A DNA stretch of 64,000 nt from Acidobacteriaceae bacterium. Its GTDB lineage: Bacteria > Acidobacteriota > Terriglobia > Terriglobales > Acidobacteriaceae. Within the stretch, counting starts at the first letter, position 1, and every line of letters begins with the position of its first letter. The notes under the pieces were generated by a model that had not been told where the DNA came from, did not search any database, and saw only the letters and a list, made by a program, of their open reading frames with translations. The stretch covers positions 11,393-75,392 of the forward strand of contig DASWOP010000250.1 in assembly GCA_036404255.1 (NCBI GenBank). Direction: 5' to 3'. Both the position numbers and the translations under genes were made by a program. Below are positions 1-64,000 of the stretch, in pieces.

Positions 1-1527
1 GCCTACAGTAGCGGCAGCGTAAGCGGAGATCCAGGCGTTGTTGTTAGTATCAACTGCCAATCCGAAGGGCGCGAAGGGCGCAGCACTGGTTGCCGGACCA
101 AGGGTAACGCTCGGCGGAGAGCTGAAAGAGAAGGAGTACGGTCCGCCTGCTATCAAACCGCCAGAAGACGTTCCATTTACAAGCTGGGCACTGATGCTGC
201 TGGAGGGCATGGTGAAGCTGCCGCCGACCGCCTGCAGAACATGTCCCTGAGGATCCCACTGCACCAGCGGATTACCGGTGCTGGAAGCATTGAGGGTTGT
301 GGCAGCGGTCCACACATTGCCCTTGGAGTCAGCCGCGGCATCGCCATGACTGACTCCGTAGCGACGGCCGTTATTGTCATAGGCGCTCCAACGAATGCCA
401 ATAGCAAAATCGTTGGGATAAGTCGCAACGCTGGCCGTTCCCTGAGTGCAGGAGGTGGTCAGCGGAAACGGGGTATTGGGCACGACGAAGTCGTTGCAGA
501 GATTGAGCGCCCAGGTGCAGCCTACACTGCTACTACTACAGCTGGGTGCAGGATTGGTAAGTGCCGTGCCGACAGGAACCATGCCACCAGCAATCGCAGC
601 TTCAGGATATTCGGTGATGCCACCGGGAGCAATGGCGATGTCGTACGCGGCCTGGATGGTGTCAGCAGGTGGCGTAGCGGCGGAAGGAACTACAGCAGCG
701 AAGAGCTTGGAGCAGACGGTAGAGGCAGTATCACCCGCATTGTCAGTAGTGTTGACACACGCGGCCAGAATGTCAGCCAGCATATAGATGCGCTGGGAAT
801 CTGGCGAGACGATGGTATAGAAGGTGCTTGGTGTAGAGCCCCCCGTGACAGTGCTGGCAACAACGCTGGACGCAGATACAGCGGACGAGATGTTCACCAG
901 CGACGCGACCTGAGCGAAGGCATTCTGCAAACCGGTAACGTTGGAAGCGGGCGCACCGATGTTCCAAACGGGAGTTGTGCCGGAGAATGGCGGAGCGTAG
1001 GCGGTGATGCTCATGAACTGCTGCAGCGACCATACGGAAGCGACGGTAGTGATTTCGTTGACGTACACCGAAAGGCCGCCAGTTACAGCCGGAGAGCAGA
1101 GCGAGGGCAGCGCAAGCAGGAGGGCAGAAGAACTATTGATGCCGCCACCAGGATCGCCACCAGTGATGGTGATGTAGTTCAACTGGCCTGCAGTGCAAGG
1201 CGAGGTCGTGGTGGAAGGCAGGTCGAGGTCAAAGGTGCCACCGCCATCGGTGGATGTGTTCGTACTGGCGACATACGTCGCGCCCTGTCCATAGCCCGTG
1301 GTGGTACCAGCGGCCCACAAGGTGACGAGGCCATTGCTGATTGGCTGGCGGCCGCCGTGCGCGATACCGACCAACTTGCCCGGTACAGCAGCAGGAGCGC
1401 TGGGTGAGGTGGCGGTCTGCGAGGATTGGCTGGGAAGACTGCCACCAATGCCACAACCGGCTAGTGCAAAGGTGAGGATGCTGGCCGACAAAGCAATCGA
1501 TATGCGGAGAGAAAGCCGTCTAAACAT
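1..1527 (-). CDS. Secreted lipoprotein with CarboxypepD_reg-like N-domain and NHL/beta-propeller-like repeats; 3' end runs off the window (partial)
   Basis: Absent from the supplied ORF track. By hand, + strand triplets in phase 1 from nt 1 to 1527 contain no TTA/CTA/TCA. The ATG is the reverse complement of 1525-1527. N-terminus MFRRLSLRISIALSASILTFALAGCG (signal peptide plus lipobox). It shares NEITTVASVWSLQQFM, LADILAACVNT and TIQAAYDIA with the 13986-15884 and 49798-52167 products. Confidence 0.75.
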   Translation of the reverse strand, partial: MFRRLSLRISIALSASILTFALAGCGIGGSLPSQSSQTATSPSAPAAVPGKLVGIAHGGRQPISNGLVTLWAAGTTTGYGQGATYVASTNTSTDGGGTFDLDLPSTTTSPCTAGQLNYITITGGDPGGGINSSSALLLALPSLCSPAVTGGLSVYVNEITTVASVWSLQQFMSITAYAPPFSGTTPVWNIGAPASNVTGLQNAFAQVASLVNISSAVSASSVVASTVTGGSTPSTFYTIVSPDSQRIYMLADILAACVNTTDNAGDTASTVCSKLFAAVVPSAATPPADTIQAAYDIAIAPGGITEYPEAAIAGGMVPVGTALTNPAPSCSSSSVGCTWALNLCNDFVVPNTPFPLTTSCTQGTASVATYPNDFAIGIRWSAYDNNGRRYGVSHGDAAADSKGNVWTAATTLNASSTGNPLVQWDPQGHVLQAVGGSFTMPSSSISAQLVNGTSSGGLIAGGPYSFSFSSPPSVTLGPATSAAPFAPFGLAVDTNNNAWISAYAAATVG

Positions 1528-1786
1528 ATATAACCTCACCAAAACATATTAAAAGATATCACACTGCTAACGATTCGTTACCTGCCAATTAATGCGGATC
1601 CCAAGAGCTTTTGCTGCCAAAGGAAAGGCCTTATTTACGCGAAACATAGTCTATGGCCGCTAAATCTTGATTCTGGAGCCAATTACTTTATGGATCACGT
1701 TGCTGCCCCACTATTGATTTGTTCATATATACCATATAAGGACATTATTGTGACCAATTAATGGCGATAATCCACATCACACAGAA

Positions 1787-2746
1787 TTACTGTTTGAAGT
1801 GAGCGGCGAAACGAAAGAATTCGTCAATGGACATTGCAGAGGCAGCGCGGAACTCAATCGTGAAGCGGAGGAAGCGGCCAGGGAGAAGTGGCGTGGAGAC
1901 ACCATGGTTGAGCGCCTGCTGCAACGAGCCACAGGGGGCGGTAGTTGGTTCAGGGGCGAAGGCATATTGTTTGGTGCCGGACTCGGGCCATCCGCCGCAG
2001 CAGATCCATAGGCCGAGATATGGAAGCACTGCGGTATTGAAGCGCAGAGCCAGGCCTTGGCGCGATTGGGCACGGTAAAGCCCGCACCAGCCATGGTGGA
2101 GTTTTCCGGTGTAGAACATGTCAGCGGTGGCTGCAGTAACGGGAAGTATGCGACCGGGATGCTGAGGCGCATCAGTGGTGGGCTGCGGCCAGGGAATACT
2201 GTCTCCGCCGAGGCCGAGGCGATCATCCTTTGAGGAGTGCAGGGTTAGCGAGGTTACCTCTTCGGGGAGCAGGATGCTGTCACCGGCATCAACCGCGAGC
2301 AGCGGATGAGTGGCATAGAGGAATGAAGCCGGGGATAACCCGATGTTCTCAATCTGATAGTCGATGCGCAGGCAGGCATTGTGCAGTGCGAATGTTTTGG
2401 TGAAGCGGAGTGGGCGGCTGAAGCCATCGGCTGTAAGACAGATGGTATTGGGATGCGGCGGGGAGAGAACGCGCCATTCCATCTGCCAGAAGTCGCCATG
2501 ATCTGGAATGACTTCGCCGTTCACTTCACATTTGCTGACCGTCGGAAGACACTCTTCGATGCCGGCGCAAGCACCTTCACCAAAATGGGCAGTCCGTGAG
2601 GGGGACAGCGGGGCGAGAGAATGATGCGATTGCAGAAGGAATTCCAGACCGGACTGCTGGCTAACAAGAGATACGACGCGGCCGCCTTCGGCGGGTGCAA
2701 TGACGGCAAGGAGCAATCCGTTCTGCAGGTGCAGATGCTGAGACAT
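1787..2746 (-). CDS. Aldose 1-epimerase / galactose-mutarotase-like protein
   Basis: Track ORF 1787-2878 trimmed to the ATG at 2746 (MSQHLHLQNG...), 2 nt after the TAG (2749-2751) of the upstream kinase. Beta-rich sequence with a FAPEPTTAP strand near the C-terminus resembling the mutarotase catalytic-Glu region. Family call is from memory only. Confidence 0.5.
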   Translation of the reverse strand: MSQHLHLQNGLLLAVIAPAEGGRVVSLVSQQSGLEFLLQSHHSLAPLSPSRTAHFGEGACAGIEECLPTVSKCEVNGEVIPDHGDFWQMEWRVLSPPHPNTICLTADGFSRPLRFTKTFALHNACLRIDYQIENIGLSPASFLYATHPLLAVDAGDSILLPEEVTSLTLHSSKDDRLGLGGDSIPWPQPTTDAPQHPGRILPVTAATADMFYTGKLHHGWCGLYRAQSRQGLALRFNTAVLPYLGLWICCGGWPESGTKQYAFAPEPTTAPCGSLQQALNHGVSTPLLPGRFLRFTIEFRAASAMSIDEFFRFAAHFKQ

Positions 2747-2748
2747 TA

Positions 2749-3696
2749 CTACCTCACGTGAAGCGCAGTGGGATGCTCCGCGAGAAATGTGTGCAGAAGT
2801 GTGGCATCCCGAAAGGATTCTGTGCCGCCGGGGCGAAGGGTGGAGAGCGCAGCAGCCACGTTGCCCTGCTCCGCACATGCAGGCAGGGGCAATCCCCTGA
2901 CATAGCCCTGGAGAAAGCCAGCGTTGAAACTATCCCCCGCGCCAATAGTGTCAATCGGAGTGATTGCGACGGAAGGAATGCTCCACTGCTCCTGGCCGGT
3001 ACGCACCAGCGAGCCACGGCTGCCGCATTTCACAGCGACTACAGGTACGCGCTGGGCGAGAGAGGCAGCAGCCGATTCCACATCAGCGGTATGTGTCATC
3101 CGCATAGCTTCGTCTTCATTGGGCAGTAGTACATCGACGAGGCCAAGCATTTCTTGCAGCGGTTCGCCCCATACGTCATCTGGATCGTCATTGGTATCAA
3201 GCGAAAGGGTAACGCCGCGCTCCTTTAGTTGACGGCAAAGTGCGGGAAGGCCGGGCTGCAGCGATTTCTGGAGGAACAATGACGATATATGGAAGTGGCG
3301 GCTGGAGGCGAGGTATTCAAAATTCAGCTCGCCGCATGACATATCTGCCATGACACCCGGATAGGTGAGGATGTGGCGGGTGATGCCGTGATGCAAAAGT
3401 ATCGTGACGCCGGTCTGCAAGCCGTCAGCAGTAAGGATGCTAGAGAAATCGACACCGGCAGCCTGTAGACGCTGCAATGCGATGGTGCCAAGGGGGTCAG
3501 TCCCGACCTTGGTGATGAAGCCGACGTTCATGCCGAGTGCGGCTAGATTGTGCGCGAGAATGGCCGATGAGCTACCTAATGTAAGGCGGAAATCGTCAGC
3601 AAGAAGTTCACGCTCAACCGGCATCTGCTCAGCCAGACCATAAAGGATGAGGTCGAGGTTGATTTCACCCGCTATTGTGATGTCGAAGGGTCTCAT
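2749..3696 (-). CDS. PfkB-family sugar kinase (tagatose-6-P kinase or KDG-kinase-like)
   Basis: 315 aa with GAGDSFNAGFL (PfkB signature 2) and a ribokinase-like N-terminus. Tightly packed between the SIS and mutarotase genes. Confidence 0.85.
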   Translation of the reverse strand: MRPFDITIAGEINLDLILYGLAEQMPVERELLADDFRLTLGSSSAILAHNLAALGMNVGFITKVGTDPLGTIALQRLQAAGVDFSSILTADGLQTGVTILLHHGITRHILTYPGVMADMSCGELNFEYLASSRHFHISSLFLQKSLQPGLPALCRQLKERGVTLSLDTNDDPDDVWGEPLQEMLGLVDVLLPNEDEAMRMTHTADVESAAASLAQRVPVVAVKCGSRGSLVRTGQEQWSIPSVAITPIDTIGAGDSFNAGFLQGYVRGLPLPACAEQGNVAAALSTLRPGGTESFRDATLLHTFLAEHPTALHVR

Positions 3697-3705
3697 CGAT
3701 CCATC

Positions 3706-4752
3706 CTAGATGGTAACAACGCGACTAAGGTTCTTCGGATTGTCCGGGTCGAGGCCCTTTGCGAGACCGCGATAGCTACCAAGTAACTGTCCCCACACCA
3801 CATAAACGATAATGCGAGCAATTTCAGGAACAGGCAGTTCCAGCTCAATGAGCAGATCGGCAGCACGGCGGAGTTCGGCAGTGGCAGAGTTCGTTACTAC
3901 CATAATCTGAGAGCCTAGTTCCTTCATTTCCAGCAGAACCGGAAGTTCGCGGACATAGCCTGATTCAGAGATGAGACCGCCAACCAGAGTGGCAGGGCCG
4001 GCGATGGACTTGGGCCCATGACGAAATTCAAGAGTGTGGAAGTACTGCGCATAGGTGGAAGATGACTCCATCACCTTAAGCGCCGTCTCAGAGGCTATGG
4101 CGTAGAGCGCGCCCTGCCCCAGGAAGGCGAAGTCGTCAAAGCTCTGACCGGCGAAGAGCTCAACCTGCGAGGCGTAACGCTGGAGCAGCCGATCAAGCTG
4201 GCGTGGCAGCTCCAGCAGTGAACTGATGAAGTCCTGATCCCCCGCAATGGAGGCAGCCAGATACTGCAAAGCAAGCACCATGGAGGTGAAGGAAGAGGTC
4301 ATGACCGTACTCTCTTCGATAACGTGCAGCTTAAGGATGCGATTTGTGGTTTCAGCGAGCTCACGGCCATCGCAGGTTACAGCAAGGAATTCAGCATTCT
4401 GGGTCTGCAGATAAGCGGCTACCTGCAAGACCTCAGAGGTGTGGCCGGAACGCGAGATCAGCACGGGGAAACAATCTGCGGCCCCATGAGGAAATACGAG
4501 GCGGGGCTGAAGCAGAATTTCAGACGCAGGGACAGCACGCGCGGGTACGCCGAGCAAGGTGGTAAGACTGGCGGCCGCTGCCTGTGCAAGGTAGTAACTG
4601 GTTCCGCAACCGACGAAGACCCACTCCACAACACGAGGATCGTATCCATCAACCAAAGTGGCCAGATCCATGCGGCCCAGTTCATCCAGACACAGTTGCC
4701 AGACAACCGGTTGTCTATAAATCTCTTTCAATGTCTTCACATCGTGCGACAT
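3706..4752 (-). CDS. SIS-domain sugar-phosphate isomerase/deaminase (AgaS-like)
   Basis: Track ORF trimmed to MSHDVKTLKEIYRQP at 4752. SIS motifs VFVGCGTSYYLA and VLISRSGHTSE. A second SIS half contains EFRHGPK. Confidence 0.8.
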   Translation of the reverse strand: MSHDVKTLKEIYRQPVVWQLCLDELGRMDLATLVDGYDPRVVEWVFVGCGTSYYLAQAAAASLTTLLGVPARAVPASEILLQPRLVFPHGAADCFPVLISRSGHTSEVLQVAAYLQTQNAEFLAVTCDGRELAETTNRILKLHVIEESTVMTSSFTSMVLALQYLAASIAGDQDFISSLLELPRQLDRLLQRYASQVELFAGQSFDDFAFLGQGALYAIASETALKVMESSSTYAQYFHTLEFRHGPKSIAGPATLVGGLISESGYVRELPVLLEMKELGSQIMVVTNSATAELRRAADLLIELELPVPEIARIIVYVVWGQLLGSYRGLAKGLDPDNPKNLSRVVTI

Positions 4753-4831
4753 GCTGTCTTCCTCCGACTTGCCCAAACTTTTAATCTCAATGCATCTACA
4801 ATCAAGACAATAACACATACAAAGCAGCAAA

Positions 4832-4852
4832 ACGAAATAAAAAATAATACGA
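4832..4852. promoter_or_regulatory. ACGAAATAAAAA + ATAATACGA motif pair upstream of the AgaS-like operon; candidate DeoR/AgaR operator
   Basis: The 12-mer ACGAAATAAAAA and the 9-mer ATAATACGA both recur at 10196-10212. The reverse complement contains TTTCGTTTT. Confidence 0.35.
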
Positions 4853-4860
4853 GATCAAGA

Positions 4861-6405
4861 TTAAAGCTTTTCAAGCCATGACAATGCAGGGCAGTTTACC
4901 TCTCGATTGTGCTGAATAGTCCTTGCCATGAGTTGCTTGACCAGGGCAGCGTGTGCCCGGTCGCGATAGAGATTATTCACTTGGTGCGGATCGTTTTTGC
5001 GGTCAAACAGAACGGAATCTCCATCCTTCGCCAAACCAAGTTCCCACTGCTCTGTAAAGACACCACTCTGGCTGAAGTTGTCTTTATGTATGAAGGACAG
5101 ATCCTCCCACTTGCTACTGTCGCCACGCAGGAGCGCCGAGGCATCTCTTCCCTGCTCCTTACCCGCGCTTTTTAGCTCAAGCAGTCCGGCCAGCGTGGGA
5201 AGCAGATCCACATTGGCCACACATTGATTGACATTGGTACCCGGCGCAATATGACCGGGCCAGCACATCATCATCCCTACATGATGAGCTGGCTCATAGA
5301 GTGCATTCTTAAAGTAAATGCCGTGCTCTCCCATGTATTCGCCATGGTCTGAAGTGAAGATGATGAGGGTATTTTCAAGCAGACCTCGCTCTTTCAGCGT
5401 CCGCAGAATGCGCCCCACGTTGTCGTCTATACACTTCACCATTCCCAGGTACTCTGCCCTACGGGTGCGCAACAGTGCCTCACGCTTTGGATCATCACCG
5501 CGCGTGACACCCTCGCGCTTGAAATCCTCCTGTAGCATCTGCTCTGCCCACTTTGGCAGATCCTTCTGGTGGAAGGTCTCGGGCACCTGCATGCTGTCTG
5601 ACGGAAACATGGTCGCATACGGCTCTGGCACAGAGAATGGTGGATGTGGGTCAGGAATGGAAAGTACGTAGAAAAATGGCGACTGGCGCGGCCGTTCAAT
5701 AAACTGGATCGCCTTGTCCGTCAGCCACTCCGTGAAAAATTCTCCGGATGCCCCAACGGCATAGCTAAGATCCGGACGGCCATCCGCCTGCAGCGCCACG
5801 TAGGTCGGCGGACCGGAGGCACTCTTCGCAACAGCTGTTCGGTCAAAGCTAGCTGAGGTTGCCGCCTCGGAACGATTATCCGGCCAGTCCTTGGGGCGCT
5901 CCATAATGCGCTTCCAATGTCCTTGGTTGAACATCCACTCGTGATCGCGAAAGCCAAAAGAGCGCGAAGCAGGAATCCAGTCAGGCCAACTGGGATCGTT
6001 CTTGCCATCCAAGTGCCACTTCCCTGCATAGCCGGTTTCATATCCGGCATTTTTAAAGAGGTGCCCCAGCGTGAATTCATCAGGATTCAACGGAAGATCA
6101 TTGTGATATGCGCCGTGGGTATGCGGATAGCGTCCGGTCATATAGCAGCCGCGCGATGGGGTGCAGACCGCACTTGTCACAAAAAAATTCCGAAAGGTCG
6201 CACCGCGCTTGCCAATCGAATCGATATTCGGCGTGCCCGGCAGCGCGCCGCCAAACTGGCTCAGGGTCCACAGACTTTGCTCGTCTGTAAGAATTATCAG
6301 AACGTTTGGCTGCTTCGATGTTCCCGAAGGAAACCCCAGCCCCAGAGCAGTACCCGTGAGAGCTACCGCTCCGGCACCGACAAAACTGCGTCGTGAAATC
6401 CCCAT
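4861..6405 (-). CDS. Cys-type sulfatase (formylglycine-dependent), Tat/Sec exported
   Basis: SRRSFVGAGAVALTG twin-arginine leader. Sulfatase signature CTPSRGCYMTGRYP. DHG...GEHG downstream block. 514 aa. Confidence 0.9.
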   Translation of the reverse strand: MGISRRSFVGAGAVALTGTALGLGFPSGTSKQPNVLIILTDEQSLWTLSQFGGALPGTPNIDSIGKRGATFRNFFVTSAVCTPSRGCYMTGRYPHTHGAYHNDLPLNPDEFTLGHLFKNAGYETGYAGKWHLDGKNDPSWPDWIPASRSFGFRDHEWMFNQGHWKRIMERPKDWPDNRSEAATSASFDRTAVAKSASGPPTYVALQADGRPDLSYAVGASGEFFTEWLTDKAIQFIERPRQSPFFYVLSIPDPHPPFSVPEPYATMFPSDSMQVPETFHQKDLPKWAEQMLQEDFKREGVTRGDDPKREALLRTRRAEYLGMVKCIDDNVGRILRTLKERGLLENTLIIFTSDHGEYMGEHGIYFKNALYEPAHHVGMMMCWPGHIAPGTNVNQCVANVDLLPTLAGLLELKSAGKEQGRDASALLRGDSSKWEDLSFIHKDNFSQSGVFTEQWELGLAKDGDSVLFDRKNDPHQVNNLYRDRAHAALVKQLMARTIQHNREVNCPALSWLEKL

Positions 6406-6555
6406 CTGGCCATCCTCCGCAACACGGTAAATCAGACGAGGTATAAAGCATAATAAACATAATAAAAAGATAAAAAAAGAAGTAGACTACTCTAAAATCG
6501 AAGTGCGGGTAGCTTCTCCAGTGCACTACGACGCGAAATACTTGAGGGTATAGAA

Positions 6556-7635
6556 ATGCAGAAACAACTCACTCGGCTCATTCTTGCGGCCAGCCTGATA
6601 GGAATATCCAGCACAGCGCATGCCGCTCCGGCTATCTCCTCCATATTCCCAGCACCGGAGCGCATTGCCGCAGCGGGCGCACTACCTGATTGGGGCGGGT
6701 TTCGCACCTCCTGCCAGCAAGACCTTAAGATGACACCCTATCCGTTGGGCGACTTCTCGCCATCAGACCACTATGACAGCAAGGGGGAGAGTCCCATCGT
6801 ATCCAAGGCGCAGATCGCCCTTCATAAAGAGTCCTACATGGTCTATCGACTGGGCGTCTGCTACCAGATTTCTCATGACAGAAAGTACGCTGCAAAAGCC
6901 GAGAGCATTCTGGATTCGTGGGCCACAACGTTGACGCGTATTGGCACCGATCAGGGAGAAGACGAATTCAACTTCTTCACACCCTTCGCGCTGGCATCGG
7001 CCTATGCGCTGAAGAGCGACCCTGCATGGGACTCTACCCGCTTCGCCCTGGTTGTTCGACAAAGGTTTGTACCAGCGCTTCATACGAAAAAAGCTAACAA
7101 CCATGGCAACTGGGGTGTCTTGCTGGAGCTGACAGCCGGCTCGTTTTTGGATGATGCTGCGCTTATCGACTCGGCGCGTGATCGTTGGCTGGAACTGATG
7201 CGGAATCAGGTGGCAAGCGACGGATCACTGCCGCTGGAGATATGCCGTAGTGACACCACGAACTGGTGCGGCGGGCCAACAAAGGGTATCAAGGGCATCA
7301 GCTACGAGCACTGGACGCTACTGCCAGTCACCATTGCGGCTGAAATATTCAAAACACTGGGAATGGATGTGTATACAACACCCGAGGGTGCGCTGCTGCA
7401 CAAGGCGTATGCAAAGGTGGCGGCATGGACACTGCATCCTGAGACCTTCCCCTACTATGCGGCCAACGGCGGACATCTGCTGGGTGTACGCAACGACACG
7501 TACTTCTACATCCTGCAGCAGGTCTTCCCCGAAGCGGATGCGGCGACACTCCAGAAGAGTACCGGCGGTTTCCAGAGAGATGACCTCAATCTCAGCGCAC
7601 TATACGGCACTCCCAAATTATCTACTGCTCATTAG
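6556..7635 (+). CDS. Secreted alginate-lyase-domain (PF05426-like) polysaccharide lyase candidate
   Basis: Signal peptide MQKQLTRLILAASLIGISSTAHA. NNHGNWG resembles the NNHSYW catalytic block of AlgL-type lyases, with R and Y residues downstream. Recalled motif only. Confidence 0.55.
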   Translation: MQKQLTRLILAASLIGISSTAHAAPAISSIFPAPERIAAAGALPDWGGFRTSCQQDLKMTPYPLGDFSPSDHYDSKGESPIVSKAQIALHKESYMVYRLGVCYQISHDRKYAAKAESILDSWATTLTRIGTDQGEDEFNFFTPFALASAYALKSDPAWDSTRFALVVRQRFVPALHTKKANNHGNWGVLLELTAGSFLDDAALIDSARDRWLELMRNQVASDGSLPLEICRSDTTNWCGGPTKGIKGISYEHWTLLPVTIAAEIFKTLGMDVYTTPEGALLHKAYAKVAAWTLHPETFPYYAANGGHLLGVRNDTYFYILQQVFPEADAATLQKSTGGFQRDDLNLSALYGTPKLSTAH

Positions 7636-7649
7636 TAGGGATGCGCGGA

Positions 7650-8828
7650 TCATATATGCTGGAGCGACTTATGCGATCCTCGCGCAAATCGGTACAGCTC
7701 TGAACCGGCAAGCAGAAATGCCCCGACGCCATACACGTAGCTGGATGTGGGCTTGAACTGCCCCGGTGCAGCATCGACTGGTTGGATACACCCCAGACGT
7801 CCATCTGCATAGATGTGCGCGATCATGCCCTGCCATGCCTTGCTCACTACGGGCCCGTATTCCTTGCGTGGAAGCAGGCCTGCGTTGATACCATACGCCA
7901 TCGCATAGCTTATAAATCCGGAACCACTGATCTCAGGCAATGGATAGGCCGCTGCATCTAGTAGACCGGAGCGCCATAGGCCATCCGCGCCCTGCAGCAT
8001 GGCCAGCCTTGCAGACATCTGCTGGAACTGCTCCACATACTTCTGCCGCGAGGGACGGTCCTTCGGCATGTACTGCAATACACGAGCGAGACCAGCCATT
8101 ACCCAACCGTTTCCGCGAGACCAGAAGAGCTTCTTGCCATTCGCTTCCCGCTTGTCAAAGTAACGCTTGTCACGGAAATACAGGTGCTCCATCGTGTCGT
8201 AAAGCGAAGCCGACGTGATCCACCATTCGCGATCCAGAAAATCCAGATACGCCGTATCGCCCGTAGCCCTGTAGAGTCGCGCGCATACCGGTGGCGCCAT
8301 AAAGAGTGCATCGCACCACCACCACAGCGGCTTCTGCGGATCATCCGGCAACTGCATCATGCTCTCAAACCGCTGTCTGATCGGAGTCAGCATCACCGGA
8401 TCGCGATGCTTCAGGTAAAGCTCCAGATACGTCTGCCCCACAGCCTGATGATCAGCATGGGTGGAATTCAGGCCAGGCTGCCAGTGCAGTTTCTGCCCCA
8501 TCTCCATCATGGCCGCCTCGTATTTGGGATCATGCAGAGTTGCACCGCACGCCATGAAGCCCGCGTACAGGGCAGCAAACGTCCAATCATCGTTGAAGTC
8601 CCTACGCGCGCGATATAACTCCCATCCACCCACACGCTCCATGGCCTTCCGTATGGCGCTGTGCGTGAGGTTGCCGGAAAGATCGCTAGCCAGAGGACCC
8701 GCATCCTCTGGGGAATCACCTACCGCCGGCAGTTTTTCAGCTGAAGTCTGTGCCAGCAGATCGCCTGCGGAAGCGGCAAGGCAGGCAAAAGGGAGGGTAT
8801 AGATGAATCGACGGCGTGAAGCCTGCAT
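7650..8828 (-). CDS. GH88/GH105-type unsaturated glucuronyl / rhamnogalacturonyl hydrolase
   Basis: Signal peptide. WWWCDALFMAPP and SRGNGWVMAGL blocks typical of YteR/UGL-like (alpha/alpha)6 hydrolases. Confidence 0.8.
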   Translation of the reverse strand: MQASRRRFIYTLPFACLAASAGDLLAQTSAEKLPAVGDSPEDAGPLASDLSGNLTHSAIRKAMERVGGWELYRARRDFNDDWTFAALYAGFMACGATLHDPKYEAAMMEMGQKLHWQPGLNSTHADHQAVGQTYLELYLKHRDPVMLTPIRQRFESMMQLPDDPQKPLWWWCDALFMAPPVCARLYRATGDTAYLDFLDREWWITSASLYDTMEHLYFRDKRYFDKREANGKKLFWSRGNGWVMAGLARVLQYMPKDRPSRQKYVEQFQQMSARLAMLQGADGLWRSGLLDAAAYPLPEISGSGFISYAMAYGINAGLLPRKEYGPVVSKAWQGMIAHIYADGRLGCIQPVDAAPGQFKPTSSYVYGVGAFLLAGSELYRFARGSHKSLQHI

Positions 8829-8840
8829 AGCGGAATTTCC

Positions 8841-10139
8841 TTATGTGCGTTGAGGAACAGAATCCATCAGCCGGCAGATGCCGGCTGCAGCATAGGGCGA
8901 CAGAGCCTGCTGAATTTTAGCAATGATTAGCGCTTCAGGCGTTATCGGCAAACCTTCCTGACGTACGGCCTGATACTGCACGGGCAGTACCGCGGACAAC
9001 AGCGTCTCCGGAATCGCGACGCTATTCAGATTACTCATCAACTTATCGACCGCTGCTTGCACCGCAGCATTTCCCCAGTAATAGCGAATGCGGTCGCTGT
9101 AGCTGTAGCGGCGCAGAAGCCGTTGCTGCTCCAGCGTGCCATGATAATGCTTTGCCCAGTGCTCCGGGTAGGCAAGCATCTCGTGATCGATAATGCTACT
9201 GAGCCCGGAACACTTCTTCACGGGAAAAAGTTCTTGTTCAATCCGCTCCAGCGCAAACAGCCCCTCACGCAGGGCGAAGGTCAGAGCAGGCCCAACCTTC
9301 AGAATCGTAAACCCATCGTTTACCAGCTCAGTAAAGGCAGAGGGCCGCTGATAGTCGGTGGAGTGCGCTTCGAAGACCAGCCCATCCACATCGCGGAGCA
9401 GTTGCTGAAGCTCACCGGTCTTTGCCGAGACATAGTCTGCCACGCTGTCGTGGTTGAACTCCACACCCGGCTGTACGACCATTGCAATCACTCGCGGCCA
9501 CATAGTTGATAGACCCGCGCGGGAGAAGACTTCGTGATGGATTGCCAGCGTCTGCGCGGCACGAGCGTAGGGTGTAACTTCAAGCTCCGCCAGACCTTCT
9601 GTGGCTCCACCGGGAACAGGCACTTCGGTGCCGATTACATAGAAACGCGGACTGCCCCCACTCGCATCCTCTGCCGCACGGCACAAGCGAGCAGCGCGCT
9701 CCGCCACTACCCTGTCTGGCAATGGGTGTTGATCTCCGCTGCAGGCCATGCTGGCATCGAGATGAATCTTTGCAAATCCTGCGCGAGAGTACTCCGCCAC
9801 CATCTCCTCCGCATACTGCATCGCTTCTTCAGCAGAGAGGTGGGTCCATGTATTCGGGCCCAGGTGGTCGCCGCCAAGAATTACATGCTCGCGTGCATAA
9901 CCTTGTTGATCCGCCAAGCGGCATACAAAGTCACGGAAGTCCGCTGGGCGCATCCCACTATAGCCGCCAAACTGGTTCACCTGGTTGCTGGTCGCCTCAA
10001 CCAACAGCGGAGTCTTATCCTGCAGCGCTTGCAGAATAGCCGCCTTCAGCACAAGCGGATGCGCGGAACAAACAGAATAGAGGCCAAAAGGATGCCCTTC
10101 GCGCACTGAAGAGCTCATTCGCTGTAGGATATGGGGCAT
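8841..10139 (-). CDS. kbaZ: GatZ/KbaZ-family protein (tagatose-bisphosphate aldolase accessory subunit / tagatose-6-P 4-epimerase family)
   Basis: Near-colinear with recalled E. coli GatZ: VCSAHPLV, EATSNQVNQFGGYSGM, GGDHLGPN, KIHLDASM, GTEVPVPGG, EAHSTDYQ, ILKVGPALTFALRE. The track ORF (to 10502) overlaps the divergent gene and was trimmed to the ATG at 10139 (MPHILQ). Confidence 0.9.
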   Translation of the reverse strand: MPHILQRMSSSVREGHPFGLYSVCSAHPLVLKAAILQALQDKTPLLVEATSNQVNQFGGYSGMRPADFRDFVCRLADQQGYAREHVILGGDHLGPNTWTHLSAEEAMQYAEEMVAEYSRAGFAKIHLDASMACSGDQHPLPDRVVAERAARLCRAAEDASGGSPRFYVIGTEVPVPGGATEGLAELEVTPYARAAQTLAIHHEVFSRAGLSTMWPRVIAMVVQPGVEFNHDSVADYVSAKTGELQQLLRDVDGLVFEAHSTDYQRPSAFTELVNDGFTILKVGPALTFALREGLFALERIEQELFPVKKCSGLSSIIDHEMLAYPEHWAKHYHGTLEQQRLLRRYSYSDRIRYYWGNAAVQAAVDKLMSNLNSVAIPETLLSAVLPVQYQAVRQEGLPITPEALIIAKIQQALSPYAAAGICRLMDSVPQRT

Positions 10140-10195
10140 TGCTGAGTCCTTCTTTTCATAGTCAATCTTTATGTTTGAATACATACAAAAACATA

Positions 10196-10212
10196 ATAAT
10201 ACGAAATAAAAA
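10196..10212. promoter_or_regulatory. ATAATACGAAATAAAAA in the divergent kbaZ/amidohydrolase promoter region; candidate DeoR/AgaR operator
   Basis: Exact 12-mer and 9-mer shared with 4832-4852. The neighbouring ATAAAAAGATA recurs at 6462-6472. Confidence 0.35.
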
Positions 10213-10239
10213 GATATACAATTGACTGCAGGAGAGAAA

Positions 10240-11286
10240 ATGCCTACCGAAGATAAATTTGTTGCCATGGTCAGCGCCAAGGCAGATGTTGATCTGCCGT
10301 TGAGCGATTTTCTGCCGGTATCTGAGCTACGCATTCCTGCGCATGATCTGCAGAAGCCGCGCTTCCCTGCGATCGACTTCCACAACCACCTGGATTCCAT
10401 GGAGCCAGCAGAAGTGCTTCGGATCATGGATACGTGTGGCGTAGAAAAGATTGTGAACATCACTATGCGCACTGGCGATGAAGCGCTTAGCATCATGGAC
10501 AAGTTCCATGCGGCAGACCGCTCGCGGTTCTACTCCATTGGCTGGATGGACTGGACGGATTTGCATCAGGATGGCTTTGTGGCGCTTACACTAGAGCGTC
10601 TGGAGCAGATGGCTGAGCATGGAGCAAGCGGCATTAAATTCTGGAAAGACCTCGGACTGACCCTGACAGATAAGTCCGGCAAACTGCTGCGGATTGACGA
10701 TGAGCGACTTGCTCCAATCTTTGAGCGAGCCGCAGATTTAGGGCTTTTTGTCATGTTCCACACGGCGGATCCAGCTGCCTTCTTCCGCCCGATTGATCGC
10801 TACAATGAGCGCTACGAGGAACTTGCTGCGCATCCCGATTGGGCTTTCAGCGGCATACCCGTTGAGAAATGGGAGCTGCTAAATCAGCGCAATACGGTAT
10901 TCGGCAGACACCCCAAAACGACTTTTGTGGGCGCCCATGTGGGTGAAAGTGGCGAGGACCTCGCCTTTGTCCGGGATATGCTCGATAACTATCCCAATGT
11001 CCATATCGATATATCTGCACGTACGCCAGAGCTAGGACGCCAGCCATACACCGCGCGCAAACTCTTTATGGAATTTCCAGACCGCATCCTGTTTGGAACA
11101 GACCTGCTTCCTGAAATCTCCATGTATTGCCTTCACTATCGTTTTCTGGAGACTGCCGATGAGTATTTCGAGTATCCATCTCATGCATCTCGGCAGGGCC
11201 GGTGGAATATCTACGGCGTCTTCCTGCCAGACGACGTCCTGCTCAAGCTCTACCGGGAAAATGCATTAAAGCTGCTCAAGCGATAG
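10240..11286 (+). CDS. Amidohydrolase_2 (PF04909-like) metal-dependent TIM-barrel hydrolase
   Basis: AIDFHNHLD (HxH), FHTADP, GAHVGE and ILFGTDL blocks. ATG at 10240 is preceded by AGGAGAG; the track start at 10222 is a TTG. Confidence 0.7.
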   Translation: MPTEDKFVAMVSAKADVDLPLSDFLPVSELRIPAHDLQKPRFPAIDFHNHLDSMEPAEVLRIMDTCGVEKIVNITMRTGDEALSIMDKFHAADRSRFYSIGWMDWTDLHQDGFVALTLERLEQMAEHGASGIKFWKDLGLTLTDKSGKLLRIDDERLAPIFERAADLGLFVMFHTADPAAFFRPIDRYNERYEELAAHPDWAFSGIPVEKWELLNQRNTVFGRHPKTTFVGAHVGESGEDLAFVRDMLDNYPNVHIDISARTPELGRQPYTARKLFMEFPDRILFGTDLLPEISMYCLHYRFLETADEYFEYPSHASRQGRWNIYGVFLPDDVLLKLYRENALKLLKR

Positions 11287-11489
11287 ATTCTCCGTGCTGA
11301 CTACCCCTTTGCTAAATGTGGAGATTAAAGGCAATATAATGGTCTAGATCGTAAGGTGCTTTTTGTATCGCTTTTGAATCTGTCATTTTGATTGTGTTTG
11401 TCCAGGTCAACTCGAAACGTATGATGCTTCAGAATACTTACAAGCACAGAGTTCTTTGCCACTGATTCAATCGGAGAATATAACCTCTC

Positions 11490-12311
11490 GTGATGAAAAC
11501 TCAATCCATAGTCAAACGTCATCCCATGCCCCATACTGAGCCCGGTAATCTGCTGATCGGAGAGCGACACCAGCTTATTCTGGAAGTACTGAACCGGGAT
11601 GGTCGCGTGCTGGTTTCCGAGCTATCCAACTCACTTGGCATTTCTCCCATCACCATTCGCAAAGATCTTGATCACCTGGAGGCGCAGCGATTGCTGCAGC
11701 GCACGCACGGCGGAGCACTGCCGCCAAGCACCAGTACCCTGATTGATCCTTCTGTGAAGGAGAAGGAGCAGCAACAGAGCGAGGAGAAGCGCCGCATCGC
11801 CGCAGCCGCAGTCGGGCTAGTGAAGGAAGGCCAGTGCATCCTGCTTGACTCCGGTACCACCGTCATGGCTATTGCACGTGCGCTACGCAAGTTTTCTAAT
11901 CTCACGATCGTGACTAATGCCGCAAACATCGCAGCGGAGTTGAGCGATACCGGATTCGAAATCATTCTGACCGGCGGAACGCTACGGAAAAATTCACTGT
12001 CGCTGGTAGGTCCGCTGGCTGAGGATGTACTGAAGCAGATCCGCGCTGACATTCTTTTTCTGGGCGTCGACGGTTTCGACCCGAAGATCGGAGTGACAAC
12101 TCCCAATGTGCTGGAGTCACGAGTAAACCGGGCAATGGTGAGCGCTTCACGCAGGGTAATTGCAGTATGCGACTCCACTAAATTTGGCCGCTCCAGCATG
12201 GCACTGATCGTACCGCCAACAGCAATTCACACCGTCATCACAGATAATCAGGCTGCAAGTGTGCATGTGAAGATGCTACGCAGCGCAGGTATCGAGGTCA
12301 TCATCGTCTGA
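11490..12311 (+). CDS. DeoR/GlpR-family transcriptional regulator (AgaR-like)
   Basis: N-terminal HTH (VSELSNSLGISPITIRKDLDHLE...RTHGGA) and C-terminal DeoR sugar-binding domain. Confidence 0.9.
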   Translation: MMKTQSIVKRHPMPHTEPGNLLIGERHQLILEVLNRDGRVLVSELSNSLGISPITIRKDLDHLEAQRLLQRTHGGALPPSTSTLIDPSVKEKEQQQSEEKRRIAAAAVGLVKEGQCILLDSGTTVMAIARALRKFSNLTIVTNAANIAAELSDTGFEIILTGGTLRKNSLSLVGPLAEDVLKQIRADILFLGVDGFDPKIGVTTPNVLESRVNRAMVSASRRVIAVCDSTKFGRSSMALIVPPTAIHTVITDNQAASVHVKMLRSAGIEVIIV

Positions 12312-12336
12312 CTGCAATTCCTTGCCTATATCCATG

Positions 12337-13872
12337 TTATGCGTGAATGCTAACAAGCGCTGCACTTCCTGGCGGCATGGTAATTTTGAATTCGCTGGCG
12401 GTGGTGCGGCGTAGAATTTCCGCCCTATCTGTAGCTAGCTGGCCATCACTCCCTACGGTTGCGTTTCCAAAGCGAATGCCGGTGGTCGCTTCCAGCGCTG
12501 GGCCAGTCAGGCGTTGAACAGATGCCGTGTGGAACAACTTTCCAGTACTGAGCAACATATCCGTCGCCTGCGAACCCTTATTAAAGATAGCGATCTGCAT
12601 AGTTTTGCCTGTTGCAGTAAGCGCGGCATAGGCCGTAATAGTAGATTGCGCTTCTGAGAAAGAGCTTTCGACTAAATTTGCTCCAGCCATGCGTGCTACC
12701 AGCAGCATGCCATAGAAAATGGGTCGTGCCGAGTATCCATGACTAGCGCTGCCCGCAATAGGCGTGTAGTAGGAATCATCCGCTTCGCTTTTTGCAACGG
12801 CATCTCCAGGCATCTTGCCGCCAAGCGAGGCTCTAATCTGCCGCGCGCTACCCCCATGGAAATTGATGCCGCAAAATCCAGCCGACAACAACTTGAGCGT
12901 AAGGTCTCCGGCCCACAGAGCCGATCCCAGGGTGTTGCTTACTCCGGGTTTACCGCCGGAGTAGCAGGAATTTACTTCCGTCATGCGAAAGGGCAAACCG
13001 GCATGGTGGCCTGCTGTCGCAGTCACGTTGATCTCATGATCGATCTTCTTCGGGTTTAGTAATAAGTTTTGCATCGTCGACTCAGGGCTGGTCGGGGGGC
13101 CTTCGGCATAGAAGTGATCCGTGATTGCGACGAGATGTTGTTTCATCTCTGCAACAGCTTCGCTCGCGAAGAGATTCATCCAGGCAGCCTCTGCACCCAT
13201 ATCGGGACCAGCGAGTCTAGCCGTGGGTATACGCTTCACAATCGCACGTGCGAAACTAAGCCACTCAGCCAGATAGACCTTTTCATTCCAGGCATCTGAA
13301 CGAAGCCGGTAGCGGATGTAATTATTCGGCTCGTTGCCAATCTGAAGATACTCGAGCTTAGATCCCAATATTTCTACAACGGCCGCCGCTTCTTCGGCAG
13401 CACGCTCCGGCGTGCCCGTGCCCAGGTTCAATCCATAGATGCAGTTCCAGCCGGTTACATTCAGAAAGTGACGAAGATTGTGCAACGCAGCCGGGGTAAT
13501 AGGGGTGAGTTCCTTCGGCTGAGTCGGTTGAGGAAACCACGCTGGTGCCTCCACCGTTGCATTGGCTTTGAAGTACGTGAACTCGCTGGTATTCCCCCCG
13601 AGCCGCAAGCTGCCGCTGGGGCTGAGTGTCCGAAGAAACTGCACCAGGGCTTTGTTCGACGGAGCAAAGTATTCCGGCTCACCAAGCTGTGTGGATTCGT
13701 AACTAAGTCCCATGACATCGCGTGGAATGAAGCCCCTGTGCTGCCCGGGATGAACCTGGAGCGTGAGCGGCTGACTCATGGCAGTACCCATGCCCCACAA
13801 AGGATGTGCGGCAGCCCCGAGCATGGCAAGACTGGTCGGAGCAGAAACAAGAAAGCGGCGTCTGTTCATCAT
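12337..13872 (-). CDS. Clan GH-A glycosidase, best guess GH79 beta-glucuronidase/heparanase-like
   Basis: Tat-like leader MMNRRRFLVS. LEYLQIGNEPNNY (acid/base NEP) and FRMTEVNSCY (nucleophile TE) at the spacing expected for a (beta/alpha)8 barrel, followed by a C-terminal beta domain. Confidence 0.55.
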   Translation of the reverse strand: MMNRRRFLVSAPTSLAMLGAAAHPLWGMGTAMSQPLTLQVHPGQHRGFIPRDVMGLSYESTQLGEPEYFAPSNKALVQFLRTLSPSGSLRLGGNTSEFTYFKANATVEAPAWFPQPTQPKELTPITPAALHNLRHFLNVTGWNCIYGLNLGTGTPERAAEEAAAVVEILGSKLEYLQIGNEPNNYIRYRLRSDAWNEKVYLAEWLSFARAIVKRIPTARLAGPDMGAEAAWMNLFASEAVAEMKQHLVAITDHFYAEGPPTSPESTMQNLLLNPKKIDHEINVTATAGHHAGLPFRMTEVNSCYSGGKPGVSNTLGSALWAGDLTLKLLSAGFCGINFHGGSARQIRASLGGKMPGDAVAKSEADDSYYTPIAGSASHGYSARPIFYGMLLVARMAGANLVESSFSEAQSTITAYAALTATGKTMQIAIFNKGSQATDMLLSTGKLFHTASVQRLTGPALEATTGIRFGNATVGSDGQLATDRAEILRRTTASEFKITMPPGSAALVSIHA

Positions 13873-13985
13873 GATGAGATTATGACTCCCTGCGTATTGA
13901 TAATGATATCGGTAGCTTCCCAGTGATAAATTCCTCTGTACCAGCCACTTCTGCTACCAGCTGGCACAGCGGCGACGGGTAAAAA

Positions 13986-15884
13986 TCAAGGACCTACATT
14001 GACGGCAATCGGCGTAACGACTGGTGTGGCAATACCTACAAAGATAGTGACGGAATTATCACCAGAGTTGGCAGTCCATATATTACCGCTTGGATCCACC
14101 GCAATCGCGACAGGGAGACTCAGCACGCCGTATCCCGTCGCAGGTGAAACCGCGGTGCTACCTGAAAATTCCGAGATGGACGCACTATTGGCAAACCATG
14201 CCATACTATTGCCGTCGTATGCCACAGCAAGAGGCAGTGTCAGTCCGCCGCCCAGTACGGGGCTAGCTGTATCCACGGCACCTGTATTTACAGCCAGTGT
14301 GAACGCACCGGAAATCGATGCACCGGTGGTGCTTCCAGTCATGACAATCGCTCCGCTACTGTTGATTGCCAGGCCTGTACTTCCAAAAAGGAAGCCATCG
14401 CTTATGCAGTTCTGAAAGACAGCGGCACTGCTGAAGAGGCAAAGCTGCCCTGTTCCGGAGTTGGCAATGACTATGCGTCCAGTGGAATCAAGGGCAATCG
14501 CGGTGGGCTCACTGAGTGCGCCGGACCCCGTGATGGGGCTTGAGCCGCTGGGTGTACCGGATGAACTCAACTCTGTAATAGAATTGCCGCTGAAGTTCGC
14601 TACCCATGCATTGCCGACAGAATCATTGACAATCGCAACTGGCGTAGAGATGCTACCGCCGGTGAAGCCTGAACCGGAAAGCGCAGCGCCTGCGCTGCTC
14701 AACTTGACTACGCTATTACCACCAGTATTTGCGATCCACAGGTTGCCGCTACGATCGATTGAAATCCCACGTGGCGAGAGCAATCCAGCATTGCTATAAG
14801 GCGTAGTTGTGAATGAAGATGAGAGACTAGGAAACTTCACAACCGAGAAGCCGCCTTCGTTAGTTACCCAGGCATTTCCACCGGCATCAATTGCTATGCC
14901 ACCAGGACTGGTCATCTCCGATCCGGTGTAACTCACAGAGAGCGTGAAATCACCCGGCTGTGCACTGAGACCCGGAGAAAATGGTGGCGTCCCTGTGACT
15001 AGCGAATATAGTCCCGTAATAGATGAGCTACCGGGATGATTTGCCATGGCGAGTCCAGCGTCGATCGTCTCCGTAGCGCCAGTGGCGGAGAGCAGCGACA
15101 TGCAGGACACGGAGGCAGCAGCACTTGTTCCATTCACACAGGAAGCCAGGATATTGGCCAGCGTATTCAGACGCGCGACTGGAAGCGTGATGCCAGCAGA
15201 TGGCGTCGCGATCAAGCCAGTCTGAAAATTGACGAGCGTGTTGACCATATTGAACGCATTGACCAGCCCCGTGGGATTGCTTCCAGTAGCACCGACATGC
15301 GTGTAATCACCCATGAACGGAGCAAGTGCATAAACCGCGGCCACAGTTGTAAGTTCATTCAGGTTGATAAAGGTGCCCGATGTGAGCGAACTGCATGGGC
15401 CCAGCGCTGCCAACAGACCTAGCGCGGTATTGTTGCCTCCACCAGCGTTACCACCAGTCGCCGTGATGTAAACCTGTGTAGCCGATGAACAGGAGTAGTC
15501 TCCCGTGATGGTGAATTCGCCAATCGGTAATGTATTGAATGCGTTGCCAGCATTGCCACCGGTACCGGAACCATCGCTGGTAGTCACGGCGCTTGTGAGC
15601 AATGCCCTCGAAGCCGATCTCGCGCCTGCAGTACCCACAGTGTAAAGCTGAATTGTTGCACCGCTCACCGGTTGCTGTCCGCCTTTAACGCGCCCCTGCG
15701 CAATGATCGTGCTCTTCCCGCCGCTGCCACCGCCATTGTCGGCAAGCGATCGCGCGGTACCCGCACCGCAGCCGCCAAGTAGTGCGGATGCCAGCATTGC
15801 CACGCCGCCTAGCATAAGCGCTCTGGCTGAGTGAGACTGAGACTTCGCAAATGACGATATATCGTTCATAGTGTTTTCTCGCAT
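13986..15884 (-). CDS. Surface lipoprotein with CarboxypepD_reg-like domain and 6 NHL-like blades (paralog 2 of 3)
   Basis: Lipobox ALLGGCG. GRVKGGQQPVSGATIQLY. NELTTVAAVYALAPFM. Repeated GNAWVTNEGG / GNLWIANTGGNSVVKL / GNAWVANFSGNSITEL / GNIWTANSGDNSVTIF. Confidence 0.75.
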   Translation of the reverse strand: MRENTMNDISSFAKSQSHSARALMLGGVAMLASALLGGCGAGTARSLADNGGGSGGKSTIIAQGRVKGGQQPVSGATIQLYTVGTAGARSASRALLTSAVTTSDGSGTGGNAGNAFNTLPIGEFTITGDYSCSSATQVYITATGGNAGGGNNTALGLLAALGPCSSLTSGTFINLNELTTVAAVYALAPFMGDYTHVGATGSNPTGLVNAFNMVNTLVNFQTGLIATPSAGITLPVARLNTLANILASCVNGTSAAASVSCMSLLSATGATETIDAGLAMANHPGSSSITGLYSLVTGTPPFSPGLSAQPGDFTLSVSYTGSEMTSPGGIAIDAGGNAWVTNEGGFSVVKFPSLSSSFTTTPYSNAGLLSPRGISIDRSGNLWIANTGGNSVVKLSSAGAALSGSGFTGGSISTPVAIVNDSVGNAWVANFSGNSITELSSSGTPSGSSPITGSGALSEPTAIALDSTGRIVIANSGTGQLCLFSSAAVFQNCISDGFLFGSTGLAINSSGAIVMTGSTTGASISGAFTLAVNTGAVDTASPVLGGGLTLPLAVAYDGNSMAWFANSASISEFSGSTAVSPATGYGVLSLPVAIAVDPSGNIWTANSGDNSVTIFVGIATPVVTPIAVNVGP

Positions 15885-15899
15885 GAAACGCTCTTCAAG

Positions 15900-18800
15900 C
15901 TAGTTCAGCGTTTGCATGAACGTTTGCGTGGCCTCCCACCAGCCGGTGCTGTCATCCCATGCATAGCTCGACGATGACCAGATCACGACGCCGTCAGCAA
16001 GTGAGTATGCCGTCTGCAGTTGAAATGCCCAATATGCAGCGCTCACATACTGCCCGGCCTTGGCTGTGCCTGGGTGATACTGCGGTGAAATGTAGATATA
16101 TACCGGCTTGCCCGGCGCGATTGCACGCGCCGCAGCTACTTCCTGCGCTGCCAGCGAGGCCCATGCTGCCTGATCGTCATTGTAGGTATACATCGACGGA
16201 AACATTGCGGTTACTTGCGTCCCAAGTGCCGTGGCATATTGCATGTTCTGCGTCGAAACATTGTCGAAGGTGTTGTAGCCATAGTAGCCCACAAGTTTAC
16301 CGGGATGGTCTGCCTTAGCCCACGTAGCCAGCGTCGCCAGTATCTGCTCGTTTGCTGTCGAGGTCAGTCCAAGCAGCTCGACATCCAGAACCAGCGGACC
16401 AGGATTGGTGTACTTCGCCATCAACGTGTCAAAGGAACTACGCGTGGGTAGCGTCTGTTCATCAGCTTGGGTTGTTCCGCTGGAGTCCACCCAGATCTTG
16501 CTTTCATAGACGACGTTGGAAGTAATCAAACCGTAGGTGCTGGTAGTTGGCTTGCCCGAATAAAACATATTGTCGTAGACAACGAAGGATGTTGGCTGTG
16601 CTGTAAAGCTGCGTGTCACTGGAGTGGCAGCAGCAAAGTTCGTATTACCAGCCTGCGATGCGGTGACGGAGACCGCGCCGGTTCCTGTCACATAAAGCGT
16701 ACTTCCGCTCACAGTGGCCGGCCCGCTGGCAACAGCATATGTTGCCGGCAGGCCGCTGGTGGTATATGCAGCAAGCTGCACGCTGGTATCGTTGCTAGGA
16801 TAGTTTGCCAGTGCAGGAAAAATGATGCTCTGTGCCGCGCTTCCGGTCACACTCAGGGTCGCGCCGGTCGTCAGCGCAAAGCCATAGTTATTGGCACTGG
16901 AACTTACCAGTGTTCCCTGCGATACAGTAATGGGATAGCTGCCCACAGGCGACTTAGGCACCGCAGTTGTCGAGATCAGCGGCGACCCAGTAACGCTGTT
17001 CGCCTGTGTATCGGGAGAGATAAAGCCAGTGATTGTATAGCCGAACGTTGGGTTCGCAGTTCCGTAAATACGTGAAAGGAGGCCGCTCGGAGTAACGGTG
17101 AGCGTAGCAGTATTTACTACAATGCTTTGCTGAACAGGTGTTGCTGCAGCGTAGATGGCATTGCCCGCTTGAGAAGCTGTAATCACGACGGTGCCGGTAC
17201 CTGTAAACGTGAGCATGTTGCCGCTCAGTGTGGCTGGGCCCGTGGCATTGTAGGTAACGGGCAGGCCGGAGCTTGCCGTTGCGCCCAAGCCGATCGACGG
17301 AGCGCCGTAAGCCACCGGCGATGTAGGCGCAGGAAACGTAATCGTCTGCGCCATAGTTCCTTGGCTATATGGCTTCAGGATTCGAACCACATTGTTGCCG
17401 CTATCTCCGAAGTAAACATTACCGCTGGTATCTACTGCGATATGTCCTGTTGGTGTGGAGAGAACTGCGTTTGTAGCAACGCAACCATCGCCATAACCAT
17501 CGGTCGAACAGGCAGCTTCTGTCGTACTCGATCCACCGCCGGCAACTATCGCAGCGTTTTGCGTGCTTGCAGTCACCTCCCATATCTGGTTGGCAACTGC
17601 ATCTGCAATGTAGAGATTGTTGGACGCATCGAATCCGATACCAGTAGCACTGCTCAGCTTAATGGATGTTGCGGCAGCGGCAGTTGTGCCGCTGCCGCCG
17701 CCTGCATAGGTATAGATGTCTTTGCAGGTCGCCAACGTACCTGTGGTAGCAGTGCTGGCCATACCAGTGCAACTGGTTTGCGCCGTCGCATAGTATCCAG
17801 CGGGCGGCTGCGAGCCCAGATAAACCACGCGTACGCGTCCTGTAATAGCGCCATAATCTGCGATGTAGAGGTTGCCGTACGAATCGAATGCAAGATCATA
17901 TGGCTTGCTAAGATTGGCAGAACGTGCGGGTCCGCCATCACCGCTTTCTACTGAAGTGCAGCTAGTGTAAGTACCCTTTGAGACCGTCGCCTCCGCGCAA
18001 CCTGCTCCGGCTCCGCCTACCACTCCGGTCACATAACCAAGTGCACTTGCATTTCCAAGAGCATCGGTCGATGCTCCGGCGATGTTGATCTCGCGGACTA
18101 CATTGTTGCCGCTGTCTGCTACATAGAGATTGCCGTTAGCATCTACGGCCATCCCCTTTGGTCCGTTGAACTGCGAAAGCAGCACATATCCGCCATCACC
18201 AAAATACCCCGTACCGGGAGTATTTGAATTGATAAGAACATAGGAATAACCACTCTTCGCTGCTGTAGTACCAGCCGGTCCCGCAGAGCTTCCACCCGCA
18301 GCAAGGAAACTTGCCTGCTGTGTTCCAGCCACATATGTCATGCGAACGTAATTACTGCCTTCCTCAAAGATATTGCCGGATGCATCCACTGCAACGGCGG
18401 CAGAAGCAAATATCGTAGTGTAGCCAACTGCGCCGATCTGCGTGCTGGCAGTATATTGTCCACCGCCGATCACGTTGTACACGATATTAGGGGGTACCGG
18501 CGATGCCAGAATCGAACTGCTTGCATAACTAGCAACCAACGCCGTTCCCAGCGCAGCATTGGTTCCGTTGTAGAGCACGCGCAGCTCGCCTGTATATCCA
18601 GGACCTGGTGTGGAGCCGGTGTAGCTGTTCGCCGAAGTAGGTGTGGTATAGGTCGCACTATCACCAGTATCCGTGTTGGAGGTGTAATTTCCTCCGTCCG
18701 AGATATAAAGCTGGCCGAATGAATCGATCTGTGTCGCATTGGGCTTCGACACAAGTATCTGGCTCACGGAGCAGCCATCGCCGATATTTGATCCCAACAG

Positions 18801-19082
18801 TTTTGTAGAGGAATTGCCGTTCAGCGGAATGGAACTGGCACAGACATGAGTTACCGTGGGCGAAGTATTTGGCGTGATGCCCGGCTGACCGGCGTATGCC
18901 CCAATCGAAATCTGCGCATGCACGCCGGTAACTCCAGCCACCAATAATCCACATATTGCCATGCCTGCAATAACTAAGGATGCGCCCCTTCTACGCTTGT
19001 ATCCAGTGTTTGGCATAACCATTCTGAACCTTCCTTGCAATTCCAGCACTCCGCGGTGCTGCTCTTGAAAACATCGATTCAT
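15900..19082 (-). CDS. Secreted multidomain protein with NHL repeats, Ig-like and MBG domains, and a C-terminal GH56-like (hyaluronidase-like) domain
   Basis: Signal peptide. GNLYVADSGNNVVREI-type NHL repeats. MBG-type YGTANPTFGYTITGF...VGSYPI...NNYGF. The last 233 aa are homologous to the 29103-29975 product. Start is uncertain (19082, 19022 or 19016). Confidence 0.8.
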   Translation of the reverse strand: MNRCFQEQHRGVLELQGRFRMVMPNTGYKRRRGASLVIAGMAICGLLVAGVTGVHAQISIGAYAGQPGITPNTSPTVTHVCASSIPLNGNSSTKLLGSNIGDGCSVSQILVSKPNATQIDSFGQLYISDGGNYTSNTDTGDSATYTTPTSANSYTGSTPGPGYTGELRVLYNGTNAALGTALVASYASSSILASPVPPNIVYNVIGGGQYTASTQIGAVGYTTIFASAAVAVDASGNIFEEGSNYVRMTYVAGTQQASFLAAGGSSAGPAGTTAAKSGYSYVLINSNTPGTGYFGDGGYVLLSQFNGPKGMAVDANGNLYVADSGNNVVREINIAGASTDALGNASALGYVTGVVGGAGAGCAEATVSKGTYTSCTSVESGDGGPARSANLSKPYDLAFDSYGNLYIADYGAITGRVRVVYLGSQPPAGYYATAQTSCTGMASTATTGTLATCKDIYTYAGGGSGTTAAAATSIKLSSATGIGFDASNNLYIADAVANQIWEVTASTQNAAIVAGGGSSTTEAACSTDGYGDGCVATNAVLSTPTGHIAVDTSGNVYFGDSGNNVVRILKPYSQGTMAQTITFPAPTSPVAYGAPSIGLGATASSGLPVTYNATGPATLSGNMLTFTGTGTVVITASQAGNAIYAAATPVQQSIVVNTATLTVTPSGLLSRIYGTANPTFGYTITGFISPDTQANSVTGSPLISTTAVPKSPVGSYPITVSQGTLVSSSANNYGFALTTGATLSVTGSAAQSIIFPALANYPSNDTSVQLAAYTTSGLPATYAVASGPATVSGSTLYVTGTGAVSVTASQAGNTNFAAATPVTRSFTAQPTSFVVYDNMFYSGKPTTSTYGLITSNVVYESKIWVDSSGTTQADEQTLPTRSSFDTLMAKYTNPGPLVLDVELLGLTSTANEQILATLATWAKADHPGKLVGYYGYNTFDNVSTQNMQYATALGTQVTAMFPSMYTYNDDQAAWASLAAQEVAAARAIAPGKPVYIYISPQYHPGTAKAGQYVSAAYWAFQLQTAYSLADGVVIWSSSSYAWDDSTGWWEATQTFMQTLN

Positions 19083-19087
19083 GCTGA

Positions 19088-22000
19088 TTAGTTCGACGCT
19101 GCTACGACCAGCGTGATCGGAATCGATTCAACTGAGCCATTAGAGCTCGTGGCAGTCAGCGTAAACACCGTGGTTCCGGGCGGCGTAGTAACATTCGGCA
19201 GATCGTAGTAATTTGTCCCACTGCCGCAACCGGAGAGTCCGAGTCCGCCTAGTATCGGCAATACGCACAAGACAACCGCGAGTAGTGACTTGCGCATCGC
19301 AGCATTCCGTCGCTTGCGCCATGCCAGCAGAACCAGTCCACCCAAGAAAGTCAATCCGGCCTCAGTGACTTCAGAAACACGCCCACACTTAGCAGGAGTC
19401 TGCTGTTTCGCCAGGTTTGGCGTCACATTGGTAAACACCTCCAGCGTGAGCAAGCCAACAGGATCAGTTGCACTGTTACCACTGAATGTAAGGTTGGTGC
19501 CGGAAGGGACTGGACACGCCGAACCAGCTGCCGGAACTGATGGACAAGTCAGGAACCGGCAGAGAGAGTTCTGCGGAAGATTGGAACAGGTGAATGTCAC
19601 CGTACCGCTCAGTCCCATGTATGGCGTGACATAAACGCTGGTACTAGTCTCTGCGCCTTGCAACGTACTGAGCGTGGTAGCCAGGGCAGTCATTCCGAAG
19701 TCGCCCTTCACCGTAACTGAACTGGATGTAGATGAGAAAAAATTTGCGCCACCCAGATAGTTAGCACTAAAAGATGGATAGGTATTTGCGTTGATCGCCG
19801 TAGCAGCCAATGCCGTCGTGGCACCCGATATGGTGAGCGTAGCAACACCAGACGCATTGAGCGATGCGATACCCAGTGTGGTGGACCCAGCGCTGAATGA
19901 GACTACTCCAATGACTCCAGCTGCAGGTGATTTAACGGTTGCCGTCAACACATAAGCCGGTATTGCACTGCCCTGCACGCTGAGCGGCGCACCGGAGTAA
20001 GCGAGAGTCGTCGTGCTTGACTCAGGAATCACAGTGAGCGTCAGGCTGGCATGACTGGATACATAATTGGAATCGCCGCTATATTGCCCGGCAATACTGA
20101 ACGTACCCGCCTGCGGGCTAAAGGTATAGGTCGCGGTGCCGTTAGCAACCGTAAGCACTGTCTGCTGAATACCATTCACCTGCACTAGTATCTTCCCCGT
20201 CGCTGCCGTAGTGCCTGACTGTGTCAAAGTGAACGTAAGCGTGATGGGTGAGCCATAGCTGATTGACGAAGATGCGCTTGGCGATGAGCTAATAGTGAGA
20301 TTACTGTTGAGCAGGTTTACTCCGCTACCTGTCAGCGTTGAACTTACAGAGGAAGCATTCCCCGCGTTGGATGGGAAGGTAATCTTGTCCGAAAAACTGC
20401 CAAGTGCTACCGGAGAAAATACCGCAGAGATGCTGCATCCCGCACCAGCAATCAGAGCACTACCGGAGCATCCATTTGATGTCGATGCGCTAACCTGGAA
20501 ATCTCCAGTGTCTCCGCTGACGCTGTACGGTGCGCCGCCGGTAAATTGTAGCGCCGCATTACCAATATTGGTGAGAATGAAGGATGAGAAAGCTGAACTC
20601 TGCCCTACATTGAGAGGATAAAAGCTGGTGGATATCTGCTGACGGTTCAGGTACGTAACCCCAGCGCTAGTGTCTGTCACATAAACATTGCCTAGACTGT
20701 CAACCCAAAGTCCAGTCGGTGCAGTCAACCCAGACAGTAGGGTGACCGTGGTGACGCCCTGTGCGGAAATGAAGCCTACTTGCGATCCTGCCTTATCCAG
20801 CACATAGAAATTGTTGGCGGCGTCTATCCCTATGGCCGCAGGATTGAACAAACCGAGTGCAACCGGAGTGACCGCACCTGTCGATAACGTGACCTCAACC
20901 ACCCGGCTATTGCCTGAATCCACCACATACAGATTGCCGCTGCCATCCAGCGAAAGCTGCGTTGGACTGGAGACGCTCGTGGTCAGTACGGTGGATGCTC
21001 CCTGGCGGATCTGCATAATGCGGTTGTTGCCAGTGTCAGCAACATAGATATTGCCACCGCCATCCACCAACACTCCCTTTGGAGCAGCATAGCCGGTCAG
21101 ATATGAGACGGTTGCGCTGGTGTTGTTATAGATGGCCACACGGTTGTTCCCCGTATCCGCTACCAGCACATTGCCCTGGCCATCCACAGAAACCTGCGAC
21201 GGCGATGAAAGGCCGGTAATAAGTGATGTAGCTGTCAATGCGGTTGGGCTGGAATAGCGCAACACACTTCCGCTGGTCTTATCAGCAACATACACTTCGC
21301 CGGACGGATCGGATGTGACGCCGAGTGGCGCGGTTCCAGAGCCTACGGTAACGGGCGTCGCGTTATCCAGGGCAATCTCTGCCCCGCTTGCCGTGCCGCT
21401 CACGTAATTGGTGCCAATGGTATTGCCAGTAGAAGAGGATACTCTCACGCCACCAAGTCGCAGGCCAGGCAACGTCGGTTTGAATGTCACATTGAGGTAG
21501 CAGATCTGTCCCGCAGCTAGTGCCTGCCCGGATGTGTCACACGTGCTGCCGCCTGCATCAAGGAAATCGGAACTGGAGGCACCCTGCACGGCGAAGGTTG
21601 CACCACCCACTGTAACCGCACTGAGGGAAGCAAAAGCGAGCGCAGTGGACGAGGTGGAACCCAGAGCGGTAGATGGTGCCGCAGGCACGGACTTGGAAAG
21701 CTTGTGCACAACATTGGCGGACGAATCGGCAACATACAGATTTCCCTGCGCATCGAAAGAGATTCTACCGGTCGGGAAACCCAGAGTAGCCAGTGTAGCC
21801 AGGCAGCCATCGCCATTAGCATAAGTCCTAATGGGACCAGAAGCGAACGTGCTGGAGCACGCGGTTCCAGCCGCAGTCGATGTGCCACCACCGGCAATAA
21901 TCGTTGCCACCTGTGTGGCCGCGTCTACTTCCCAGATCTTGGCGCCAGTGCCATCAGCAATATAGAGATTGCCGGCTGCATCAAAGCCCAGGCCAGTAGC

Positions 22001-23200
22001 TGACTTCAGCAAAATCTGTGTCGCTGGACCACCCGTCGTCAAGGTGCCGCCACCGGCAACAGTATAGATATATCCCAACTGCGGGCTGCTAACGCCTGGA
22101 ATCGTACCGGTGCCGTTATAGATCACGCGAACACGTCCATTCCCAGAATCGGCAATATACAGATTGCCCGATGCATCAAACAGGACATCGTAGGGATTGT
22201 TCACTTCTGCAGACGTAGCAGGCCCCCCATCACCGATAGAACCGGCAGTGCAACCACCGGCTGAGCTAATCGCCGATGGCACCTGCACAGTAGCGCCAGT
22301 AATGGTGGCATAGGCGGAGACGACAGCCTGGGTACACACTGAGCCTGCAATCGTACTGATAATGCCTGTCGTGCCATTGATCATGCGGATAGCATTGCTC
22401 TTCGAGTCAGCGATATAAACATTCTCCGCCGAATCTACATACACTCCTTTTCCATTATTCGTTAGCGCCGCAATGGCCTTGCCGCCGTCACCGTAGTATG
22501 CGTTCAGACTGGCATAGATCATCGGATATACATTGCTCTGCTTAGGGCTGACAGTCCCAATCCCCGAAGTTGTTGCCTGTAGTAGTGCTGCCCCCTTGGT
22601 TCCTCCCACATACGCCATGCGCATGCGTGAATTACCTTCGGTCTCGATGATGTTGCCGTCGCCATCAATTGCCATGCCCGTTGGTGTGAGTGTTGTATTG
22701 CCGCAGCTTCCGCCGGCGGCAGAGATACTTGTATAGCCGTTCGAGTAGGGCCCGCATGCGTTATAAATATCACCGACAAGCAGTGATGAGGTCGTAATTA
22801 CGGATAGCTTGTTGTACGCGCTTACGATCGTCTGCAGTTCCGCTGCGCCACTCTGATAGATCACGCGAATCTGCTTGTCGCCCTGGTCGGCGATGAAGAT
22901 ATTATTCGTAGCCGGATCGATCAGCACCGACTGCGGCGCTTTCAGAATCGCCTGTGTCGGCAGACAGTTGTCCCCAGTAGAACCAACTGTTGTCGCGATC
23001 ACGGTGCTGCAGACCGTCTGCGTAGAACCGGTGGGAATGCCAACAGCCGTACTGATGTACGGAATCTGGATAGAGCCGGGGGTCTGGGCAAACGCGCCTA
23101 GACTCGCTGGTGCAAGAACCGCACACCAGAGCGCAGATCGCCACACAACTCCGCTGAACTTACCGCTATTGCCGTTTCGAGTGCCGCTACGTGGACTCAT
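19088..23200 (-). CDS. 1370-aa secreted NHL-repeat protein with choice-of-anchor-D/HYDIN-like and Ig-like domains and an unusual C-terminal TM hairpin
   Basis: Signal peptide ...ASLGAFAQ. Many GNLYIADSGNGRVRVIY / GNVLVADTGNNRVAIY / GNIYVADTGNNRIMQI repeats. C...C...V.F.P motifs (GQICYLNVTFKP, GAGCSISAVFSP). Confidence 0.85.
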   Translation of the reverse strand: MSPRSGTRNGNSGKFSGVVWRSALWCAVLAPASLGAFAQTPGSIQIPYISTAVGIPTGSTQTVCSTVIATTVGSTGDNCLPTQAILKAPQSVLIDPATNNIFIADQGDKQIRVIYQSGAAELQTIVSAYNKLSVITTSSLLVGDIYNACGPYSNGYTSISAAGGSCGNTTLTPTGMAIDGDGNIIETEGNSRMRMAYVGGTKGAALLQATTSGIGTVSPKQSNVYPMIYASLNAYYGDGGKAIAALTNNGKGVYVDSAENVYIADSKSNAIRMINGTTGIISTIAGSVCTQAVVSAYATITGATVQVPSAISSAGGCTAGSIGDGGPATSAEVNNPYDVLFDASGNLYIADSGNGRVRVIYNGTGTIPGVSSPQLGYIYTVAGGGTLTTGGPATQILLKSATGLGFDAAGNLYIADGTGAKIWEVDAATQVATIIAGGGTSTAAGTACSSTFASGPIRTYANGDGCLATLATLGFPTGRISFDAQGNLYVADSSANVVHKLSKSVPAAPSTALGSTSSTALAFASLSAVTVGGATFAVQGASSSDFLDAGGSTCDTSGQALAAGQICYLNVTFKPTLPGLRLGGVRVSSSTGNTIGTNYVSGTASGAEIALDNATPVTVGSGTAPLGVTSDPSGEVYVADKTSGSVLRYSSPTALTATSLITGLSSPSQVSVDGQGNVLVADTGNNRVAIYNNTSATVSYLTGYAAPKGVLVDGGGNIYVADTGNNRIMQIRQGASTVLTTSVSSPTQLSLDGSGNLYVVDSGNSRVVEVTLSTGAVTPVALGLFNPAAIGIDAANNFYVLDKAGSQVGFISAQGVTTVTLLSGLTAPTGLWVDSLGNVYVTDTSAGVTYLNRQQISTSFYPLNVGQSSAFSSFILTNIGNAALQFTGGAPYSVSGDTGDFQVSASTSNGCSGSALIAGAGCSISAVFSPVALGSFSDKITFPSNAGNASSVSSTLTGSGVNLLNSNLTISSSPSASSSISYGSPITLTFTLTQSGTTAATGKILVQVNGIQQTVLTVANGTATYTFSPQAGTFSIAGQYSGDSNYVSSHASLTLTVIPESSTTTLAYSGAPLSVQGSAIPAYVLTATVKSPAAGVIGVVSFSAGSTTLGIASLNASGVATLTISGATTALAATAINANTYPSFSANYLGGANFFSSTSSSVTVKGDFGMTALATTLSTLQGAETSTSVYVTPYMGLSGTVTFTCSNLPQNSLCRFLTCPSVPAAGSACPVPSGTNLTFSGNSATDPVGLLTLEVFTNVTPNLAKQQTPAKCGRVSEVTEAGLTFLGGLVLLAWRKRRNAAMRKSLLAVVLCVLPILGGLGLSGCGSGTNYYDLPNVTTPPGTTVFTLTATSSNGSVESIPITLVVAASN

Positions 23201-23221
23201 GGTATCGTCCTTTCCGGATTC

Positions 23222-26200
23222 TTAATAAGAGAGCTTCAATGAGAGTTGGATGCGGCGAGCATTGGTGCCAACAGTATTACCGCCTGTCGTTGCCAGCACC
23301 TGGCCTTCATAGTCGACGCCAGAAGTAGGTGGCAGCGACGAGTTCGGGTTCGCGAGGTTAGGCGTATTGAAAGCATTGATAGCATCCGCACGGAAAGCCA
23401 GCCTCGTAGTATGCGTAATCGGCAACCGCAAGGTACGCCCAGCGGAGAGATTGAGCTGGATAAATGCAGGCCCACGCAGCCTATTACGGGATTGGTTACT
23501 GAAGACGCCTGCCGCGGTTCCATTCGGCGGAACAACCCAGGCTGCGGTGTTGAACCATTCACTAATCTTGTCAGCGCGATGCCGACCGCTGGACAACGTG
23601 CCTTTCCCATACCCAGGCAGCAACTGGGCACGCTGGCGGCTACCTACTTCAGCCGTAAATGCCGCATCAGTCGTTAAGGTAACCGAGAAAGGCTTGCCAC
23701 TCTGCGCCGTGTACATGCCACTCTGTGTCCAATTGCTCAGTAAAATGCGCAGCGGGCGAGGGCCGTGACTAAACTTGGTTGGCAAAAAGGCCCAGCCTAC
23801 AGCAGTGGTCAGCTTTACGTCATAATCCGAAGGCCCATGCTCGCTGCTCAAATTGTCTATCTGTGGAACACTGCTTGACGTCGACGTACCAGTACTAAAC
23901 TCATCCAGCGACTTTGCGTATGCAAAGGTCGCGGTTAGAGAAACAATCTTTGCCCCACGCTCCTGGTAGAGCACCTGCACACCGTTATAGCTGGAGCTGC
24001 CAATGCTCTGGTATTCCACCACGCCCTGTCCGCCATAGTTAAAGCCAGGATAGCGGACCCGCGCGGCATACGATGCGGCCGTATTCGCACCTGTTGCCGG
24101 ACAATAGAGCGATGGATTGATCTGGTAGTACGCTCCAGTGCAATCGTAGATAGCTGGGTTCTTATCCAACGGTAGTGACTGATGACGTCCGAAACGTCCG
24201 ACGTAGTTCACCTCAAGCGAACCATGGCGCATGATGCTCTGCTGGAAGCCGAAGTTAACGGCTTCTGTATAGCCATCGCGATAGTTTCTATCCGGAAAGA
24301 AGATGGAAAATGGAAGATTGAACTGAGGATTGGTCCCGTCGTAGTTCTTGGGAATAGCCGGCAAACCCAGCAGCGGCTGGGATACGCCGCCTGAAGGATA
24401 GGCGTAATTTGCAATGTAGTGGAAGGGTTCTCCAACGCCAATTGTGAGCGCATTGGTCGCATCGTAGAAGATGCCAAATCCGCCGCGCACCGACGTTCTG
24501 CCATTACCGAAGAGATCATACGCAAAGCCGAAGCGAGGCGCAAAATCCTTATACTCGTTTTTGATTAAGGAGCGCGGAACTCCAGGGTCCCCAACGAATG
24601 CGAGATCCGGCACGGCGTTGGGGAAGATGACGGACTGATAGCCGGGGATGAAAGTAGTGTTCTGGTTCTTTGGCTGGTAGTAACGGAATGGAAGCTCGTA
24701 TCGCAGGCCAATGTTCAATGTCAGGCGAGGTAGAATGCGCCAATCGTCCTGTGCATAAAAATAGAAGTCATGTTGAATGCCGGAGCGGTTAAGTGAATTG
24801 GCGAAGTTTTCATTACTGGGCAGACCGAGGATCTCATCGCCCTGCGATACCAGGGAATATGTTCCGCTGAACGAGAACACGGGCGCGCTCTCTGAAACAT
24901 TCGCATACTGCAGCCGGAGAAAATCGACGCCAAATTGCGCGTTGTGCTTACCTCGTGACCAGGTCAAAGTATCCACAGCTTCTACATCTTCATTCACCGT
25001 GGAAGAGACCGCCTGGTTGGCCGTACCCATACCAGGAAAAACCGGCAGTACAGCTATGGAGTTATAGCTGGGAAAAGCCGCACCGAAATCCGACAATGTT
25101 GTGTGATCGATGGGTGAGTACTGGTAATCATAGCGCTTGTAGGCAAGACGGAATACGTTGAGCAGGTTGGGGCGAATGACCCAGGTATCACCAATGTCTC
25201 CGAAGTACGTTCCACCGTAATCCGCATCCGGTTCATAGCCGGCAACCGACGCATTCGTAGCCGAGACTGCGTTGTGCGCCAGTATATCGTTCGCTGAGGT
25301 CTGGTAGTAGCGCGCATCCAGCGTGTGGCCGTAGCCAAGATTGTAATCCAGGCGCAAGAGACCATTCTGGTCATTCTGTGGCAAGGAATAGGCCGTCGGC
25401 GTTTTGGTGGTAGGCGTGCCGTTGATGGAGGTCGCAATTGCGAGTGGCAGGTACTTCTGCATAGCTGCGAATACTACGGGATTGATACATATCGACGGAA
25501 GTTCATTGCCGACAATCGTCACCGCTGGCGAAGCCTTGCTCAGTGCAGTCTGCAGCAGTTGAACGCAGGGCGAATTCTGACCAGTGGCAAGCGTGTTCCC
25601 TGCCTGCACATACGCCGCATTCAAACCGGCAATGGCTACGGTTGAGGTGCTTGCCGTGGTTGCATTGGAGATGGGGTTATGTAGGTAGGTTTGTGGATTG
25701 CCGCTGGTATCGCGATAGGTTGGACCGGCGAGATCTGATAAATTGATGCAGTTTCCCGTACCCGCAAAATAGCCGGTGGAGGAACACGGAGTCGGGTTGC
25801 CGTTTGCGTCATAACCACGATCTGCCGCAGTAAAGCCGCCGCTGGTGACATTATTGTTCGCCGTCTGTGCGATGCGGAGACCTTGATACGAGCTGAAAAG
25901 GAAGAGCTTATCGCGGACGATGGGGCCACCGACAGTAATGCCGTACTGGTTCTGAATGAGCTTGGAGGGATGTTTGAGGAAGTAGTCCTGCGCGTTCAGA
26001 GCAGTGTTCTGCAAGTATTCATACAGTACGCCGTGAAACTGGTTGGTCCCGGACTTTGTAATCGCATTGAAAACGCTGCCCACGTTACGGCCATATTGGG
26101 CCTTGAAGTTATTGAGCAGTACACTGACTTCCTGTAGAGCATCTGGCGGAGGAAAATTCAGGCCGCTATTGGTATAGAGATTGTTCCACATCGTACCGTC

Positions 26201-26854
26201 AAGCAAAAATAGATTCTGAGTATTCCGGGCGCCAGAGACGTTGTATGCAGGACCAGAAGTGCCATCGCTGCTTGAAGAATCTCCCGTGAATGTTGTTGGC
26301 GCACTGACACCCGATACACCCGGCAGAAGCGCAGCCAGCGATATAACACTATTGCCATCGATCGGCATATTGTGGATAAGATTTTCGTCAATCAGCACAC
26401 CCACCGTTGCCGATTGCGTATCCACCGTATTGCCACTCGCCTCCACGGTCACCGTGGCTTCATCTGACTTCGGCTTGAGCACGGTATCAAAGCGGATATT
26501 CTTGTCAGAGTCCACAATAATGCCAGTCGCCTTGACTGTCGCAAAGCCCGGGGCCGTGATGGTGAGGGTGTATGTCCCCACTGCAACGGAAGAAAACAGG
26601 TACTCGCCGCTGCCATTGCTGTTCTTGGTAAGCGTCTGGCCGCGTTCTACCGATGTCAACATCACCGATGCAAACGGAACTACACTGCCGGTACTGTCCG
26701 TAATATTGCCCAGCACCTGCCCGGTATTCGCAAGCTGCGCCTGGACTGCGGCAGTGAGCAGCAGCGGAAGAACCGCACAAAGCACGATCAGCGCACGCTG
26801 AATACGGCGACGGTGCCGGGGAGCAATCACCGTCCATTCGGAGTTGGTCATCAT
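23222..26854 (-). CDS. TonB-dependent receptor, acidobacterial CarboxypepD_reg-plug-barrel type
   Basis: 1210 aa. N-terminal GNITDSTGSVVPFASVMLTS...GTYTLTITAPGFATV. Long beta-barrel. Terminal ...RRIQLSLKLSY. Confidence 0.9.
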   Translation of the reverse strand: MMTNSEWTVIAPRHRRRIQRALIVLCAVLPLLLTAAVQAQLANTGQVLGNITDSTGSVVPFASVMLTSVERGQTLTKNSNGSGEYLFSSVAVGTYTLTITAPGFATVKATGIIVDSDKNIRFDTVLKPKSDEATVTVEASGNTVDTQSATVGVLIDENLIHNMPIDGNSVISLAALLPGVSGVSAPTTFTGDSSSSDGTSGPAYNVSGARNTQNLFLLDGTMWNNLYTNSGLNFPPPDALQEVSVLLNNFKAQYGRNVGSVFNAITKSGTNQFHGVLYEYLQNTALNAQDYFLKHPSKLIQNQYGITVGGPIVRDKLFLFSSYQGLRIAQTANNNVTSGGFTAADRGYDANGNPTPCSSTGYFAGTGNCINLSDLAGPTYRDTSGNPQTYLHNPISNATTASTSTVAIAGLNAAYVQAGNTLATGQNSPCVQLLQTALSKASPAVTIVGNELPSICINPVVFAAMQKYLPLAIATSINGTPTTKTPTAYSLPQNDQNGLLRLDYNLGYGHTLDARYYQTSANDILAHNAVSATNASVAGYEPDADYGGTYFGDIGDTWVIRPNLLNVFRLAYKRYDYQYSPIDHTTLSDFGAAFPSYNSIAVLPVFPGMGTANQAVSSTVNEDVEAVDTLTWSRGKHNAQFGVDFLRLQYANVSESAPVFSFSGTYSLVSQGDEILGLPSNENFANSLNRSGIQHDFYFYAQDDWRILPRLTLNIGLRYELPFRYYQPKNQNTTFIPGYQSVIFPNAVPDLAFVGDPGVPRSLIKNEYKDFAPRFGFAYDLFGNGRTSVRGGFGIFYDATNALTIGVGEPFHYIANYAYPSGGVSQPLLGLPAIPKNYDGTNPQFNLPFSIFFPDRNYRDGYTEAVNFGFQQSIMRHGSLEVNYVGRFGRHQSLPLDKNPAIYDCTGAYYQINPSLYCPATGANTAASYAARVRYPGFNYGGQGVVEYQSIGSSSYNGVQVLYQERGAKIVSLTATFAYAKSLDEFSTGTSTSSSVPQIDNLSSEHGPSDYDVKLTTAVGWAFLPTKFSHGPRPLRILLSNWTQSGMYTAQSGKPFSVTLTTDAAFTAEVGSRQRAQLLPGYGKGTLSSGRHRADKISEWFNTAAWVVPPNGTAAGVFSNQSRNRLRGPAFIQLNLSAGRTLRLPITHTTRLAFRADAINAFNTPNLANPNSSLPPTSGVDYEGQVLATTGGNTVGTNARRIQLSLKLSY

Positions 26855-26937
26855 ATCTTCTCTTCCTCGCTCATTGCAAAACTTCGTATGCCTTGTTGCC
26901 TATGCTCAACTGCTTGCTCATAACCTTCTGTAGGATC

Positions 26938-28611
26938 TTAGAAAAACGTCTCGATCTCTTCCAGCGTCTTACCCTTTGTCTCTGGCAGATAGAAAAGTGC
27001 AGTCAGAAAATACACAATGGTGCACGTACCCCAGAACCAGAACATCGCGTAGTACCCAAAGCGGCCCACAACCGGTAGAAACAGCCCAGCAATCAGCGTG
27101 GAAACACCCTGATTGATCAGCAGCGCAACACCCATTCCGTTGGAGCGGATTCGCGTCGGCATCAGCTCCGATAGTGCGAGCCATACCACCACACCGGGCC
27201 CCACTGCGAATGCCGCGATGAATAGCGCAATGCATCCAGCAATCAACCAGCCCGTCGCTTCACTAGGAATCGGACCGTAGTAGGCATGCTCAATCGTCAG
27301 CGCATATGATTTCCCGCTATCGGGCTGAATGCTCAATACCGCGTTCCTGTCAGTACTGACGGCGGTGGCAACCTTATCTCCCGTTCCGTAGCTATATAAG
27401 ACAGTGAGCGCCATTGGCGGGCCGCCCGCAGCCTGCGTACGCAGACTCTGAATTGGCAGCTCCAGCGTGTTCGCACGGACTTGACTCTGCAACTGATTCC
27501 GTACGTCCGCACGGTTCGATTCAAATGCGTGGAATAAGAACCCGGTTGTGCTCAACGCGATGATGATGCCGGCAGTCCCCAACGTCAGCAGGAACTTCCT
27601 GCCCTTCTTATCCACCAGTGCAACCGCCACGATCGTCATAGCGCAGTTCAGCAGCTTCACCGCGAGATCGCCCTGCGTTGCATGCTGTGCGCTCATCCCA
27701 GCCTGCTTCAGAATGATGACCAGATAGCCGAGGATCGAATTGATTCCTGTTGCCTGATTGCAGGCCAGGATGACACATGCAAGCAGAAACGGGATCACAT
27801 ACTTTCGCTGCAGTAGTGAACCGCCGGTCCCGGAAGCCACCTTCTGCCGATTGGTATTCGCATGCTCTTCCATCTCGCGAAACTGTAGCACCGCCTCTTC
27901 CTCTGAAGAAGACCTCTGCAACGCGAGCAATGCATCCTTGGTTCGTCCATGGCGGAAGAGCCAGCGCGGCGTCTCACCAAGAAAGAAACAGCCAATGAAA
28001 AATATGAGCCCCGGATAAACCACGGAGAGAAACATGCTGCGCCATGCATGATTTGCAGCAGCCATGATCAGTCCGGCATTCCCTGCCGCTGCGTCAATAG
28101 CTTTCTCAGCCTGGCCAGTGTAGAACCATCCCACAAATGCTGCGATTGCAATGCCTACGGTCAACATGAACTGGAAGATGGCAGATCCTCTTCCACGGCT
28201 AGTGGCGGGGAGGCACTCGGCAAGATACAGCGGCACCACCACGGCAATGAATCCACCGCTCAACCCCTGTAGCAGCCTGCCTGCTAAAAGCGGAACGAAC
28301 CCCTGTGAAAGCACTATCACGCCAACACTGGCTACAAACAGCAGACCGCTGATGATCATCATGGTCTTGCGTCCCAGCCAATCCGCCAAAAAGCCCGCAA
28401 CCAGCGAGGAGAACATGCTACCTCCCAAAACTGCGGCAACAATGATAGATGTCTGGCCTTGAGTTAGGTTGATGGTCTTTCCCAGATAGAGCAGCGCTGC
28501 TGCAATGATGCCTACGTCAATGCCATAGAGCAGCCCGCCCATCCCCGCAATAAACAGCAGGAAGCGATCGTAAACAACACCCGTGAGTCTGTCGCCAGTT
28601 CTTGCACTCAT
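26938..28611 (-). CDS. MFS sugar-porter-family transporter with ~89-aa periplasmic insertion
   Basis: GRK / GRLLQG motifs, PETPRW and PETKGKTLEEIE sugar-porter signatures. 12 predicted TM segments. Extra segment between TM9 and TM10. Confidence 0.9.
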   Translation of the reverse strand: MSARTGDRLTGVVYDRFLLFIAGMGGLLYGIDVGIIAAALLYLGKTINLTQGQTSIIVAAVLGGSMFSSLVAGFLADWLGRKTMMIISGLLFVASVGVIVLSQGFVPLLAGRLLQGLSGGFIAVVVPLYLAECLPATSRGRGSAIFQFMLTVGIAIAAFVGWFYTGQAEKAIDAAAGNAGLIMAAANHAWRSMFLSVVYPGLIFFIGCFFLGETPRWLFRHGRTKDALLALQRSSSEEEAVLQFREMEEHANTNRQKVASGTGGSLLQRKYVIPFLLACVILACNQATGINSILGYLVIILKQAGMSAQHATQGDLAVKLLNCAMTIVAVALVDKKGRKFLLTLGTAGIIIALSTTGFLFHAFESNRADVRNQLQSQVRANTLELPIQSLRTQAAGGPPMALTVLYSYGTGDKVATAVSTDRNAVLSIQPDSGKSYALTIEHAYYGPIPSEATGWLIAGCIALFIAAFAVGPGVVVWLALSELMPTRIRSNGMGVALLINQGVSTLIAGLFLPVVGRFGYYAMFWFWGTCTIVYFLTALFYLPETKGKTLEEIETFF

Positions 28612-28953
28612 GCCGCGGATTCACTCCCTGCTTGCTTGCGCATCATGCCTGATCAATCTTGTGCAACTGAGGGGAAGATCTTTTGACTAATTCACGCACT
28701 CATATTGATGAATGTGGCATAAACATACTTGACGAAAACAAAAAAAGCAATAAAAAACATAAAAGCATACAAAACAGAATCAAGCTGCGTTCCTGATTCT
28801 GGTTTAAGTCAGATTCCTTTTACGTTCAACCCCGCGCTACTAGGCCCTTTTGTATACTCAAGGCCCGTTGTATCTCGAATGTAGGTGGCCTCTTGCAGCT
28901 CGCTCACAAATACTTTCCACTTCAGGTCATGTCGCTACATCAATTTTCAATTA

Positions 28954-28978
28954 GTGTTCATATATATCACAAATGAAC
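28954..28978. promoter_or_regulatory. Imperfect inverted repeat GTGTTCAT-N11-ATGAAC upstream of the GH56-like gene
   Basis: Read directly. Resembles the GTGTTCA-N13-TGAACAC element at 31324-31350. Confidence 0.3.
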
Positions 28979-29005
28979 TTTCTATCGACTTAATAATGGC
29001 AAATA

Positions 29006-29026
29006 AATCATTTTTATGAAATGATT
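29006..29026. promoter_or_regulatory. Palindrome AATCATTT-N5-AAATGATT, 77 nt upstream of the 29103 start
   Basis: Read directly; 8-bp perfect arms. Confidence 0.3.
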
Positions 29027-29102
29027 CGACGCAAACAACATCACCTTCCGTGCGGGAAGTGCCGCCGGCTAACTATCTGCCACATAAATCAGGAGTTCCC
29101 AT

Positions 29103-29975
29103 ATGACATTGTTCCGGAAAATAAGCCTGCTCATTCTGCTCTTTGCGATGGGGATGGTCTTCCCTTGTCCTGCTCAGACATCCCCCAAAAAGTTCACCAT
29201 CTATGAGTTCATTCCCTACCGTGACCACGTTGCCGGCAGCGAAATTACTCGCGTCCCTTCATTGGATCAATATCTGGAGACTCTCGGCATTCATCGCATC
29301 AAAGTCATCTATCTTGATCGCTTCATGACCAACGATCAGCCTGACGAAAAGAAGATCGAGACCATCGCCAAATCCGCAATCGGATCGCCCAACATCCCCG
29401 TCTCTTTCGATACGGAGCTCGGAGACCGCTTTCACCCGGAGACTGTGATCCCACGCGTCAGCGACATTCTCAGCATCTATCACCGCTACAACACCGTCAC
29501 ACCGGCCGGCGTATATGCCACGGCCCCCCAGAATACCTACGCCTGGAAACCGGATATCAACCGTTTTGACTCGCTGAATGAAAGCTACCGCACCATTGCC
29601 CAGCAGATCGATTTCCTCAGCCCCGTGCTCTACAACTACGAGGGCACCGACATCGAAGCTTGGAAGCGCGCAGCAGTGTACAACATTGATGCTGCGAAGA
29701 AATATCAGACCGGCAAGCGGATACTTCCCTACATCAGCGTCATCATCCGGCTGCAGTCCTCTGGCAAAGATGACAACAGCCAGCACGGGGCAATCCGTAC
29801 GCTGACGGAAGCCGAGATGCTGACACGATTGCAGACCATTTACGAGCTCGGCGCGGATGGCTGCATTGTGTGGGCCAGCAGCGGCGACCGGACGTTGGAT
29901 GGCAAGGTGCCCGTCTTCGATCGCAATAGCGGTTGGGGCAAAGCACTCGCCGATTTCGCGAAAGCTCATCCGTAG
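29103..29975 (+). CDS. Small secreted protein with GH56-like (animal hyaluronidase-like) motif order
   Basis: Signal peptide MTLFRKISLLILLFAMGMVFPCPAQ. Blocks PVSFDTELG, PAGVYATAP, FLSPVLYNY, ILPYISV and LGADGCIVWASSGD. Homologous to the C-terminal 233 aa of the 15900-19082 product. The antisense 236-aa ORF was rejected. Confidence 0.6.
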   Translation: MTLFRKISLLILLFAMGMVFPCPAQTSPKKFTIYEFIPYRDHVAGSEITRVPSLDQYLETLGIHRIKVIYLDRFMTNDQPDEKKIETIAKSAIGSPNIPVSFDTELGDRFHPETVIPRVSDILSIYHRYNTVTPAGVYATAPQNTYAWKPDINRFDSLNESYRTIAQQIDFLSPVLYNYEGTDIEAWKRAAVYNIDAAKKYQTGKRILPYISVIIRLQSSGKDDNSQHGAIRTLTEAEMLTRLQTIYELGADGCIVWASSGDRTLDGKVPVFDRNSGWGKALADFAKAHP

Positions 29976-29999
29976 ACAGCCATACCGTGCTCAGGCAAT

Positions 30000-30420
30000 T
30001 CAGCGTGGATCAAAGCAGCAGCGCTTGGCTTTCTTGCCGCTGCCGCATGAGCACGACTCAATGGGATTGCAGAAGTGTTTATACCTTGCGCAGAGATAGT
30101 TCAACCCCGGCTCGCCATCCGGTGTCTTTGGAAAGCGGTCCTTGGGACACTCACCATTGCAGGCGAGACGCACTCCTCAACTCTTGCAGTATTGCGGTAG
30201 AGCATCCAGTTTTGCTTTGCCCGAATTCATGCTGTTCCGGTGAATCCACCAATGGTACGTAGCGACGTCTCCATGTGTTGCCCAGCTTGTTTTCCGGATA
30301 TACAAAATGATCGCGGGAGTAGACATCGCCCTTGTGTTCCATGGCAAGCCCTGACCGCCAACGCGCATGGCAACAGCATCCCGCTTGCAGCTGGCCAACA
30401 TCCTCAGCTGGGAGCCATTG
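30000..30420 (-). pseudogene. Remnant of an anaerobic sulfatase-maturating enzyme (radical-SAM/SPASM, AslB/AtsB-like); C-terminal third only
   Basis: Three pieces read on the minus strand: ...CHARWRSGLAMEHKGDVYSRDHFVYPENKLGN...DSPEQHEFG, then a frameshift, then AKLDALPQYCKS-TGA(30177-30179)[35 protein letters not shown]...[12 protein letters not shown]. Colinear with recalled E. coli AslB (SLYSCDHYVYP...DSPQQQAFG...LPAQCRSCNVLKACWGGCPKHRF...GLNYLC). There is no room for the N-terminal CxxxCxxC domain because the DeoR stop is at 30457. Confidence 0.75.
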
Positions 30421-30456
30421 TCACACTGCTATCTGTAGCAAATGCTGCACCGCAGC

Positions 30457-31242
30457 TCAGGCGCGAATGACCTGAATCCCCTTGGCGATAAACGCTTCGT
30501 ACGCTTCGTCGGAGATGCCAGTATCGGTCACCAGAATATTTACGGCTGAAAGCTGGCAGATCAGCGCCGGGCTTACATGGCCGATCTTGCTGGAGTCAGC
30601 CACCACAATCACCTGTTTGGACTGCCGGATCATGGCCTGTGAAACGTTGGCCTCCTCCGGCTCCAGCGTCGTGATTCCCCGCTCGATATCCACGCCTGTC
30701 ACTCCAATAAACACCTTGTCAAGATACACATCTTTCAGCGAGTTAATCGCAGACTGTCCTATCAGAGCGAATGTCCACACCCATGCAATGCTGCCGCCCG
30801 TCAGCGTGGTCTTGATAGCCGGCTGATTGCACAGCTCCATGCCCACATTCAGCGCATTGGTCACCACTGAAATGCCTTGGCGATGCCGCAGCGAACGCCC
30901 GATCTGCGTGGTGGTAGTGCTGGCATTCAGTCCGATCACTTCCGGCTCCGATATCAGCTGCGCTGCGGCCAGACCGATACGGCGCTTTTCGTCAGCGCCT
31001 CGCAACTCACGTGCCTGAAACGAAGTATCGTGGCGAAAGGGCTCGTACAACAGAGGTTCTACCAGGGTGGCGCCGCCATGGGTGCGCCTGATCAGACCAC
31101 GCTTCTCCAGACGCGCCAGATCGCGGCGCATGCTTGGAGCAGAGATTCCGACCTGTTCCACGAGGTCTTGAACTGAGATATCGCCTGCCCGCAGAATCGC
31201 TTTCATGATGCGGTCGCAACGTTCATCGATCTTTCGTGACAT
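30457..31242 (-). CDS. DeoR-family transcriptional regulator
   Basis: HTH VQDLVEQVGISAPSMRRDLARLE...RTHGGA and a DeoR C-terminal domain. Divergent from the GlcNAc operon. Confidence 0.9.
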   Translation of the reverse strand: MSRKIDERCDRIMKAILRAGDISVQDLVEQVGISAPSMRRDLARLEKRGLIRRTHGGATLVEPLLYEPFRHDTSFQARELRGADEKRRIGLAAAQLISEPEVIGLNASTTTTQIGRSLRHRQGISVVTNALNVGMELCNQPAIKTTLTGGSIAWVWTFALIGQSAINSLKDVYLDKVFIGVTGVDIERGITTLEPEEANVSQAMIRQSKQVIVVADSSKIGHVSPALICQLSAVNILVTDTGISDEAYEAFIAKGIQVIRA

Positions 31243-31323
31243 GGCTTTTTCTCACTAACCCCAATGGAAAATATAGCAAATTAACCATTTTCACATTGAC
31301 ATATCGCTAATAAGCTCAAAAAT

Positions 31324-31350
31324 GTGTTCAAATATGGCATAAATGAACAC
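31324..31350. promoter_or_regulatory. Perfect inverted repeat GTGTTCA-N13-TGAACAC overlapping the ATG (31343) of the first GlcNAc-operon gene; candidate DeoR operator
   Basis: Read directly; 7-bp arms. Lies in the 100-nt divergent region next to the DeoR gene. Confidence 0.45.
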
Positions 31351-32515
31351 TAACGTAGAATCCGCGCCTATAACTGCCTCTTCCAAGATGCAAGACCCGT
31401 CGCCCTATCCCCACTGGATGCTCAAGGAGATCCACGAGCAACCCCAGGTTCTACAGGCCACACTTGAACAATATATCGATACCGGCGGCTTTCGTGCCGC
31501 TGTCTGTGCTCCGCTGCGCCAATGGCTGCGCGAGGCACATCGTGAGGTCGTCATTGCAGCCAGCGGCTCCAGCCGGCATGCAGGCATGGCTGGCGAGATC
31601 ATGATCGAAGACCGCACCAGCATTGCAGTGGATGTCGAGTACGCGAGCGAATACTGCTATCGCCGCGAATCGGCCACCAAGCAGGCCGCCGTCCTTGTAA
31701 TCTCACAATCCGGCGAAACCGCAGACACTCTGGCCGCCTTGCGCAAGGCTCACCGCGCAGGCCACCAGACGCTGGCCATCACCAATGTGCACAACTCCAC
31801 CATGGCACGCGAGGCCACCGTATCCTTTCCCACCGCCGCCGGACGTGAACGCGCCATTCCCGCCACCAAGAGTTTCACCGCGCAGCTTATGAATCTGTAT
31901 CTGCTCTCGCTGCTCGCAGCAGAGGCTGCACGCACATTGAGTTCTGCGGAGCTCAAAACATTACTCTCAGATCTCGCCGGATTGCCTGCACTGGTAAGCG
32001 CACAACTGCAGGGCTGGGAAAGCACCGTGCGCAGCATTGCGGCGCAGATCCATGACGTAAAAAATCTGCTCTTCCTGGGTCGCGGCATTCATTACCCCAT
32101 CGCCCGCGAAGGCGCGCTCAAATTAAAGGAGTCCGCCTATCTGCATGCCGAAGGCTACCCCAGTGGGGAGCTGAAGCACGGGCCCAACGCCCTGGTAAGT
32201 CCGAATACGCCGCTGGTCATGTTGGCAACGGTAGACCATGCTGATGCCGAATCCGCGCAACGTTATCAGAAGACGCTACAGCTCATGCGCGACATGCGCC
32301 AGCAGGGCGCACTGATCGTTACCGTCGCGAATACCGGCGATACAGAAGTCTCCGCCATTGCCAACCACACAATCTTTGTCACTCCGGCCAGCGAGGCTCT
32401 GCTCTCCATCTGCGAAGTCATTCCGCTGCAGATCCTCTCATACTGCATGGCCATCCAGAACGGCATCGATGTAGACCATCCACGCAACCTGACCAAGGCT
32501 GTGCTCACGGAGTAG
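31343..32515 (+). CDS. GlmS-like double-SIS protein without glutaminase domain (NagB-II type glucosamine-6-P deaminase/isomerase)
   Basis: VIAASGSSRHAG, VISQSGETADTLAAL and KLKESAYLHAEGYPSGELKHGP, as in the GlmS isomerase half. Confidence 0.85.
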   Translation: MNTNVESAPITASSKMQDPSPYPHWMLKEIHEQPQVLQATLEQYIDTGGFRAAVCAPLRQWLREAHREVVIAASGSSRHAGMAGEIMIEDRTSIAVDVEYASEYCYRRESATKQAAVLVISQSGETADTLAALRKAHRAGHQTLAITNVHNSTMAREATVSFPTAAGRERAIPATKSFTAQLMNLYLLSLLAAEAARTLSSAELKTLLSDLAGLPALVSAQLQGWESTVRSIAAQIHDVKNLLFLGRGIHYPIAREGALKLKESAYLHAEGYPSGELKHGPNALVSPNTPLVMLATVDHADAESAQRYQKTLQLMRDMRQQGALIVTVANTGDTEVSAIANHTIFVTPASEALLSICEVIPLQILSYCMAIQNGIDVDHPRNLTKAVLTE

Positions 32516-32519
32516 CAGA

Positions 32520-33437
32520 ATGAGCTTCTATCTTGCAGTAGATGCCGGCGGCACCAAGGCAGACTTCGTTCTCGCCGATACCACGCGCGAACTAGCCCGC
32601 GCCCGCTCCGGCACCATCAAGCGCATGCGCACCGATGAAGCAACTGTGCGCAACAATCTGGAGTCTGCGCTCAGCGAATTAACCGCCCGGACAGGCATCG
32701 CGATGGACGCCATCACCCGTACCTGCATCGGCACCGCCGGCGAAACAGTGCCTCTGGTCACGGATTGGCTGCGCGACGCATTCAGCTCCCGGGTTGGCGG
32801 TGACTTGCTTCTGCTAGGAGATGCAGAGATCGCGCTCGATGCCGCCTCTCCCGGTGCGGCAGGCGTACTCGTGCTGGCAGGAACCGGCTCCAACGTGGCA
32901 GGCCGCAGCAGCACTGGCCAGATCATCTCCGCCGGCGGATATGGCCCCGTGCTCGCGGAGCAAGGCTCCGGCTATAGGATCGGATATGAGGCACTGCGAG
33001 CGCTCTTCCTCGCGCGCGATGAAGGCCGCACCACATCGCTGCAGCCCGCGATACTCCAATTCTGGCAGCTCAACTCCATCGATCAACTAGTGGCACATGC
33101 CAATAGCCTGCCCGCACCCGACTTCTCCCAGCTCGCCGGTCTGGTGTTGCAGTGCGCCAATCAGGGTGACGAAATTGCCGCTGCCGTTCTGCGCAGACAG
33201 GGCATGGAACTTGGATTCCTTGTGCGCCTTATCATTCGCCGCCTGAAGACGCTGAATCCACCGGAGTGGATACCCTCCATCGCATTTGCCGGCAGCATCA
33301 TGGAGCGCGTTGCCCCCGTTCGCAATGCGCTCATCGAAGCAGTCCAGTATGAATTTCCTGAAGCACAAGCATTAAGCGGCGTAGTGGACCCAGTTTGCGG
33401 TGCACTCTGGCGCGCACGAAACAGCAGTACAAATTGA
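32520..33437 (+). CDS. BadF/BadG/BcrA/BcrD-type ATPase, N-acetylglucosamine kinase-like
   Basis: LAVDAGGTKADFVLAD and LVLAGTGSNVAG phosphate-binding motifs. 4 nt after the upstream stop. Confidence 0.8.
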   Translation: MSFYLAVDAGGTKADFVLADTTRELARARSGTIKRMRTDEATVRNNLESALSELTARTGIAMDAITRTCIGTAGETVPLVTDWLRDAFSSRVGGDLLLLGDAEIALDAASPGAAGVLVLAGTGSNVAGRSSTGQIISAGGYGPVLAEQGSGYRIGYEALRALFLARDEGRTTSLQPAILQFWQLNSIDQLVAHANSLPAPDFSQLAGLVLQCANQGDEIAAAVLRRQGMELGFLVRLIIRRLKTLNPPEWIPSIAFAGSIMERVAPVRNALIEAVQYEFPEAQALSGVVDPVCGALWRARNSSTN

Positions 33438-33451
33438 GCAGGAGGCATCAC

Positions 33452-35791
33452 TTGAAACAAGCATCTGGAATCAGGAATCACGCGAGCCGGTCTCTGCGAA
33501 TCGCAATTGCTCTGCTGGCCTCTGCGCTTTGCGCCCCAAATGCAGCACGCGCACAGTCCCCTTCCGTCATTCCCCTTCCGCTCTCTGCCACACCGGCTGC
33601 CGGCACACTGCAGGTCAAGGATGGCGCCGCCATTGTCTATCCTGAAGGCGATACTGCCGCGCGCTTCGCCGCCGAACATCTGGTAGATCTGTTGCAACAC
33701 ACTCGCGGCCTGCATCTGGTCACAAAGCCCGTCCGCGCCGGAGCACCATCGCATGCGCTGATCACCATCACGCGCGCTGCGTCCGCCGCACCGAAAGAAT
33801 CCTACGATCTCGCGGTCACCACTGCCTCGATCACCATCTCTGCCGCAGATGACGCCGGCATCTACTACGGCACTATCTCCCTATGGCAGTTGCTGACCGC
33901 GACAGATGCTCGCGGTCCCGCCGAACTGCAATGCGTCAGCATTCACGATGCACCGCAGATGCAGTGGCGCGGCATCATGCTGGATTCAGCTCGGCACATG
34001 CAATCCATTCAATTTATTCAGCAACTCATTGACTGGATGTCACTGGAGAAGCTGAACGTCCTGCACTGGCACCTAACGGATGATCAGGGATGGCGGCTTG
34101 AGATCAAACAGTATCCCAGGCTAACCTCGGTCGGTGCATGGCGTGAGCTTACATCCACCTCTCCCACAATGGACGAAGCGACACGCAAGTCGCACCACTA
34201 CGGCGGCTACTATTCGCAGGATGAAGTGCGCAAGTTGGTCGCCTATGCGGCACAGCGTAACGTCATGATCGTGCCAGAGATCGAGATGCCCGGGCATGCC
34301 TCTGCGCCTCTGGCCGCTTACCCGGAGTTCGGCTCGTCTGACGCGCACCTGAAAGCGTCCGTCAGCGAATACGGCATCTTTCCCACGCTCTACAACGTGA
34401 ACGACGCCACCTTCACCTTCATCGAAAATATTCTGACCGAAGTGATGCAACTCTTCCCCAGCCCTTACATTCACGTGGGCGGCGATGAAGCCATCAAGGA
34501 CCAGTGGAAAGCATCGCCGCAGATTCAAGCGCAGATGAAACAGCTCGGCATCCACAATGAAGATGAACTGCAGAGCTACTTCATCAAGCGGATTGATACC
34601 TTCCTCACCGCGCATCACCGCCGCACGCTCGGCTGGGACGAGATACTCCAGGGCGGCCTAGCGCAGAATGCCGCGGTCATGTCGTGGCACGGTGTGCAGG
34701 GTGGCATCGACGCGGCCAGGCAGGGACATGATGCGGTGCTGACTCCGACGCGTCCCTTGTACTTCAACTACCGCCAGAGCGATGCGGCTGACGAAGCCCC
34801 GGGCCGCTGGGCGATTAATACGCTCTCTAACGTGTACGCCTTCAATCCCACGCCGGACGCGCTCACCGTAGACGAGCGCAAACATATTCTTGGCGTACAG
34901 GCGAACCTTTGGACCGAATACATCATCACCGCAGACCGCGCGCAATGGATGCTCTTTCCCCGTGCCGCCGCCCTGGCAGAGATCGCCTGGTCCACTCCCG
35001 CGCGCCGTAGCTGGAATGATTTCCAAACGCGCCTCCCGGCCGAGATGCATCGCTATCGCGCGCTCGGAATCAACTTCGATCCCGCTGCATTCCGTGTGCG
35101 CAGCGCAGAGAAATTGGAACCGGACCACACCCACGTCACAGTTCACCTCAGCAACCAGACCAGTTTCGGAACGCTGCGCTATACCACCAATGGCTCGCCC
35201 GTCACTGCCTCCTCTGCGCAGTATGATGGTCCGCTCACCCTCTCCCTCCCCACACATTTGCGCGCTGCGGCATTTCTGCAGACCCCCATTCCCGGCAGCG
35301 AACTAGATCGCCCGCTGAATGCTCTCTCCGTCAGCCGCCGCTACAGCCAGGAGATGAACCTCTGCGTCAATGAAGCTTTCATCGCGATGGAACCCGACCC
35401 CATACAACCAGGCCGCCCTGTCGTGATGACGAACTACAAAAATCCTTGCTGGATTTACAAGGCCGCGGATCTGACCGGTGTGAAGGCCATCTCCGCTGGA
35501 GTCGTCAGCCTGGCCTACGTCTTCCGCGACAGGAACACCGCACCCCCACCACTCGGGAAATCGCACACCGCGCACGGTGAGATTGAAGTTCACATGGATA
35601 CCTGCACCGGTAAGCTGGTGGCAACACTGCCGCTCCCCACGGCAAACCACGCCGGCGTAACATCGCTGCAAACGCCACTGCAGAATTTGCAGGGAATCCA
35701 CGACCTTTGCTTGAAAGTTGTACGCCCCACCGTCAATCCCTTGTGGGTAATCGACTGGGCACAGTTAGACCCGGCCACGGAGAGCCGATAG
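33452..35791 (+). CDS. GH20 beta-N-acetylhexosaminidase with C-terminal accessory (CBM-like) domain
   Basis: LNVLHWHLTDDQGWRLEIKQYP and IHVGGDEA catalytic blocks. Likely TTG start at 33452, 6 nt after AGGAGG (33440-33445), giving the signal peptide LKQASGIRNH...APNAARAQS. The track start at 33395 overlaps the kinase gene. Confidence 0.9.
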   Translation: MKQASGIRNHASRSLRIAIALLASALCAPNAARAQSPSVIPLPLSATPAAGTLQVKDGAAIVYPEGDTAARFAAEHLVDLLQHTRGLHLVTKPVRAGAPSHALITITRAASAAPKESYDLAVTTASITISAADDAGIYYGTISLWQLLTATDARGPAELQCVSIHDAPQMQWRGIMLDSARHMQSIQFIQQLIDWMSLEKLNVLHWHLTDDQGWRLEIKQYPRLTSVGAWRELTSTSPTMDEATRKSHHYGGYYSQDEVRKLVAYAAQRNVMIVPEIEMPGHASAPLAAYPEFGSSDAHLKASVSEYGIFPTLYNVNDATFTFIENILTEVMQLFPSPYIHVGGDEAIKDQWKASPQIQAQMKQLGIHNEDELQSYFIKRIDTFLTAHHRRTLGWDEILQGGLAQNAAVMSWHGVQGGIDAARQGHDAVLTPTRPLYFNYRQSDAADEAPGRWAINTLSNVYAFNPTPDALTVDERKHILGVQANLWTEYIITADRAQWMLFPRAAALAEIAWSTPARRSWNDFQTRLPAEMHRYRALGINFDPAAFRVRSAEKLEPDHTHVTVHLSNQTSFGTLRYTTNGSPVTASSAQYDGPLTLSLPTHLRAAAFLQTPIPGSELDRPLNALSVSRRYSQEMNLCVNEAFIAMEPDPIQPGRPVVMTNYKNPCWIYKAADLTGVKAISAGVVSLAYVFRDRNTAPPPLGKSHTAHGEIEVHMDTCTGKLVATLPLPTANHAGVTSLQTPLQNLQGIHDLCLKVVRPTVNPLWVIDWAQLDPATESR

Positions 35792-35796
35792 CTACT

Positions 35797-36950
35797 ATGT
35801 CATATTCCTTTTTTGCCCGCGAACTGCACACAGCAACCGAAGTAATCCCATATCCTGTCATCGCCATCGACGACGATGGCATGATCGCGACGATCACCAG
35901 CGACCCTGCGGCCTGCCGCAACGAAGACAGTGTTCTCACCGCAACGTTCTTTGACATCCACACCCACGGCGCAAATGGCTATGACCTCATGCGCGCGGCG
36001 CCCAGTGAGCTTGCACTCATCCAGAAGTTTCTCGCAGAACACGGTGTTGGTCACTACCTGCCAACCACCGTCACCGCCCCAATCGATGTCACCCTGCACG
36101 CGCTGGAATCGCTCGCTGTCGCCATCGAACGCCCAGCGCAAAGTCGCCAGGCCACACCTGTGGGCATTCATCTCGAAGGCCCATTTCTCTCACATGCAAA
36201 GCGTGGCGTGCATACCGCCAGCGAACTGCAACCCGCCAGCATCGAGCTGTTCGAGCGCTTCCAGGAAGCCGCGCGCGGCCACATTCGCCTCATCACCATC
36301 GCGCCTGAGATTCCCGGTGCACTGGAACTCATCGCATACTGCAGCAGCAGCGGAGTGCGCATGAGCCTTGGCCACACCAATGCAACCACCGTCGAAGCGC
36401 AAGCTGGCGTGGATGCTGGTGCGCGCTCTGCACCCATACCTTCAACGCCATGCGTAGCTTCGATCATCGCGAACCCGGGATCCTTGGCGCGGCGCTCACG
36501 CACGACAATCTCTATGCAGAACTGATCTGCGATGGCATTCACGTTGCGCCGGAGGCAGTACAGATATTCAGCCGCGCAAAGGGTCTGGACCGCGCTATCC
36601 TGGTAACAGACAGCATCTCCGCAACCGGCATGGGCAACGGCACCTACATGCTGGGAGACTTGCAAGTCACCGTCGATGGCCCGCGCTGCCTGCTTGCCGG
36701 TACAAACACTCTCGCCGGCAGCGTTCTCACGCTTGAGCAGGCCGTGCAGAACTATGCACACTACACCAACATCCCGTGGCAGCAGACAATCAGGCTCGCC
36801 TCACGCAATCCCGCGCAGATGCTCGGCCTCTCCTCCACAATCGGCAGACTTGCACCGGGAAGCGCAGCCAGTTTCAATCGCTACAACCGTCATGGAAAAA
36901 GAATCGCCACCTACCTGCGCGGCGAAGAGCTCGCTCTGACAAAAGCATAG
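35797..36950 (+). pseudogene. nagA: N-acetylglucosamine-6-phosphate deacetylase, split by a 1-nt frameshift near 36430-36432
   Basis: Track ORFs 35707-36525 and 36450-36950 together are colinear with recalled E. coli NagA. Frame 1 gives ...FDIHTHG...GIHLEGPFLS...SLGHTNAT...AGARS. Frame 2 continues THTFNAMRSFDHREPGILGAAL...LICDGIHV. The sum of the two parts plus 1 nt is 385 codons. Confidence 0.85.
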
Positions 36951-37323
36951 CGAGGTAACCGCACAATTGCACACATGCCGGAGACGGCTCGGCACCCGCA
37001 CAGCGTGTATCTGCCAGACGAGTGCATGGAATCTGCCGGGAAGCAAAGGATGCCACTCTGCACTGGGCATACCGGAAGACGCGAAGCGGCTGTAGCGGGA
37101 GGATACTTCCGCCCGCACATCTAGAGCTTTTAAAATTGTAAAAAAATAACGAGGAATGGCTGGTACCGCCATGAATGATTCCCTGGAAGCTTTCCCAGCC
37201 AATACGTGTCGTCCACTGCTCTGAAGCGCACTTCTTGCCCGTCTTAAACTCAAGCTGCAGGCCTGCCGGATTCTCGTGACCGCAAACAAAACAAGCAGTA
37301 TTCAGCGGTGCGATTTCGCGCAT
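36874..37323 (-). pseudogene. PaaI/hotdog-fold thioesterase-like gene, apparently degraded after the HGG motif
   Basis: The N-terminal 53 aa (CFVCGHENPAGLQLEF...GIIHGG) look like PaaI-type thioesterases. Downstream no single frame is hotdog-like, although a second frame carries RAEVSSRYSRF. An AT-rich stretch at 37125-37150 interrupts the gene, and its 3' end overlaps nagA. Confidence 0.35.
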
Positions 37324-37338
37324 ACTTTTTACGGCTAC

Positions 37339-38770
37339 CTACCGGTTGACCAGTGTCAGAGCACAATGAGCTTCGATCTTCTCTCCGGCCTCACGTGGCC
37401 AGTAAATCGACAGCAATGCCCCTCCTTCTGGACGGTTCGAAGCCGTCACACTTCCTCCATGAGCGCGCACTACGGCTTCAACAAATGCAAGCCCAAGGCC
37501 ATGACCTTTGGAATCTCTTCCTTTCACCCTCTGCTCGAACATATGAAGGCCAATCTCCGAAGCAAATCCCGGACCATCATCCTCCACAATCAGCATCGCA
37601 ACGTCCTCGCTTGCACCAAGTTTTATGAAAACGGTGCATGACGCGGGCAAGTGGCTAAGTTCGTTATCGAGAAGGTTTGCGATCACTCGATGCAGAAGAG
37701 CGGCGTCTGCCAGCACAGTGACAGGCCCAGCGCTGCGCAAGCCCTTTCTCTGACATGCAAGGCTCGTACAGATCAATCATGACTCGAATCAGCCCATCAA
37801 GGTCGACTTCTGTAAGTGAGAGCCTAAGGGCGCCAGCCTTCGCCTCAGCAACATCAAGCGAAGTATTTAGGAATTCCGTTAATCGATCCAGTTCATCAAT
37901 GGCCGAGACGATTGGCCCACTTTGCTCGACCTTTAAATCGCCCGATAGAACGATCTCCAGCCTTCCCCGAATTGCGGTCAATGGGCTACGAAGATCGTGA
38001 GCAAGGGACTCCGTGATGGTGTGCAGTTGATGCATCGAACTTTCTATCCGGTCCAGCATGCGGTTGAGCGTTACCGCCAGGTGCCCTACTTCGTCGTTCC
38101 GCTTGGTGGTCGGAACTCTGCTGCTCAAATCAGATTGCCCAATCCGAGATGCTGCCTCGGTTATATCGAGAACATGGCCCAGCATACGTCTGGTCACGAA
38201 GAATACAATGACGGAACCGAGCAGCACGATGAGCAGCCAGAGACACAAAAAGCGGTAGCGGAGGTTCCTCAGCACACGCAATTCATCTCGTTCCGAAAGC
38301 CCGAGATAGATGTGGCTTCCATCATCGAGCCGTACTGATGCAACTCGAAAGGGATGATTGAAACCTTTGACATTCAAGTCGTAGGGAACGTCGGAAATGA
38401 ACTTGCGCGCGCGAATCGCGGCCAAGTTTGGCATCCCGTCACCGGCACCTACCCAAAGTTTCAGAGTCCCGTCGTCCCCAGCCTGAAGAAAGAAGACGGA
38501 GTCGTTCTCGTTGCTGTTGGAGCGGAGTTTGTCGGGCACCTCTCTGCTTGCAAGTTCTGCCACTTCTCCCACGACCCTGCCGTAGAGGCGGTCTTTCGGT
38601 GTTCGACCGGCAACATCACCCAGGACCGCAACCTCTCCAGAGAGCCAAGCGTCACTCCGCCGCTGAATGTCGTTCGCGACGAAGCGATGAAGCATCGCAA
38701 AAACCAACATGGTTCCAATAGCAAATGCCAGGGTTGCCCACAGAGAAATACGCCATGCGGCGCTATGCAT
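37339..38770 (-). pseudogene. Sensor histidine kinase (TM-HAMP-HisKA-HATPase_c) with frameshift at 37737-37747
   Basis: Track ORF 37664-38803 carries HAMP and H-box SLAHDLRSPLTAIRG up to MIDLYEPCMSEKGL. Track ORF 37339-37776, in another frame, carries KGLRSAGPVTVLAD...NLLDNE...DDGPGF...GHGLGLAFV. Simplest explanation is 1 extra base in the A3G3 run. Start is probably the ATG at 38770. Confidence 0.8.
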
Positions 38771-38777
38771 GACTGGA

Positions 38778-39453
38778 TTAGTGGTCTTTGAGTACATAGC
38801 CAATACCTCGTAAAGTCCTAATCAGCGGCTCGCGGCCTTCTGTATCCACTTTGCCGAGCAGGCGGTAGATATGCACATCCACAACATTGGTGTTAGGTTG
38901 TATTCGCATCCCCCATACTTCGGAGAGAAGCATCGATCGAGTCAACACGCCCAGCGTGTCGACATAGATACGTCAGCAACACGAATTCCTGCGGGCTCAG
39001 GTTTAAGATCTCTTCACCGCGAGAAGCTTTACGGGTTATGAAATCCAGCTCCAGGTCTAGTACGCGAAGGCGAGTCGCTTCCTCAGTCGTAGCAAGGTTA
39101 CGCCGCAAGAGGTTACGCAATCTTGCCAGCAATTCTGCGAGCGCGAAGGGTTTCGTCAGGTAATCGTCACCCCCTTGTTCCAGACCTTTGACCCTATCAT
39201 CGACCGATCTTCTGGCTGAAAGTATCAATACAGGACTGCTAATGCCAGAGCGTCGAAGATGAAGAATCAGGTCAATCCCATCTTGATCTGGAAGTCCAAG
39301 GTCAACGATCAGAACATCATATTTCTTTCCAGACACGAGTTGGATGGCGGTTCGCCCATCCCTGGCAGCATCCACCTCGTAACCTGCATTGGTCAGAGGT
39401 TGCTTCAGAAAACTCTGAATCTCGGGTTCATCCTCAACCAGCAGAAGTCGCAT
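38778..39453 (-). pseudogene. OmpR-family response regulator with frameshift at 38943-38946
   Basis: The receiver domain is intact (LLVEDEPEI, DVLIVDLGLPDQDG, DDYLTKPF). After LCRHAGRV the track frame ends in DSIDASLRSMGDANTT-stop. The adjacent frame reads LTRSMLLSEVWGMRIQPNTNVVDVHIYRLLGKVDTEGREPLIRTLRGIGYVLKDH-stop (38778-38780), a canonical winged helix. 676 nt minus 1 gives 225 codons. Confidence 0.85.
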
Positions 39454-39997
39454 GAATTATGGTAAGCCAATTTGATTCACGATTCGCATGCTTCAGGAAA
39501 CTGCAAGATGACGATTCGGTCATTTTCGTCCACTCAGCGATGGATGAATCGGAAAAGACCAGTTAAAGAAGAGGATAGACGGAATAACGCTCCTGCCGCA
39601 AAGATGAGCAAAGTGGTCGATTTCCGGTCGAAGTATCGACCTCTCAAATGTTCGGCACTGTCAGAGCGCCGAATGCTGGGTTCCGAAGAACACTCTTGGC
39701 CGTGCAGCTTGTCTTGCTATTCCGCAACTTAGCATATGGACAGACTAAATTCAGAGAGCATTCTGGTGATTGCGCCCTCCATGAACAAATCGTCATCCTA
39801 TTCCCTGCCTGTAAAGTGCTATCAAAAGAATGCAGGTCTCGTCTCAAAGAGTAGTCGTTGTATGTTGTATTGAGAATACAGGGCCTATTCTTTCAAGTAG
39901 CCAACTGTCGCCAGATCGTCGTCTCTTCGTGGTCCAGCTTCCCCAAGACACTCACGCGACTTCTAACCCCATAACCCAGGCTGAGGGCCTATTGCGC

Positions 39998-41059
39998 ATG
40001 ACCACGGCTTACCTGAACCGCATCGCCACTGCCGTACCAGAATACGATGTGCATGACGCCTTCGTCGTCTTCGCAGAGAAGATGCTTGGCGACCCGCGGC
40101 TGCGTACGATCTTCCGCCGCATGGCGAGCCGCGCCGACATCACGCATCGCTATTCATTCCTCGATCCGCAGAAAGGTTCCGGTCAATTCGCGTCGCAGGA
40201 CGCGAATGAGTTTTATCGCCTTGGTAACTTTCCCGGCACAGCGCGGCGTATGGAGCTATTTGAGCAGAGCGCCCCGGTGCTGATGCGGAAGGCCGTGGAC
40301 CGGCTTGCTCTCAATGAGAAAGAACGCTCCGGTATTACGCATGTGCTGGTGACCTGCTGCACAGGACTCTATGCGCCGGGGCTGGACTTTGAGATCGTCG
40401 ACCACCTCGGGCTTTCCACGGGCGTGGAGCGCACGATGGTTGGATTCATGGGATGCTATGCCGCGATCAACGCGCTGAAGCTGGCGCGGCACATTGTTCG
40501 TTCAGATCCGAAGGCAGGTGTTCTGATGGTCAATCTGGAGCTGTGCACCCTGCACTTGCAGGAGACGCAGGAGTTGGAGCAGGTGCTCTCCTTCCTGGTC
40601 TTTGCCGATGGCGCGGCGGCGAACCTGATTACTACTCACGAGCAGGGTTTCGCGCTGGACAGCTTCAAGGCGGTGATGGTGCCCGAGACAAGGGGGCTGA
40701 TTACGTGGAAGATCCGTGGACTGGGATTCGACACGCTGCTCTCCGGACAGGTACCAGGAGAGCTTGGCCGCGCTCTGCATGAGGGCGACCTTATGATGGA
40801 GCGCGGCGACATCGACCTCTGGGCGGTGCATCCCGGCGGACGATCGATTCTGGATGCGGTGGAGAAGGGATTGGAACTGCCGCCGGATGCGTTGACGGCG
40901 TCGCGCGAGGTGTTGTCGTGCTTCGGCAACATGTCGTCGGCGACAGTGATGTTTGTGTTGCAGCTGATGATGCAACAGGCGCGGCCGGGGCAGCGTGGGT
41001 GTGCGATGTCGTTTGGCCCAGGGCTGACAGCGGAGACGATGCGCTTCCATGTGGTCTAG
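39998..41059 (+). CDS. Type III polyketide synthase (chalcone-synthase superfamily; SrsA/ArsB/BpsA-like)
   Basis: Track ORF trimmed to the ATG at 39998 (MTTAYLNRIATAVPE). Catalytic Cys in LVTCCTGLYAPG, His in VHPGGRSILD, Asn in FGNMSSATV, and the SFGPGLTAE loop. Confidence 0.9.
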   Translation: MTTAYLNRIATAVPEYDVHDAFVVFAEKMLGDPRLRTIFRRMASRADITHRYSFLDPQKGSGQFASQDANEFYRLGNFPGTARRMELFEQSAPVLMRKAVDRLALNEKERSGITHVLVTCCTGLYAPGLDFEIVDHLGLSTGVERTMVGFMGCYAAINALKLARHIVRSDPKAGVLMVNLELCTLHLQETQELEQVLSFLVFADGAAANLITTHEQGFALDSFKAVMVPETRGLITWKIRGLGFDTLLSGQVPGELGRALHEGDLMMERGDIDLWAVHPGGRSILDAVEKGLELPPDALTASREVLSCFGNMSSATVMFVLQLMMQQARPGQRGCAMSFGPGLTAETMRFHVV

Positions 41060-41774
41060 TGCAGAGATCGACTTCAGCCGGCGCGTTCCTCCGCGCGAAC
41101 TACCGGAGTTGATGGATAGTGCCTGTAGTTATGAGGAGTTCCGTGGCTGCCTGCACAGTCTGGAGCAAGTCAACCGCTGGTTGCTGGGCTATCGGCCGAC
41201 ACTGACTTGGCTGGAGCGTCTACCGCGTGAGCTGCGTGAACCAGTGCACATCGTCGATGTGGGAAATGGCGGCGGCGATCTACTGCGGCAGATCGCAAGC
41301 TGGGCCCAACGACGAAGAATTGCTGTCCACCTAACAGGAATCGATCTAAACCCTTACGCAGCGCGAGCGGCAGCGGAGTCCACGCGGAAGGAACTCGGAA
41401 TCACATGGGTGACCGGCGATGCTTTGGCGTACGAGCCGGAGAAGCCGGTGGATATTGTTGTGAGTTCGCTGACGGCCCATCATATGGAGGACGAGGAGAT
41501 CATCGCGCTGCTGCGATGGATGGAAGCTACTGCCCAGGCAGGTTGGTTTATCAATGATTTGGAGCGGTCGGAGTGGAGTTGCCGAATGTTTGGATGGGTG
41601 GCGAAAGTGGCGGGATGGCACCGGTTTGTGCGGCATGATGGGCCAGTATCCTTCCAGCGAGCCTTCTGGGAGGAAGATTGGGTACGGCTTCTGGCCGCGG
41701 CTGAAATTCCGCAGGAGGCTGTGATAGTGGAGCGATGGCGGCCGGGACGGTTGTGCGTGGGGAGGTGGAAGTGA
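41049..41774 (+). CDS. SAM-dependent methyltransferase (SrsB-position)
   Basis: Motif I VHIVDVGNGGGDLL. The start overlaps the PKS stop by 11 nt (ATGTGGTCTAG). Confidence 0.75.
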   Translation: MWSSAEIDFSRRVPPRELPELMDSACSYEEFRGCLHSLEQVNRWLLGYRPTLTWLERLPRELREPVHIVDVGNGGGDLLRQIASWAQRRRIAVHLTGIDLNPYAARAAAESTRKELGITWVTGDALAYEPEKPVDIVVSSLTAHHMEDEEIIALLRWMEATAQAGWFINDLERSEWSCRMFGWVAKVAGWHRFVRHDGPVSFQRAFWEEDWVRLLAAAEIPQEAVIVERWRPGRLCVGRWK

Positions 41775-41868
41775 GGTCGATTATTCTGAATCGTCTGATT
41801 AGGCAAAGCGATATAACGCTTATCGCCTTTGTTGAGCACCACATCGCGTCTAACCATCTGAGAAGCGA

Positions 41869-42528
41869 ATGATGCCAGTTTCCACTCTGCCAGCGCCGAG
41901 TTCTGCCCGTTCCAGATTCAAGGCTATTCTCTGGGGCTCTCTTGGTCTCACCGTACTCTTCGTCTTCATTACCTCAGAGCTGCTCCTCGTCACTGACTAT
42001 CCGATGTACCATGCCTACCGGCTGCAAGTCATCGCTGACCGCCATCTCCTAATTCCGCATACGCTCGCCGGAATCTTCGCTCTTCTGATCGGCCCCATCA
42101 ATTTTTCTTCACGTATCCGGCAGCGTCACCTCCAGCTCCATCGCATCCTCGGCCGCATTTATGTGATCTCTGTGTTTATTGGCTCCTTCACGGGAATCGC
42201 TCTTGCAGCAGGCCGCCCGGGTCTTCCCGGAACCACCATGCAGGCCGCCGCCTGGATGGTTTGCACCACCGCCGCCTTTATCACCGCGCGCAACCGCCAA
42301 ATTAAGCAGCATCGCCAATGGATGGCCCGCTCCTATGCCGTCACCTTCACCTTCGTCTCCAGCCGCGTGCTCAACCTCTGGCCGCGTTACTGGAGCCACC
42401 TGGGCGACTCTTTATCCGCTGTCGGAGTGATTGCGTTCACACTTGCTTCCCTGCTGATCGTGGACCTCGGCCTCAACTGGCATGAGCTCACGACCCGGCG
42501 TGAAGAATCATCGCTCAGGCGGCCATGA
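41869..42528 (+). CDS. Integral membrane protein, DUF2306-like
   Basis: Five to six hydrophobic helices. HTLAGIFALLIGPINFSSRIRQRHLQLHRILGRIY resembles the DUF2306 core (recalled). Confidence 0.55.
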   Translation: MMPVSTLPAPSSARSRFKAILWGSLGLTVLFVFITSELLLVTDYPMYHAYRLQVIADRHLLIPHTLAGIFALLIGPINFSSRIRQRHLQLHRILGRIYVISVFIGSFTGIALAAGRPGLPGTTMQAAAWMVCTTAAFITARNRQIKQHRQWMARSYAVTFTFVSSRVLNLWPRYWSHLGDSLSAVGVIAFTLASLLIVDLGLNWHELTTRREESSLRRP

Positions 42529-42602
42529 GATTATCAGGACCCTTGTTATAAGCGTGGGCGATTCACACATCGTCCACGCAATGTGGGTTTGCAAAAAATA
42601 TT

Positions 42603-43382
42603 CTATTTCCCGAAACTGTTTCCCTCCAGCTCCGAGCTGACCACAGGCCCGGAACCACCTAGCTGTCCAACTATCCTCACCACTGCAGGATTCTCACCCT
42701 CAAGCACCCACACCATCACATCTTTCGGCTGAAGGCCAACCAGCGGCGCAATCATACTCACGATGCCGCCCAACTCCGGATGGACGCGAAACACCGTTGC
42801 TTTGAGGGTGTGGCCCGCCGTTTGAAATGGCTGTTCGCCCTCCGGTGAGATCAGGAGTCGAATCAATCGGCCGCCGCCGACTGGTGCGAGTATCCCCACC
42901 CGAAACGGCGTCGTATTGTGCGGCACATTCAGCAGTAGCGTTCCAACGAAACCATTCGCAAGGTCATCCGGCAGGGCTATATGCTCGCTCTCGACATGTA
43001 TCTTGCCATTCTTGTCCACTGTGCGGCTGGTCGCCATGCCGGTGGGAGCTTCCACCATAAAGTCGACAGGCTTCGCAAAGAACTGCCCTTTCTGTATGTG
43101 ATGATTGCTTACAAACCGAAACGTGCCCTGCTGTTTGTATGTCGTCGTCTCGTCGTCAATCGACCCATCTATAAAGTGATAGGTCAGGCGCATCGTCACT
43201 TCATCGCCCTGCAAGACTTGCGAAAACTCAACCTGGGCGATGATTTTCCCAGCCTCGGAACGCGCCACCATAAACCCATGCTTTGGCAGTTGGATATGCT
43301 TCACTGCAATCCGTTCTGCCGGCGCTACGGGGCCCAACATTACCCAAAGAGCAGCTATCAGAAAATAGTTTCGCCTCATCAA
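42603..43382 (-). CDS. Hypothetical secreted beta-rich protein
   Basis: Signal peptide MMRRNYFLIAALWVMLGPVAPA. No recognisable motif. Embedded in the PKS cluster on the opposite strand. Confidence 0.5.
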   Translation of the reverse strand: MMRRNYFLIAALWVMLGPVAPAERIAVKHIQLPKHGFMVARSEAGKIIAQVEFSQVLQGDEVTMRLTYHFIDGSIDDETTTYKQQGTFRFVSNHHIQKGQFFAKPVDFMVEAPTGMATSRTVDKNGKIHVESEHIALPDDLANGFVGTLLLNVPHNTTPFRVGILAPVGGGRLIRLLISPEGEQPFQTAGHTLKATVFRVHPELGGIVSMIAPLVGLQPKDVMVWVLEGENPAVVRIVGQLGGSGPVVSSELEGNSFGK

Positions 43383-43545
43383 ATACCTCGTTCTAACACC
43401 TTAGACGCCTTCCGTCCCTCGCTTTATCGGCTCCAAAATGACGATTTGGACAGATTGACGCGCCAAACTGTTTTCTGGCCGTCTACTTAAAAGACGGAGT
43501 TTGTTACAACTTGATTGAATATCCAGTAAATCAGGAGGGAATGCT

Positions 43546-44676
43546 TTGCAAGATGAGGTACTGATCCTTGGTGGTGGAGTGGCAGGCTGTGCTGCTTCAA
43601 TCGCGCTCGCTCGAAAGGGACGAAGCGTCACGCTAATCGAACGCGAGCCCACACCGCGCCATAAGGTCTGCGGAGAATTCTTAAGCGGTGAGGCCCTTGA
43701 AGACCTGGACGCACTTGGTATCAATGTGGCCTCTCTTGGCGCGATGCCACTCCATTACGTTCGCCTTGCTGCAGCCAGACGCGCCGCGGAGGCTCCGCTG
43801 CCTTTTCCCGCTGCCTCGCTCACGCGTAAGGCGCTCGATACAGCGCTCATTGCTGAGGCCGTCGCGGCTGGAGTCCACGTCAAGTGCGGTCGCAGTGTGC
43901 AATGGCTCGGCCGTACAACCGCCAACGTCTGGCAGGCTACTCTCGACGACGGCACCATATACGAAGCTCCAACCGCCTTTCTCGCCACGGGTAAGCACGA
44001 TCTGCGCGGCCACAGTCGCCCAAGAGATCCTCACCAATGGGTCGCCTTCAAGATGTATTACAGACTGTCTGCAGCCCAGACCGCTGACTTGGCGGACGCC
44101 TCCGAGTTGACGCTCTATTCCGGAGGTTACGGTGGCATCCAACCGGTGGAAGACGGCATTACGAATTTCTGCTGTGTGGTGCAACGGCGTTATTTTGCAC
44201 GCGCAGGTCTTCGCTGGAATGGCCTCCTTGCGAAGATGCAGCAGGACTGTCCGCACCTCGCGATGCGGCTTGACGGTGCGGAACCGTTGCTCGATAAACC
44301 CATCACCATCACTCATATCCCATACGGTTACATCCGTCGCGCAACCGAGGATGGGCTCTACTGTATCGGCGACCAGGCAGCCGTAATCCCCTCGTTCACC
44401 GGCGATGGCATATCCATCGCCCTGCATACTGCCCTCCGTGCCGCCGCTGCCTATCTTGCCGAGGAACCGGCGCCGGTCTTTCAGCCAAAACTGCACTCTG
44501 CAATGCTGCCCCAGATGCGTCTTGCCAGGATCGCCGCCGACGGCTTAAACAATGCACTCGCGCGTGCTGTACTGCCGTTCTGCCTAAGGGTCTGGCCCGG
44601 CGCGATGCGTGTAACAGCCAGGCTCACACGTGTCACCCAGCCCGCAGCAGTTGCTTCACAAGCGTTCGCCAGCTGA
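43546..44676 (+). CDS. FAD-dependent oxidoreductase/monooxygenase (geranylgeranyl-reductase-like; SrsC-position)
   Basis: VLILGGGVAGCAASIALARKGRSVTLIERE (GxGxxG-E) and a GDQAAVIPSFTGDGISIAL GD motif. TTG start preceded by AGGAGGG. Confidence 0.8.
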   Translation: MQDEVLILGGGVAGCAASIALARKGRSVTLIEREPTPRHKVCGEFLSGEALEDLDALGINVASLGAMPLHYVRLAAARRAAEAPLPFPAASLTRKALDTALIAEAVAAGVHVKCGRSVQWLGRTTANVWQATLDDGTIYEAPTAFLATGKHDLRGHSRPRDPHQWVAFKMYYRLSAAQTADLADASELTLYSGGYGGIQPVEDGITNFCCVVQRRYFARAGLRWNGLLAKMQQDCPHLAMRLDGAEPLLDKPITITHIPYGYIRRATEDGLYCIGDQAAVIPSFTGDGISIALHTALRAAAAYLAEEPAPVFQPKLHSAMLPQMRLARIAADGLNNALARAVLPFCLRVWPGAMRVTARLTRVTQPAAVASQAFAS

Positions 44677-44732
44677 AGTCGAGTCGCACCAAAACAACTC
44701 TCGGCAGTTCAATCTTTCAGGGAGATGATGCA

Positions 44733-45296
44733 ATGAAATCCTTGGCAGTCGTAGCCCTCGCGCTCATATTAGTTCCAGCCGCACTCGCCCAGCATCAGAC
44801 CTTTGCAGTCAACCCTGATGCCAGCGACGTCAAGATTACACTCAACACAACGCACGAGGTAGTCAACGGCACTTTCCACATCAAATTTGGATCGATTGAA
44901 TTTGACCGCCGCTCTACTAAGATGTCGGGTTCGGTGGTTGTACTGGCTGGCAGCGGAAAGACTGGTAATAGCAGTCGCGACAAGAAGATGAATAATGACA
45001 TTCTCAAGGTGGATCAGTTCACCACTGTTTCATTCGCGCCTAAAGCGTACAACGGAACGATTGCGGCATCAGGCGACTCGACTATTCAGGTGAGCGGAGT
45101 GTTCACGCTGCTCGGCGCTGCTCACGACCTTACGATTCCTATACAGATACACGTAGATAGCTCGAAGGCAACGGCGAAGGCACAATTCGTGGTTCCCTAT
45201 GTGCGGTGGGGTCTCAAGAACCCGAGCTTCATGTTCTGGAAAGCTGAGAATAACGTTGAGATTGATCTTGATCTTGTTGGCCAGGTTTCCAACTAA
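44733..45296 (+). CDS. YceI-family periplasmic lipid/polyisoprenoid-binding protein
   Basis: Signal peptide. YceI-like pattern (FAV.P..S.V.I....H.V.G.F..., SRDKKMNNDILKVDQF). Confidence 0.75.
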   Translation: MKSLAVVALALILVPAALAQHQTFAVNPDASDVKITLNTTHEVVNGTFHIKFGSIEFDRRSTKMSGSVVVLAGSGKTGNSSRDKKMNNDILKVDQFTTVSFAPKAYNGTIAASGDSTIQVSGVFTLLGAAHDLTIPIQIHVDSSKATAKAQFVVPYVRWGLKNPSFMFWKAENNVEIDLDLVGQVSN

Positions 45297-45400
45297 CTGA
45301 TCATTCTGTATTTCACCAACCGCGGCAGTATCGTAATTTCGACCAAGCTAGCCGCAGCTGCACGGAATGGCCCAATGCTATCGGGTTGTCACGTAAAGAG

Positions 45401-45415
45401 ATTATTGGCTTGCCC
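45401..45415. repeat. Degenerate copy (ATTATTGGCTTGCCC) of the tRNA-Glu 3'-end/att-like 15-mer
   Basis: 12 of 15 identical to 46783-46797. Confidence 0.35.
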
Positions 45416-45480
45416 TCAGAAGATGTTACTCATAAGCATATGGTTTGGACTACCCGTATTGAAAGGCATCAGCCCTTTGT

Positions 45481-45494
45481 TTATTGGCGTCCCC
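45481..45494. repeat. Exact 14-nt direct repeat TTATTGGCGTCCCC, copy 1 (att-like)
   Basis: Identical to 46784-46797. Followed by a GGAATTGAACC relic resembling the T-arm GGGATTCGAACC. Confidence 0.6.
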
Positions 45495-45821
45495 AAGCAT
45501 TCAGGAATTGAACCAATTAGCTGAAAATGTCTCTCTCGCCGAAGCTCTAAGTTTCGAGATTGCCGAAATCTCGACCCTTTGCGCCAGCATGAGTGAGGAG
45601 CCTGCCGGTCAATGGAGATGGCAGGCCATCCATGGGATCACCCAGCATCCCCGACGCGGCCACACCCCCATCCTCGCCAAACCTATTGGTACTTCCTTGA
45701 TCTGCAAGAACTGCTGCATTACTTCCCGCCGGTCGATTTCGACGCGCTTGCGGTTCGCATTGTGGCTGACCTGTACTATAGAAAGTGCTGGCGTTCCAAC
45801 ACGCGGGCAGGAGAGTGTCAA

Positions 45822-46025
45822 ATGGCATCAGGAACAGTGAAATGGTTCAACGACGCAAAGGGCTTTGGCTTTATCACACCGGACGACGGCAGCGCAGACC
45901 TTTTTGCCCATTACTCTGCAATCGCGTCAGACGGCTTCAAGTCGCTTCAGGAAGGCCAGAAAGTGACCTTCGAAGCGACCAAGGGGCCAAAGGGTATGCA
46001 GGCTTCGAATATCCAGGTCGCATAA
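45822..46025 (+). CDS. cspA: Cold-shock protein, CspA family
   Basis: [34 protein letters not shown] (RNP1/RNP2). 67 aa. GGAG-type SD upstream. The longer track ORFs here are leader artefacts. Confidence 0.95.
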
Positions 46026-46042
46026 GATTTGTACCAATGGGG

Positions 46043-46080
46043 TGGCTGTAACTCTGTGCTCGCCGGGTTACAGCCCTTTC
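46043..46080 (+). terminator. Hairpin GGCTGTAAC-N15-GTTACAGCC followed by CTTTCC, downstream of cspA
   Basis: Read directly; 9-bp stem. The T-tract is weak. Confidence 0.45.
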
Positions 46081-46129
46081 CATTCGACGATTGTGATACA
46101 CCGTAAACCAGGCGCGGCTCCAAAGCGCA

Positions 46130-46770
46130 AGCACAATCGCGCATTCCCGCTACAGTGGTTTGTGCGGTGTGACCACTGCGGCGCCGCACTTACGGGCGGC
46201 TTTTGTAAAGGGCGGTCGAAGCGATATCGGTACTACTAGTGCAGGAACCGCAAGTGCCATGCCGTGAACTTGAAGAGCGAACAGTTGGAGGCGGGATTTC
46301 TTGAACCTGCTTCACCGTCTGCACCCGAGTGCGGACGATGTGTCGATTTTCCCGAAGGTGGCAGCAAAGGTACGGGCCGCCCAGCAAGGCGATGCAGAGA
46401 AGCACGTCAAACGGTTGAAGGCTCGCCTTGAAGAACAGAAGGGCCGCAAGCGCAGGCTGCTCAACTCGATGTTGGATGGGACCGTGACCAGTGCGGACTA
46501 TACCGAAGCCAACGAGGATTTCGAGAGGGCGATTGCTGGTAGCGAAAAAGAGCTGCTTACGATTACGCCCCAGCAGGAAATTCAGGACGCATTCATCCGG
46601 TTCGCTAAGATTCACTTGAGGGATGTGGCCGGAGCCTGGCAGCTTGCGACACCGGAGCAACGGGGTCGGGTTCAAAATTTGCTGTTTGACAGGGGTTTAC
46701 CTTACTCATCAGACTACGGAATTTTGAACCGCTCTAAGTCTTGTTTATTCAGCAGCTTGGAGGTAGTTAA
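46130..46770 (+). pseudogene. Large serine recombinase remnant (zinc beta-ribbon plus coiled-coil C-terminal region only)
   Basis: FPLQWFVRCDHCGAALTGGF...KRYRYY-TAG-CRNRKCHAVNLKSEQLEAGF, then a frameshift into LNLLHRLHPS...KARLEEQKGRKRRLLNSMLDG... The resolvase catalytic domain is absent. Confidence 0.7.
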
Positions 46771-46787
46771 TTGTTCAGAAATATTAT

Positions 46788-46831
46788 TGGCGTCCCCGAC
46801 GGGATTCGAACCCGTGTTACCGCCGTGAAAG
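46788..46831 (-). other. 3' half of tRNA-Glu(UUC), from anticodon loop through CCA; not a functional tRNA
   Basis: The minus-strand sequence CTTTCACGGCGGTAACACGGGTTCGAATCCCGTCGGGGACGCCA matches recalled E. coli tRNA-Glu (CUUUCACGGCGGUAAC.GGGGUUCGAAUCCCCU.GGGGACGCCA). The 5' side of the anticodon stem, the D-arm and the 5' acceptor strand are missing. Confidence 0.7.
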
Positions 46832-46984
46832 GACCCTTGAGCCGTGTAACTCTAAGATTTCTTAGGGCACGGATGGCGCTCAAGGAGCCTCTCCGGGACG
46901 GCTGGAGCGGGTTTGTGGAACATTATTGGAACATTTTTATGTAGCACACACTTTCTAATCTTGTGCTACATTGAGATACGAGGT

Positions 46985-47311
46985 ATGACCATGCCCAAGA
47001 CAGCCGCAGTACGCACGCCACGAGTGCCCGCAAAGCGCACCGGCAAACCGGTACTGCCCTTCCAAAATTCTCTGGGAGAGGTTCTGGCCGTTGCCGAGCA
47101 GCGTGGTCTCCTCTCCGGTGCCAGAACCCATGTTATCCGTGGCCGGATGCCGGTCAGCCTGGTCGAACAGGCCAAGATGAGATCGGGCATCTCCTCGGAC
47201 TCGAAGCTTCTGGAAGCAGCGCTGGCGAATCTCGCCGTAGCCGATGACTATGCGCAATGGCTCCTAGCGCAACGTGGAACCATCCACCCCGAGCTAAACC
47301 TTGAGTTCTAA
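46985..47311 (+). CDS. RHH-type antitoxin candidate (VapB-like)
   Basis: Track ORF trimmed to the ATG at 46985. THVIRGRMPVSLVEQAKMRSGISSDSKLLEAALANLA fits strand-helix-helix. Its stop overlaps the PIN gene start by 11 nt. Confidence 0.55.
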   Translation: MTMPKTAAVRTPRVPAKRTGKPVLPFQNSLGEVLAVAEQRGLLSGARTHVIRGRMPVSLVEQAKMRSGISSDSKLLEAALANLAVADDYAQWLLAQRGTIHPELNLEF

Positions 47312-47876
47312 ATCCGATATGCAGCGCTCACTGCGGCGGTTCAAGCCCGCCGAACGCCGGAAGGCTCTCCAGTACCGTGAGCGGTCACAGCTTCCCTTTC
47401 TCGCCGCGGCAGACTCGGTTCCGAAGCTTCTCCTGCTGGACACGACGGTGTATATCGACGAGTTGCAGGGAAAGCTTCCGGCAGACGTCGAACTGGCCCT
47501 CCGCTCCACGACCTTGTGGCACTCTACGGTCACGGAAGCTGAGTTGGCCGCCCTTGCCGGTCTTCTCCATCCCAGCCACCCCGAGACGGAGCGGGCCATC
47601 GCCCAGGTCTTCGCCTCAATTGAACGCCGTCCTGAGCATCGCATCCTGAATCCAGATCGCGAGGTCTGGCGGGAGGCCGGCATCCTGGCGGGACTGCTGG
47701 CCCGGCTACAGCAGTACGGCAAAGCCGAGCAAAGGAAGGCACTGAACGATGCCCTCATCTTCCTGTCCGCAGCCAAGGCCGGACTGGCCGTCCTGACGCG
47801 CAATATCTCGGACTTCGATCTGTTGATGCAGCTCGTGCCAGGCGGCAAAGCGGTCTTCTATGATCGGGCCGTATGA
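47301..47876 (+). CDS. PIN-domain ribonuclease toxin (VapC-like) with ~40-aa N-terminal extension
   Basis: Acidic quartet context: LLLDTTVYIDEL, TEAELAAL, NDALIFLSA, LTRNISDFDLL. Confidence 0.7.
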   Translation: MSSKSDMQRSLRRFKPAERRKALQYRERSQLPFLAAADSVPKLLLLDTTVYIDELQGKLPADVELALRSTTLWHSTVTEAELAALAGLLHPSHPETERAIAQVFASIERRPEHRILNPDREVWREAGILAGLLARLQQYGKAEQRKALNDALIFLSAAKAGLAVLTRNISDFDLLMQLVPGGKAVFYDRAV

Positions 47877-47894
47877 CCATCCGGTATCCCGTCT

Positions 47895-48206
47895 GTGCCT
47901 TCCATTTCCGTACCGTGGTACGCTTGTAAACCTATGGCTTCTTGTGCAGCAATGAGTCAACCGGAAGTGGAGCGGGTTCAGACCGGCATCCGCATGGAAC
48001 GCCGCCTGCTGAAGGTGCTTAAAGCCACGGCGGAGTTGAAGGATATGTCCGTAGGTGATCTGCTGGAAGGCATTGTGCTGCATGCGTTCGAGGGGAAATT
48101 GCCTTTTTCACCGGAAACCCTGCAGCAGATCCGTGAATTCAAAGCCATCTATGGGATGTTATTACGGGCCTCCGACAGCCTTTCACTGAAAAAGAGCAAG
48201 AAATAA
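47895..48206 (+). CDS. Orphan RHH-like small protein (paralog A)
   Basis: GIRMERRLLKVLKATAELKDMSVGDLLEGIVLHAFEG...FSPETLQQIREFKAIYG. The real start may be the ATG at 47952. Confidence 0.5.
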   Translation: MPSISVPWYACKPMASCAAMSQPEVERVQTGIRMERRLLKVLKATAELKDMSVGDLLEGIVLHAFEGKLPFSPETLQQIREFKAIYGMLLRASDSLSLKKSKK

Positions 48207-48308
48207 CCTAAACGATCTGATTGATCCAGCGGAAGCTTGCCACCCCAATAAGGTATAGCCGATCTGCGAGTCCAGCCACATCGAAGCGAAAGGCCACCTA
48301 CATAGCCA

Positions 48309-48668
48309 TTAGCCCATAGATTGCTTATTTAAATTCTCCCACGTCTCAATGTAGTCAAAATCTACAGCCTTGGCGGTGAGTCCATAGATTGCCCTGAATT
48401 TGCTAATGGCTTTCAACTCATCTTCTGAAAATGCTGCGGTTCCCTCCAATGCACGAAGGACTATTCTTTCAAGGAGTTCGCTGACTGAAACATCTTCAAG
48501 CGCTGCAGTCGCCTTGAGAATTTTCAAAATCCGACTATCGAGAGTCAACCCTCGTCGCATCTTCGCTGCCTCCAAAGCAGTAACGCCCCGTCTTGAAAAG
48601 TGATACACCTTGGTTCCTGTCGAGATGTAGAGGGTTGCAGCATTGTGATCAGCCACTATCTGCTTCAA
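48309..48668 (-). CDS. Orphan RHH-like small protein (paralog B), convergent with paralog A
   Basis: GLTLDSRILKILKATAALEDVSVSELLERIVLRALEG...FSEDELKAISKFRAIYG. Codon usage is clearly more AT-rich than paralog A. Confidence 0.5.
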   Translation of the reverse strand: MKQIVADHNAATLYISTGTKVYHFSRRGVTALEAAKMRRGLTLDSRILKILKATAALEDVSVSELLERIVLRALEGTAAFSEDELKAISKFRAIYGLTAKAVDFDYIETWENLNKQSMG

Positions 48669-48841
48669 CCGACTGTTCTAGTCCTGAAGTTGTTTCATCT
48701 GACAGGCTTGATCCGTCTTCATGCAACATGTTGCTTCTTCTATCTAAAAGACCTGTTCGCTGTTCCTCACCTGCTCTACGGGAACGCCTAGCTTCCGCCT
48801 GTTTCAGCACGGCCACAATCTGCTCTATAGAGATGTTTCTT

Positions 48842-48872
48842 CCGGCAAAAATCTCCCTTCAGATTTTGCCGG
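48842..48872 (-). terminator. Hairpin CCGGCAAAAATCT-N6-AGATTTTGCCGG downstream of the SGNH gene
   Basis: Read directly; 12-bp stem with one bulge and no clear U-tract. Confidence 0.4.
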
Positions 48873-48911
48873 AGGCTGACATTTCAACTGGTTCAAAAAA
48901 TAGAGGACCGA

Positions 48912-49775
48912 TCAGGGAACGCGCTTTTCCTTATCGCCATAAAGGCGCGCGACAGTGGGTTCGATTGCCTGGAGCATACGTTTACCACCCTGAGGAGTAG
49001 GATGCACTGCTGCTGCGCCGGGACGAAGAATAGGATCCATAAACAGGCTCGTATCCAATTCGCCACCCTTCAGAAACACATAACCAGCATCAACAAAGGT
49101 GACAGAGCCACTCTTGCCATAACGGATCGCAAGATAACTATTTACCTCACGATCCTCGGCCTGAATCTCCGGAGTGCTCTGCTTGGGAAGAATGCCCATC
49201 AGAAGAATCTTTGCTTGGGGTACGCGAGTATGCAACTCGTCGACCACCTTATCGATGCCCCCCTGGGTTTGAGCGGCCGTCCATTTGCAGCGCAGTGTAT
49301 TGTTGGTTCCGATCAACACCACAATGAGCCGGGGCGATATGCCATCAAACGCCCCATGCTCAATCCTCCAGAGGACATTGGATGTCGTATCGGCACTGAT
49401 GCCGAGATTGAGTGGCTGGCGATCGCCATAAAAACTATCGAAGATCGGTTTTAGCTTCTCCAAAGCATCCGGACGGTTGAGGTCCCAGTTGCGAGTAATC
49501 GAATCGCCAAGAAAGACAATTTGCGGTGGATGCGCGCGGGCTTCCTGCAGCTTGGCTTGTTCCCGTTCATCCCATCCAACTTTTTGAAAATGCGGAGTAG
49601 GAGTTGCCGCCGGATTTCCTCCTGCCGCTGCAAGTTCTGCATCATGGCAATCATTACCGTGAGCCGTAGGCGTAGTGATAGCAGGCGCTACTACAGGCTG
49701 TTGCGCCATGGCTCCAATACTGTAGGCCAGAATAGCGCTACAGACTAATCGATAGTATGGGTGCTTCGAAATCAT
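48912..49775 (-). CDS. Secreted SGNH/GDSL hydrolase (carbohydrate or sialate O-acetylesterase-like)
   Basis: Signal peptide. Block I VFLGDSITRNW, block III LIGTNN, C-terminal AAVHPTPQGG (DxxH-like). Confidence 0.8.
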   Translation of the reverse strand: MISKHPYYRLVCSAILAYSIGAMAQQPVVAPAITTPTAHGNDCHDAELAAAGGNPAATPTPHFQKVGWDEREQAKLQEARAHPPQIVFLGDSITRNWDLNRPDALEKLKPIFDSFYGDRQPLNLGISADTTSNVLWRIEHGAFDGISPRLIVVLIGTNNTLRCKWTAAQTQGGIDKVVDELHTRVPQAKILLMGILPKQSTPEIQAEDREVNSYLAIRYGKSGSVTFVDAGYVFLKGGELDTSLFMDPILRPGAAAVHPTPQGGKRMLQAIEPTVARLYGDKEKRVP

Positions 49776-49797
49776 TCCTTCCCTTTACTTGCGCGTG

Positions 49798-52167
49798 CTA
49801 AGGCCTCTGGCCAATCTTGCCTGCTTTGACGGCAAGAGCCATTGGAGTGATAACTGGTGCAGCCTGTCCCACAAGAACCGTCACATAATTAATAACCGTA
49901 CCGCCGGTATTTGTGTTGTTCATCATCCATACATTGCCGGAGAGATCGATTCCGAGACCGCGCGAGTTGCGAAGAATCGGAGAAGCGGTCGTGCCGCCGC
50001 CGTTCGCCGCCCCTGTCGTATAGCCAGTTGTGCCCGCAAGCGAGGTAATCACTGGCGGATTAACTCCATCAGCACTAGCAGAAAGTACGGGAATAACAGC
50101 GCCGGTCCCATTAGCAATCCAGGCATGATTGGCGCCATCCACGGCAACGGTGTAGCCCAAGTTCACGCCGCCAAAATTAGCCGCTGTGGTAATAGAACCT
50201 GCACTCGTATTAGGAATGGAGCCATCGGTTTTACTAACCACAAGGTAGGTTACCGTGCTGGCGTTTGCCCCAGAAGAACCGTCGTTCACTACCCAGAGAT
50301 TATTGTTGGCATCAACGGCGATGCCCAGAGGATTATTGACTGCGGCAGCAAAGGTATCGTTTGGAGTGATGGGATTAGTAGCAGAAGTGCAATCCACTGT
50401 GCTCGTCGTTATGGGACTTTTTGAGGTCTGAGTAGCCGTAGTGTTCGCCGGGAACTGGAAGATAGCACCGTAATTTATTGAACTAATTTGGCATGCCTGA
50501 CGAGTTACTACCCACACAAAGGGCCCCGCAGGATTCGTATCCACGGCCAGAAACTCCGGATATGCGCTGATCGTGGTGCCGCTTGTGAGGGTGCTCCCGG
50601 AGTTCGCAAAAACGCCGAATGGTTTGGAGCTCGTAGCGACAAACACATTGTTACTTCCATCCACCGCGAGGTTATACGGCTGAGTATAGGTAAAATAACC
50701 GGAGGTCGTGCCACCTGCAGCCTGGCCAGCAGCCAGAGAGCCGGTCACTTTTACTACCGTCTGTGCAGCCGGGCTTCCAGAAGACGTTTCGAAGGTATTG
50801 CCAATCCATGCATTATTACCAAGATCGACAGCTACACCTTTTGGACCGCCGCTGCTGGTACTTTCAGTGAGCGTGTGTGTGGCTCCCTGCGTGGCTGTAG
50901 TGGTAAGGCCGCCACTAGCGGTGTAGGACGTGATTGGCTGGGTAATAATTCTGCCATCGGGAGCGACTTCAGCGAGATTAGGCTGGGCGACGACTACCGG
51001 TCCCGTAGTGTTATAGGCCCCATTACTTGTGATCCAACCATTTCCATATGTATCAAAGGCAATGGCAATGGGCGACTGAAGTGCAGTTGCGCTGGAACTA
51101 GTGAGTGGCTGCAAGCCTACTGCAACTGTCCAATCTTTCGGTGCCGCACTGAGTCCAGGGAATGGTGGCGTTGCCGTGGCATGTGCAAAGAGCGCTGAGA
51201 TATTATTCATCGGATTCTGCGCCATATACCAGGCAGCTTGAATCGTATCTGCGGCAATCGTCGAACTGGCTGGGGTCGCATCATTCATTAGCGTTGCGCA
51301 ATTCGTACTACTTATCGGATCTGTATTGACGCAATAAGCGAGAATGTCAGCGATGGTATAAATCTTGGCATACTCCGGCGTGGCCCAACTATTCTTCGGC
51401 GGATTGGAACTGCCGAGTGAGATATCGACAAGATTGGGAACCATATTGAATGCATTCACCATTCCCTGCACCGCCGATTGAACACCGCTACCACCGTATC
51501 CACCTGCAGGCCCGCTTGGTGCACCTATGCTTGGCGCCAAATAGTTGCCCGGAGCCGGCGCAGCCATAAACTGCTGCAACGCCCATACGGTGGCAACGGT
51601 TGTGACCTCATTGATGTTGACAAAAGGAACATTGCCCGCAAGTGTGCCAGTAGACGGACAGGCCCCCAGGGCCGCGATAAGTGCGATGTACTGGTTGTTA
51701 ACTGTTCCACCTAGTCCGGGATTGCCACCAGTAGCCAGTGCATATACCTGCTGTCCTTCCGTGCATGTATAGTCGCCTGTAATCGTGAAAACGCCGGTAG
51801 CATCCGTCTGAGGCAGCGACGTGCACGTCCCTCCGCTACAGCCCTGCGCCCCGCCAGGATAATAACTGCCTGAAGGAATAAGAGGTATGGCTCCGACACC
51901 ATAGTCGCCAGTGCTGGAGCCCGATGAAGGCATTGGCGGCGCGCCCGCGGCATAAAGTTGAATTGTGGCACCGACAATAGGAAGATTCCCTCCATAGACA
52001 CTTCCGCGCAAGTTGACCGAGGAGTTCAAAGATGATGTCGAGCCGCCGCTCAAACTAAATTCGCCCATTGCACACCCTGCGAGAGCGCAAAGTTGAAGCA
52101 GAGCGATCGATTGTGCGATACGGAAAACTAATTGCGCGGACGAACGAAACATCGTTGCTTTGGTCAT
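49798..52167 (-). CDS. Surface lipoprotein with CarboxypepD_reg-like domain and NHL-like blades (paralog 3 of 3)
   Basis: Lipobox LCALAGCA. GSVYGGNLPIVGATIQLYAAG. NEVTTVATVWALQQFM. IADILAYCVNT. Repeats GNGWITSNG / NNAWIGNT / NNLWVVNDG / NHAWIANG / GNVWMMNN. Start is 52167 or 52152. Confidence 0.75.
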   Translation of the reverse strand: MTKATMFRSSAQLVFRIAQSIALLQLCALAGCAMGEFSLSGGSTSSLNSSVNLRGSVYGGNLPIVGATIQLYAAGAPPMPSSGSSTGDYGVGAIPLIPSGSYYPGGAQGCSGGTCTSLPQTDATGVFTITGDYTCTEGQQVYALATGGNPGLGGTVNNQYIALIAALGACPSTGTLAGNVPFVNINEVTTVATVWALQQFMAAPAPGNYLAPSIGAPSGPAGGYGGSGVQSAVQGMVNAFNMVPNLVDISLGSSNPPKNSWATPEYAKIYTIADILAYCVNTDPISSTNCATLMNDATPASSTIAADTIQAAWYMAQNPMNNISALFAHATATPPFPGLSAAPKDWTVAVGLQPLTSSSATALQSPIAIAFDTYGNGWITSNGAYNTTGPVVVAQPNLAEVAPDGRIITQPITSYTASGGLTTTATQGATHTLTESTSSGGPKGVAVDLGNNAWIGNTFETSSGSPAAQTVVKVTGSLAAGQAAGGTTSGYFTYTQPYNLAVDGSNNVFVATSSKPFGVFANSGSTLTSGTTISAYPEFLAVDTNPAGPFVWVVTRQACQISSINYGAIFQFPANTTATQTSKSPITTSTVDCTSATNPITPNDTFAAAVNNPLGIAVDANNNLWVVNDGSSGANASTVTYLVVSKTDGSIPNTSAGSITTAANFGGVNLGYTVAVDGANHAWIANGTGAVIPVLSASADGVNPPVITSLAGTTGYTTGAANGGGTTASPILRNSRGLGIDLSGNVWMMNNTNTGGTVINYVTVLVGQAAPVITPMALAVKAGKIGQRP

Positions 52168-52646
52168 GGACTTGAGTCCTCTAATGGCGCTTGGGGATGG
52201 AAGCAATTGCGTTTACAACTTGCATACAGCCCGGTTTCCAATCGAACAAAACGATAAGAGGGCCCGTATAGGACATGCAATGCTCAGAACGCCTCAAGTT
52301 GTGTAGTTTCCGACTATTGCCCTGACTGCGTTGCGAAATGTGCTGAGCATTAATGTGCACTCATGCCCGTTTTTCTTGACGGTAGTGCTGATGAGAGAGT
52401 GTGCACCGACAGAAATTTAGACATGTATGCGAGTTGTAATTGCGCAAGGATACAAGCTGTCATAACAATGGGTACGGCTGAAAAGTACCAGAGGTCGATT
52501 AGTCTGTACATTGCCTCTTCCACTCCGGCGCAACTAGTGTTGCTGGGTTCCCGAAAGGCCGACTGTGGCCGGCCTTAAATACAAGAATTCGGCTAATCCT
52601 TTACGCATGGCCGGCAACAATGCAATAGCAATTCCGGAGAGACCAG

Positions 52647-55600
52647 ATGAAGCGATTAATTTCCCTGTTCTGCGTAGTTTTGAGTTCTGCCCTATGTTTG
52701 GCCCAGACAAGCACGGGCAGCATAACAGGACAAATTCATGATTCAATGCACCTGCCCGTGACCAATGTGACTGTAATCATTGCAAATCCGGCAATGAATT
52801 TTTTGGTCAAAGTGAAGACCAATTCTTCCGGCGTCTATAGCAGTTCCTCGCTGCAGCCGGGCGTATATACGATTACCGCCGAACGGGACGGATTTGAACG
52901 GGTCCAAATAGACAATGTTTCCGTCGATCCCGGCGGAACAGTCACCAACGATTTCAATTTAAGAGTGGGAAAATCCGACATCGTAGTGAACGTTAATGCG
53001 AATGATGAAGGACTATCCACCACTTCAGCCACGATCGCAACAACGGTCACTCGTGAGCTGGCGATTGATATTCCGCTTGCGGAACGCAGCGCCCTCTCGC
53101 TGGTTACCTTGTCCGGCGGAGTACAAGGCGATCCGCAATACTCCGGTGGCGTACAGAGCGAGAATCCAGGTATCTACACGCAACCCAACACCCCGGGGGC
53201 GTCACTTTCCATCAGCGGTGGTCGACCAGGTTCAGTTTCGCACCTTATGGACGGCTTCGACATCACACAGTCGGGCTATCCACGGGCCGGCATTACTTTT
53301 TCCTCGACCAGTATTTCAGGCATTACCATTATGCAGAACGGTTTACCCGCGCAATATGGCCGCAGCGGCGGCGGCATCATTAACCAAGCCTCTGCATCCG
53401 GCACAAATACGTATCATGGCATCCTGATCTACCGGCACCTCGACCCTTATTTTGAAAACACTCCCTACGGTTCCATCAGTGCACCCGCACATCACCAGAC
53501 ACTGATCACCGTGGCCGCCGGTGGCCCGGTGCCGATACGTTATTGGGGTCTCAACCGTAAATCATTTTTCTACGCCTCGTTTGAACCTCTGCGTAATACG
53601 GACCAGCAATTTGTGCGGCGTAGATTATTCACGCCAGATGAACTCGCTGGCCGTCTGCACAACAGCTTCGATCTGCTGGACACCGATGTCCTGAAAAACT
53701 CCGGTTACGCAGCAGCAATTGCTGCTCCCCGGAAAAATACTGAATGGTACCAGTTCAATCGCAACACGCAGGGCTTCCCCATCGGAAAGCAGTTCACCTC
53801 GACGAGCCTCTATCAGCAGATCCCGAACGATGATGTCTCGGCACAGGTAGCGGCAAATCCTGTTGCGCAATATATATTTTCTCGCATGCCCACACCAGAT
53901 AATCCTGGACCCTATGCCCACTTCAACCACGCGGACGCCTCATACGATGCCGATGGCTTGAATGGCTATGGAGCACGCGGATCCCGCAACACCGACAATA
54001 GATATTTGATTCGCTGGGACCAGGAGTTCACAGGACGCGATCATGTCTTTGCGCGCTATGCGAGTGTGCCGGTCACGGGCAATCGCTTCGATTATCTCGG
54101 ACCAAACTCAGAGATGGGTGCAATCTTTCAAGACAAGGTGAGTTCTCAAAATATTGCCATCAGCTATACCCATATCTTTACCGGAAACACCGTGAACGAG
54201 GCTCGCGTAAGCTATCTGCGCGCAAATCGCTATCGCGGCGGTTCCCCCACAGCCCTTACAAAGGACTGGGGTGCGGCACTAGGGCTGGCACCGGCAGTTT
54301 CAGGAGTTGGCTTCCCCCAGATCAACTTCTCAGGAACCATTGGCCAGATAGGCTCTGGCGGGGCCATTACTGACGCTGGCCGCAGCCTGGATGTCAACTT
54401 CGGGGTAGGCGACGATGTTTCCATTCAGAAGGGCGCACACACCATTCGTTTCGGCTTTGACTATCGCGCGCTGCAATTAAACCGAACCGATAACTCCGAT
54501 CTCGGCGGCGGTCAATATAACTTCTCAGCAGGCTATACCGGGAAGGGCTCCGCAGCAGCAGGTAGCAGCATCGCCACCTTCGACCTGGGTATTATTCCCT
54601 CTCTCGCCGTACGGCAAAGCCAACCTTATTACTATCGCTGGAAGTATGGTGCAGCCTATATTCAGGACGACTGGAGAGCGCTGGCGAAGCTAACAGTAAA
54701 CTATGGCATTCGCTATAACGTGGAAACGCCCCGCATGGAGAAATTCAACATCCAGGGTATCTTCCTGCCGAATGCTGCTGGCACCTACAACGGCACCGGC
54801 ACATATTCAAGCGTGCCCGCAACCGGCGGATTTGCATACTCCACAACAAACGGCACAGGCAAAACCCTGTGGCCAGTCAATTACAAGTCCTTCGAACCTC
54901 GTGTTGGGCTTTCTTATCAACTCAATCGGAAAATGACGATTCGCTCCGCCTACTCACTGATACACACACCCCTGACCGGCATCTCCAATTCCGTTGTGCC
55001 GGATCTATCAGCTTCGGCGGTAAGCATTGGCAGCAGTGGTGCTGGCGGTGTCGATCCAAACTCCTGGGTAAACTACATCACCAATCCGGTGGCAACACCC
55101 ATTACTCTGCCTGGGGTCGCTCATATCAACCAGTCGCTGGTAGAGACCTACAACGCCTCATCCTACCTGCCCTACATTGAGCAGAACGACACGGTTCCTT
55201 ATGTTCAACTGTGGTCTCTCTCTTTTCAGATGCAGGTAACATCGGCTACCGTGATGGAAATTGATTACTCTGGGCAGAAAGGAACCCATCTTTACTCAAC
55301 GCCCCGGGCATTCAACTCCGCCAGCCTCAATAAGCTGATAGCCGATGTGAAGGCCAATACTAATTTTTCTGGAACCAGCACAAATGCTTACGGCTACAAG
55401 GTAACTGGCCAGCAGGCAGAGCGCCCATACCAGCAGTTCTATAACAATCCCATCATGACGGCGTTTGAGCGTAATGCGAGTTCAAGCTACAATGGGGTCT
55501 ATATGAATGTTCGGCACCGTGCACGTGCCGGCCTGATGGTCCTGGGCAGCTTTACCTGGGCCAAATCTATGGATGATGCTTCTGCCGGAAACCTAGACAC

Positions 55601-56369
55601 CATCTCAACCGATGTCTTCGGCTTTGCGCATCCACAAACACCCTATGGACTGCAAGGTGAGCACTCGCTTTCCACCTTTGACATTCCAGTGAAAACCGCA
55701 GTTGCCTATGTATGGAATCTTCCCTTCGGCCGTGGATCGCTCATTGGCAATAGTGTCTCCCGCACTCTCAATATGCTTGTGGGTGGCTGGACAACATCCG
55801 GAACATTCTCTGTACAATCCGGTTATCCCCTCTGGGTTGTAGCTGGCAATGCTTCAAGCAATCCTGGCTTCTTCATCTCCAATCCCACAACCCTGGGCAG
55901 CGCAACAACGGACCTCTATCTCCGGCCCAACATCAACCCAGGCATACCACTTATCAGAAGGAACTGGAAAAATGATCCCTATGGCATCAATACCGGAGGC
56001 GGCGGGTATCTGAATCCGGATGCTTTCTCCATGCCAGGCTCACTGGGAGATCCGCAGCTGGGTAATGCACCTCGCACCCTGGGTGGTGCTCGTAATCCAC
56101 GCACAATCTATCTGGATATGAGTTTGCGCAAGCAGCTAACGTTAGGAAGCCGATTCAAACTCACATTGATGACGGATGTAACCAACGTGATGAATCACAG
56201 CAATTTCTTTCTTGGCAGTGCGGCATCTACCAGTGGTGTCTTCACTTCAACGGTAACTACGACAGCGGGTGTCGCAACCTATGCTCGGAATCCAAACTTC
56301 GGCAAACTTGGTCAGAGCTTCAACCTGCCGGCACGCAGCTTTATGCTTGGAGGTAGGCTCCAATTCTAA
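52647..56369 (+). CDS. TonB-dependent receptor, CarboxypepD_reg-plug-barrel type (second copy)
   Basis: 1240 aa. Signal peptide. GSITGQIHDS...GVYTITAERDGFERV. Terminal ...MLGGRLQF. Confidence 0.9.
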   Translation: MKRLISLFCVVLSSALCLAQTSTGSITGQIHDSMHLPVTNVTVIIANPAMNFLVKVKTNSSGVYSSSSLQPGVYTITAERDGFERVQIDNVSVDPGGTVTNDFNLRVGKSDIVVNVNANDEGLSTTSATIATTVTRELAIDIPLAERSALSLVTLSGGVQGDPQYSGGVQSENPGIYTQPNTPGASLSISGGRPGSVSHLMDGFDITQSGYPRAGITFSSTSISGITIMQNGLPAQYGRSGGGIINQASASGTNTYHGILIYRHLDPYFENTPYGSISAPAHHQTLITVAAGGPVPIRYWGLNRKSFFYASFEPLRNTDQQFVRRRLFTPDELAGRLHNSFDLLDTDVLKNSGYAAAIAAPRKNTEWYQFNRNTQGFPIGKQFTSTSLYQQIPNDDVSAQVAANPVAQYIFSRMPTPDNPGPYAHFNHADASYDADGLNGYGARGSRNTDNRYLIRWDQEFTGRDHVFARYASVPVTGNRFDYLGPNSEMGAIFQDKVSSQNIAISYTHIFTGNTVNEARVSYLRANRYRGGSPTALTKDWGAALGLAPAVSGVGFPQINFSGTIGQIGSGGAITDAGRSLDVNFGVGDDVSIQKGAHTIRFGFDYRALQLNRTDNSDLGGGQYNFSAGYTGKGSAAAGSSIATFDLGIIPSLAVRQSQPYYYRWKYGAAYIQDDWRALAKLTVNYGIRYNVETPRMEKFNIQGIFLPNAAGTYNGTGTYSSVPATGGFAYSTTNGTGKTLWPVNYKSFEPRVGLSYQLNRKMTIRSAYSLIHTPLTGISNSVVPDLSASAVSIGSSGAGGVDPNSWVNYITNPVATPITLPGVAHINQSLVETYNASSYLPYIEQNDTVPYVQLWSLSFQMQVTSATVMEIDYSGQKGTHLYSTPRAFNSASLNKLIADVKANTNFSGTSTNAYGYKVTGQQAERPYQQFYNNPIMTAFERNASSSYNGVYMNVRHRARAGLMVLGSFTWAKSMDDASAGNLDTISTDVFGFAHPQTPYGLQGEHSLSTFDIPVKTAVAYVWNLPFGRGSLIGNSVSRTLNMLVGGWTTSGTFSVQSGYPLWVVAGNASSNPGFFISNPTTLGSATTDLYLRPNINPGIPLIRRNWKNDPYGINTGGGGYLNPDAFSMPGSLGDPQLGNAPRTLGGARNPRTIYLDMSLRKQLTLGSRFKLTLMTDVTNVMNHSNFFLGSAASTSGVFTSTVTTTAGVATYARNPNFGKLGQSFNLPARSFMLGGRLQF

Positions 56370-56382
56370 AATCACCGGACCA

Positions 56383-56422
56383 AATACGGTGTGCCGGATT
56401 AGCTGGCACACCGTATTTTTCT
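56383..56422 (+). terminator. Rho-independent terminator AATACGGTGTGCC-N9-GGCACACCGTATT followed by a T-run
   Basis: 13-bp perfect stem followed by TTTTTCT, 14 nt after the receptor stop codon. Confidence 0.85.
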
Positions 56423-56550
56423 GTAGACGCTACAGAAAACGCAAAGAGCGAAAAATTCCATCACGTAGGAATTCCTATTCACCTTCGGCGAGTTCACGAA
56501 CTACCTTCCAAATATGGACAAGTGTGCATCGGCTCGTGTAGCGTTTTGTC

Positions 56551-57474
56551 ATGAGACGGACAGAATTGACTATCGCAACAGATATGGCACGCGACGTCTC
56601 AACGTACCCGCCAGCTCCTGTTTTTCCCAATATCCCCCAAGAGCAACTCAATAATTGGCTGGAGGCGCTACGCATCGAACCTGTCTCCGCCATTGACTGG
56701 ATCTGGCCAATTCCCTGGACGGTGGGTCCTCGCATTATTGGTGATTCCATGTGGTTCATCCTGTTGAGTGGGAGCGCCGAGGCTTGGGTTGAGGATCCAC
56801 ATCAGATTCAGAGCCTGCGCCCAGGTACGATGATGCTGATTCCAGCGAACGTCAAGCATATGATCCGCGCAACCGGCGAGAGCAAACCCAATCTAATCGC
56901 TGTGCATTTTTACTCCACGCTCTTCGGCGGTATTAACGTGCTGGAGATGCTCGGGTTTCCCCACTTTATTCAGGACAGCACGCGGCTGCATCTGCGGGAA
57001 GCTTCGCGGAGGATGGCGGATGAATTTGCAGTCAAGGCGCCCGGATGGAAACAAAGCATGGGCGCTGAAATATTTCAGCTTCTATTGCGCACGATCCGCA
57101 ATCTGCCGGAAACCTTTAAGCCGGCCAATGATCATCACGGCCATCCCGATCTCCCGCGCATCTTTCCTGCCGTGGAATGGATCGATAAAAATCTCGGGCG
57201 AAGTGAAATTGACGTGGAAGAGATTGCCTCTACTGTCTTTCTCAGTCCCACACACTTCCGGCGAATCTTCCATGAGGTCTTCGGCATGAGCCCCATCAGC
57301 TTTGTCCGTAAACGCAGAGTAGAGCGCGCCGCCATTCTGATACGAACGTCGGATATGAGCCTGAAAGAAATCGCCTACACCTGCGGCTTTACGGATACGA
57401 CCTATTTCTCCAAGACCTTTCGCAAATTGATGCATAAGACGCCGAATGGTTACCGCCTTGAATCAGTTGTCTAA
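56551..57474 (+). CDS. AraC-family transcriptional regulator (cupin sensor plus HTH)
   Basis: C-terminal ...SLKEIAYTCGFTDTTYFSKTFRKLMHKTPNGYR and an N-terminal cupin-like domain. Confidence 0.9.
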   Translation: MRRTELTIATDMARDVSTYPPAPVFPNIPQEQLNNWLEALRIEPVSAIDWIWPIPWTVGPRIIGDSMWFILLSGSAEAWVEDPHQIQSLRPGTMMLIPANVKHMIRATGESKPNLIAVHFYSTLFGGINVLEMLGFPHFIQDSTRLHLREASRRMADEFAVKAPGWKQSMGAEIFQLLLRTIRNLPETFKPANDHHGHPDLPRIFPAVEWIDKNLGRSEIDVEEIASTVFLSPTHFRRIFHEVFGMSPISFVRKRRVERAAILIRTSDMSLKEIAYTCGFTDTTYFSKTFRKLMHKTPNGYRLESVV

Positions 57475-57504
57475 CCGCGCATCGGGAAGAGCATACAGGG
57501 AAAG

Positions 57505-58551
57505 ATGAGTCCACACACCAAAGGGCTTCTGCTCGCAGTGGCATGCTCGACCACCAATGTGGGGATGGACGTCGCCCAGAAGAAAGCGCTCCTCCAGCGT
57601 CCGTACTTAACTACGATCGTTGCGATTCGCATCTGGGTTTTTCTCGCCCTTACGGCAACGGTCATTGTGCGCCAGTGGATGGGCCATCCTGCGCCCTGGC
57701 ATGTGATCCCGCAGCAGGGTCTTTTTCATATACCTTACTTTGCCGGCATCGCCGCACTGGATTGCTGCCTTGTTGCCTTGAGCTCCCTCTTTTATTACCG
57801 AGCCATCCAGATCGCACCGCTTTCCCTCACCATCCCTTTCCTCACATTTACACCTGTTTTTCTACTGCTCAGTACGGAGATGGTCTTGCGGGAAAGGCCG
57901 TCGCTATTGCAGATAGAGGCCGTGGCGGTCGTCGTCTTCGGGTCGCTGCTCATGTATCGTGCGCAATTTCACATGGGCTGGATTGAACCGATTCGTGCGC
58001 TTGCAACCAATCCAGGAAGCCGTTACATGCTGTTGGCCTCGCTCATTCTTTCGCTCACGAACGTGCTCGATAAATGGCTCATCCTTCGCACGGACAGCTT
58101 TACCTTCGCGTGGATCTACGGCCTGGGCTCGTGCATCGTCTTTGGAATCGGGCTATCTCTCTGCCTCCTCCTGGGCAAAGTGAAGCTGGAGCCTCTGTCA
58201 TGGAACCAGATGGCTGTAGCGGGCATCGCAGACGCAGCCACACTCATCTTCCAGTTCGCCGCGCTGCAATATCTAAGTGCAGTAGCAACCATTGCATTCA
58301 AGCGCTCCGGTATTCTACTGACGGTACTGGCAGGATGGTTCTTCTTCCATGAAAAGCAGGTAGCCAATCGTCTGGTCGCCGCGGCGATCATGATCTCAGG
58401 CGCGCTAATGCTGCATCTTTCCTTCACGTTGCCTCAGCAGACCTGCCTGCTCCTGCTGGCACTGGTGGCTGGCATCACCGGCCCACGGATCATTGCCGCA
58501 ATTGGTTTGCGCCGGCATAACGCAGCGAATGATCCCACGGCAGCGTCCTGA
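57505..58551 (+). CDS. EamA/DMT-superfamily transporter
   Basis: About 10 hydrophobic helices in two EamA-like halves. 348 aa. Confidence 0.75.
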   Translation: MSPHTKGLLLAVACSTTNVGMDVAQKKALLQRPYLTTIVAIRIWVFLALTATVIVRQWMGHPAPWHVIPQQGLFHIPYFAGIAALDCCLVALSSLFYYRAIQIAPLSLTIPFLTFTPVFLLLSTEMVLRERPSLLQIEAVAVVVFGSLLMYRAQFHMGWIEPIRALATNPGSRYMLLASLILSLTNVLDKWLILRTDSFTFAWIYGLGSCIVFGIGLSLCLLLGKVKLEPLSWNQMAVAGIADAATLIFQFAALQYLSAVATIAFKRSGILLTVLAGWFFFHEKQVANRLVAAAIMISGALMLHLSFTLPQQTCLLLLALVAGITGPRIIAAIGLRRHNAANDPTAAS

Positions 58552-58728
58552 AAACGCGCCTTTGCTTCCTCTTCCTGCATTAGAAAAAGCAGCGCTCGAA
58601 TAATGCACAACTTCGTTCTGCTAATTCATTTACAGCGATAGAAGCAGTCTCGGATAATCGGCCATGTTGCCTGCTTGTACTGCTTGCCAGAGGCTTCTTA
58701 GCACTTTATCTTCTGGAGTCACAACCGA

Positions 58729-60015
58729 GTGAAACTGTCCCGCCTGACTAACTCTGCCCGTTTGGTATCGATTCAAAATGAAACAGAGAGCGACGCTTGT
58801 ATAAATCGCCGCACGTTCTGTAAGGATGCGCTTTTAACCCTGGGAATAATGTCTGCAGGAATTCCGCTCTCCGCCGCAGTAAAAGACAAGAAAGCAACGC
58901 ACGCTGTCGTAGAAGCTTCCACACGCGATCTCTCACGGATCATGGTGGATTCCACGATCGCGCGGTATCCCAACGCAAACAGTTTCGGGCAATGGGCTTA
59001 CTTCACATCGTTGTATCTCTTCGGCCAGTACATGGTCTATATGCGCACAGGCGATGAAGCCTATCTAAATTACATCCACACATGGATAGATTCGCATGTG
59101 AACAGCAAGGGCGGGATCAATCATGAAATCTCCGGGCTGGATTACATGCAGCCCGGCAACGTCCTGCTGCTGCTCTACGCCAGCGCGCATGATGAGCGTT
59201 ACCGCATTGCGGCAAACACTATCCGTACACGCTACGATACCTATCCACGCACCAGGGATGGTGGCTTCTGGCATTCCAGCATCGAAGAATACAAGCAGCA
59301 TGAGCTCTGGCTGGATGGTACGTATATGGCTCTGCCATTTCTGCTGCGCTATGCAAGGCTCTTTGGCGGAGAAGATGCCGCCTGTGACACTGCGGTACAG
59401 CAGTTATTGCTGGATTATCTGCACAATCACTCCACAGAGAATGGGCTTCTTTATCACGCCTATGACGAACGTGGACAGGCTCCCTGGGCACAGCCCGGCA
59501 ACCATCACTCCTCGGTCTTCTGGTCGCGCTCTATTGGCTGGTACAGCATGGCTCTGGTCGATGTCCTAGACGTGCTGCCAAAAGAACATCCTCATCGTGA
59601 CGAATTGATTTCCATTCTGCAGAAGCTTGTAACGAGTCTTGCCGATTATCAGGACGCAAAGACCGGGCTCTGGTACCAGGTGCTTGATCAGCCCTCTCTA
59701 GCAGGTAACTGGACGGAAACGTCGAGCTCCTGCATGTTCGTGTATGCAATGGACGTTGCAATAAAGCGTGGCCACGTCGGTGCAAAGTATCGTGCCGCAG
59801 CAGCACGCGGCTATGCTGGCATACTCACGCAGATCAGCATTGGTGCAGATGGCTTGTTGGACATCCACAATATCTGCGAGGGCACGGATGTCGGAGATAC
59901 GGCATACTACCTGGCTCGCAAGCGCAATACAAATGACCCTCATGGACTGGGATCATTTCTCATCATGAACGAAGAGTGGAATCACTCCACTGCCTCCATG
60001 GCATTTCCGCACTGA
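58729..60015 (+). CDS. GH105/GH88-type unsaturated uronyl hydrolase (second copy)
   Basis: Tat-like leader INRRTFCKDALL...SAA. ELWLDGTYMALPFLLRYA and FWSRSIGWYSMALVDVL blocks. Confidence 0.8.
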   Translation: MKLSRLTNSARLVSIQNETESDACINRRTFCKDALLTLGIMSAGIPLSAAVKDKKATHAVVEASTRDLSRIMVDSTIARYPNANSFGQWAYFTSLYLFGQYMVYMRTGDEAYLNYIHTWIDSHVNSKGGINHEISGLDYMQPGNVLLLLYASAHDERYRIAANTIRTRYDTYPRTRDGGFWHSSIEEYKQHELWLDGTYMALPFLLRYARLFGGEDAACDTAVQQLLLDYLHNHSTENGLLYHAYDERGQAPWAQPGNHHSSVFWSRSIGWYSMALVDVLDVLPKEHPHRDELISILQKLVTSLADYQDAKTGLWYQVLDQPSLAGNWTETSSSCMFVYAMDVAIKRGHVGAKYRAAAARGYAGILTQISIGADGLLDIHNICEGTDVGDTAYYLARKRNTNDPHGLGSFLIMNEEWNHSTASMAFPH

Positions 60016-60060
60016 AGCTACTCTGATGCTCAGAGTTTCATCCCACGAAGCTCTGAGTCA

Positions 60061-61926
60061 TTATTGTGCGAGGACGAGTATGGATTTGCCGTTCAGCTTG
60101 AACACGGCGCTCTCCATTTCCACGCCATTCACCTTGCGATGCACAGGCAGACGCGTCGTCAAATCCTCGGCCACCTCGAGACGCAGCTTGCCCACAGAAG
60201 CAGTTACCGTGAACATAGCCGGACTCGCGATAGCTCGCACCTGCGCTGTACGAAGCCGCTCCGATGCCTGTTCCGCCGAGGTATCGCACGGACTGACTTC
60301 CACCAACATCGCTACATGCAGGTGCCGCGCGCTGCTTCCCTTTACATCAGTCGCGCTGTGTTGAATGGCGAAACGAATGGCGTTATGACTCCAGCCTTCT
60401 TTGTCTGCCTGTAGTGTAAAGCTGGGGACCCTACCGTCGAGCGACTCAACAGCAAAGATGCGCGCAGCAAAACAGGAGTGCTCCACACGCACCGCAATGA
60501 CAGAATCCAGATTCGCATCCACACGCAGTGTGGATGCAGGCGGCACAGCTTTGCCGTCCAGCAGAAGCTGATCCGGCTGGGCTGGAAGAATCAGATTAGT
60601 GGCGTAACTCTCCCCATTCGCTGCAGCGCGCGGATCAAGATCGAAAAGCAACAGGGTAACTCCCTTCTCTTGCGCGCTGGAAAGATTCGCCGGAAGATGC
60701 GTCGGTTTATTATGTCCGCTTCGGTCACGCTGCTTGCGTACACCATAAGGAGAACCACTGGAATCCGGCACCACAGTAATAGAGACCGGAGGTACTTTAC
60801 CGCCAACCAAGTCAGCGCTGAACATTTTGTCCTGCCCCTTATAGCTGCCCGTCGCTGTGCCAACTGCAAAACTCTGCGTGAGATAGGTATAGCGCGTGTA
60901 AGCAGGATTGGCATCAGCCCTCTGCTGCACAATGCGCTCCGGCAAACGGTTTATATCAAACACTGTTTTTGAAGGATGAAATCCGCCGGGACGTTCATTC
61001 TCCAGAATGGCGACCTTCTCCAGAAATGGATCCGTGAAGTTACCATCTGGCGATGTGAAGAGACCTTCGAGATAAAGATTCATCTCCAGGCTGCCGCGAC
61101 CGGTAAGGAACTGGTAGTCACGGCTATGCGCACCAGCAAGCCGCTCATCACCCTTCAGGAACATGCAACCGATATCCTGCCAGATCAATTCAGCGGCTTG
61201 CTGCATCTGACGACGAATGATCTCGTCTTTCACATAAAGAATGCCGTACGTAAGATCGGCAAGATCCGTCGCGTAGTACGTTGGGCTATTAAACTCGTGG
61301 ATGTTATTTTGCTGCGTATACTGCACCCAATCCTGCCACTGTTTTTGGGCGCGCTCCATGGAAGCGTCATCATGCAGATATTGAGCCAGCAGCATAGTGT
61401 TCACGGTATTCATCAGGAAGATATTGGTATAAGTAACGCGCAGTGGATGGTGCGCGAGCGCAATCATTACGGCGCGAAGATGCGCCTCTGCTTCTACTCG
61501 GAATGCGGGAGAAAACTGCTTGCCGTAGTTATAAAAAATTGCTGCCATCGGCTGCATTGTGAACTCAATGGCATTCGCATCTTTCACGCTGGGATCAGCC
61601 GTCCTCCATGGAACATTCCCATAGTCAGGCGAATCCTGCTTCATATTCTGCGCCGCAAATACGTCGCGCAGCATCTTTTCTGCCGACGCCACAGGGCCGT
61701 TTGCACGCAGTATAAGAAGCGCAGCGTTGGGCAGATCGCGTGTACTTACATCCACCGGGTCATGTTGCTGCACCTGCTTTTCAAACTTCAACTCCTCCTG
61801 CTGCATCAGCTTCTGCATCACAAGAACCCGCTCCGCGCGCTCGGCAGTAGATACAGCCGGAGCAGCGTGGGCAAACATGCTCACTCCAGTTGCAAGAGCC
61901 GCTACTACTATTCCACATTTGCTCAT
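60061..61926 (-). CDS. Secreted protein of unknown family, candidate polysaccharide-lyase-like (helical N-half, beta-rich C-half)
   Basis: Track ORF trimmed to the ATG at 61926 (MSKCGIVVAALATGVSMFAHA signal peptide), preceded by AAGGAGAG. 22 nt downstream of the heparinase-like gene. No recognised motif. Confidence 0.5.
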   Translation of the reverse strand: MSKCGIVVAALATGVSMFAHAAPAVSTAERAERVLVMQKLMQQEELKFEKQVQQHDPVDVSTRDLPNAALLILRANGPVASAEKMLRDVFAAQNMKQDSPDYGNVPWRTADPSVKDANAIEFTMQPMAAIFYNYGKQFSPAFRVEAEAHLRAVMIALAHHPLRVTYTNIFLMNTVNTMLLAQYLHDDASMERAQKQWQDWVQYTQQNNIHEFNSPTYYATDLADLTYGILYVKDEIIRRQMQQAAELIWQDIGCMFLKGDERLAGAHSRDYQFLTGRGSLEMNLYLEGLFTSPDGNFTDPFLEKVAILENERPGGFHPSKTVFDINRLPERIVQQRADANPAYTRYTYLTQSFAVGTATGSYKGQDKMFSADLVGGKVPPVSITVVPDSSGSPYGVRKQRDRSGHNKPTHLPANLSSAQEKGVTLLLFDLDPRAAANGESYATNLILPAQPDQLLLDGKAVPPASTLRVDANLDSVIAVRVEHSCFAARIFAVESLDGRVPSFTLQADKEGWSHNAIRFAIQHSATDVKGSSARHLHVAMLVEVSPCDTSAEQASERLRTAQVRAIASPAMFTVTASVGKLRLEVAEDLTTRLPVHRKVNGVEMESAVFKLNGKSILVLAQ

Positions 61927-61948
61927 ACAGCTCTCCTTCAAGAGAAAA

Positions 61949-64000
61949 TCAGTGAGAGGCTTTTCGTGTGAGCACGAAAAGTTTGTGGTCTGTCTGGAGG
62001 CCGTCAAAATGCAGTGCAATGCCTGCAGGATTGCGCCCAACCCAATATGTGCCGTCAGACCAGACCGCAGCATCACCTTGCACGGCAACAGAGTGCCAGC
62101 GAGAAGTATCTGCAATCAACATGGAATCGACAACAGCAGTGCTATGTCCTGCGAGATCAAGGCCTCCATACGCAATGCCCTGGTTGCGCATGCCATAGCT
62201 CTGCTGGTTATCAACGCCGGTCTTCTTCGCACCAGTCATCGTTAGTTGCAATCCAGTTGAGAAATGAAAATTTTGCAGGTCGCTCTGCACTGGTTTTACG
62301 CCGTACCAGAGCACGCCGACGGTTCCACTATGCGTTCCCTCATTGCGCATCGTATCGCGCACCCAGGCAATACCTGGCAACGCAAGAAAAATATCGCGCG
62401 TGAAGAGAATAGGTTCATCTTGCTGCGAAATCATCTTCTCGCTGGCAACCATCTGAGCACCGCCGTCGACTGTGTCCATCTCATCCAGGGTTACCTCGCC
62501 GTTCGGGCTCAGTGCATCCAGCCAGCGCTTTGGATAGCCATCGCGATCACCGAGTGCAAAAGAATTAATCTCCACGCGGCTGTCCCCGATAGGTTCGATC
62601 TTAAGCCAGAAGTCCAGCCATTCATTGTGCGCCGCTGCTATATTTGTTGCGCCTGGCGCTACGCCGCCGAGAAATAAATTGGCTCCACTGAGCGGAGTCT
62701 GCCAGATATAAACGTCCTTGCCATCACGTGTATGCGGCTGAATCTGTGCAGCGGGAGCACCGGCAGGAATAGTAAGTGGAAGATCGCGCCTTCCATCCGG
62801 CCCCGTAATATGCGGATCAGATAATGAGATGCGTCCCTTCCCTGTGCCACGCAGATCAAGAATGAAGATGGTTTGTTTCTTGGGATCATAATTCAACGTG
62901 GCAGGAATCTCCGGATTATAGGCATCCCGCTGCAACGTCGGCAGACCGGCATCTCCAGCAAAATTGCCCCAGATCCAGTGGTCATGCAGCGGAAGATGGT
63001 AGAACGTCCACTCTCCGTTAGTGAAGTACTGCTGACGAATGCGACGCGTCTGTTCGGTGAGAGCATGGCTCAGCGGAAAATCTATCGCGTGTTCTGTAAA
63101 TTGCGGCCGATTGTGAAACATCATGCCGCGCGCATAGCGTCCATTATCCTCAAGCTGCACGGTTCCATTGTTTTCCATCGTAGTCACAGCAAGCGAGTCA
63201 TTGTGTCCATGCTCGCCACCTGCAAAGAGATCTACCATCATCCAGGTAGAACCGTTCTGCAGAATGACCTTTGCCGGCTCACCATTCGCCCGGTAAAGAA
63301 CTTCGAGCGGCTGTGCAGGCGCAACAATCGCAGGCGCTGTCTCCGGCGCATAGGTTGCAGCCAGTGCAATCCCAGTAATCTCAGAACTCTTTACAGATAC
63401 CGGTAGGCTGCGTCCATAGGAAACAGCCCACAGGCGGCGAGTGGCTTCCTGAAAGACTGGATCACCCCACTTGGCCGATGCCAGTTCGAGCAACCCCACA
63501 AGCTCTGGCGCATCCGCATCGTCATCATCACCAAAGCCTGGAAAGCGGCCGAGTGGAGAAATGGATGTGGCGAAATTGAAGAAGACATCATGCAGGTCCT
63601 TCTGCTTCCACCAATCAGGCCGGGATTCTAGGGCATGAATTGCAACAAACTGCAGTGAAACTTTGATATAGTCTGATGCATCCTCAACCGGCGAGTAGCC
63701 GTAGTCAGCAAAATCCTGTTCCACCCGGCGAACAATCTCCTCAACCTGGGAACGCTGGGCAAAGTCGGGCGCAAGCTCAAGCGCAGGCCTGATACCCACT
63801 AGATTGCCAAGAGCGCGGTTCATTGGCCCACGCTCGTACTGTCCGCGCAGAAGAGCTGTGGCTGCAATGCGAGGTACATCGGCGCGTTCTTCTGCAGTGA
63901 GCCAGTTATTGTCCATCGCAGTTTTTAGTGTCACCATCTCCTGATAGAAGCTGGCGAAGCCAATCGGTGCAGTCCCGCTGCCGTGATATTGTGCAATCAT
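61949..64000 (-). CDS. Heparinase II/III-family protein (5' end probably beyond the window)
   Basis: GGEHGHNDSLAVTTMENNG resembles the GHGHxDxxSF block of PF07940. No signal peptide at the apparent N-terminus, which coincides with the window edge. Confidence 0.7.
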   Translation of the reverse strand: MIAQYHGSGTAPIGFASFYQEMVTLKTAMDNNWLTAEERADVPRIAATALLRGQYERGPMNRALGNLVGIRPALELAPDFAQRSQVEEIVRRVEQDFADYGYSPVEDASDYIKVSLQFVAIHALESRPDWWKQKDLHDVFFNFATSISPLGRFPGFGDDDDADAPELVGLLELASAKWGDPVFQEATRRLWAVSYGRSLPVSVKSSEITGIALAATYAPETAPAIVAPAQPLEVLYRANGEPAKVILQNGSTWMMVDLFAGGEHGHNDSLAVTTMENNGTVQLEDNGRYARGMMFHNRPQFTEHAIDFPLSHALTEQTRRIRQQYFTNGEWTFYHLPLHDHWIWGNFAGDAGLPTLQRDAYNPEIPATLNYDPKKQTIFILDLRGTGKGRISLSDPHITGPDGRRDLPLTIPAGAPAAQIQPHTRDGKDVYIWQTPLSGANLFLGGVAPGATNIAAAHNEWLDFWLKIEPIGDSRVEINSFALGDRDGYPKRWLDALSPNGEVTLDEMDTVDGGAQMVASEKMISQQDEPILFTRDIFLALPGIAWVRDTMRNEGTHSGTVGVLWYGVKPVQSDLQNFHFSTGLQLTMTGAKKTGVDNQQSYGMRNQGIAYGGLDLAGHSTAVVDSMLIADTSRWHSVAVQGDAAVWSDGTYWVGRNPAGIALHFDGLQTDHKLFVLTRKASH

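Follow-up and report, generated by a model that had tools for sequence, protein, structure and literature searches.

The window analysed here, a stretch of 64,000 nucleotides from an Acidobacteriaceae bacterium, holds a gene for a GH56-like protein set among transport, regulatory, glycoside hydrolase and amino-sugar genes. Its features are given below, with L001 and L007 denoting related loci in other genomes.

2749-12311, no strand assigned: GalNAc/uronate glycan cluster (Pfam)
4861-6405: sulfatase (Pfam)
6556-7635: Alginate_lyase-domain protein (Pfam)
7650-8828: GH88 unsaturated glucuronyl hydrolase (Pfam)
8841-10502: GatZ/KbaZ (Pfam)
11490-12311: second DeoR regulator, in the upstream cluster (Pfam)
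12337-13872, minus strand: GH79 beta-glucuronidase, at the end of the leftward gene string (phmmer, Pfam)
13986-23200, minus strand: three large NHL-repeat / Big_3_5 / MBG proteins of 1370, 1060 and 632 aa (Pfam)
23222-26854, minus strand: TonB-dependent outer-membrane receptor (Pfam CarboxypepD_reg, Plug and OMP_b-brl_4)
26938-28611, minus strand: MFS sugar transporter, heading the leftward gene string (Pfam Sugar_tr, 3e-77)
28612-29102, no strand assigned: intergenic region between the divergent MFS operon and GH56-like gene, with blocks conserved against L001 and L007
29103-29975, plus strand: GH56-like coding sequence (ATG start, 290 aa plus stop)
29103-29174, plus strand: predicted Sec signal peptide (residues 1-24, cleavage between CPA and QT, read from the sequence)
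30457-31242, minus strand: DeoR-family regulator (Pfam), whose ortholog adjoins the GH56-like gene in L007
31343-36950, plus strand: amino-sugar catabolic cluster (Pfam)
31343-32515, plus strand: SIS deaminase/isomerase (Pfam)
32520-33437, plus strand: BadF-type sugar kinase (Pfam)
33395-35791, plus strand: GH20 beta-hexosaminidase (Pfam)
35707-36525 and 36450-36950, plus strand: NagA-like amidohydrolase, two ORFs (Pfam)

The reading frame of the GH56-like gene is exactly as the first-pass annotation had described it, and an exact-sequence look-up returned an NCBI record with the identical protein (HEY0308852.1, "hypothetical protein VGB94_11885", Acidobacteriaceae MAG). The gene is preceded at 29091-29095 by a ribosome-binding site, AGGAG. 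Intergenic regions of 491 nt and 481 nt separate it from the MFS gene, which is divergent, and from the DeoR gene, which is convergent; it indeed stands alone, as that annotation had proposed. A 236-aa ORF on the opposite strand (29259-29969) was discarded as a shadow ORF because the plus frame is conserved in homologs over its full length. At 0.54-0.57, the GC content of the gene resembles that of its neighbours, and recent horizontal acquisition is unsupported.

Within the intergenic region shared with the MFS operon, one block (28714-28774) is conserved in all three aligned loci (the window, L001 and L007), and two further blocks (28957-28973 and 29002-29022) are common to the window and L007. 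The region probably contains promoters or operators. Scans of the flanks of the GH56-like gene detected no Rfam family and no sigma-70 consensus match, and the terminator scan yielded one terminator-like hairpin, at chance level.

The N-terminus of the encoded protein, MTLFRK-ISLLILLFAMGMVF-PCPA followed after the cleavage site by QT, displays by eye the n/h/c layout of a Sec signal peptide. The A-Q junction is found repeatedly among orthologs, the first ~30 residues of the AlphaFold model have low pLDDT, and all inspected homologs carry a type I signal except two from Bacteroidota, which have a lipobox instead (LSMGC, LSLGC). Read from these sequence features, the protein is predicted to be exported, in agreement with its first-pass description as secreted, and the mature form is predicted to comprise ~265 aa.

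To relate the protein to known families, we compared it with GH56 at the levels of single sequence, family profile and predicted structure. The single sequence matched nothing in Pfam or NCBIfam even at E ≤ 10, fell below the curated threshold of 23.2 bits for PF01630 (Glyco_hydro_56), and reached just E = 0.31 with its best PDB match; the homology is seen at the profile level only. Profiles of its family behaved differently. Profile A2, built from 75 sequences of this small bacterial family, retrieved nothing but GH56 chains below E = 0.8 from all PDB sequences: the hyaluronidases 1FCQ (1.3e-14), 2ATM (3.7e-9), 2PE4 (6.5e-6) and 9JUB (1.1e-3). Profile A1, made of closer relatives, matched 1FCQ at E = 5.6e-5. 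PF01630 in turn matched 36 of the 75 members at E ≤ 1, and three of ten members tested passed its 23.2-bit cut-off (P0094, 42.7 bits; P0141, 31.9; P0110, 31.5), with P0112 and P0138 just under it.

Direct profile-profile alignment with hhalign joined A2 to a GH56 alignment (A4) across residues 26-274, a stretch of 238 aligned columns, at a probability of 97.9% and E = 4e-13. A4 consists of an Apis florea sequence rebuilt from P0179 and P0169 plus GH56 fragments, and is thin (Neff 1.8) because it was assembled from insect exon fragments and aligned pieces; searching for homologs of a piece of 1FCQ had given only insect GH56 exon fragments. The converse, word-indexed search with A2 returned members of the bacterial family alone and reached no animal GH56.

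The profile alignments also bear out the motif order read by the first-pass annotation, which had set five blocks of the protein against blocks of animal hyaluronidases. The latter blocks are genuine segments of 1FCQ, and all five are collinear with those of the window protein: PVSFDTELG pairs with GVIDFESW, PAGVYATAP with NWGYYAYP, FLSPVLYNY with VLLPSVYL and ILPYISV with VLPYYWY, the fifth 1FCQ block being LGADGFIIWGSSDD.

Structural prediction gave the same picture. GH56 enzymes are (beta/alpha)7 barrels in which a Glu donates the proton and catalysis is substrate-assisted and retaining (PMC12254123), and the AlphaFold model (pLDDT 89.6, pTM 0.85) is a TIM-like barrel of this kind, with seven main strands alternating with helices. 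The first four structures found by Foldseek, the comparison that had been proposed alongside the motif reading, are all GH56 (1FCQ, 1FCU, 2J88 and 2ATM; best E 1.7e-8), at TM-scores of 0.44-0.56 (a moderate 0.55 for 1FCQ), and other TIM-barrel glycosidases come within two or three orders of magnitude of them. A BFVD fold search added nothing beyond generic TIM barrels.

Collectively, the match between this bacterial family and GH56, as measured by sequence profiles, is far beyond chance, and the window protein is a very distant relative of the bee-venom and human hyaluronidases. The candidate active-site positions, numbered for the Tyr and Trp residues by counting from the profile alignment with bee hyaluronidase, are as follows.

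29409-29417, plus strand: predicted catalytic D103-T104-E105 (D-x-E), aligned with D111/E113 of 1FCQ; D103 codon GAT at 29409-29411, E105 codon GAG at 29415-29417
29514-29516, plus strand: Y138, equivalent of bee Tyr184, GYY block (alignment; at least 90% conserved)
29631-29633, plus strand: Y177, equivalent of bee Tyr227, PSVY block (invariant in 75 of 75)
29871-29873, plus strand: W257, equivalent of bee Trp301, GADGxIIW block (alignment; at least 90% conserved)

The D103/E105 pair aligns with VIDFESW, VIDFERW and VIDWEEW of GH56 sequences. All 75 family sequences have E105 and at least 90% have D103, in an alignment with a mean column identity of 24%; the Asp, both Tyr and W257 are kept even at ~20% sequence identity. 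In the AlphaFold model, D103 and E105 sit right after barrel strand 100-102, consistent with the placement that the first-pass annotation called for, Y138 and Y177 lie right after model strands, and W257 ends strand 253-257. Tyr184, Tyr227 and Trp301 are reported to have active-site roles in GH56 in the work on 1FCQ and 2PE4. Two features depart from the GH56 pattern. The Trp of D-x-E-x-W, retained by distant family members, is replaced by Gly in the window protein (DTELG) and its close orthologs (DTEFG), and the cysteines of bee YPYCYN and SAQCEA, which form GH56 disulfides, align with non-Cys columns; the sole conserved Cys, C254 (GADGC), is confined to the closer clade. Taken as a whole, these data make it very likely that the protein is a GH56 homolog with an intact active site.

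Relative to its profile-level homologs in GH56 (PF01630; Api m 2 1FCQ, Ves v 2 2ATM, HYAL1 2PE4 and PH-20 9JUB), the window protein shares export, the five collinear blocks, the active-site D-x-E, two Tyr and one Trp. It differs from them in its low identity (15-16% by Foldseek), in being ~60-90 residues shorter, mainly through the lack of a ~35-residue insertion after the D-x-E strand, and in having neither an EGF-like C-terminal domain nor counterparts of the disulfide cysteines. Unlike animal GH56, it comes from a bacterium, and its gene lies in a TonB-receptor locus, as those of the Bacteroidota homologs lie in SusC/SusD loci.

The genes around the window protein corroborate the glycan-utilisation setting proposed in the first-pass annotation. 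The MFS transporter, TonB-dependent receptor and GH79 gene are divergent from it, and the GH20 and amino-sugar genes lie downstream; the composition is that of a TonB-receptor-centred PUL, with a receptor lacking SusD plus MFS, GH79 and GH20. The GH79 protein matches the Acidobacterium capsulatum beta-glucuronidase (5G0M/3VNY; phmmer E = 7e-91), with a weak Pfam Glyco_hydro_79C match, and the NHL-repeat proteins may be surface glycan-binding or accessory proteins. The upstream cluster (2749-12311) also holds a PfkB kinase and an AgaS-like SIS protein (Pfam), and its Alginate_lyase-domain protein has weak PDB matches to polysaccharide and alginate lyases. Proximity and the Mucilaginibacter loci described below suggest a functional link between this cluster and the GH56-like gene; its GH88, lyase-like and sulfatase genes lie ~19-24 kb from that gene and may constitute a separate locus.

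Parts of this architecture recur in other genomes. Synteny of the receptor and MFS genes with the GH56-like gene is found in L001, L002 and L007, and the 1370-aa and 1060-aa NHL proteins adjoin the receptor in L001 and L007 too. L007 carries the DeoR-SIS-BadF-GH20 set as in the window, with a GH79 ortholog (69% identical) adjoining GH20, and L001 has the uronate genes UxaC, UxaE, PfkB and SDR nearby. In five Bacteroidota loci (L009, L019, L020, L022 and L027), four Mucilaginibacter genomes included, SusC-SusD-DUF5017 lies directly upstream, giving the gene order SusC-SusD-DUF5017-(heparinase II/III-like lyase)-GH56-like-(GH88)-GH20-(NagB/PIG-L). GH88 and the lyase directly flank the GH56-like gene in three Mucilaginibacter loci, and a sulfatase occurs near the Mucilaginibacter SusC/SusD loci. 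L009 and L022 have GH20 and lack lyase and GH88, and L021 has a NagB/PIG-L-like gene near the homolog. GH20/amino-sugar genes are the most recurrent neighbours, being present in the window, L007, L009, L019, L020, L022 and L027.

By integrating homology and gene context, we consider the window protein to be probably a retaining, substrate-assisted endo-beta-N-acetylhexosaminidase. A hyaluronan- or chondroitin-like glycan is a possible substrate, suggested tentatively by the neighbouring genes. The first-pass reading of a GH56-like motif order, a catalytic D-x-E and a glycan-utilisation setting is supported by each of the computational checks put forward with it. In the mechanism we propose, the exported and compact glycoside hydrolase, a seven-stranded TIM-like barrel remotely homologous to animal GH56, would use Glu105 as general acid/base to protonate the glycosidic oxygen. 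The nucleophile would be the 2-acetamido oxygen of the substrate, positioned by Asp103, Tyr138 and Tyr177, with Trp257 lining the -1 subsite. The enzyme would thereby cut beta-HexNAc linkages inside an acidic GlcA/HexNAc polymer—hyaluronan, chondroitin or a microbial look-alike—at a site that may be extracellular or periplasmic. The TonB-dependent receptor and the MFS transporter, both transcribed divergently from the gene, would import the fragments. The GH79 beta-glucuronidase and the GH20 beta-hexosaminidase would then take turns in trimming these, and the amino sugars would be passed on to the kinase, deacetylase and SIS deaminase gene products. The locus may be co-regulated.

The same fold and mechanism could instead serve a substrate without uronic acid, such as chitin or chito-oligosaccharides, fungal wall, N-glycan cores, poly-GlcNAc or peptidoglycan-derived glycans, with the protein acting as an endo-beta-N-acetylglucosaminidase or chitinase-like enzyme that feeds the GH20/GlcNAc cluster. 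Because GH20/amino-sugar genes are the most consistent neighbours across loci and phyla, a chitin, N-glycan or other HexNAc substrate also fits, and the lyase- and GH88-free loci L009 and L022 point the same way, as does a homolog in Collimonas, a fungus-feeding, chitinolytic genus. GH18 chitinases moreover employ the same substrate-assisted chemistry and a D-x-E motif. We nevertheless regard this explanation as unlikely: sequence and structure indicate GH56 specifically rather than GH18 or GH85, a GH79 beta-glucuronidase ends the divergent operon, the lyase and GH88 are immediate neighbours in the three Mucilaginibacter loci, and uronate catabolic genes lie nearby in L001. GH18 is absent from the top Pfam families of the 75 members and first appears at Foldseek rank 47, and its motif DxxDxDxE does not occur in the window protein, where the surroundings of the catalytic pair read NIPVSFDTELGD. 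More broadly, the predicted chemistry of the window protein, in which an acetamido group is the nucleophile and the Asp/Glu pair follows a barrel strand, is common to GH18, GH20, GH84 and GH85, whereas Pfam detects no sequence relationship to them.

Two further explanations are highly improbable. Foldseek also lists GH5 mannanases, GH2 beta-glucuronidases, GH164 and GH10 at E = 1e-6 to 1e-4, as would be expected of a generic clan GH-A glycanase (mannanase- or glucuronidase-like) resembling GH56 by its shared barrel only, but the sequence profiles match GH56 alone and no GH-A family, and the strand-4 and strand-7 ends carry the conserved Tyr138 and Trp257 rather than the clan GH-A hallmark of Asn-Glu after the fourth strand and Glu after the seventh. 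Loss of the D-x-E-x-W Trp in the window clade would suit a protein that descends from a GH56-like enzyme and binds glycans without catalysis, comparable to chitinase-like lectins, but such lectins typically lack the catalytic Glu, whereas here the acid/base Glu is invariant and the Asp, both Tyr and Trp257 persist in the most divergent members.

Returning to the endo-beta-N-acetylhexosaminidase acting on a GlcA/HexNAc polymer, one parallel is the lysosomal hyaluronan pathway, which comprises HYAL1 (GH56), beta-glucuronidase (GH2) and beta-hexosaminidase (GH20). The window holds a GH56-like candidate endo-enzyme, an exo-type beta-glucuronidase homolog and GH20 within 24 kb, and L007 has GH56-like, GH79 and GH20 genes within 8 kb; the window glucuronidase belongs to GH79, not GH2, and the likeness is one of gene content. 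A second parallel is offered by the lyase systems of Bacteroides PULs (PL8, heparinase-type, GH88 and sulfatases), in that the Mucilaginibacter loci likewise have a lyase, GH88 and sulfatase, and genes for GH88, a lyase-like protein and a sulfatase lie upstream in the window. Where these loci differ from lyase-based GAG utilisation is in having a hydrolase-type GH56 relative beside the lyase or in its place. In a 2024 review, microbial enzymes are assigned to PL and GH16/GH84 families and GH56 to mammals and venoms, with bacterial hyaluronan and chondroitin degradation ascribed mainly to lyases (PMC11669647).

Should the proposed activity be correct, acidic amino-sugar polymers would have an additional, hydrolytic path of breakdown in the carbon cycle of soil and peat, and the family would provide compact hyaluronidase scaffolds of ~265 residues that lack disulfides and can be expressed in prokaryotes; the recombinant animal enzymes serve in drug delivery (PMC13059328). 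A family so far labelled "hypothetical protein" would also gain an annotation. We tentatively propose that it is a sparse, exported sister of animal GH56 that depolymerises hyaluronan- or chondroitin-like GlcA-HexNAc polymers by hydrolysis instead of lysis, working with GH79 and GH20 in soil Acidobacteria as their counterpart of the lysosomal hyaluronan pathway. If so, GH56 would not be an animal invention and the evolutionary origin of animal hyaluronidases would become a question, since the bacterial family could be their origin or could derive from them by transfer.

The first-pass annotation had called a bacterial GH56-like enzyme unusual and uncharacterised. Our literature search found no characterised bacterial GH56; however, such sequences have not gone wholly unnoticed, because distant members pass the Pfam cut-off and dbCAN-type annotation has already reported "GH56" in soil Acidobacteria. 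Homologs of the window protein numbered 46 in one search and 102 representative clusters in another, and the family spans Acidobacteriota, Bacteroidota and Proteobacteria. Among its culturable carriers are Mucilaginibacter sp. PPCGB 2223, M. arboris HMF7410 and Collimonas sp. OK242. A tblastn search of a phage collection with the Pseudomonas homolog gave no match. The gene contexts in Collimonas, a Burkholderiaceae MAG, L008 and L003 were uninformative, and, as a point against the proposed role, proteobacterial homologs are surrounded by unrelated housekeeping or prophage genes.

The first-pass annotation had proposed, from the motif order of its product, that one open reading frame in the window resembles the animal and venom hyaluronidases of family GH56, with a D-x-E pair whose codon positions, read off the window, proved exact.

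29103–29975, + strand: GH56-like coding sequence, ATG start, 290 aa
7 nt upstream of this ATG: ribosome-binding site AGGAG
29409–29411, + strand: codon of D103
29415–29417, + strand: codon of E105

The gene is monocistronic, lying 491 nt from a divergent MFS gene and 481 nt from a convergent DeoR gene, and has the same GC content as its neighbours. Judged by eye, the N-terminus (MTLFRK / ISLLILLFAMGMVF / PCPA-QT) is built like a Sec signal peptide, and every homolog inspected in this way carries an export signal, either an A-Q junction or, in two Bacteroidota, a lipobox; the lipoprotein signals of these two precede acidic residues, an arrangement compatible with surface exposure. An identical protein in NCBI (HEY0308852.1, "hypothetical protein VGB94_11885") derives from an Acidobacteriaceae MAG.

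As a single sequence, the protein is not enough to establish the GH56 resemblance: no Pfam or NCBIfam family was matched even at E ≤ 10, and phmmer against all PDB sequences gave bee-venom hyaluronidase (1FCQ) as the best match at only E = 0.31, through the LGADGxIxWxSS block. Its family comprises 46 clusters among 5.8 billion proteins and 102 representatives among 1.84 billion; a precomputed Pfam domain is absent from all 46 close clusters, and those bearing any name are called "hypothetical protein". A 34-sequence profile of the bacterial family (A1) reached 1FCQ at E = 5.6e-5, and the 75-sequence whole-family profile (A2) matched 1FCQ (1.3e-14), wasp Ves v 2 (2ATM, 3.7e-9), human HYAL1 (2PE4, 6.5e-6) and PH-20 (9JUB, 1.1e-3), with no non-GH56 PDB match under E = 0.8. 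Pfam recognition, which failed for the protein alone, held for part of the family: Glyco_hydro_56 was matched at E ≤ 1 by 36 of the 75 members, and three of ten distant members tested passed its curated cut-off of 23.2 bits (P0094, 42.7; P0141, 31.9; P0110, 31.5). Using hhalign, A2 aligned with a small GH56 alignment (Apis hyaluronidase rebuilt from database exon fragments, plus PDB segments from the earlier matches) at 97.9% probability and E = 4e-13 over 238 columns, covering residues 26–274. An AlphaFold model built on A1 (mean pLDDT 89.6, pTM 0.85) retrieved GH56 structures at all of the first four Foldseek ranks against the PDB, namely 1FCQ (1.7e-8, TM 0.55/0.52), 1FCU, 2J88 and 2ATM, with other TIM-barrel glycosidases ranked below. 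The agreement of profiles, hhalign and Foldseek indicates homology rather than chance, bearing out the motif-based proposal.

The catalytic set is conserved. The profile alignments pair the block vvlDiEsW with GVIDFESW (from residue 108) in 1FCQ, VIDFERW in 2ATM and VIDWEEW in PH-20, so that D103/E105 correspond to bee D111/E113. Likewise, vGvYa falls on WGYYA, PsLYny on PSVYLR and GADGviiW on GADGFIIW, which equates Y138, Y177 and W257 with bee Y184, Y227 and W301 (numbering counted from the printed A2–1FCQ alignment). These five bee residues are those that we take, from work on 1FCQ and 2PE4, to line the GH56 catalytic cleft. Across the 75 sequences, where mean column identity is 24%, E105 and Y177 are invariant, and conservation reaches at least 90% at D103, G136, Y138, P142, D170, P174, W187, W257 and W278. 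In the model, D103/E105 directly follow strand 100–102, as expected for a D-x-E at a barrel strand, Y138 follows strand 135–137, Y177 follows strand 175–176, and W257 is the final residue of strand 253–257; these strand-end positions place all five on the catalytic face of the predicted seven-stranded barrel. In GH56, the Glu serves as proton donor in substrate-assisted retention (reviewed in PMC12254123). We are highly confident that the protein is homologous to GH56 and that its active site is intact.

It nevertheless differs markedly from animal GH56: identity is 15–16%, the insertion of ~35 residues after the D-x-E strand is absent, the disulfide cysteines have no equivalents, and the Trp of D-x-E-x-W is Gly in its clade, although distant family members keep the Trp. 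In some distant members (P0071, P0074, P0104, P0111, P0123 and P0132) the domain lies inside proteins of 1100–1600 aa carrying type IX secretion C-terminal sorting domains, CBM96, Listeria-Bacteroides repeats or an OmpA domain, an architecture that suggests surface-anchored or secreted depolymerases.

Our literature search found no paper on a characterised bacterial GH56, and in a 2024 review of the enzymes by which microbes degrade hyaluronan, GH56 is confined to mammals and venoms (PMC11669647). Soil Acidobacteria have been credited with "GH56" genes by automated annotation (bioRxiv 10.1101/2021.04.09.439258) and Pfam catches a few distant members, so bacterial GH56-like sequences have not gone wholly unseen; the present clade lies under Pfam and annotation thresholds and is annotated as hypothetical. 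What appears new is a compact bacterial form that lacks disulfides and occurs in uptake loci, with the predicted fold and catalytic set of GH56.

The surrounding genes of the window are as follows.

26938–28611, − strand: MFS sugar transporter
23222–26854, − strand: TonB-dependent receptor
13986–23200, − strand: three large NHL/Big_3_5/MBG proteins (632, 1060 and 1370 aa), after the receptor
12337–13872, − strand: GH79 beta-glucuronidase (511 aa; E = 7e-91 to Acidobacterium capsulatum 5G0M/3VNY), last in the divergent string
Rightward, in order: DeoR regulator, SIS deaminase/isomerase, BadF-type sugar kinase, GH20 beta-hexosaminidase, NagA-like amidohydrolase
35707–36525 and 36450–36950, + strand: the NagA-like amidohydrolase as two overlapping ORFs (N- and C-terminal parts of Amidohydro_1)
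2749–12311: second sugar cluster, with sulfatase, Alginate_lyase-domain protein, GH88, GatZ/KbaZ, AgaS-like SIS, PfkB kinase and its own DeoR
52647–56369: second TonB-dependent receptor, with an AraC regulator and EamA transporter nearby (region 52647–60015)
58729–60015: second GH88

The minus-strand genes leftward of the shared intergenic region, from MFS to GH79, are closely spaced. The GH79 protein itself has no significant Pfam match. The NHL proteins, which show weak Vgb_lyase matches, may bind glycans at the surface or be beta-propeller enzymes; those of 1060 and 1370 aa keep the same place in orthologous peat loci. The split amidohydrolase reflects either a MAG-assembly frameshift or a pseudogene. 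In the second sugar cluster, whose genes from sulfatase to PfkB lie ~19–24 kb upstream of the GH56-like gene, the GH88 is an unsaturated glucuronyl hydrolase, and the whole resembles a pathway dealing with (sulfated) GalNAc and uronate glycans. Large ORFs at 60061–62115 and 61949–64000 have no Pfam match.

Elsewhere, the family is recurrently linked to outer-membrane glycan import, GH20, GH79, GH88 and lyases. In three peat-metagenome loci with orthologs 70–74% identical (L001, L002 and L007), the NHL-receptor-MFS string likewise diverges from the GH56-like gene. L007 further shares DeoR-SIS-BadF, GH20 and a GH79 ortholog at 69% identity with the window, all within 8 kb, and in L001 uronate catabolism is represented within 10 kb by UxaC, UxaE, PfkB kinase and SDR genes. 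Mucilaginibacter genomes account for four of five Bacteroidota loci (homologs 34–39% identical) that show SusC-SusD-DUF5017, the homolog and then GH20, and in three of the five a heparinase II/III-like lyase directly precedes the homolog and a GH88 follows. A sulfatase adjoins the gene in a Bacteroidota MAG (L017), and a NagB/PIG-L-like gene does so on a further contig (L021). Proteobacterial copies occur in Collimonas, Caballeronia, Burkholderiaceae, Methylococcaceae, Legionella and Pseudomonas, where none of the neighbouring genes examined was informative. In Pseudomonas juntendi the copy and a divergent DUF6492 gene are part of a prophage-like region for tail and lysis functions, with a Peptidase_S74 tail-fibre gene on one side and a phage lysozyme/DUF2514 lysis cassette on the other (L005, 8883–12239). 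The same pair occurs in P. parafulva (L023) without these phage genes, so it may be a mobile cassette; a phage genome collection searched with the Pseudomonas homolog gave no match.

On this evidence the protein is probably an endo-beta-HexNAc-ase; a hyaluronan- or chondroitin-like substrate is a more tentative proposal. It would act as a retaining endo-beta-N-acetylhexosaminidase with an acetamido nucleophile, cutting a GlcA/HexNAc polymer into fragments with GlcA at the non-reducing end, which would be imported for stepwise degradation by GH79 and GH20 in alternation. HYAL1, GUSB and HEX work in the same alternating fashion in lysosomes, a likeness that the gene content alone suggests. In loci that also have a lyase and GH88, linkages or oligosaccharides beyond the lyase's reach may fall to the hydrolase. 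Speculatively, soil and peat substrates could include invertebrate chondroitin, microbial hyaluronan- or chondroitin-like capsules and GlcA-GalNAc teichuronic acids. A HexNAc-only substrate, such as chitin or an N-glycan, would best fit the GH20 linkage, but leaves GH79, GH88 and the lyase unexplained. Of the other rivals, a generic clan GH-A enzyme conflicts with the profile results and with the residues ending the fourth and seventh strands, and a non-catalytic lectin conflicts with the invariant Glu.

The DNA flanking the GH56-like gene yielded no match to the sigma-70 consensus and no Rfam family. Between the MFS and GH56-like genes, an A-rich block of ~60 nt (28714–28774; GTGGCATAAACATACTTGACGAAAACAAAAA...AAAAGCATACAAAA) is almost identical in L001 and L007, whose flanking proteins are only 70–77% identical to those of the window, and two further conserved blocks (28957–28973 and 29002–29022) lie 80–145 nt upstream of the GH56-like ATG; these blocks probably serve as a promoter or operator for divergent transcription. 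The segment 39830–41774 on the + strand encodes a type III polyketide synthase (chalcone/stilbene synthase-like) followed by a methyltransferase, which have no relation to the glycan loci.
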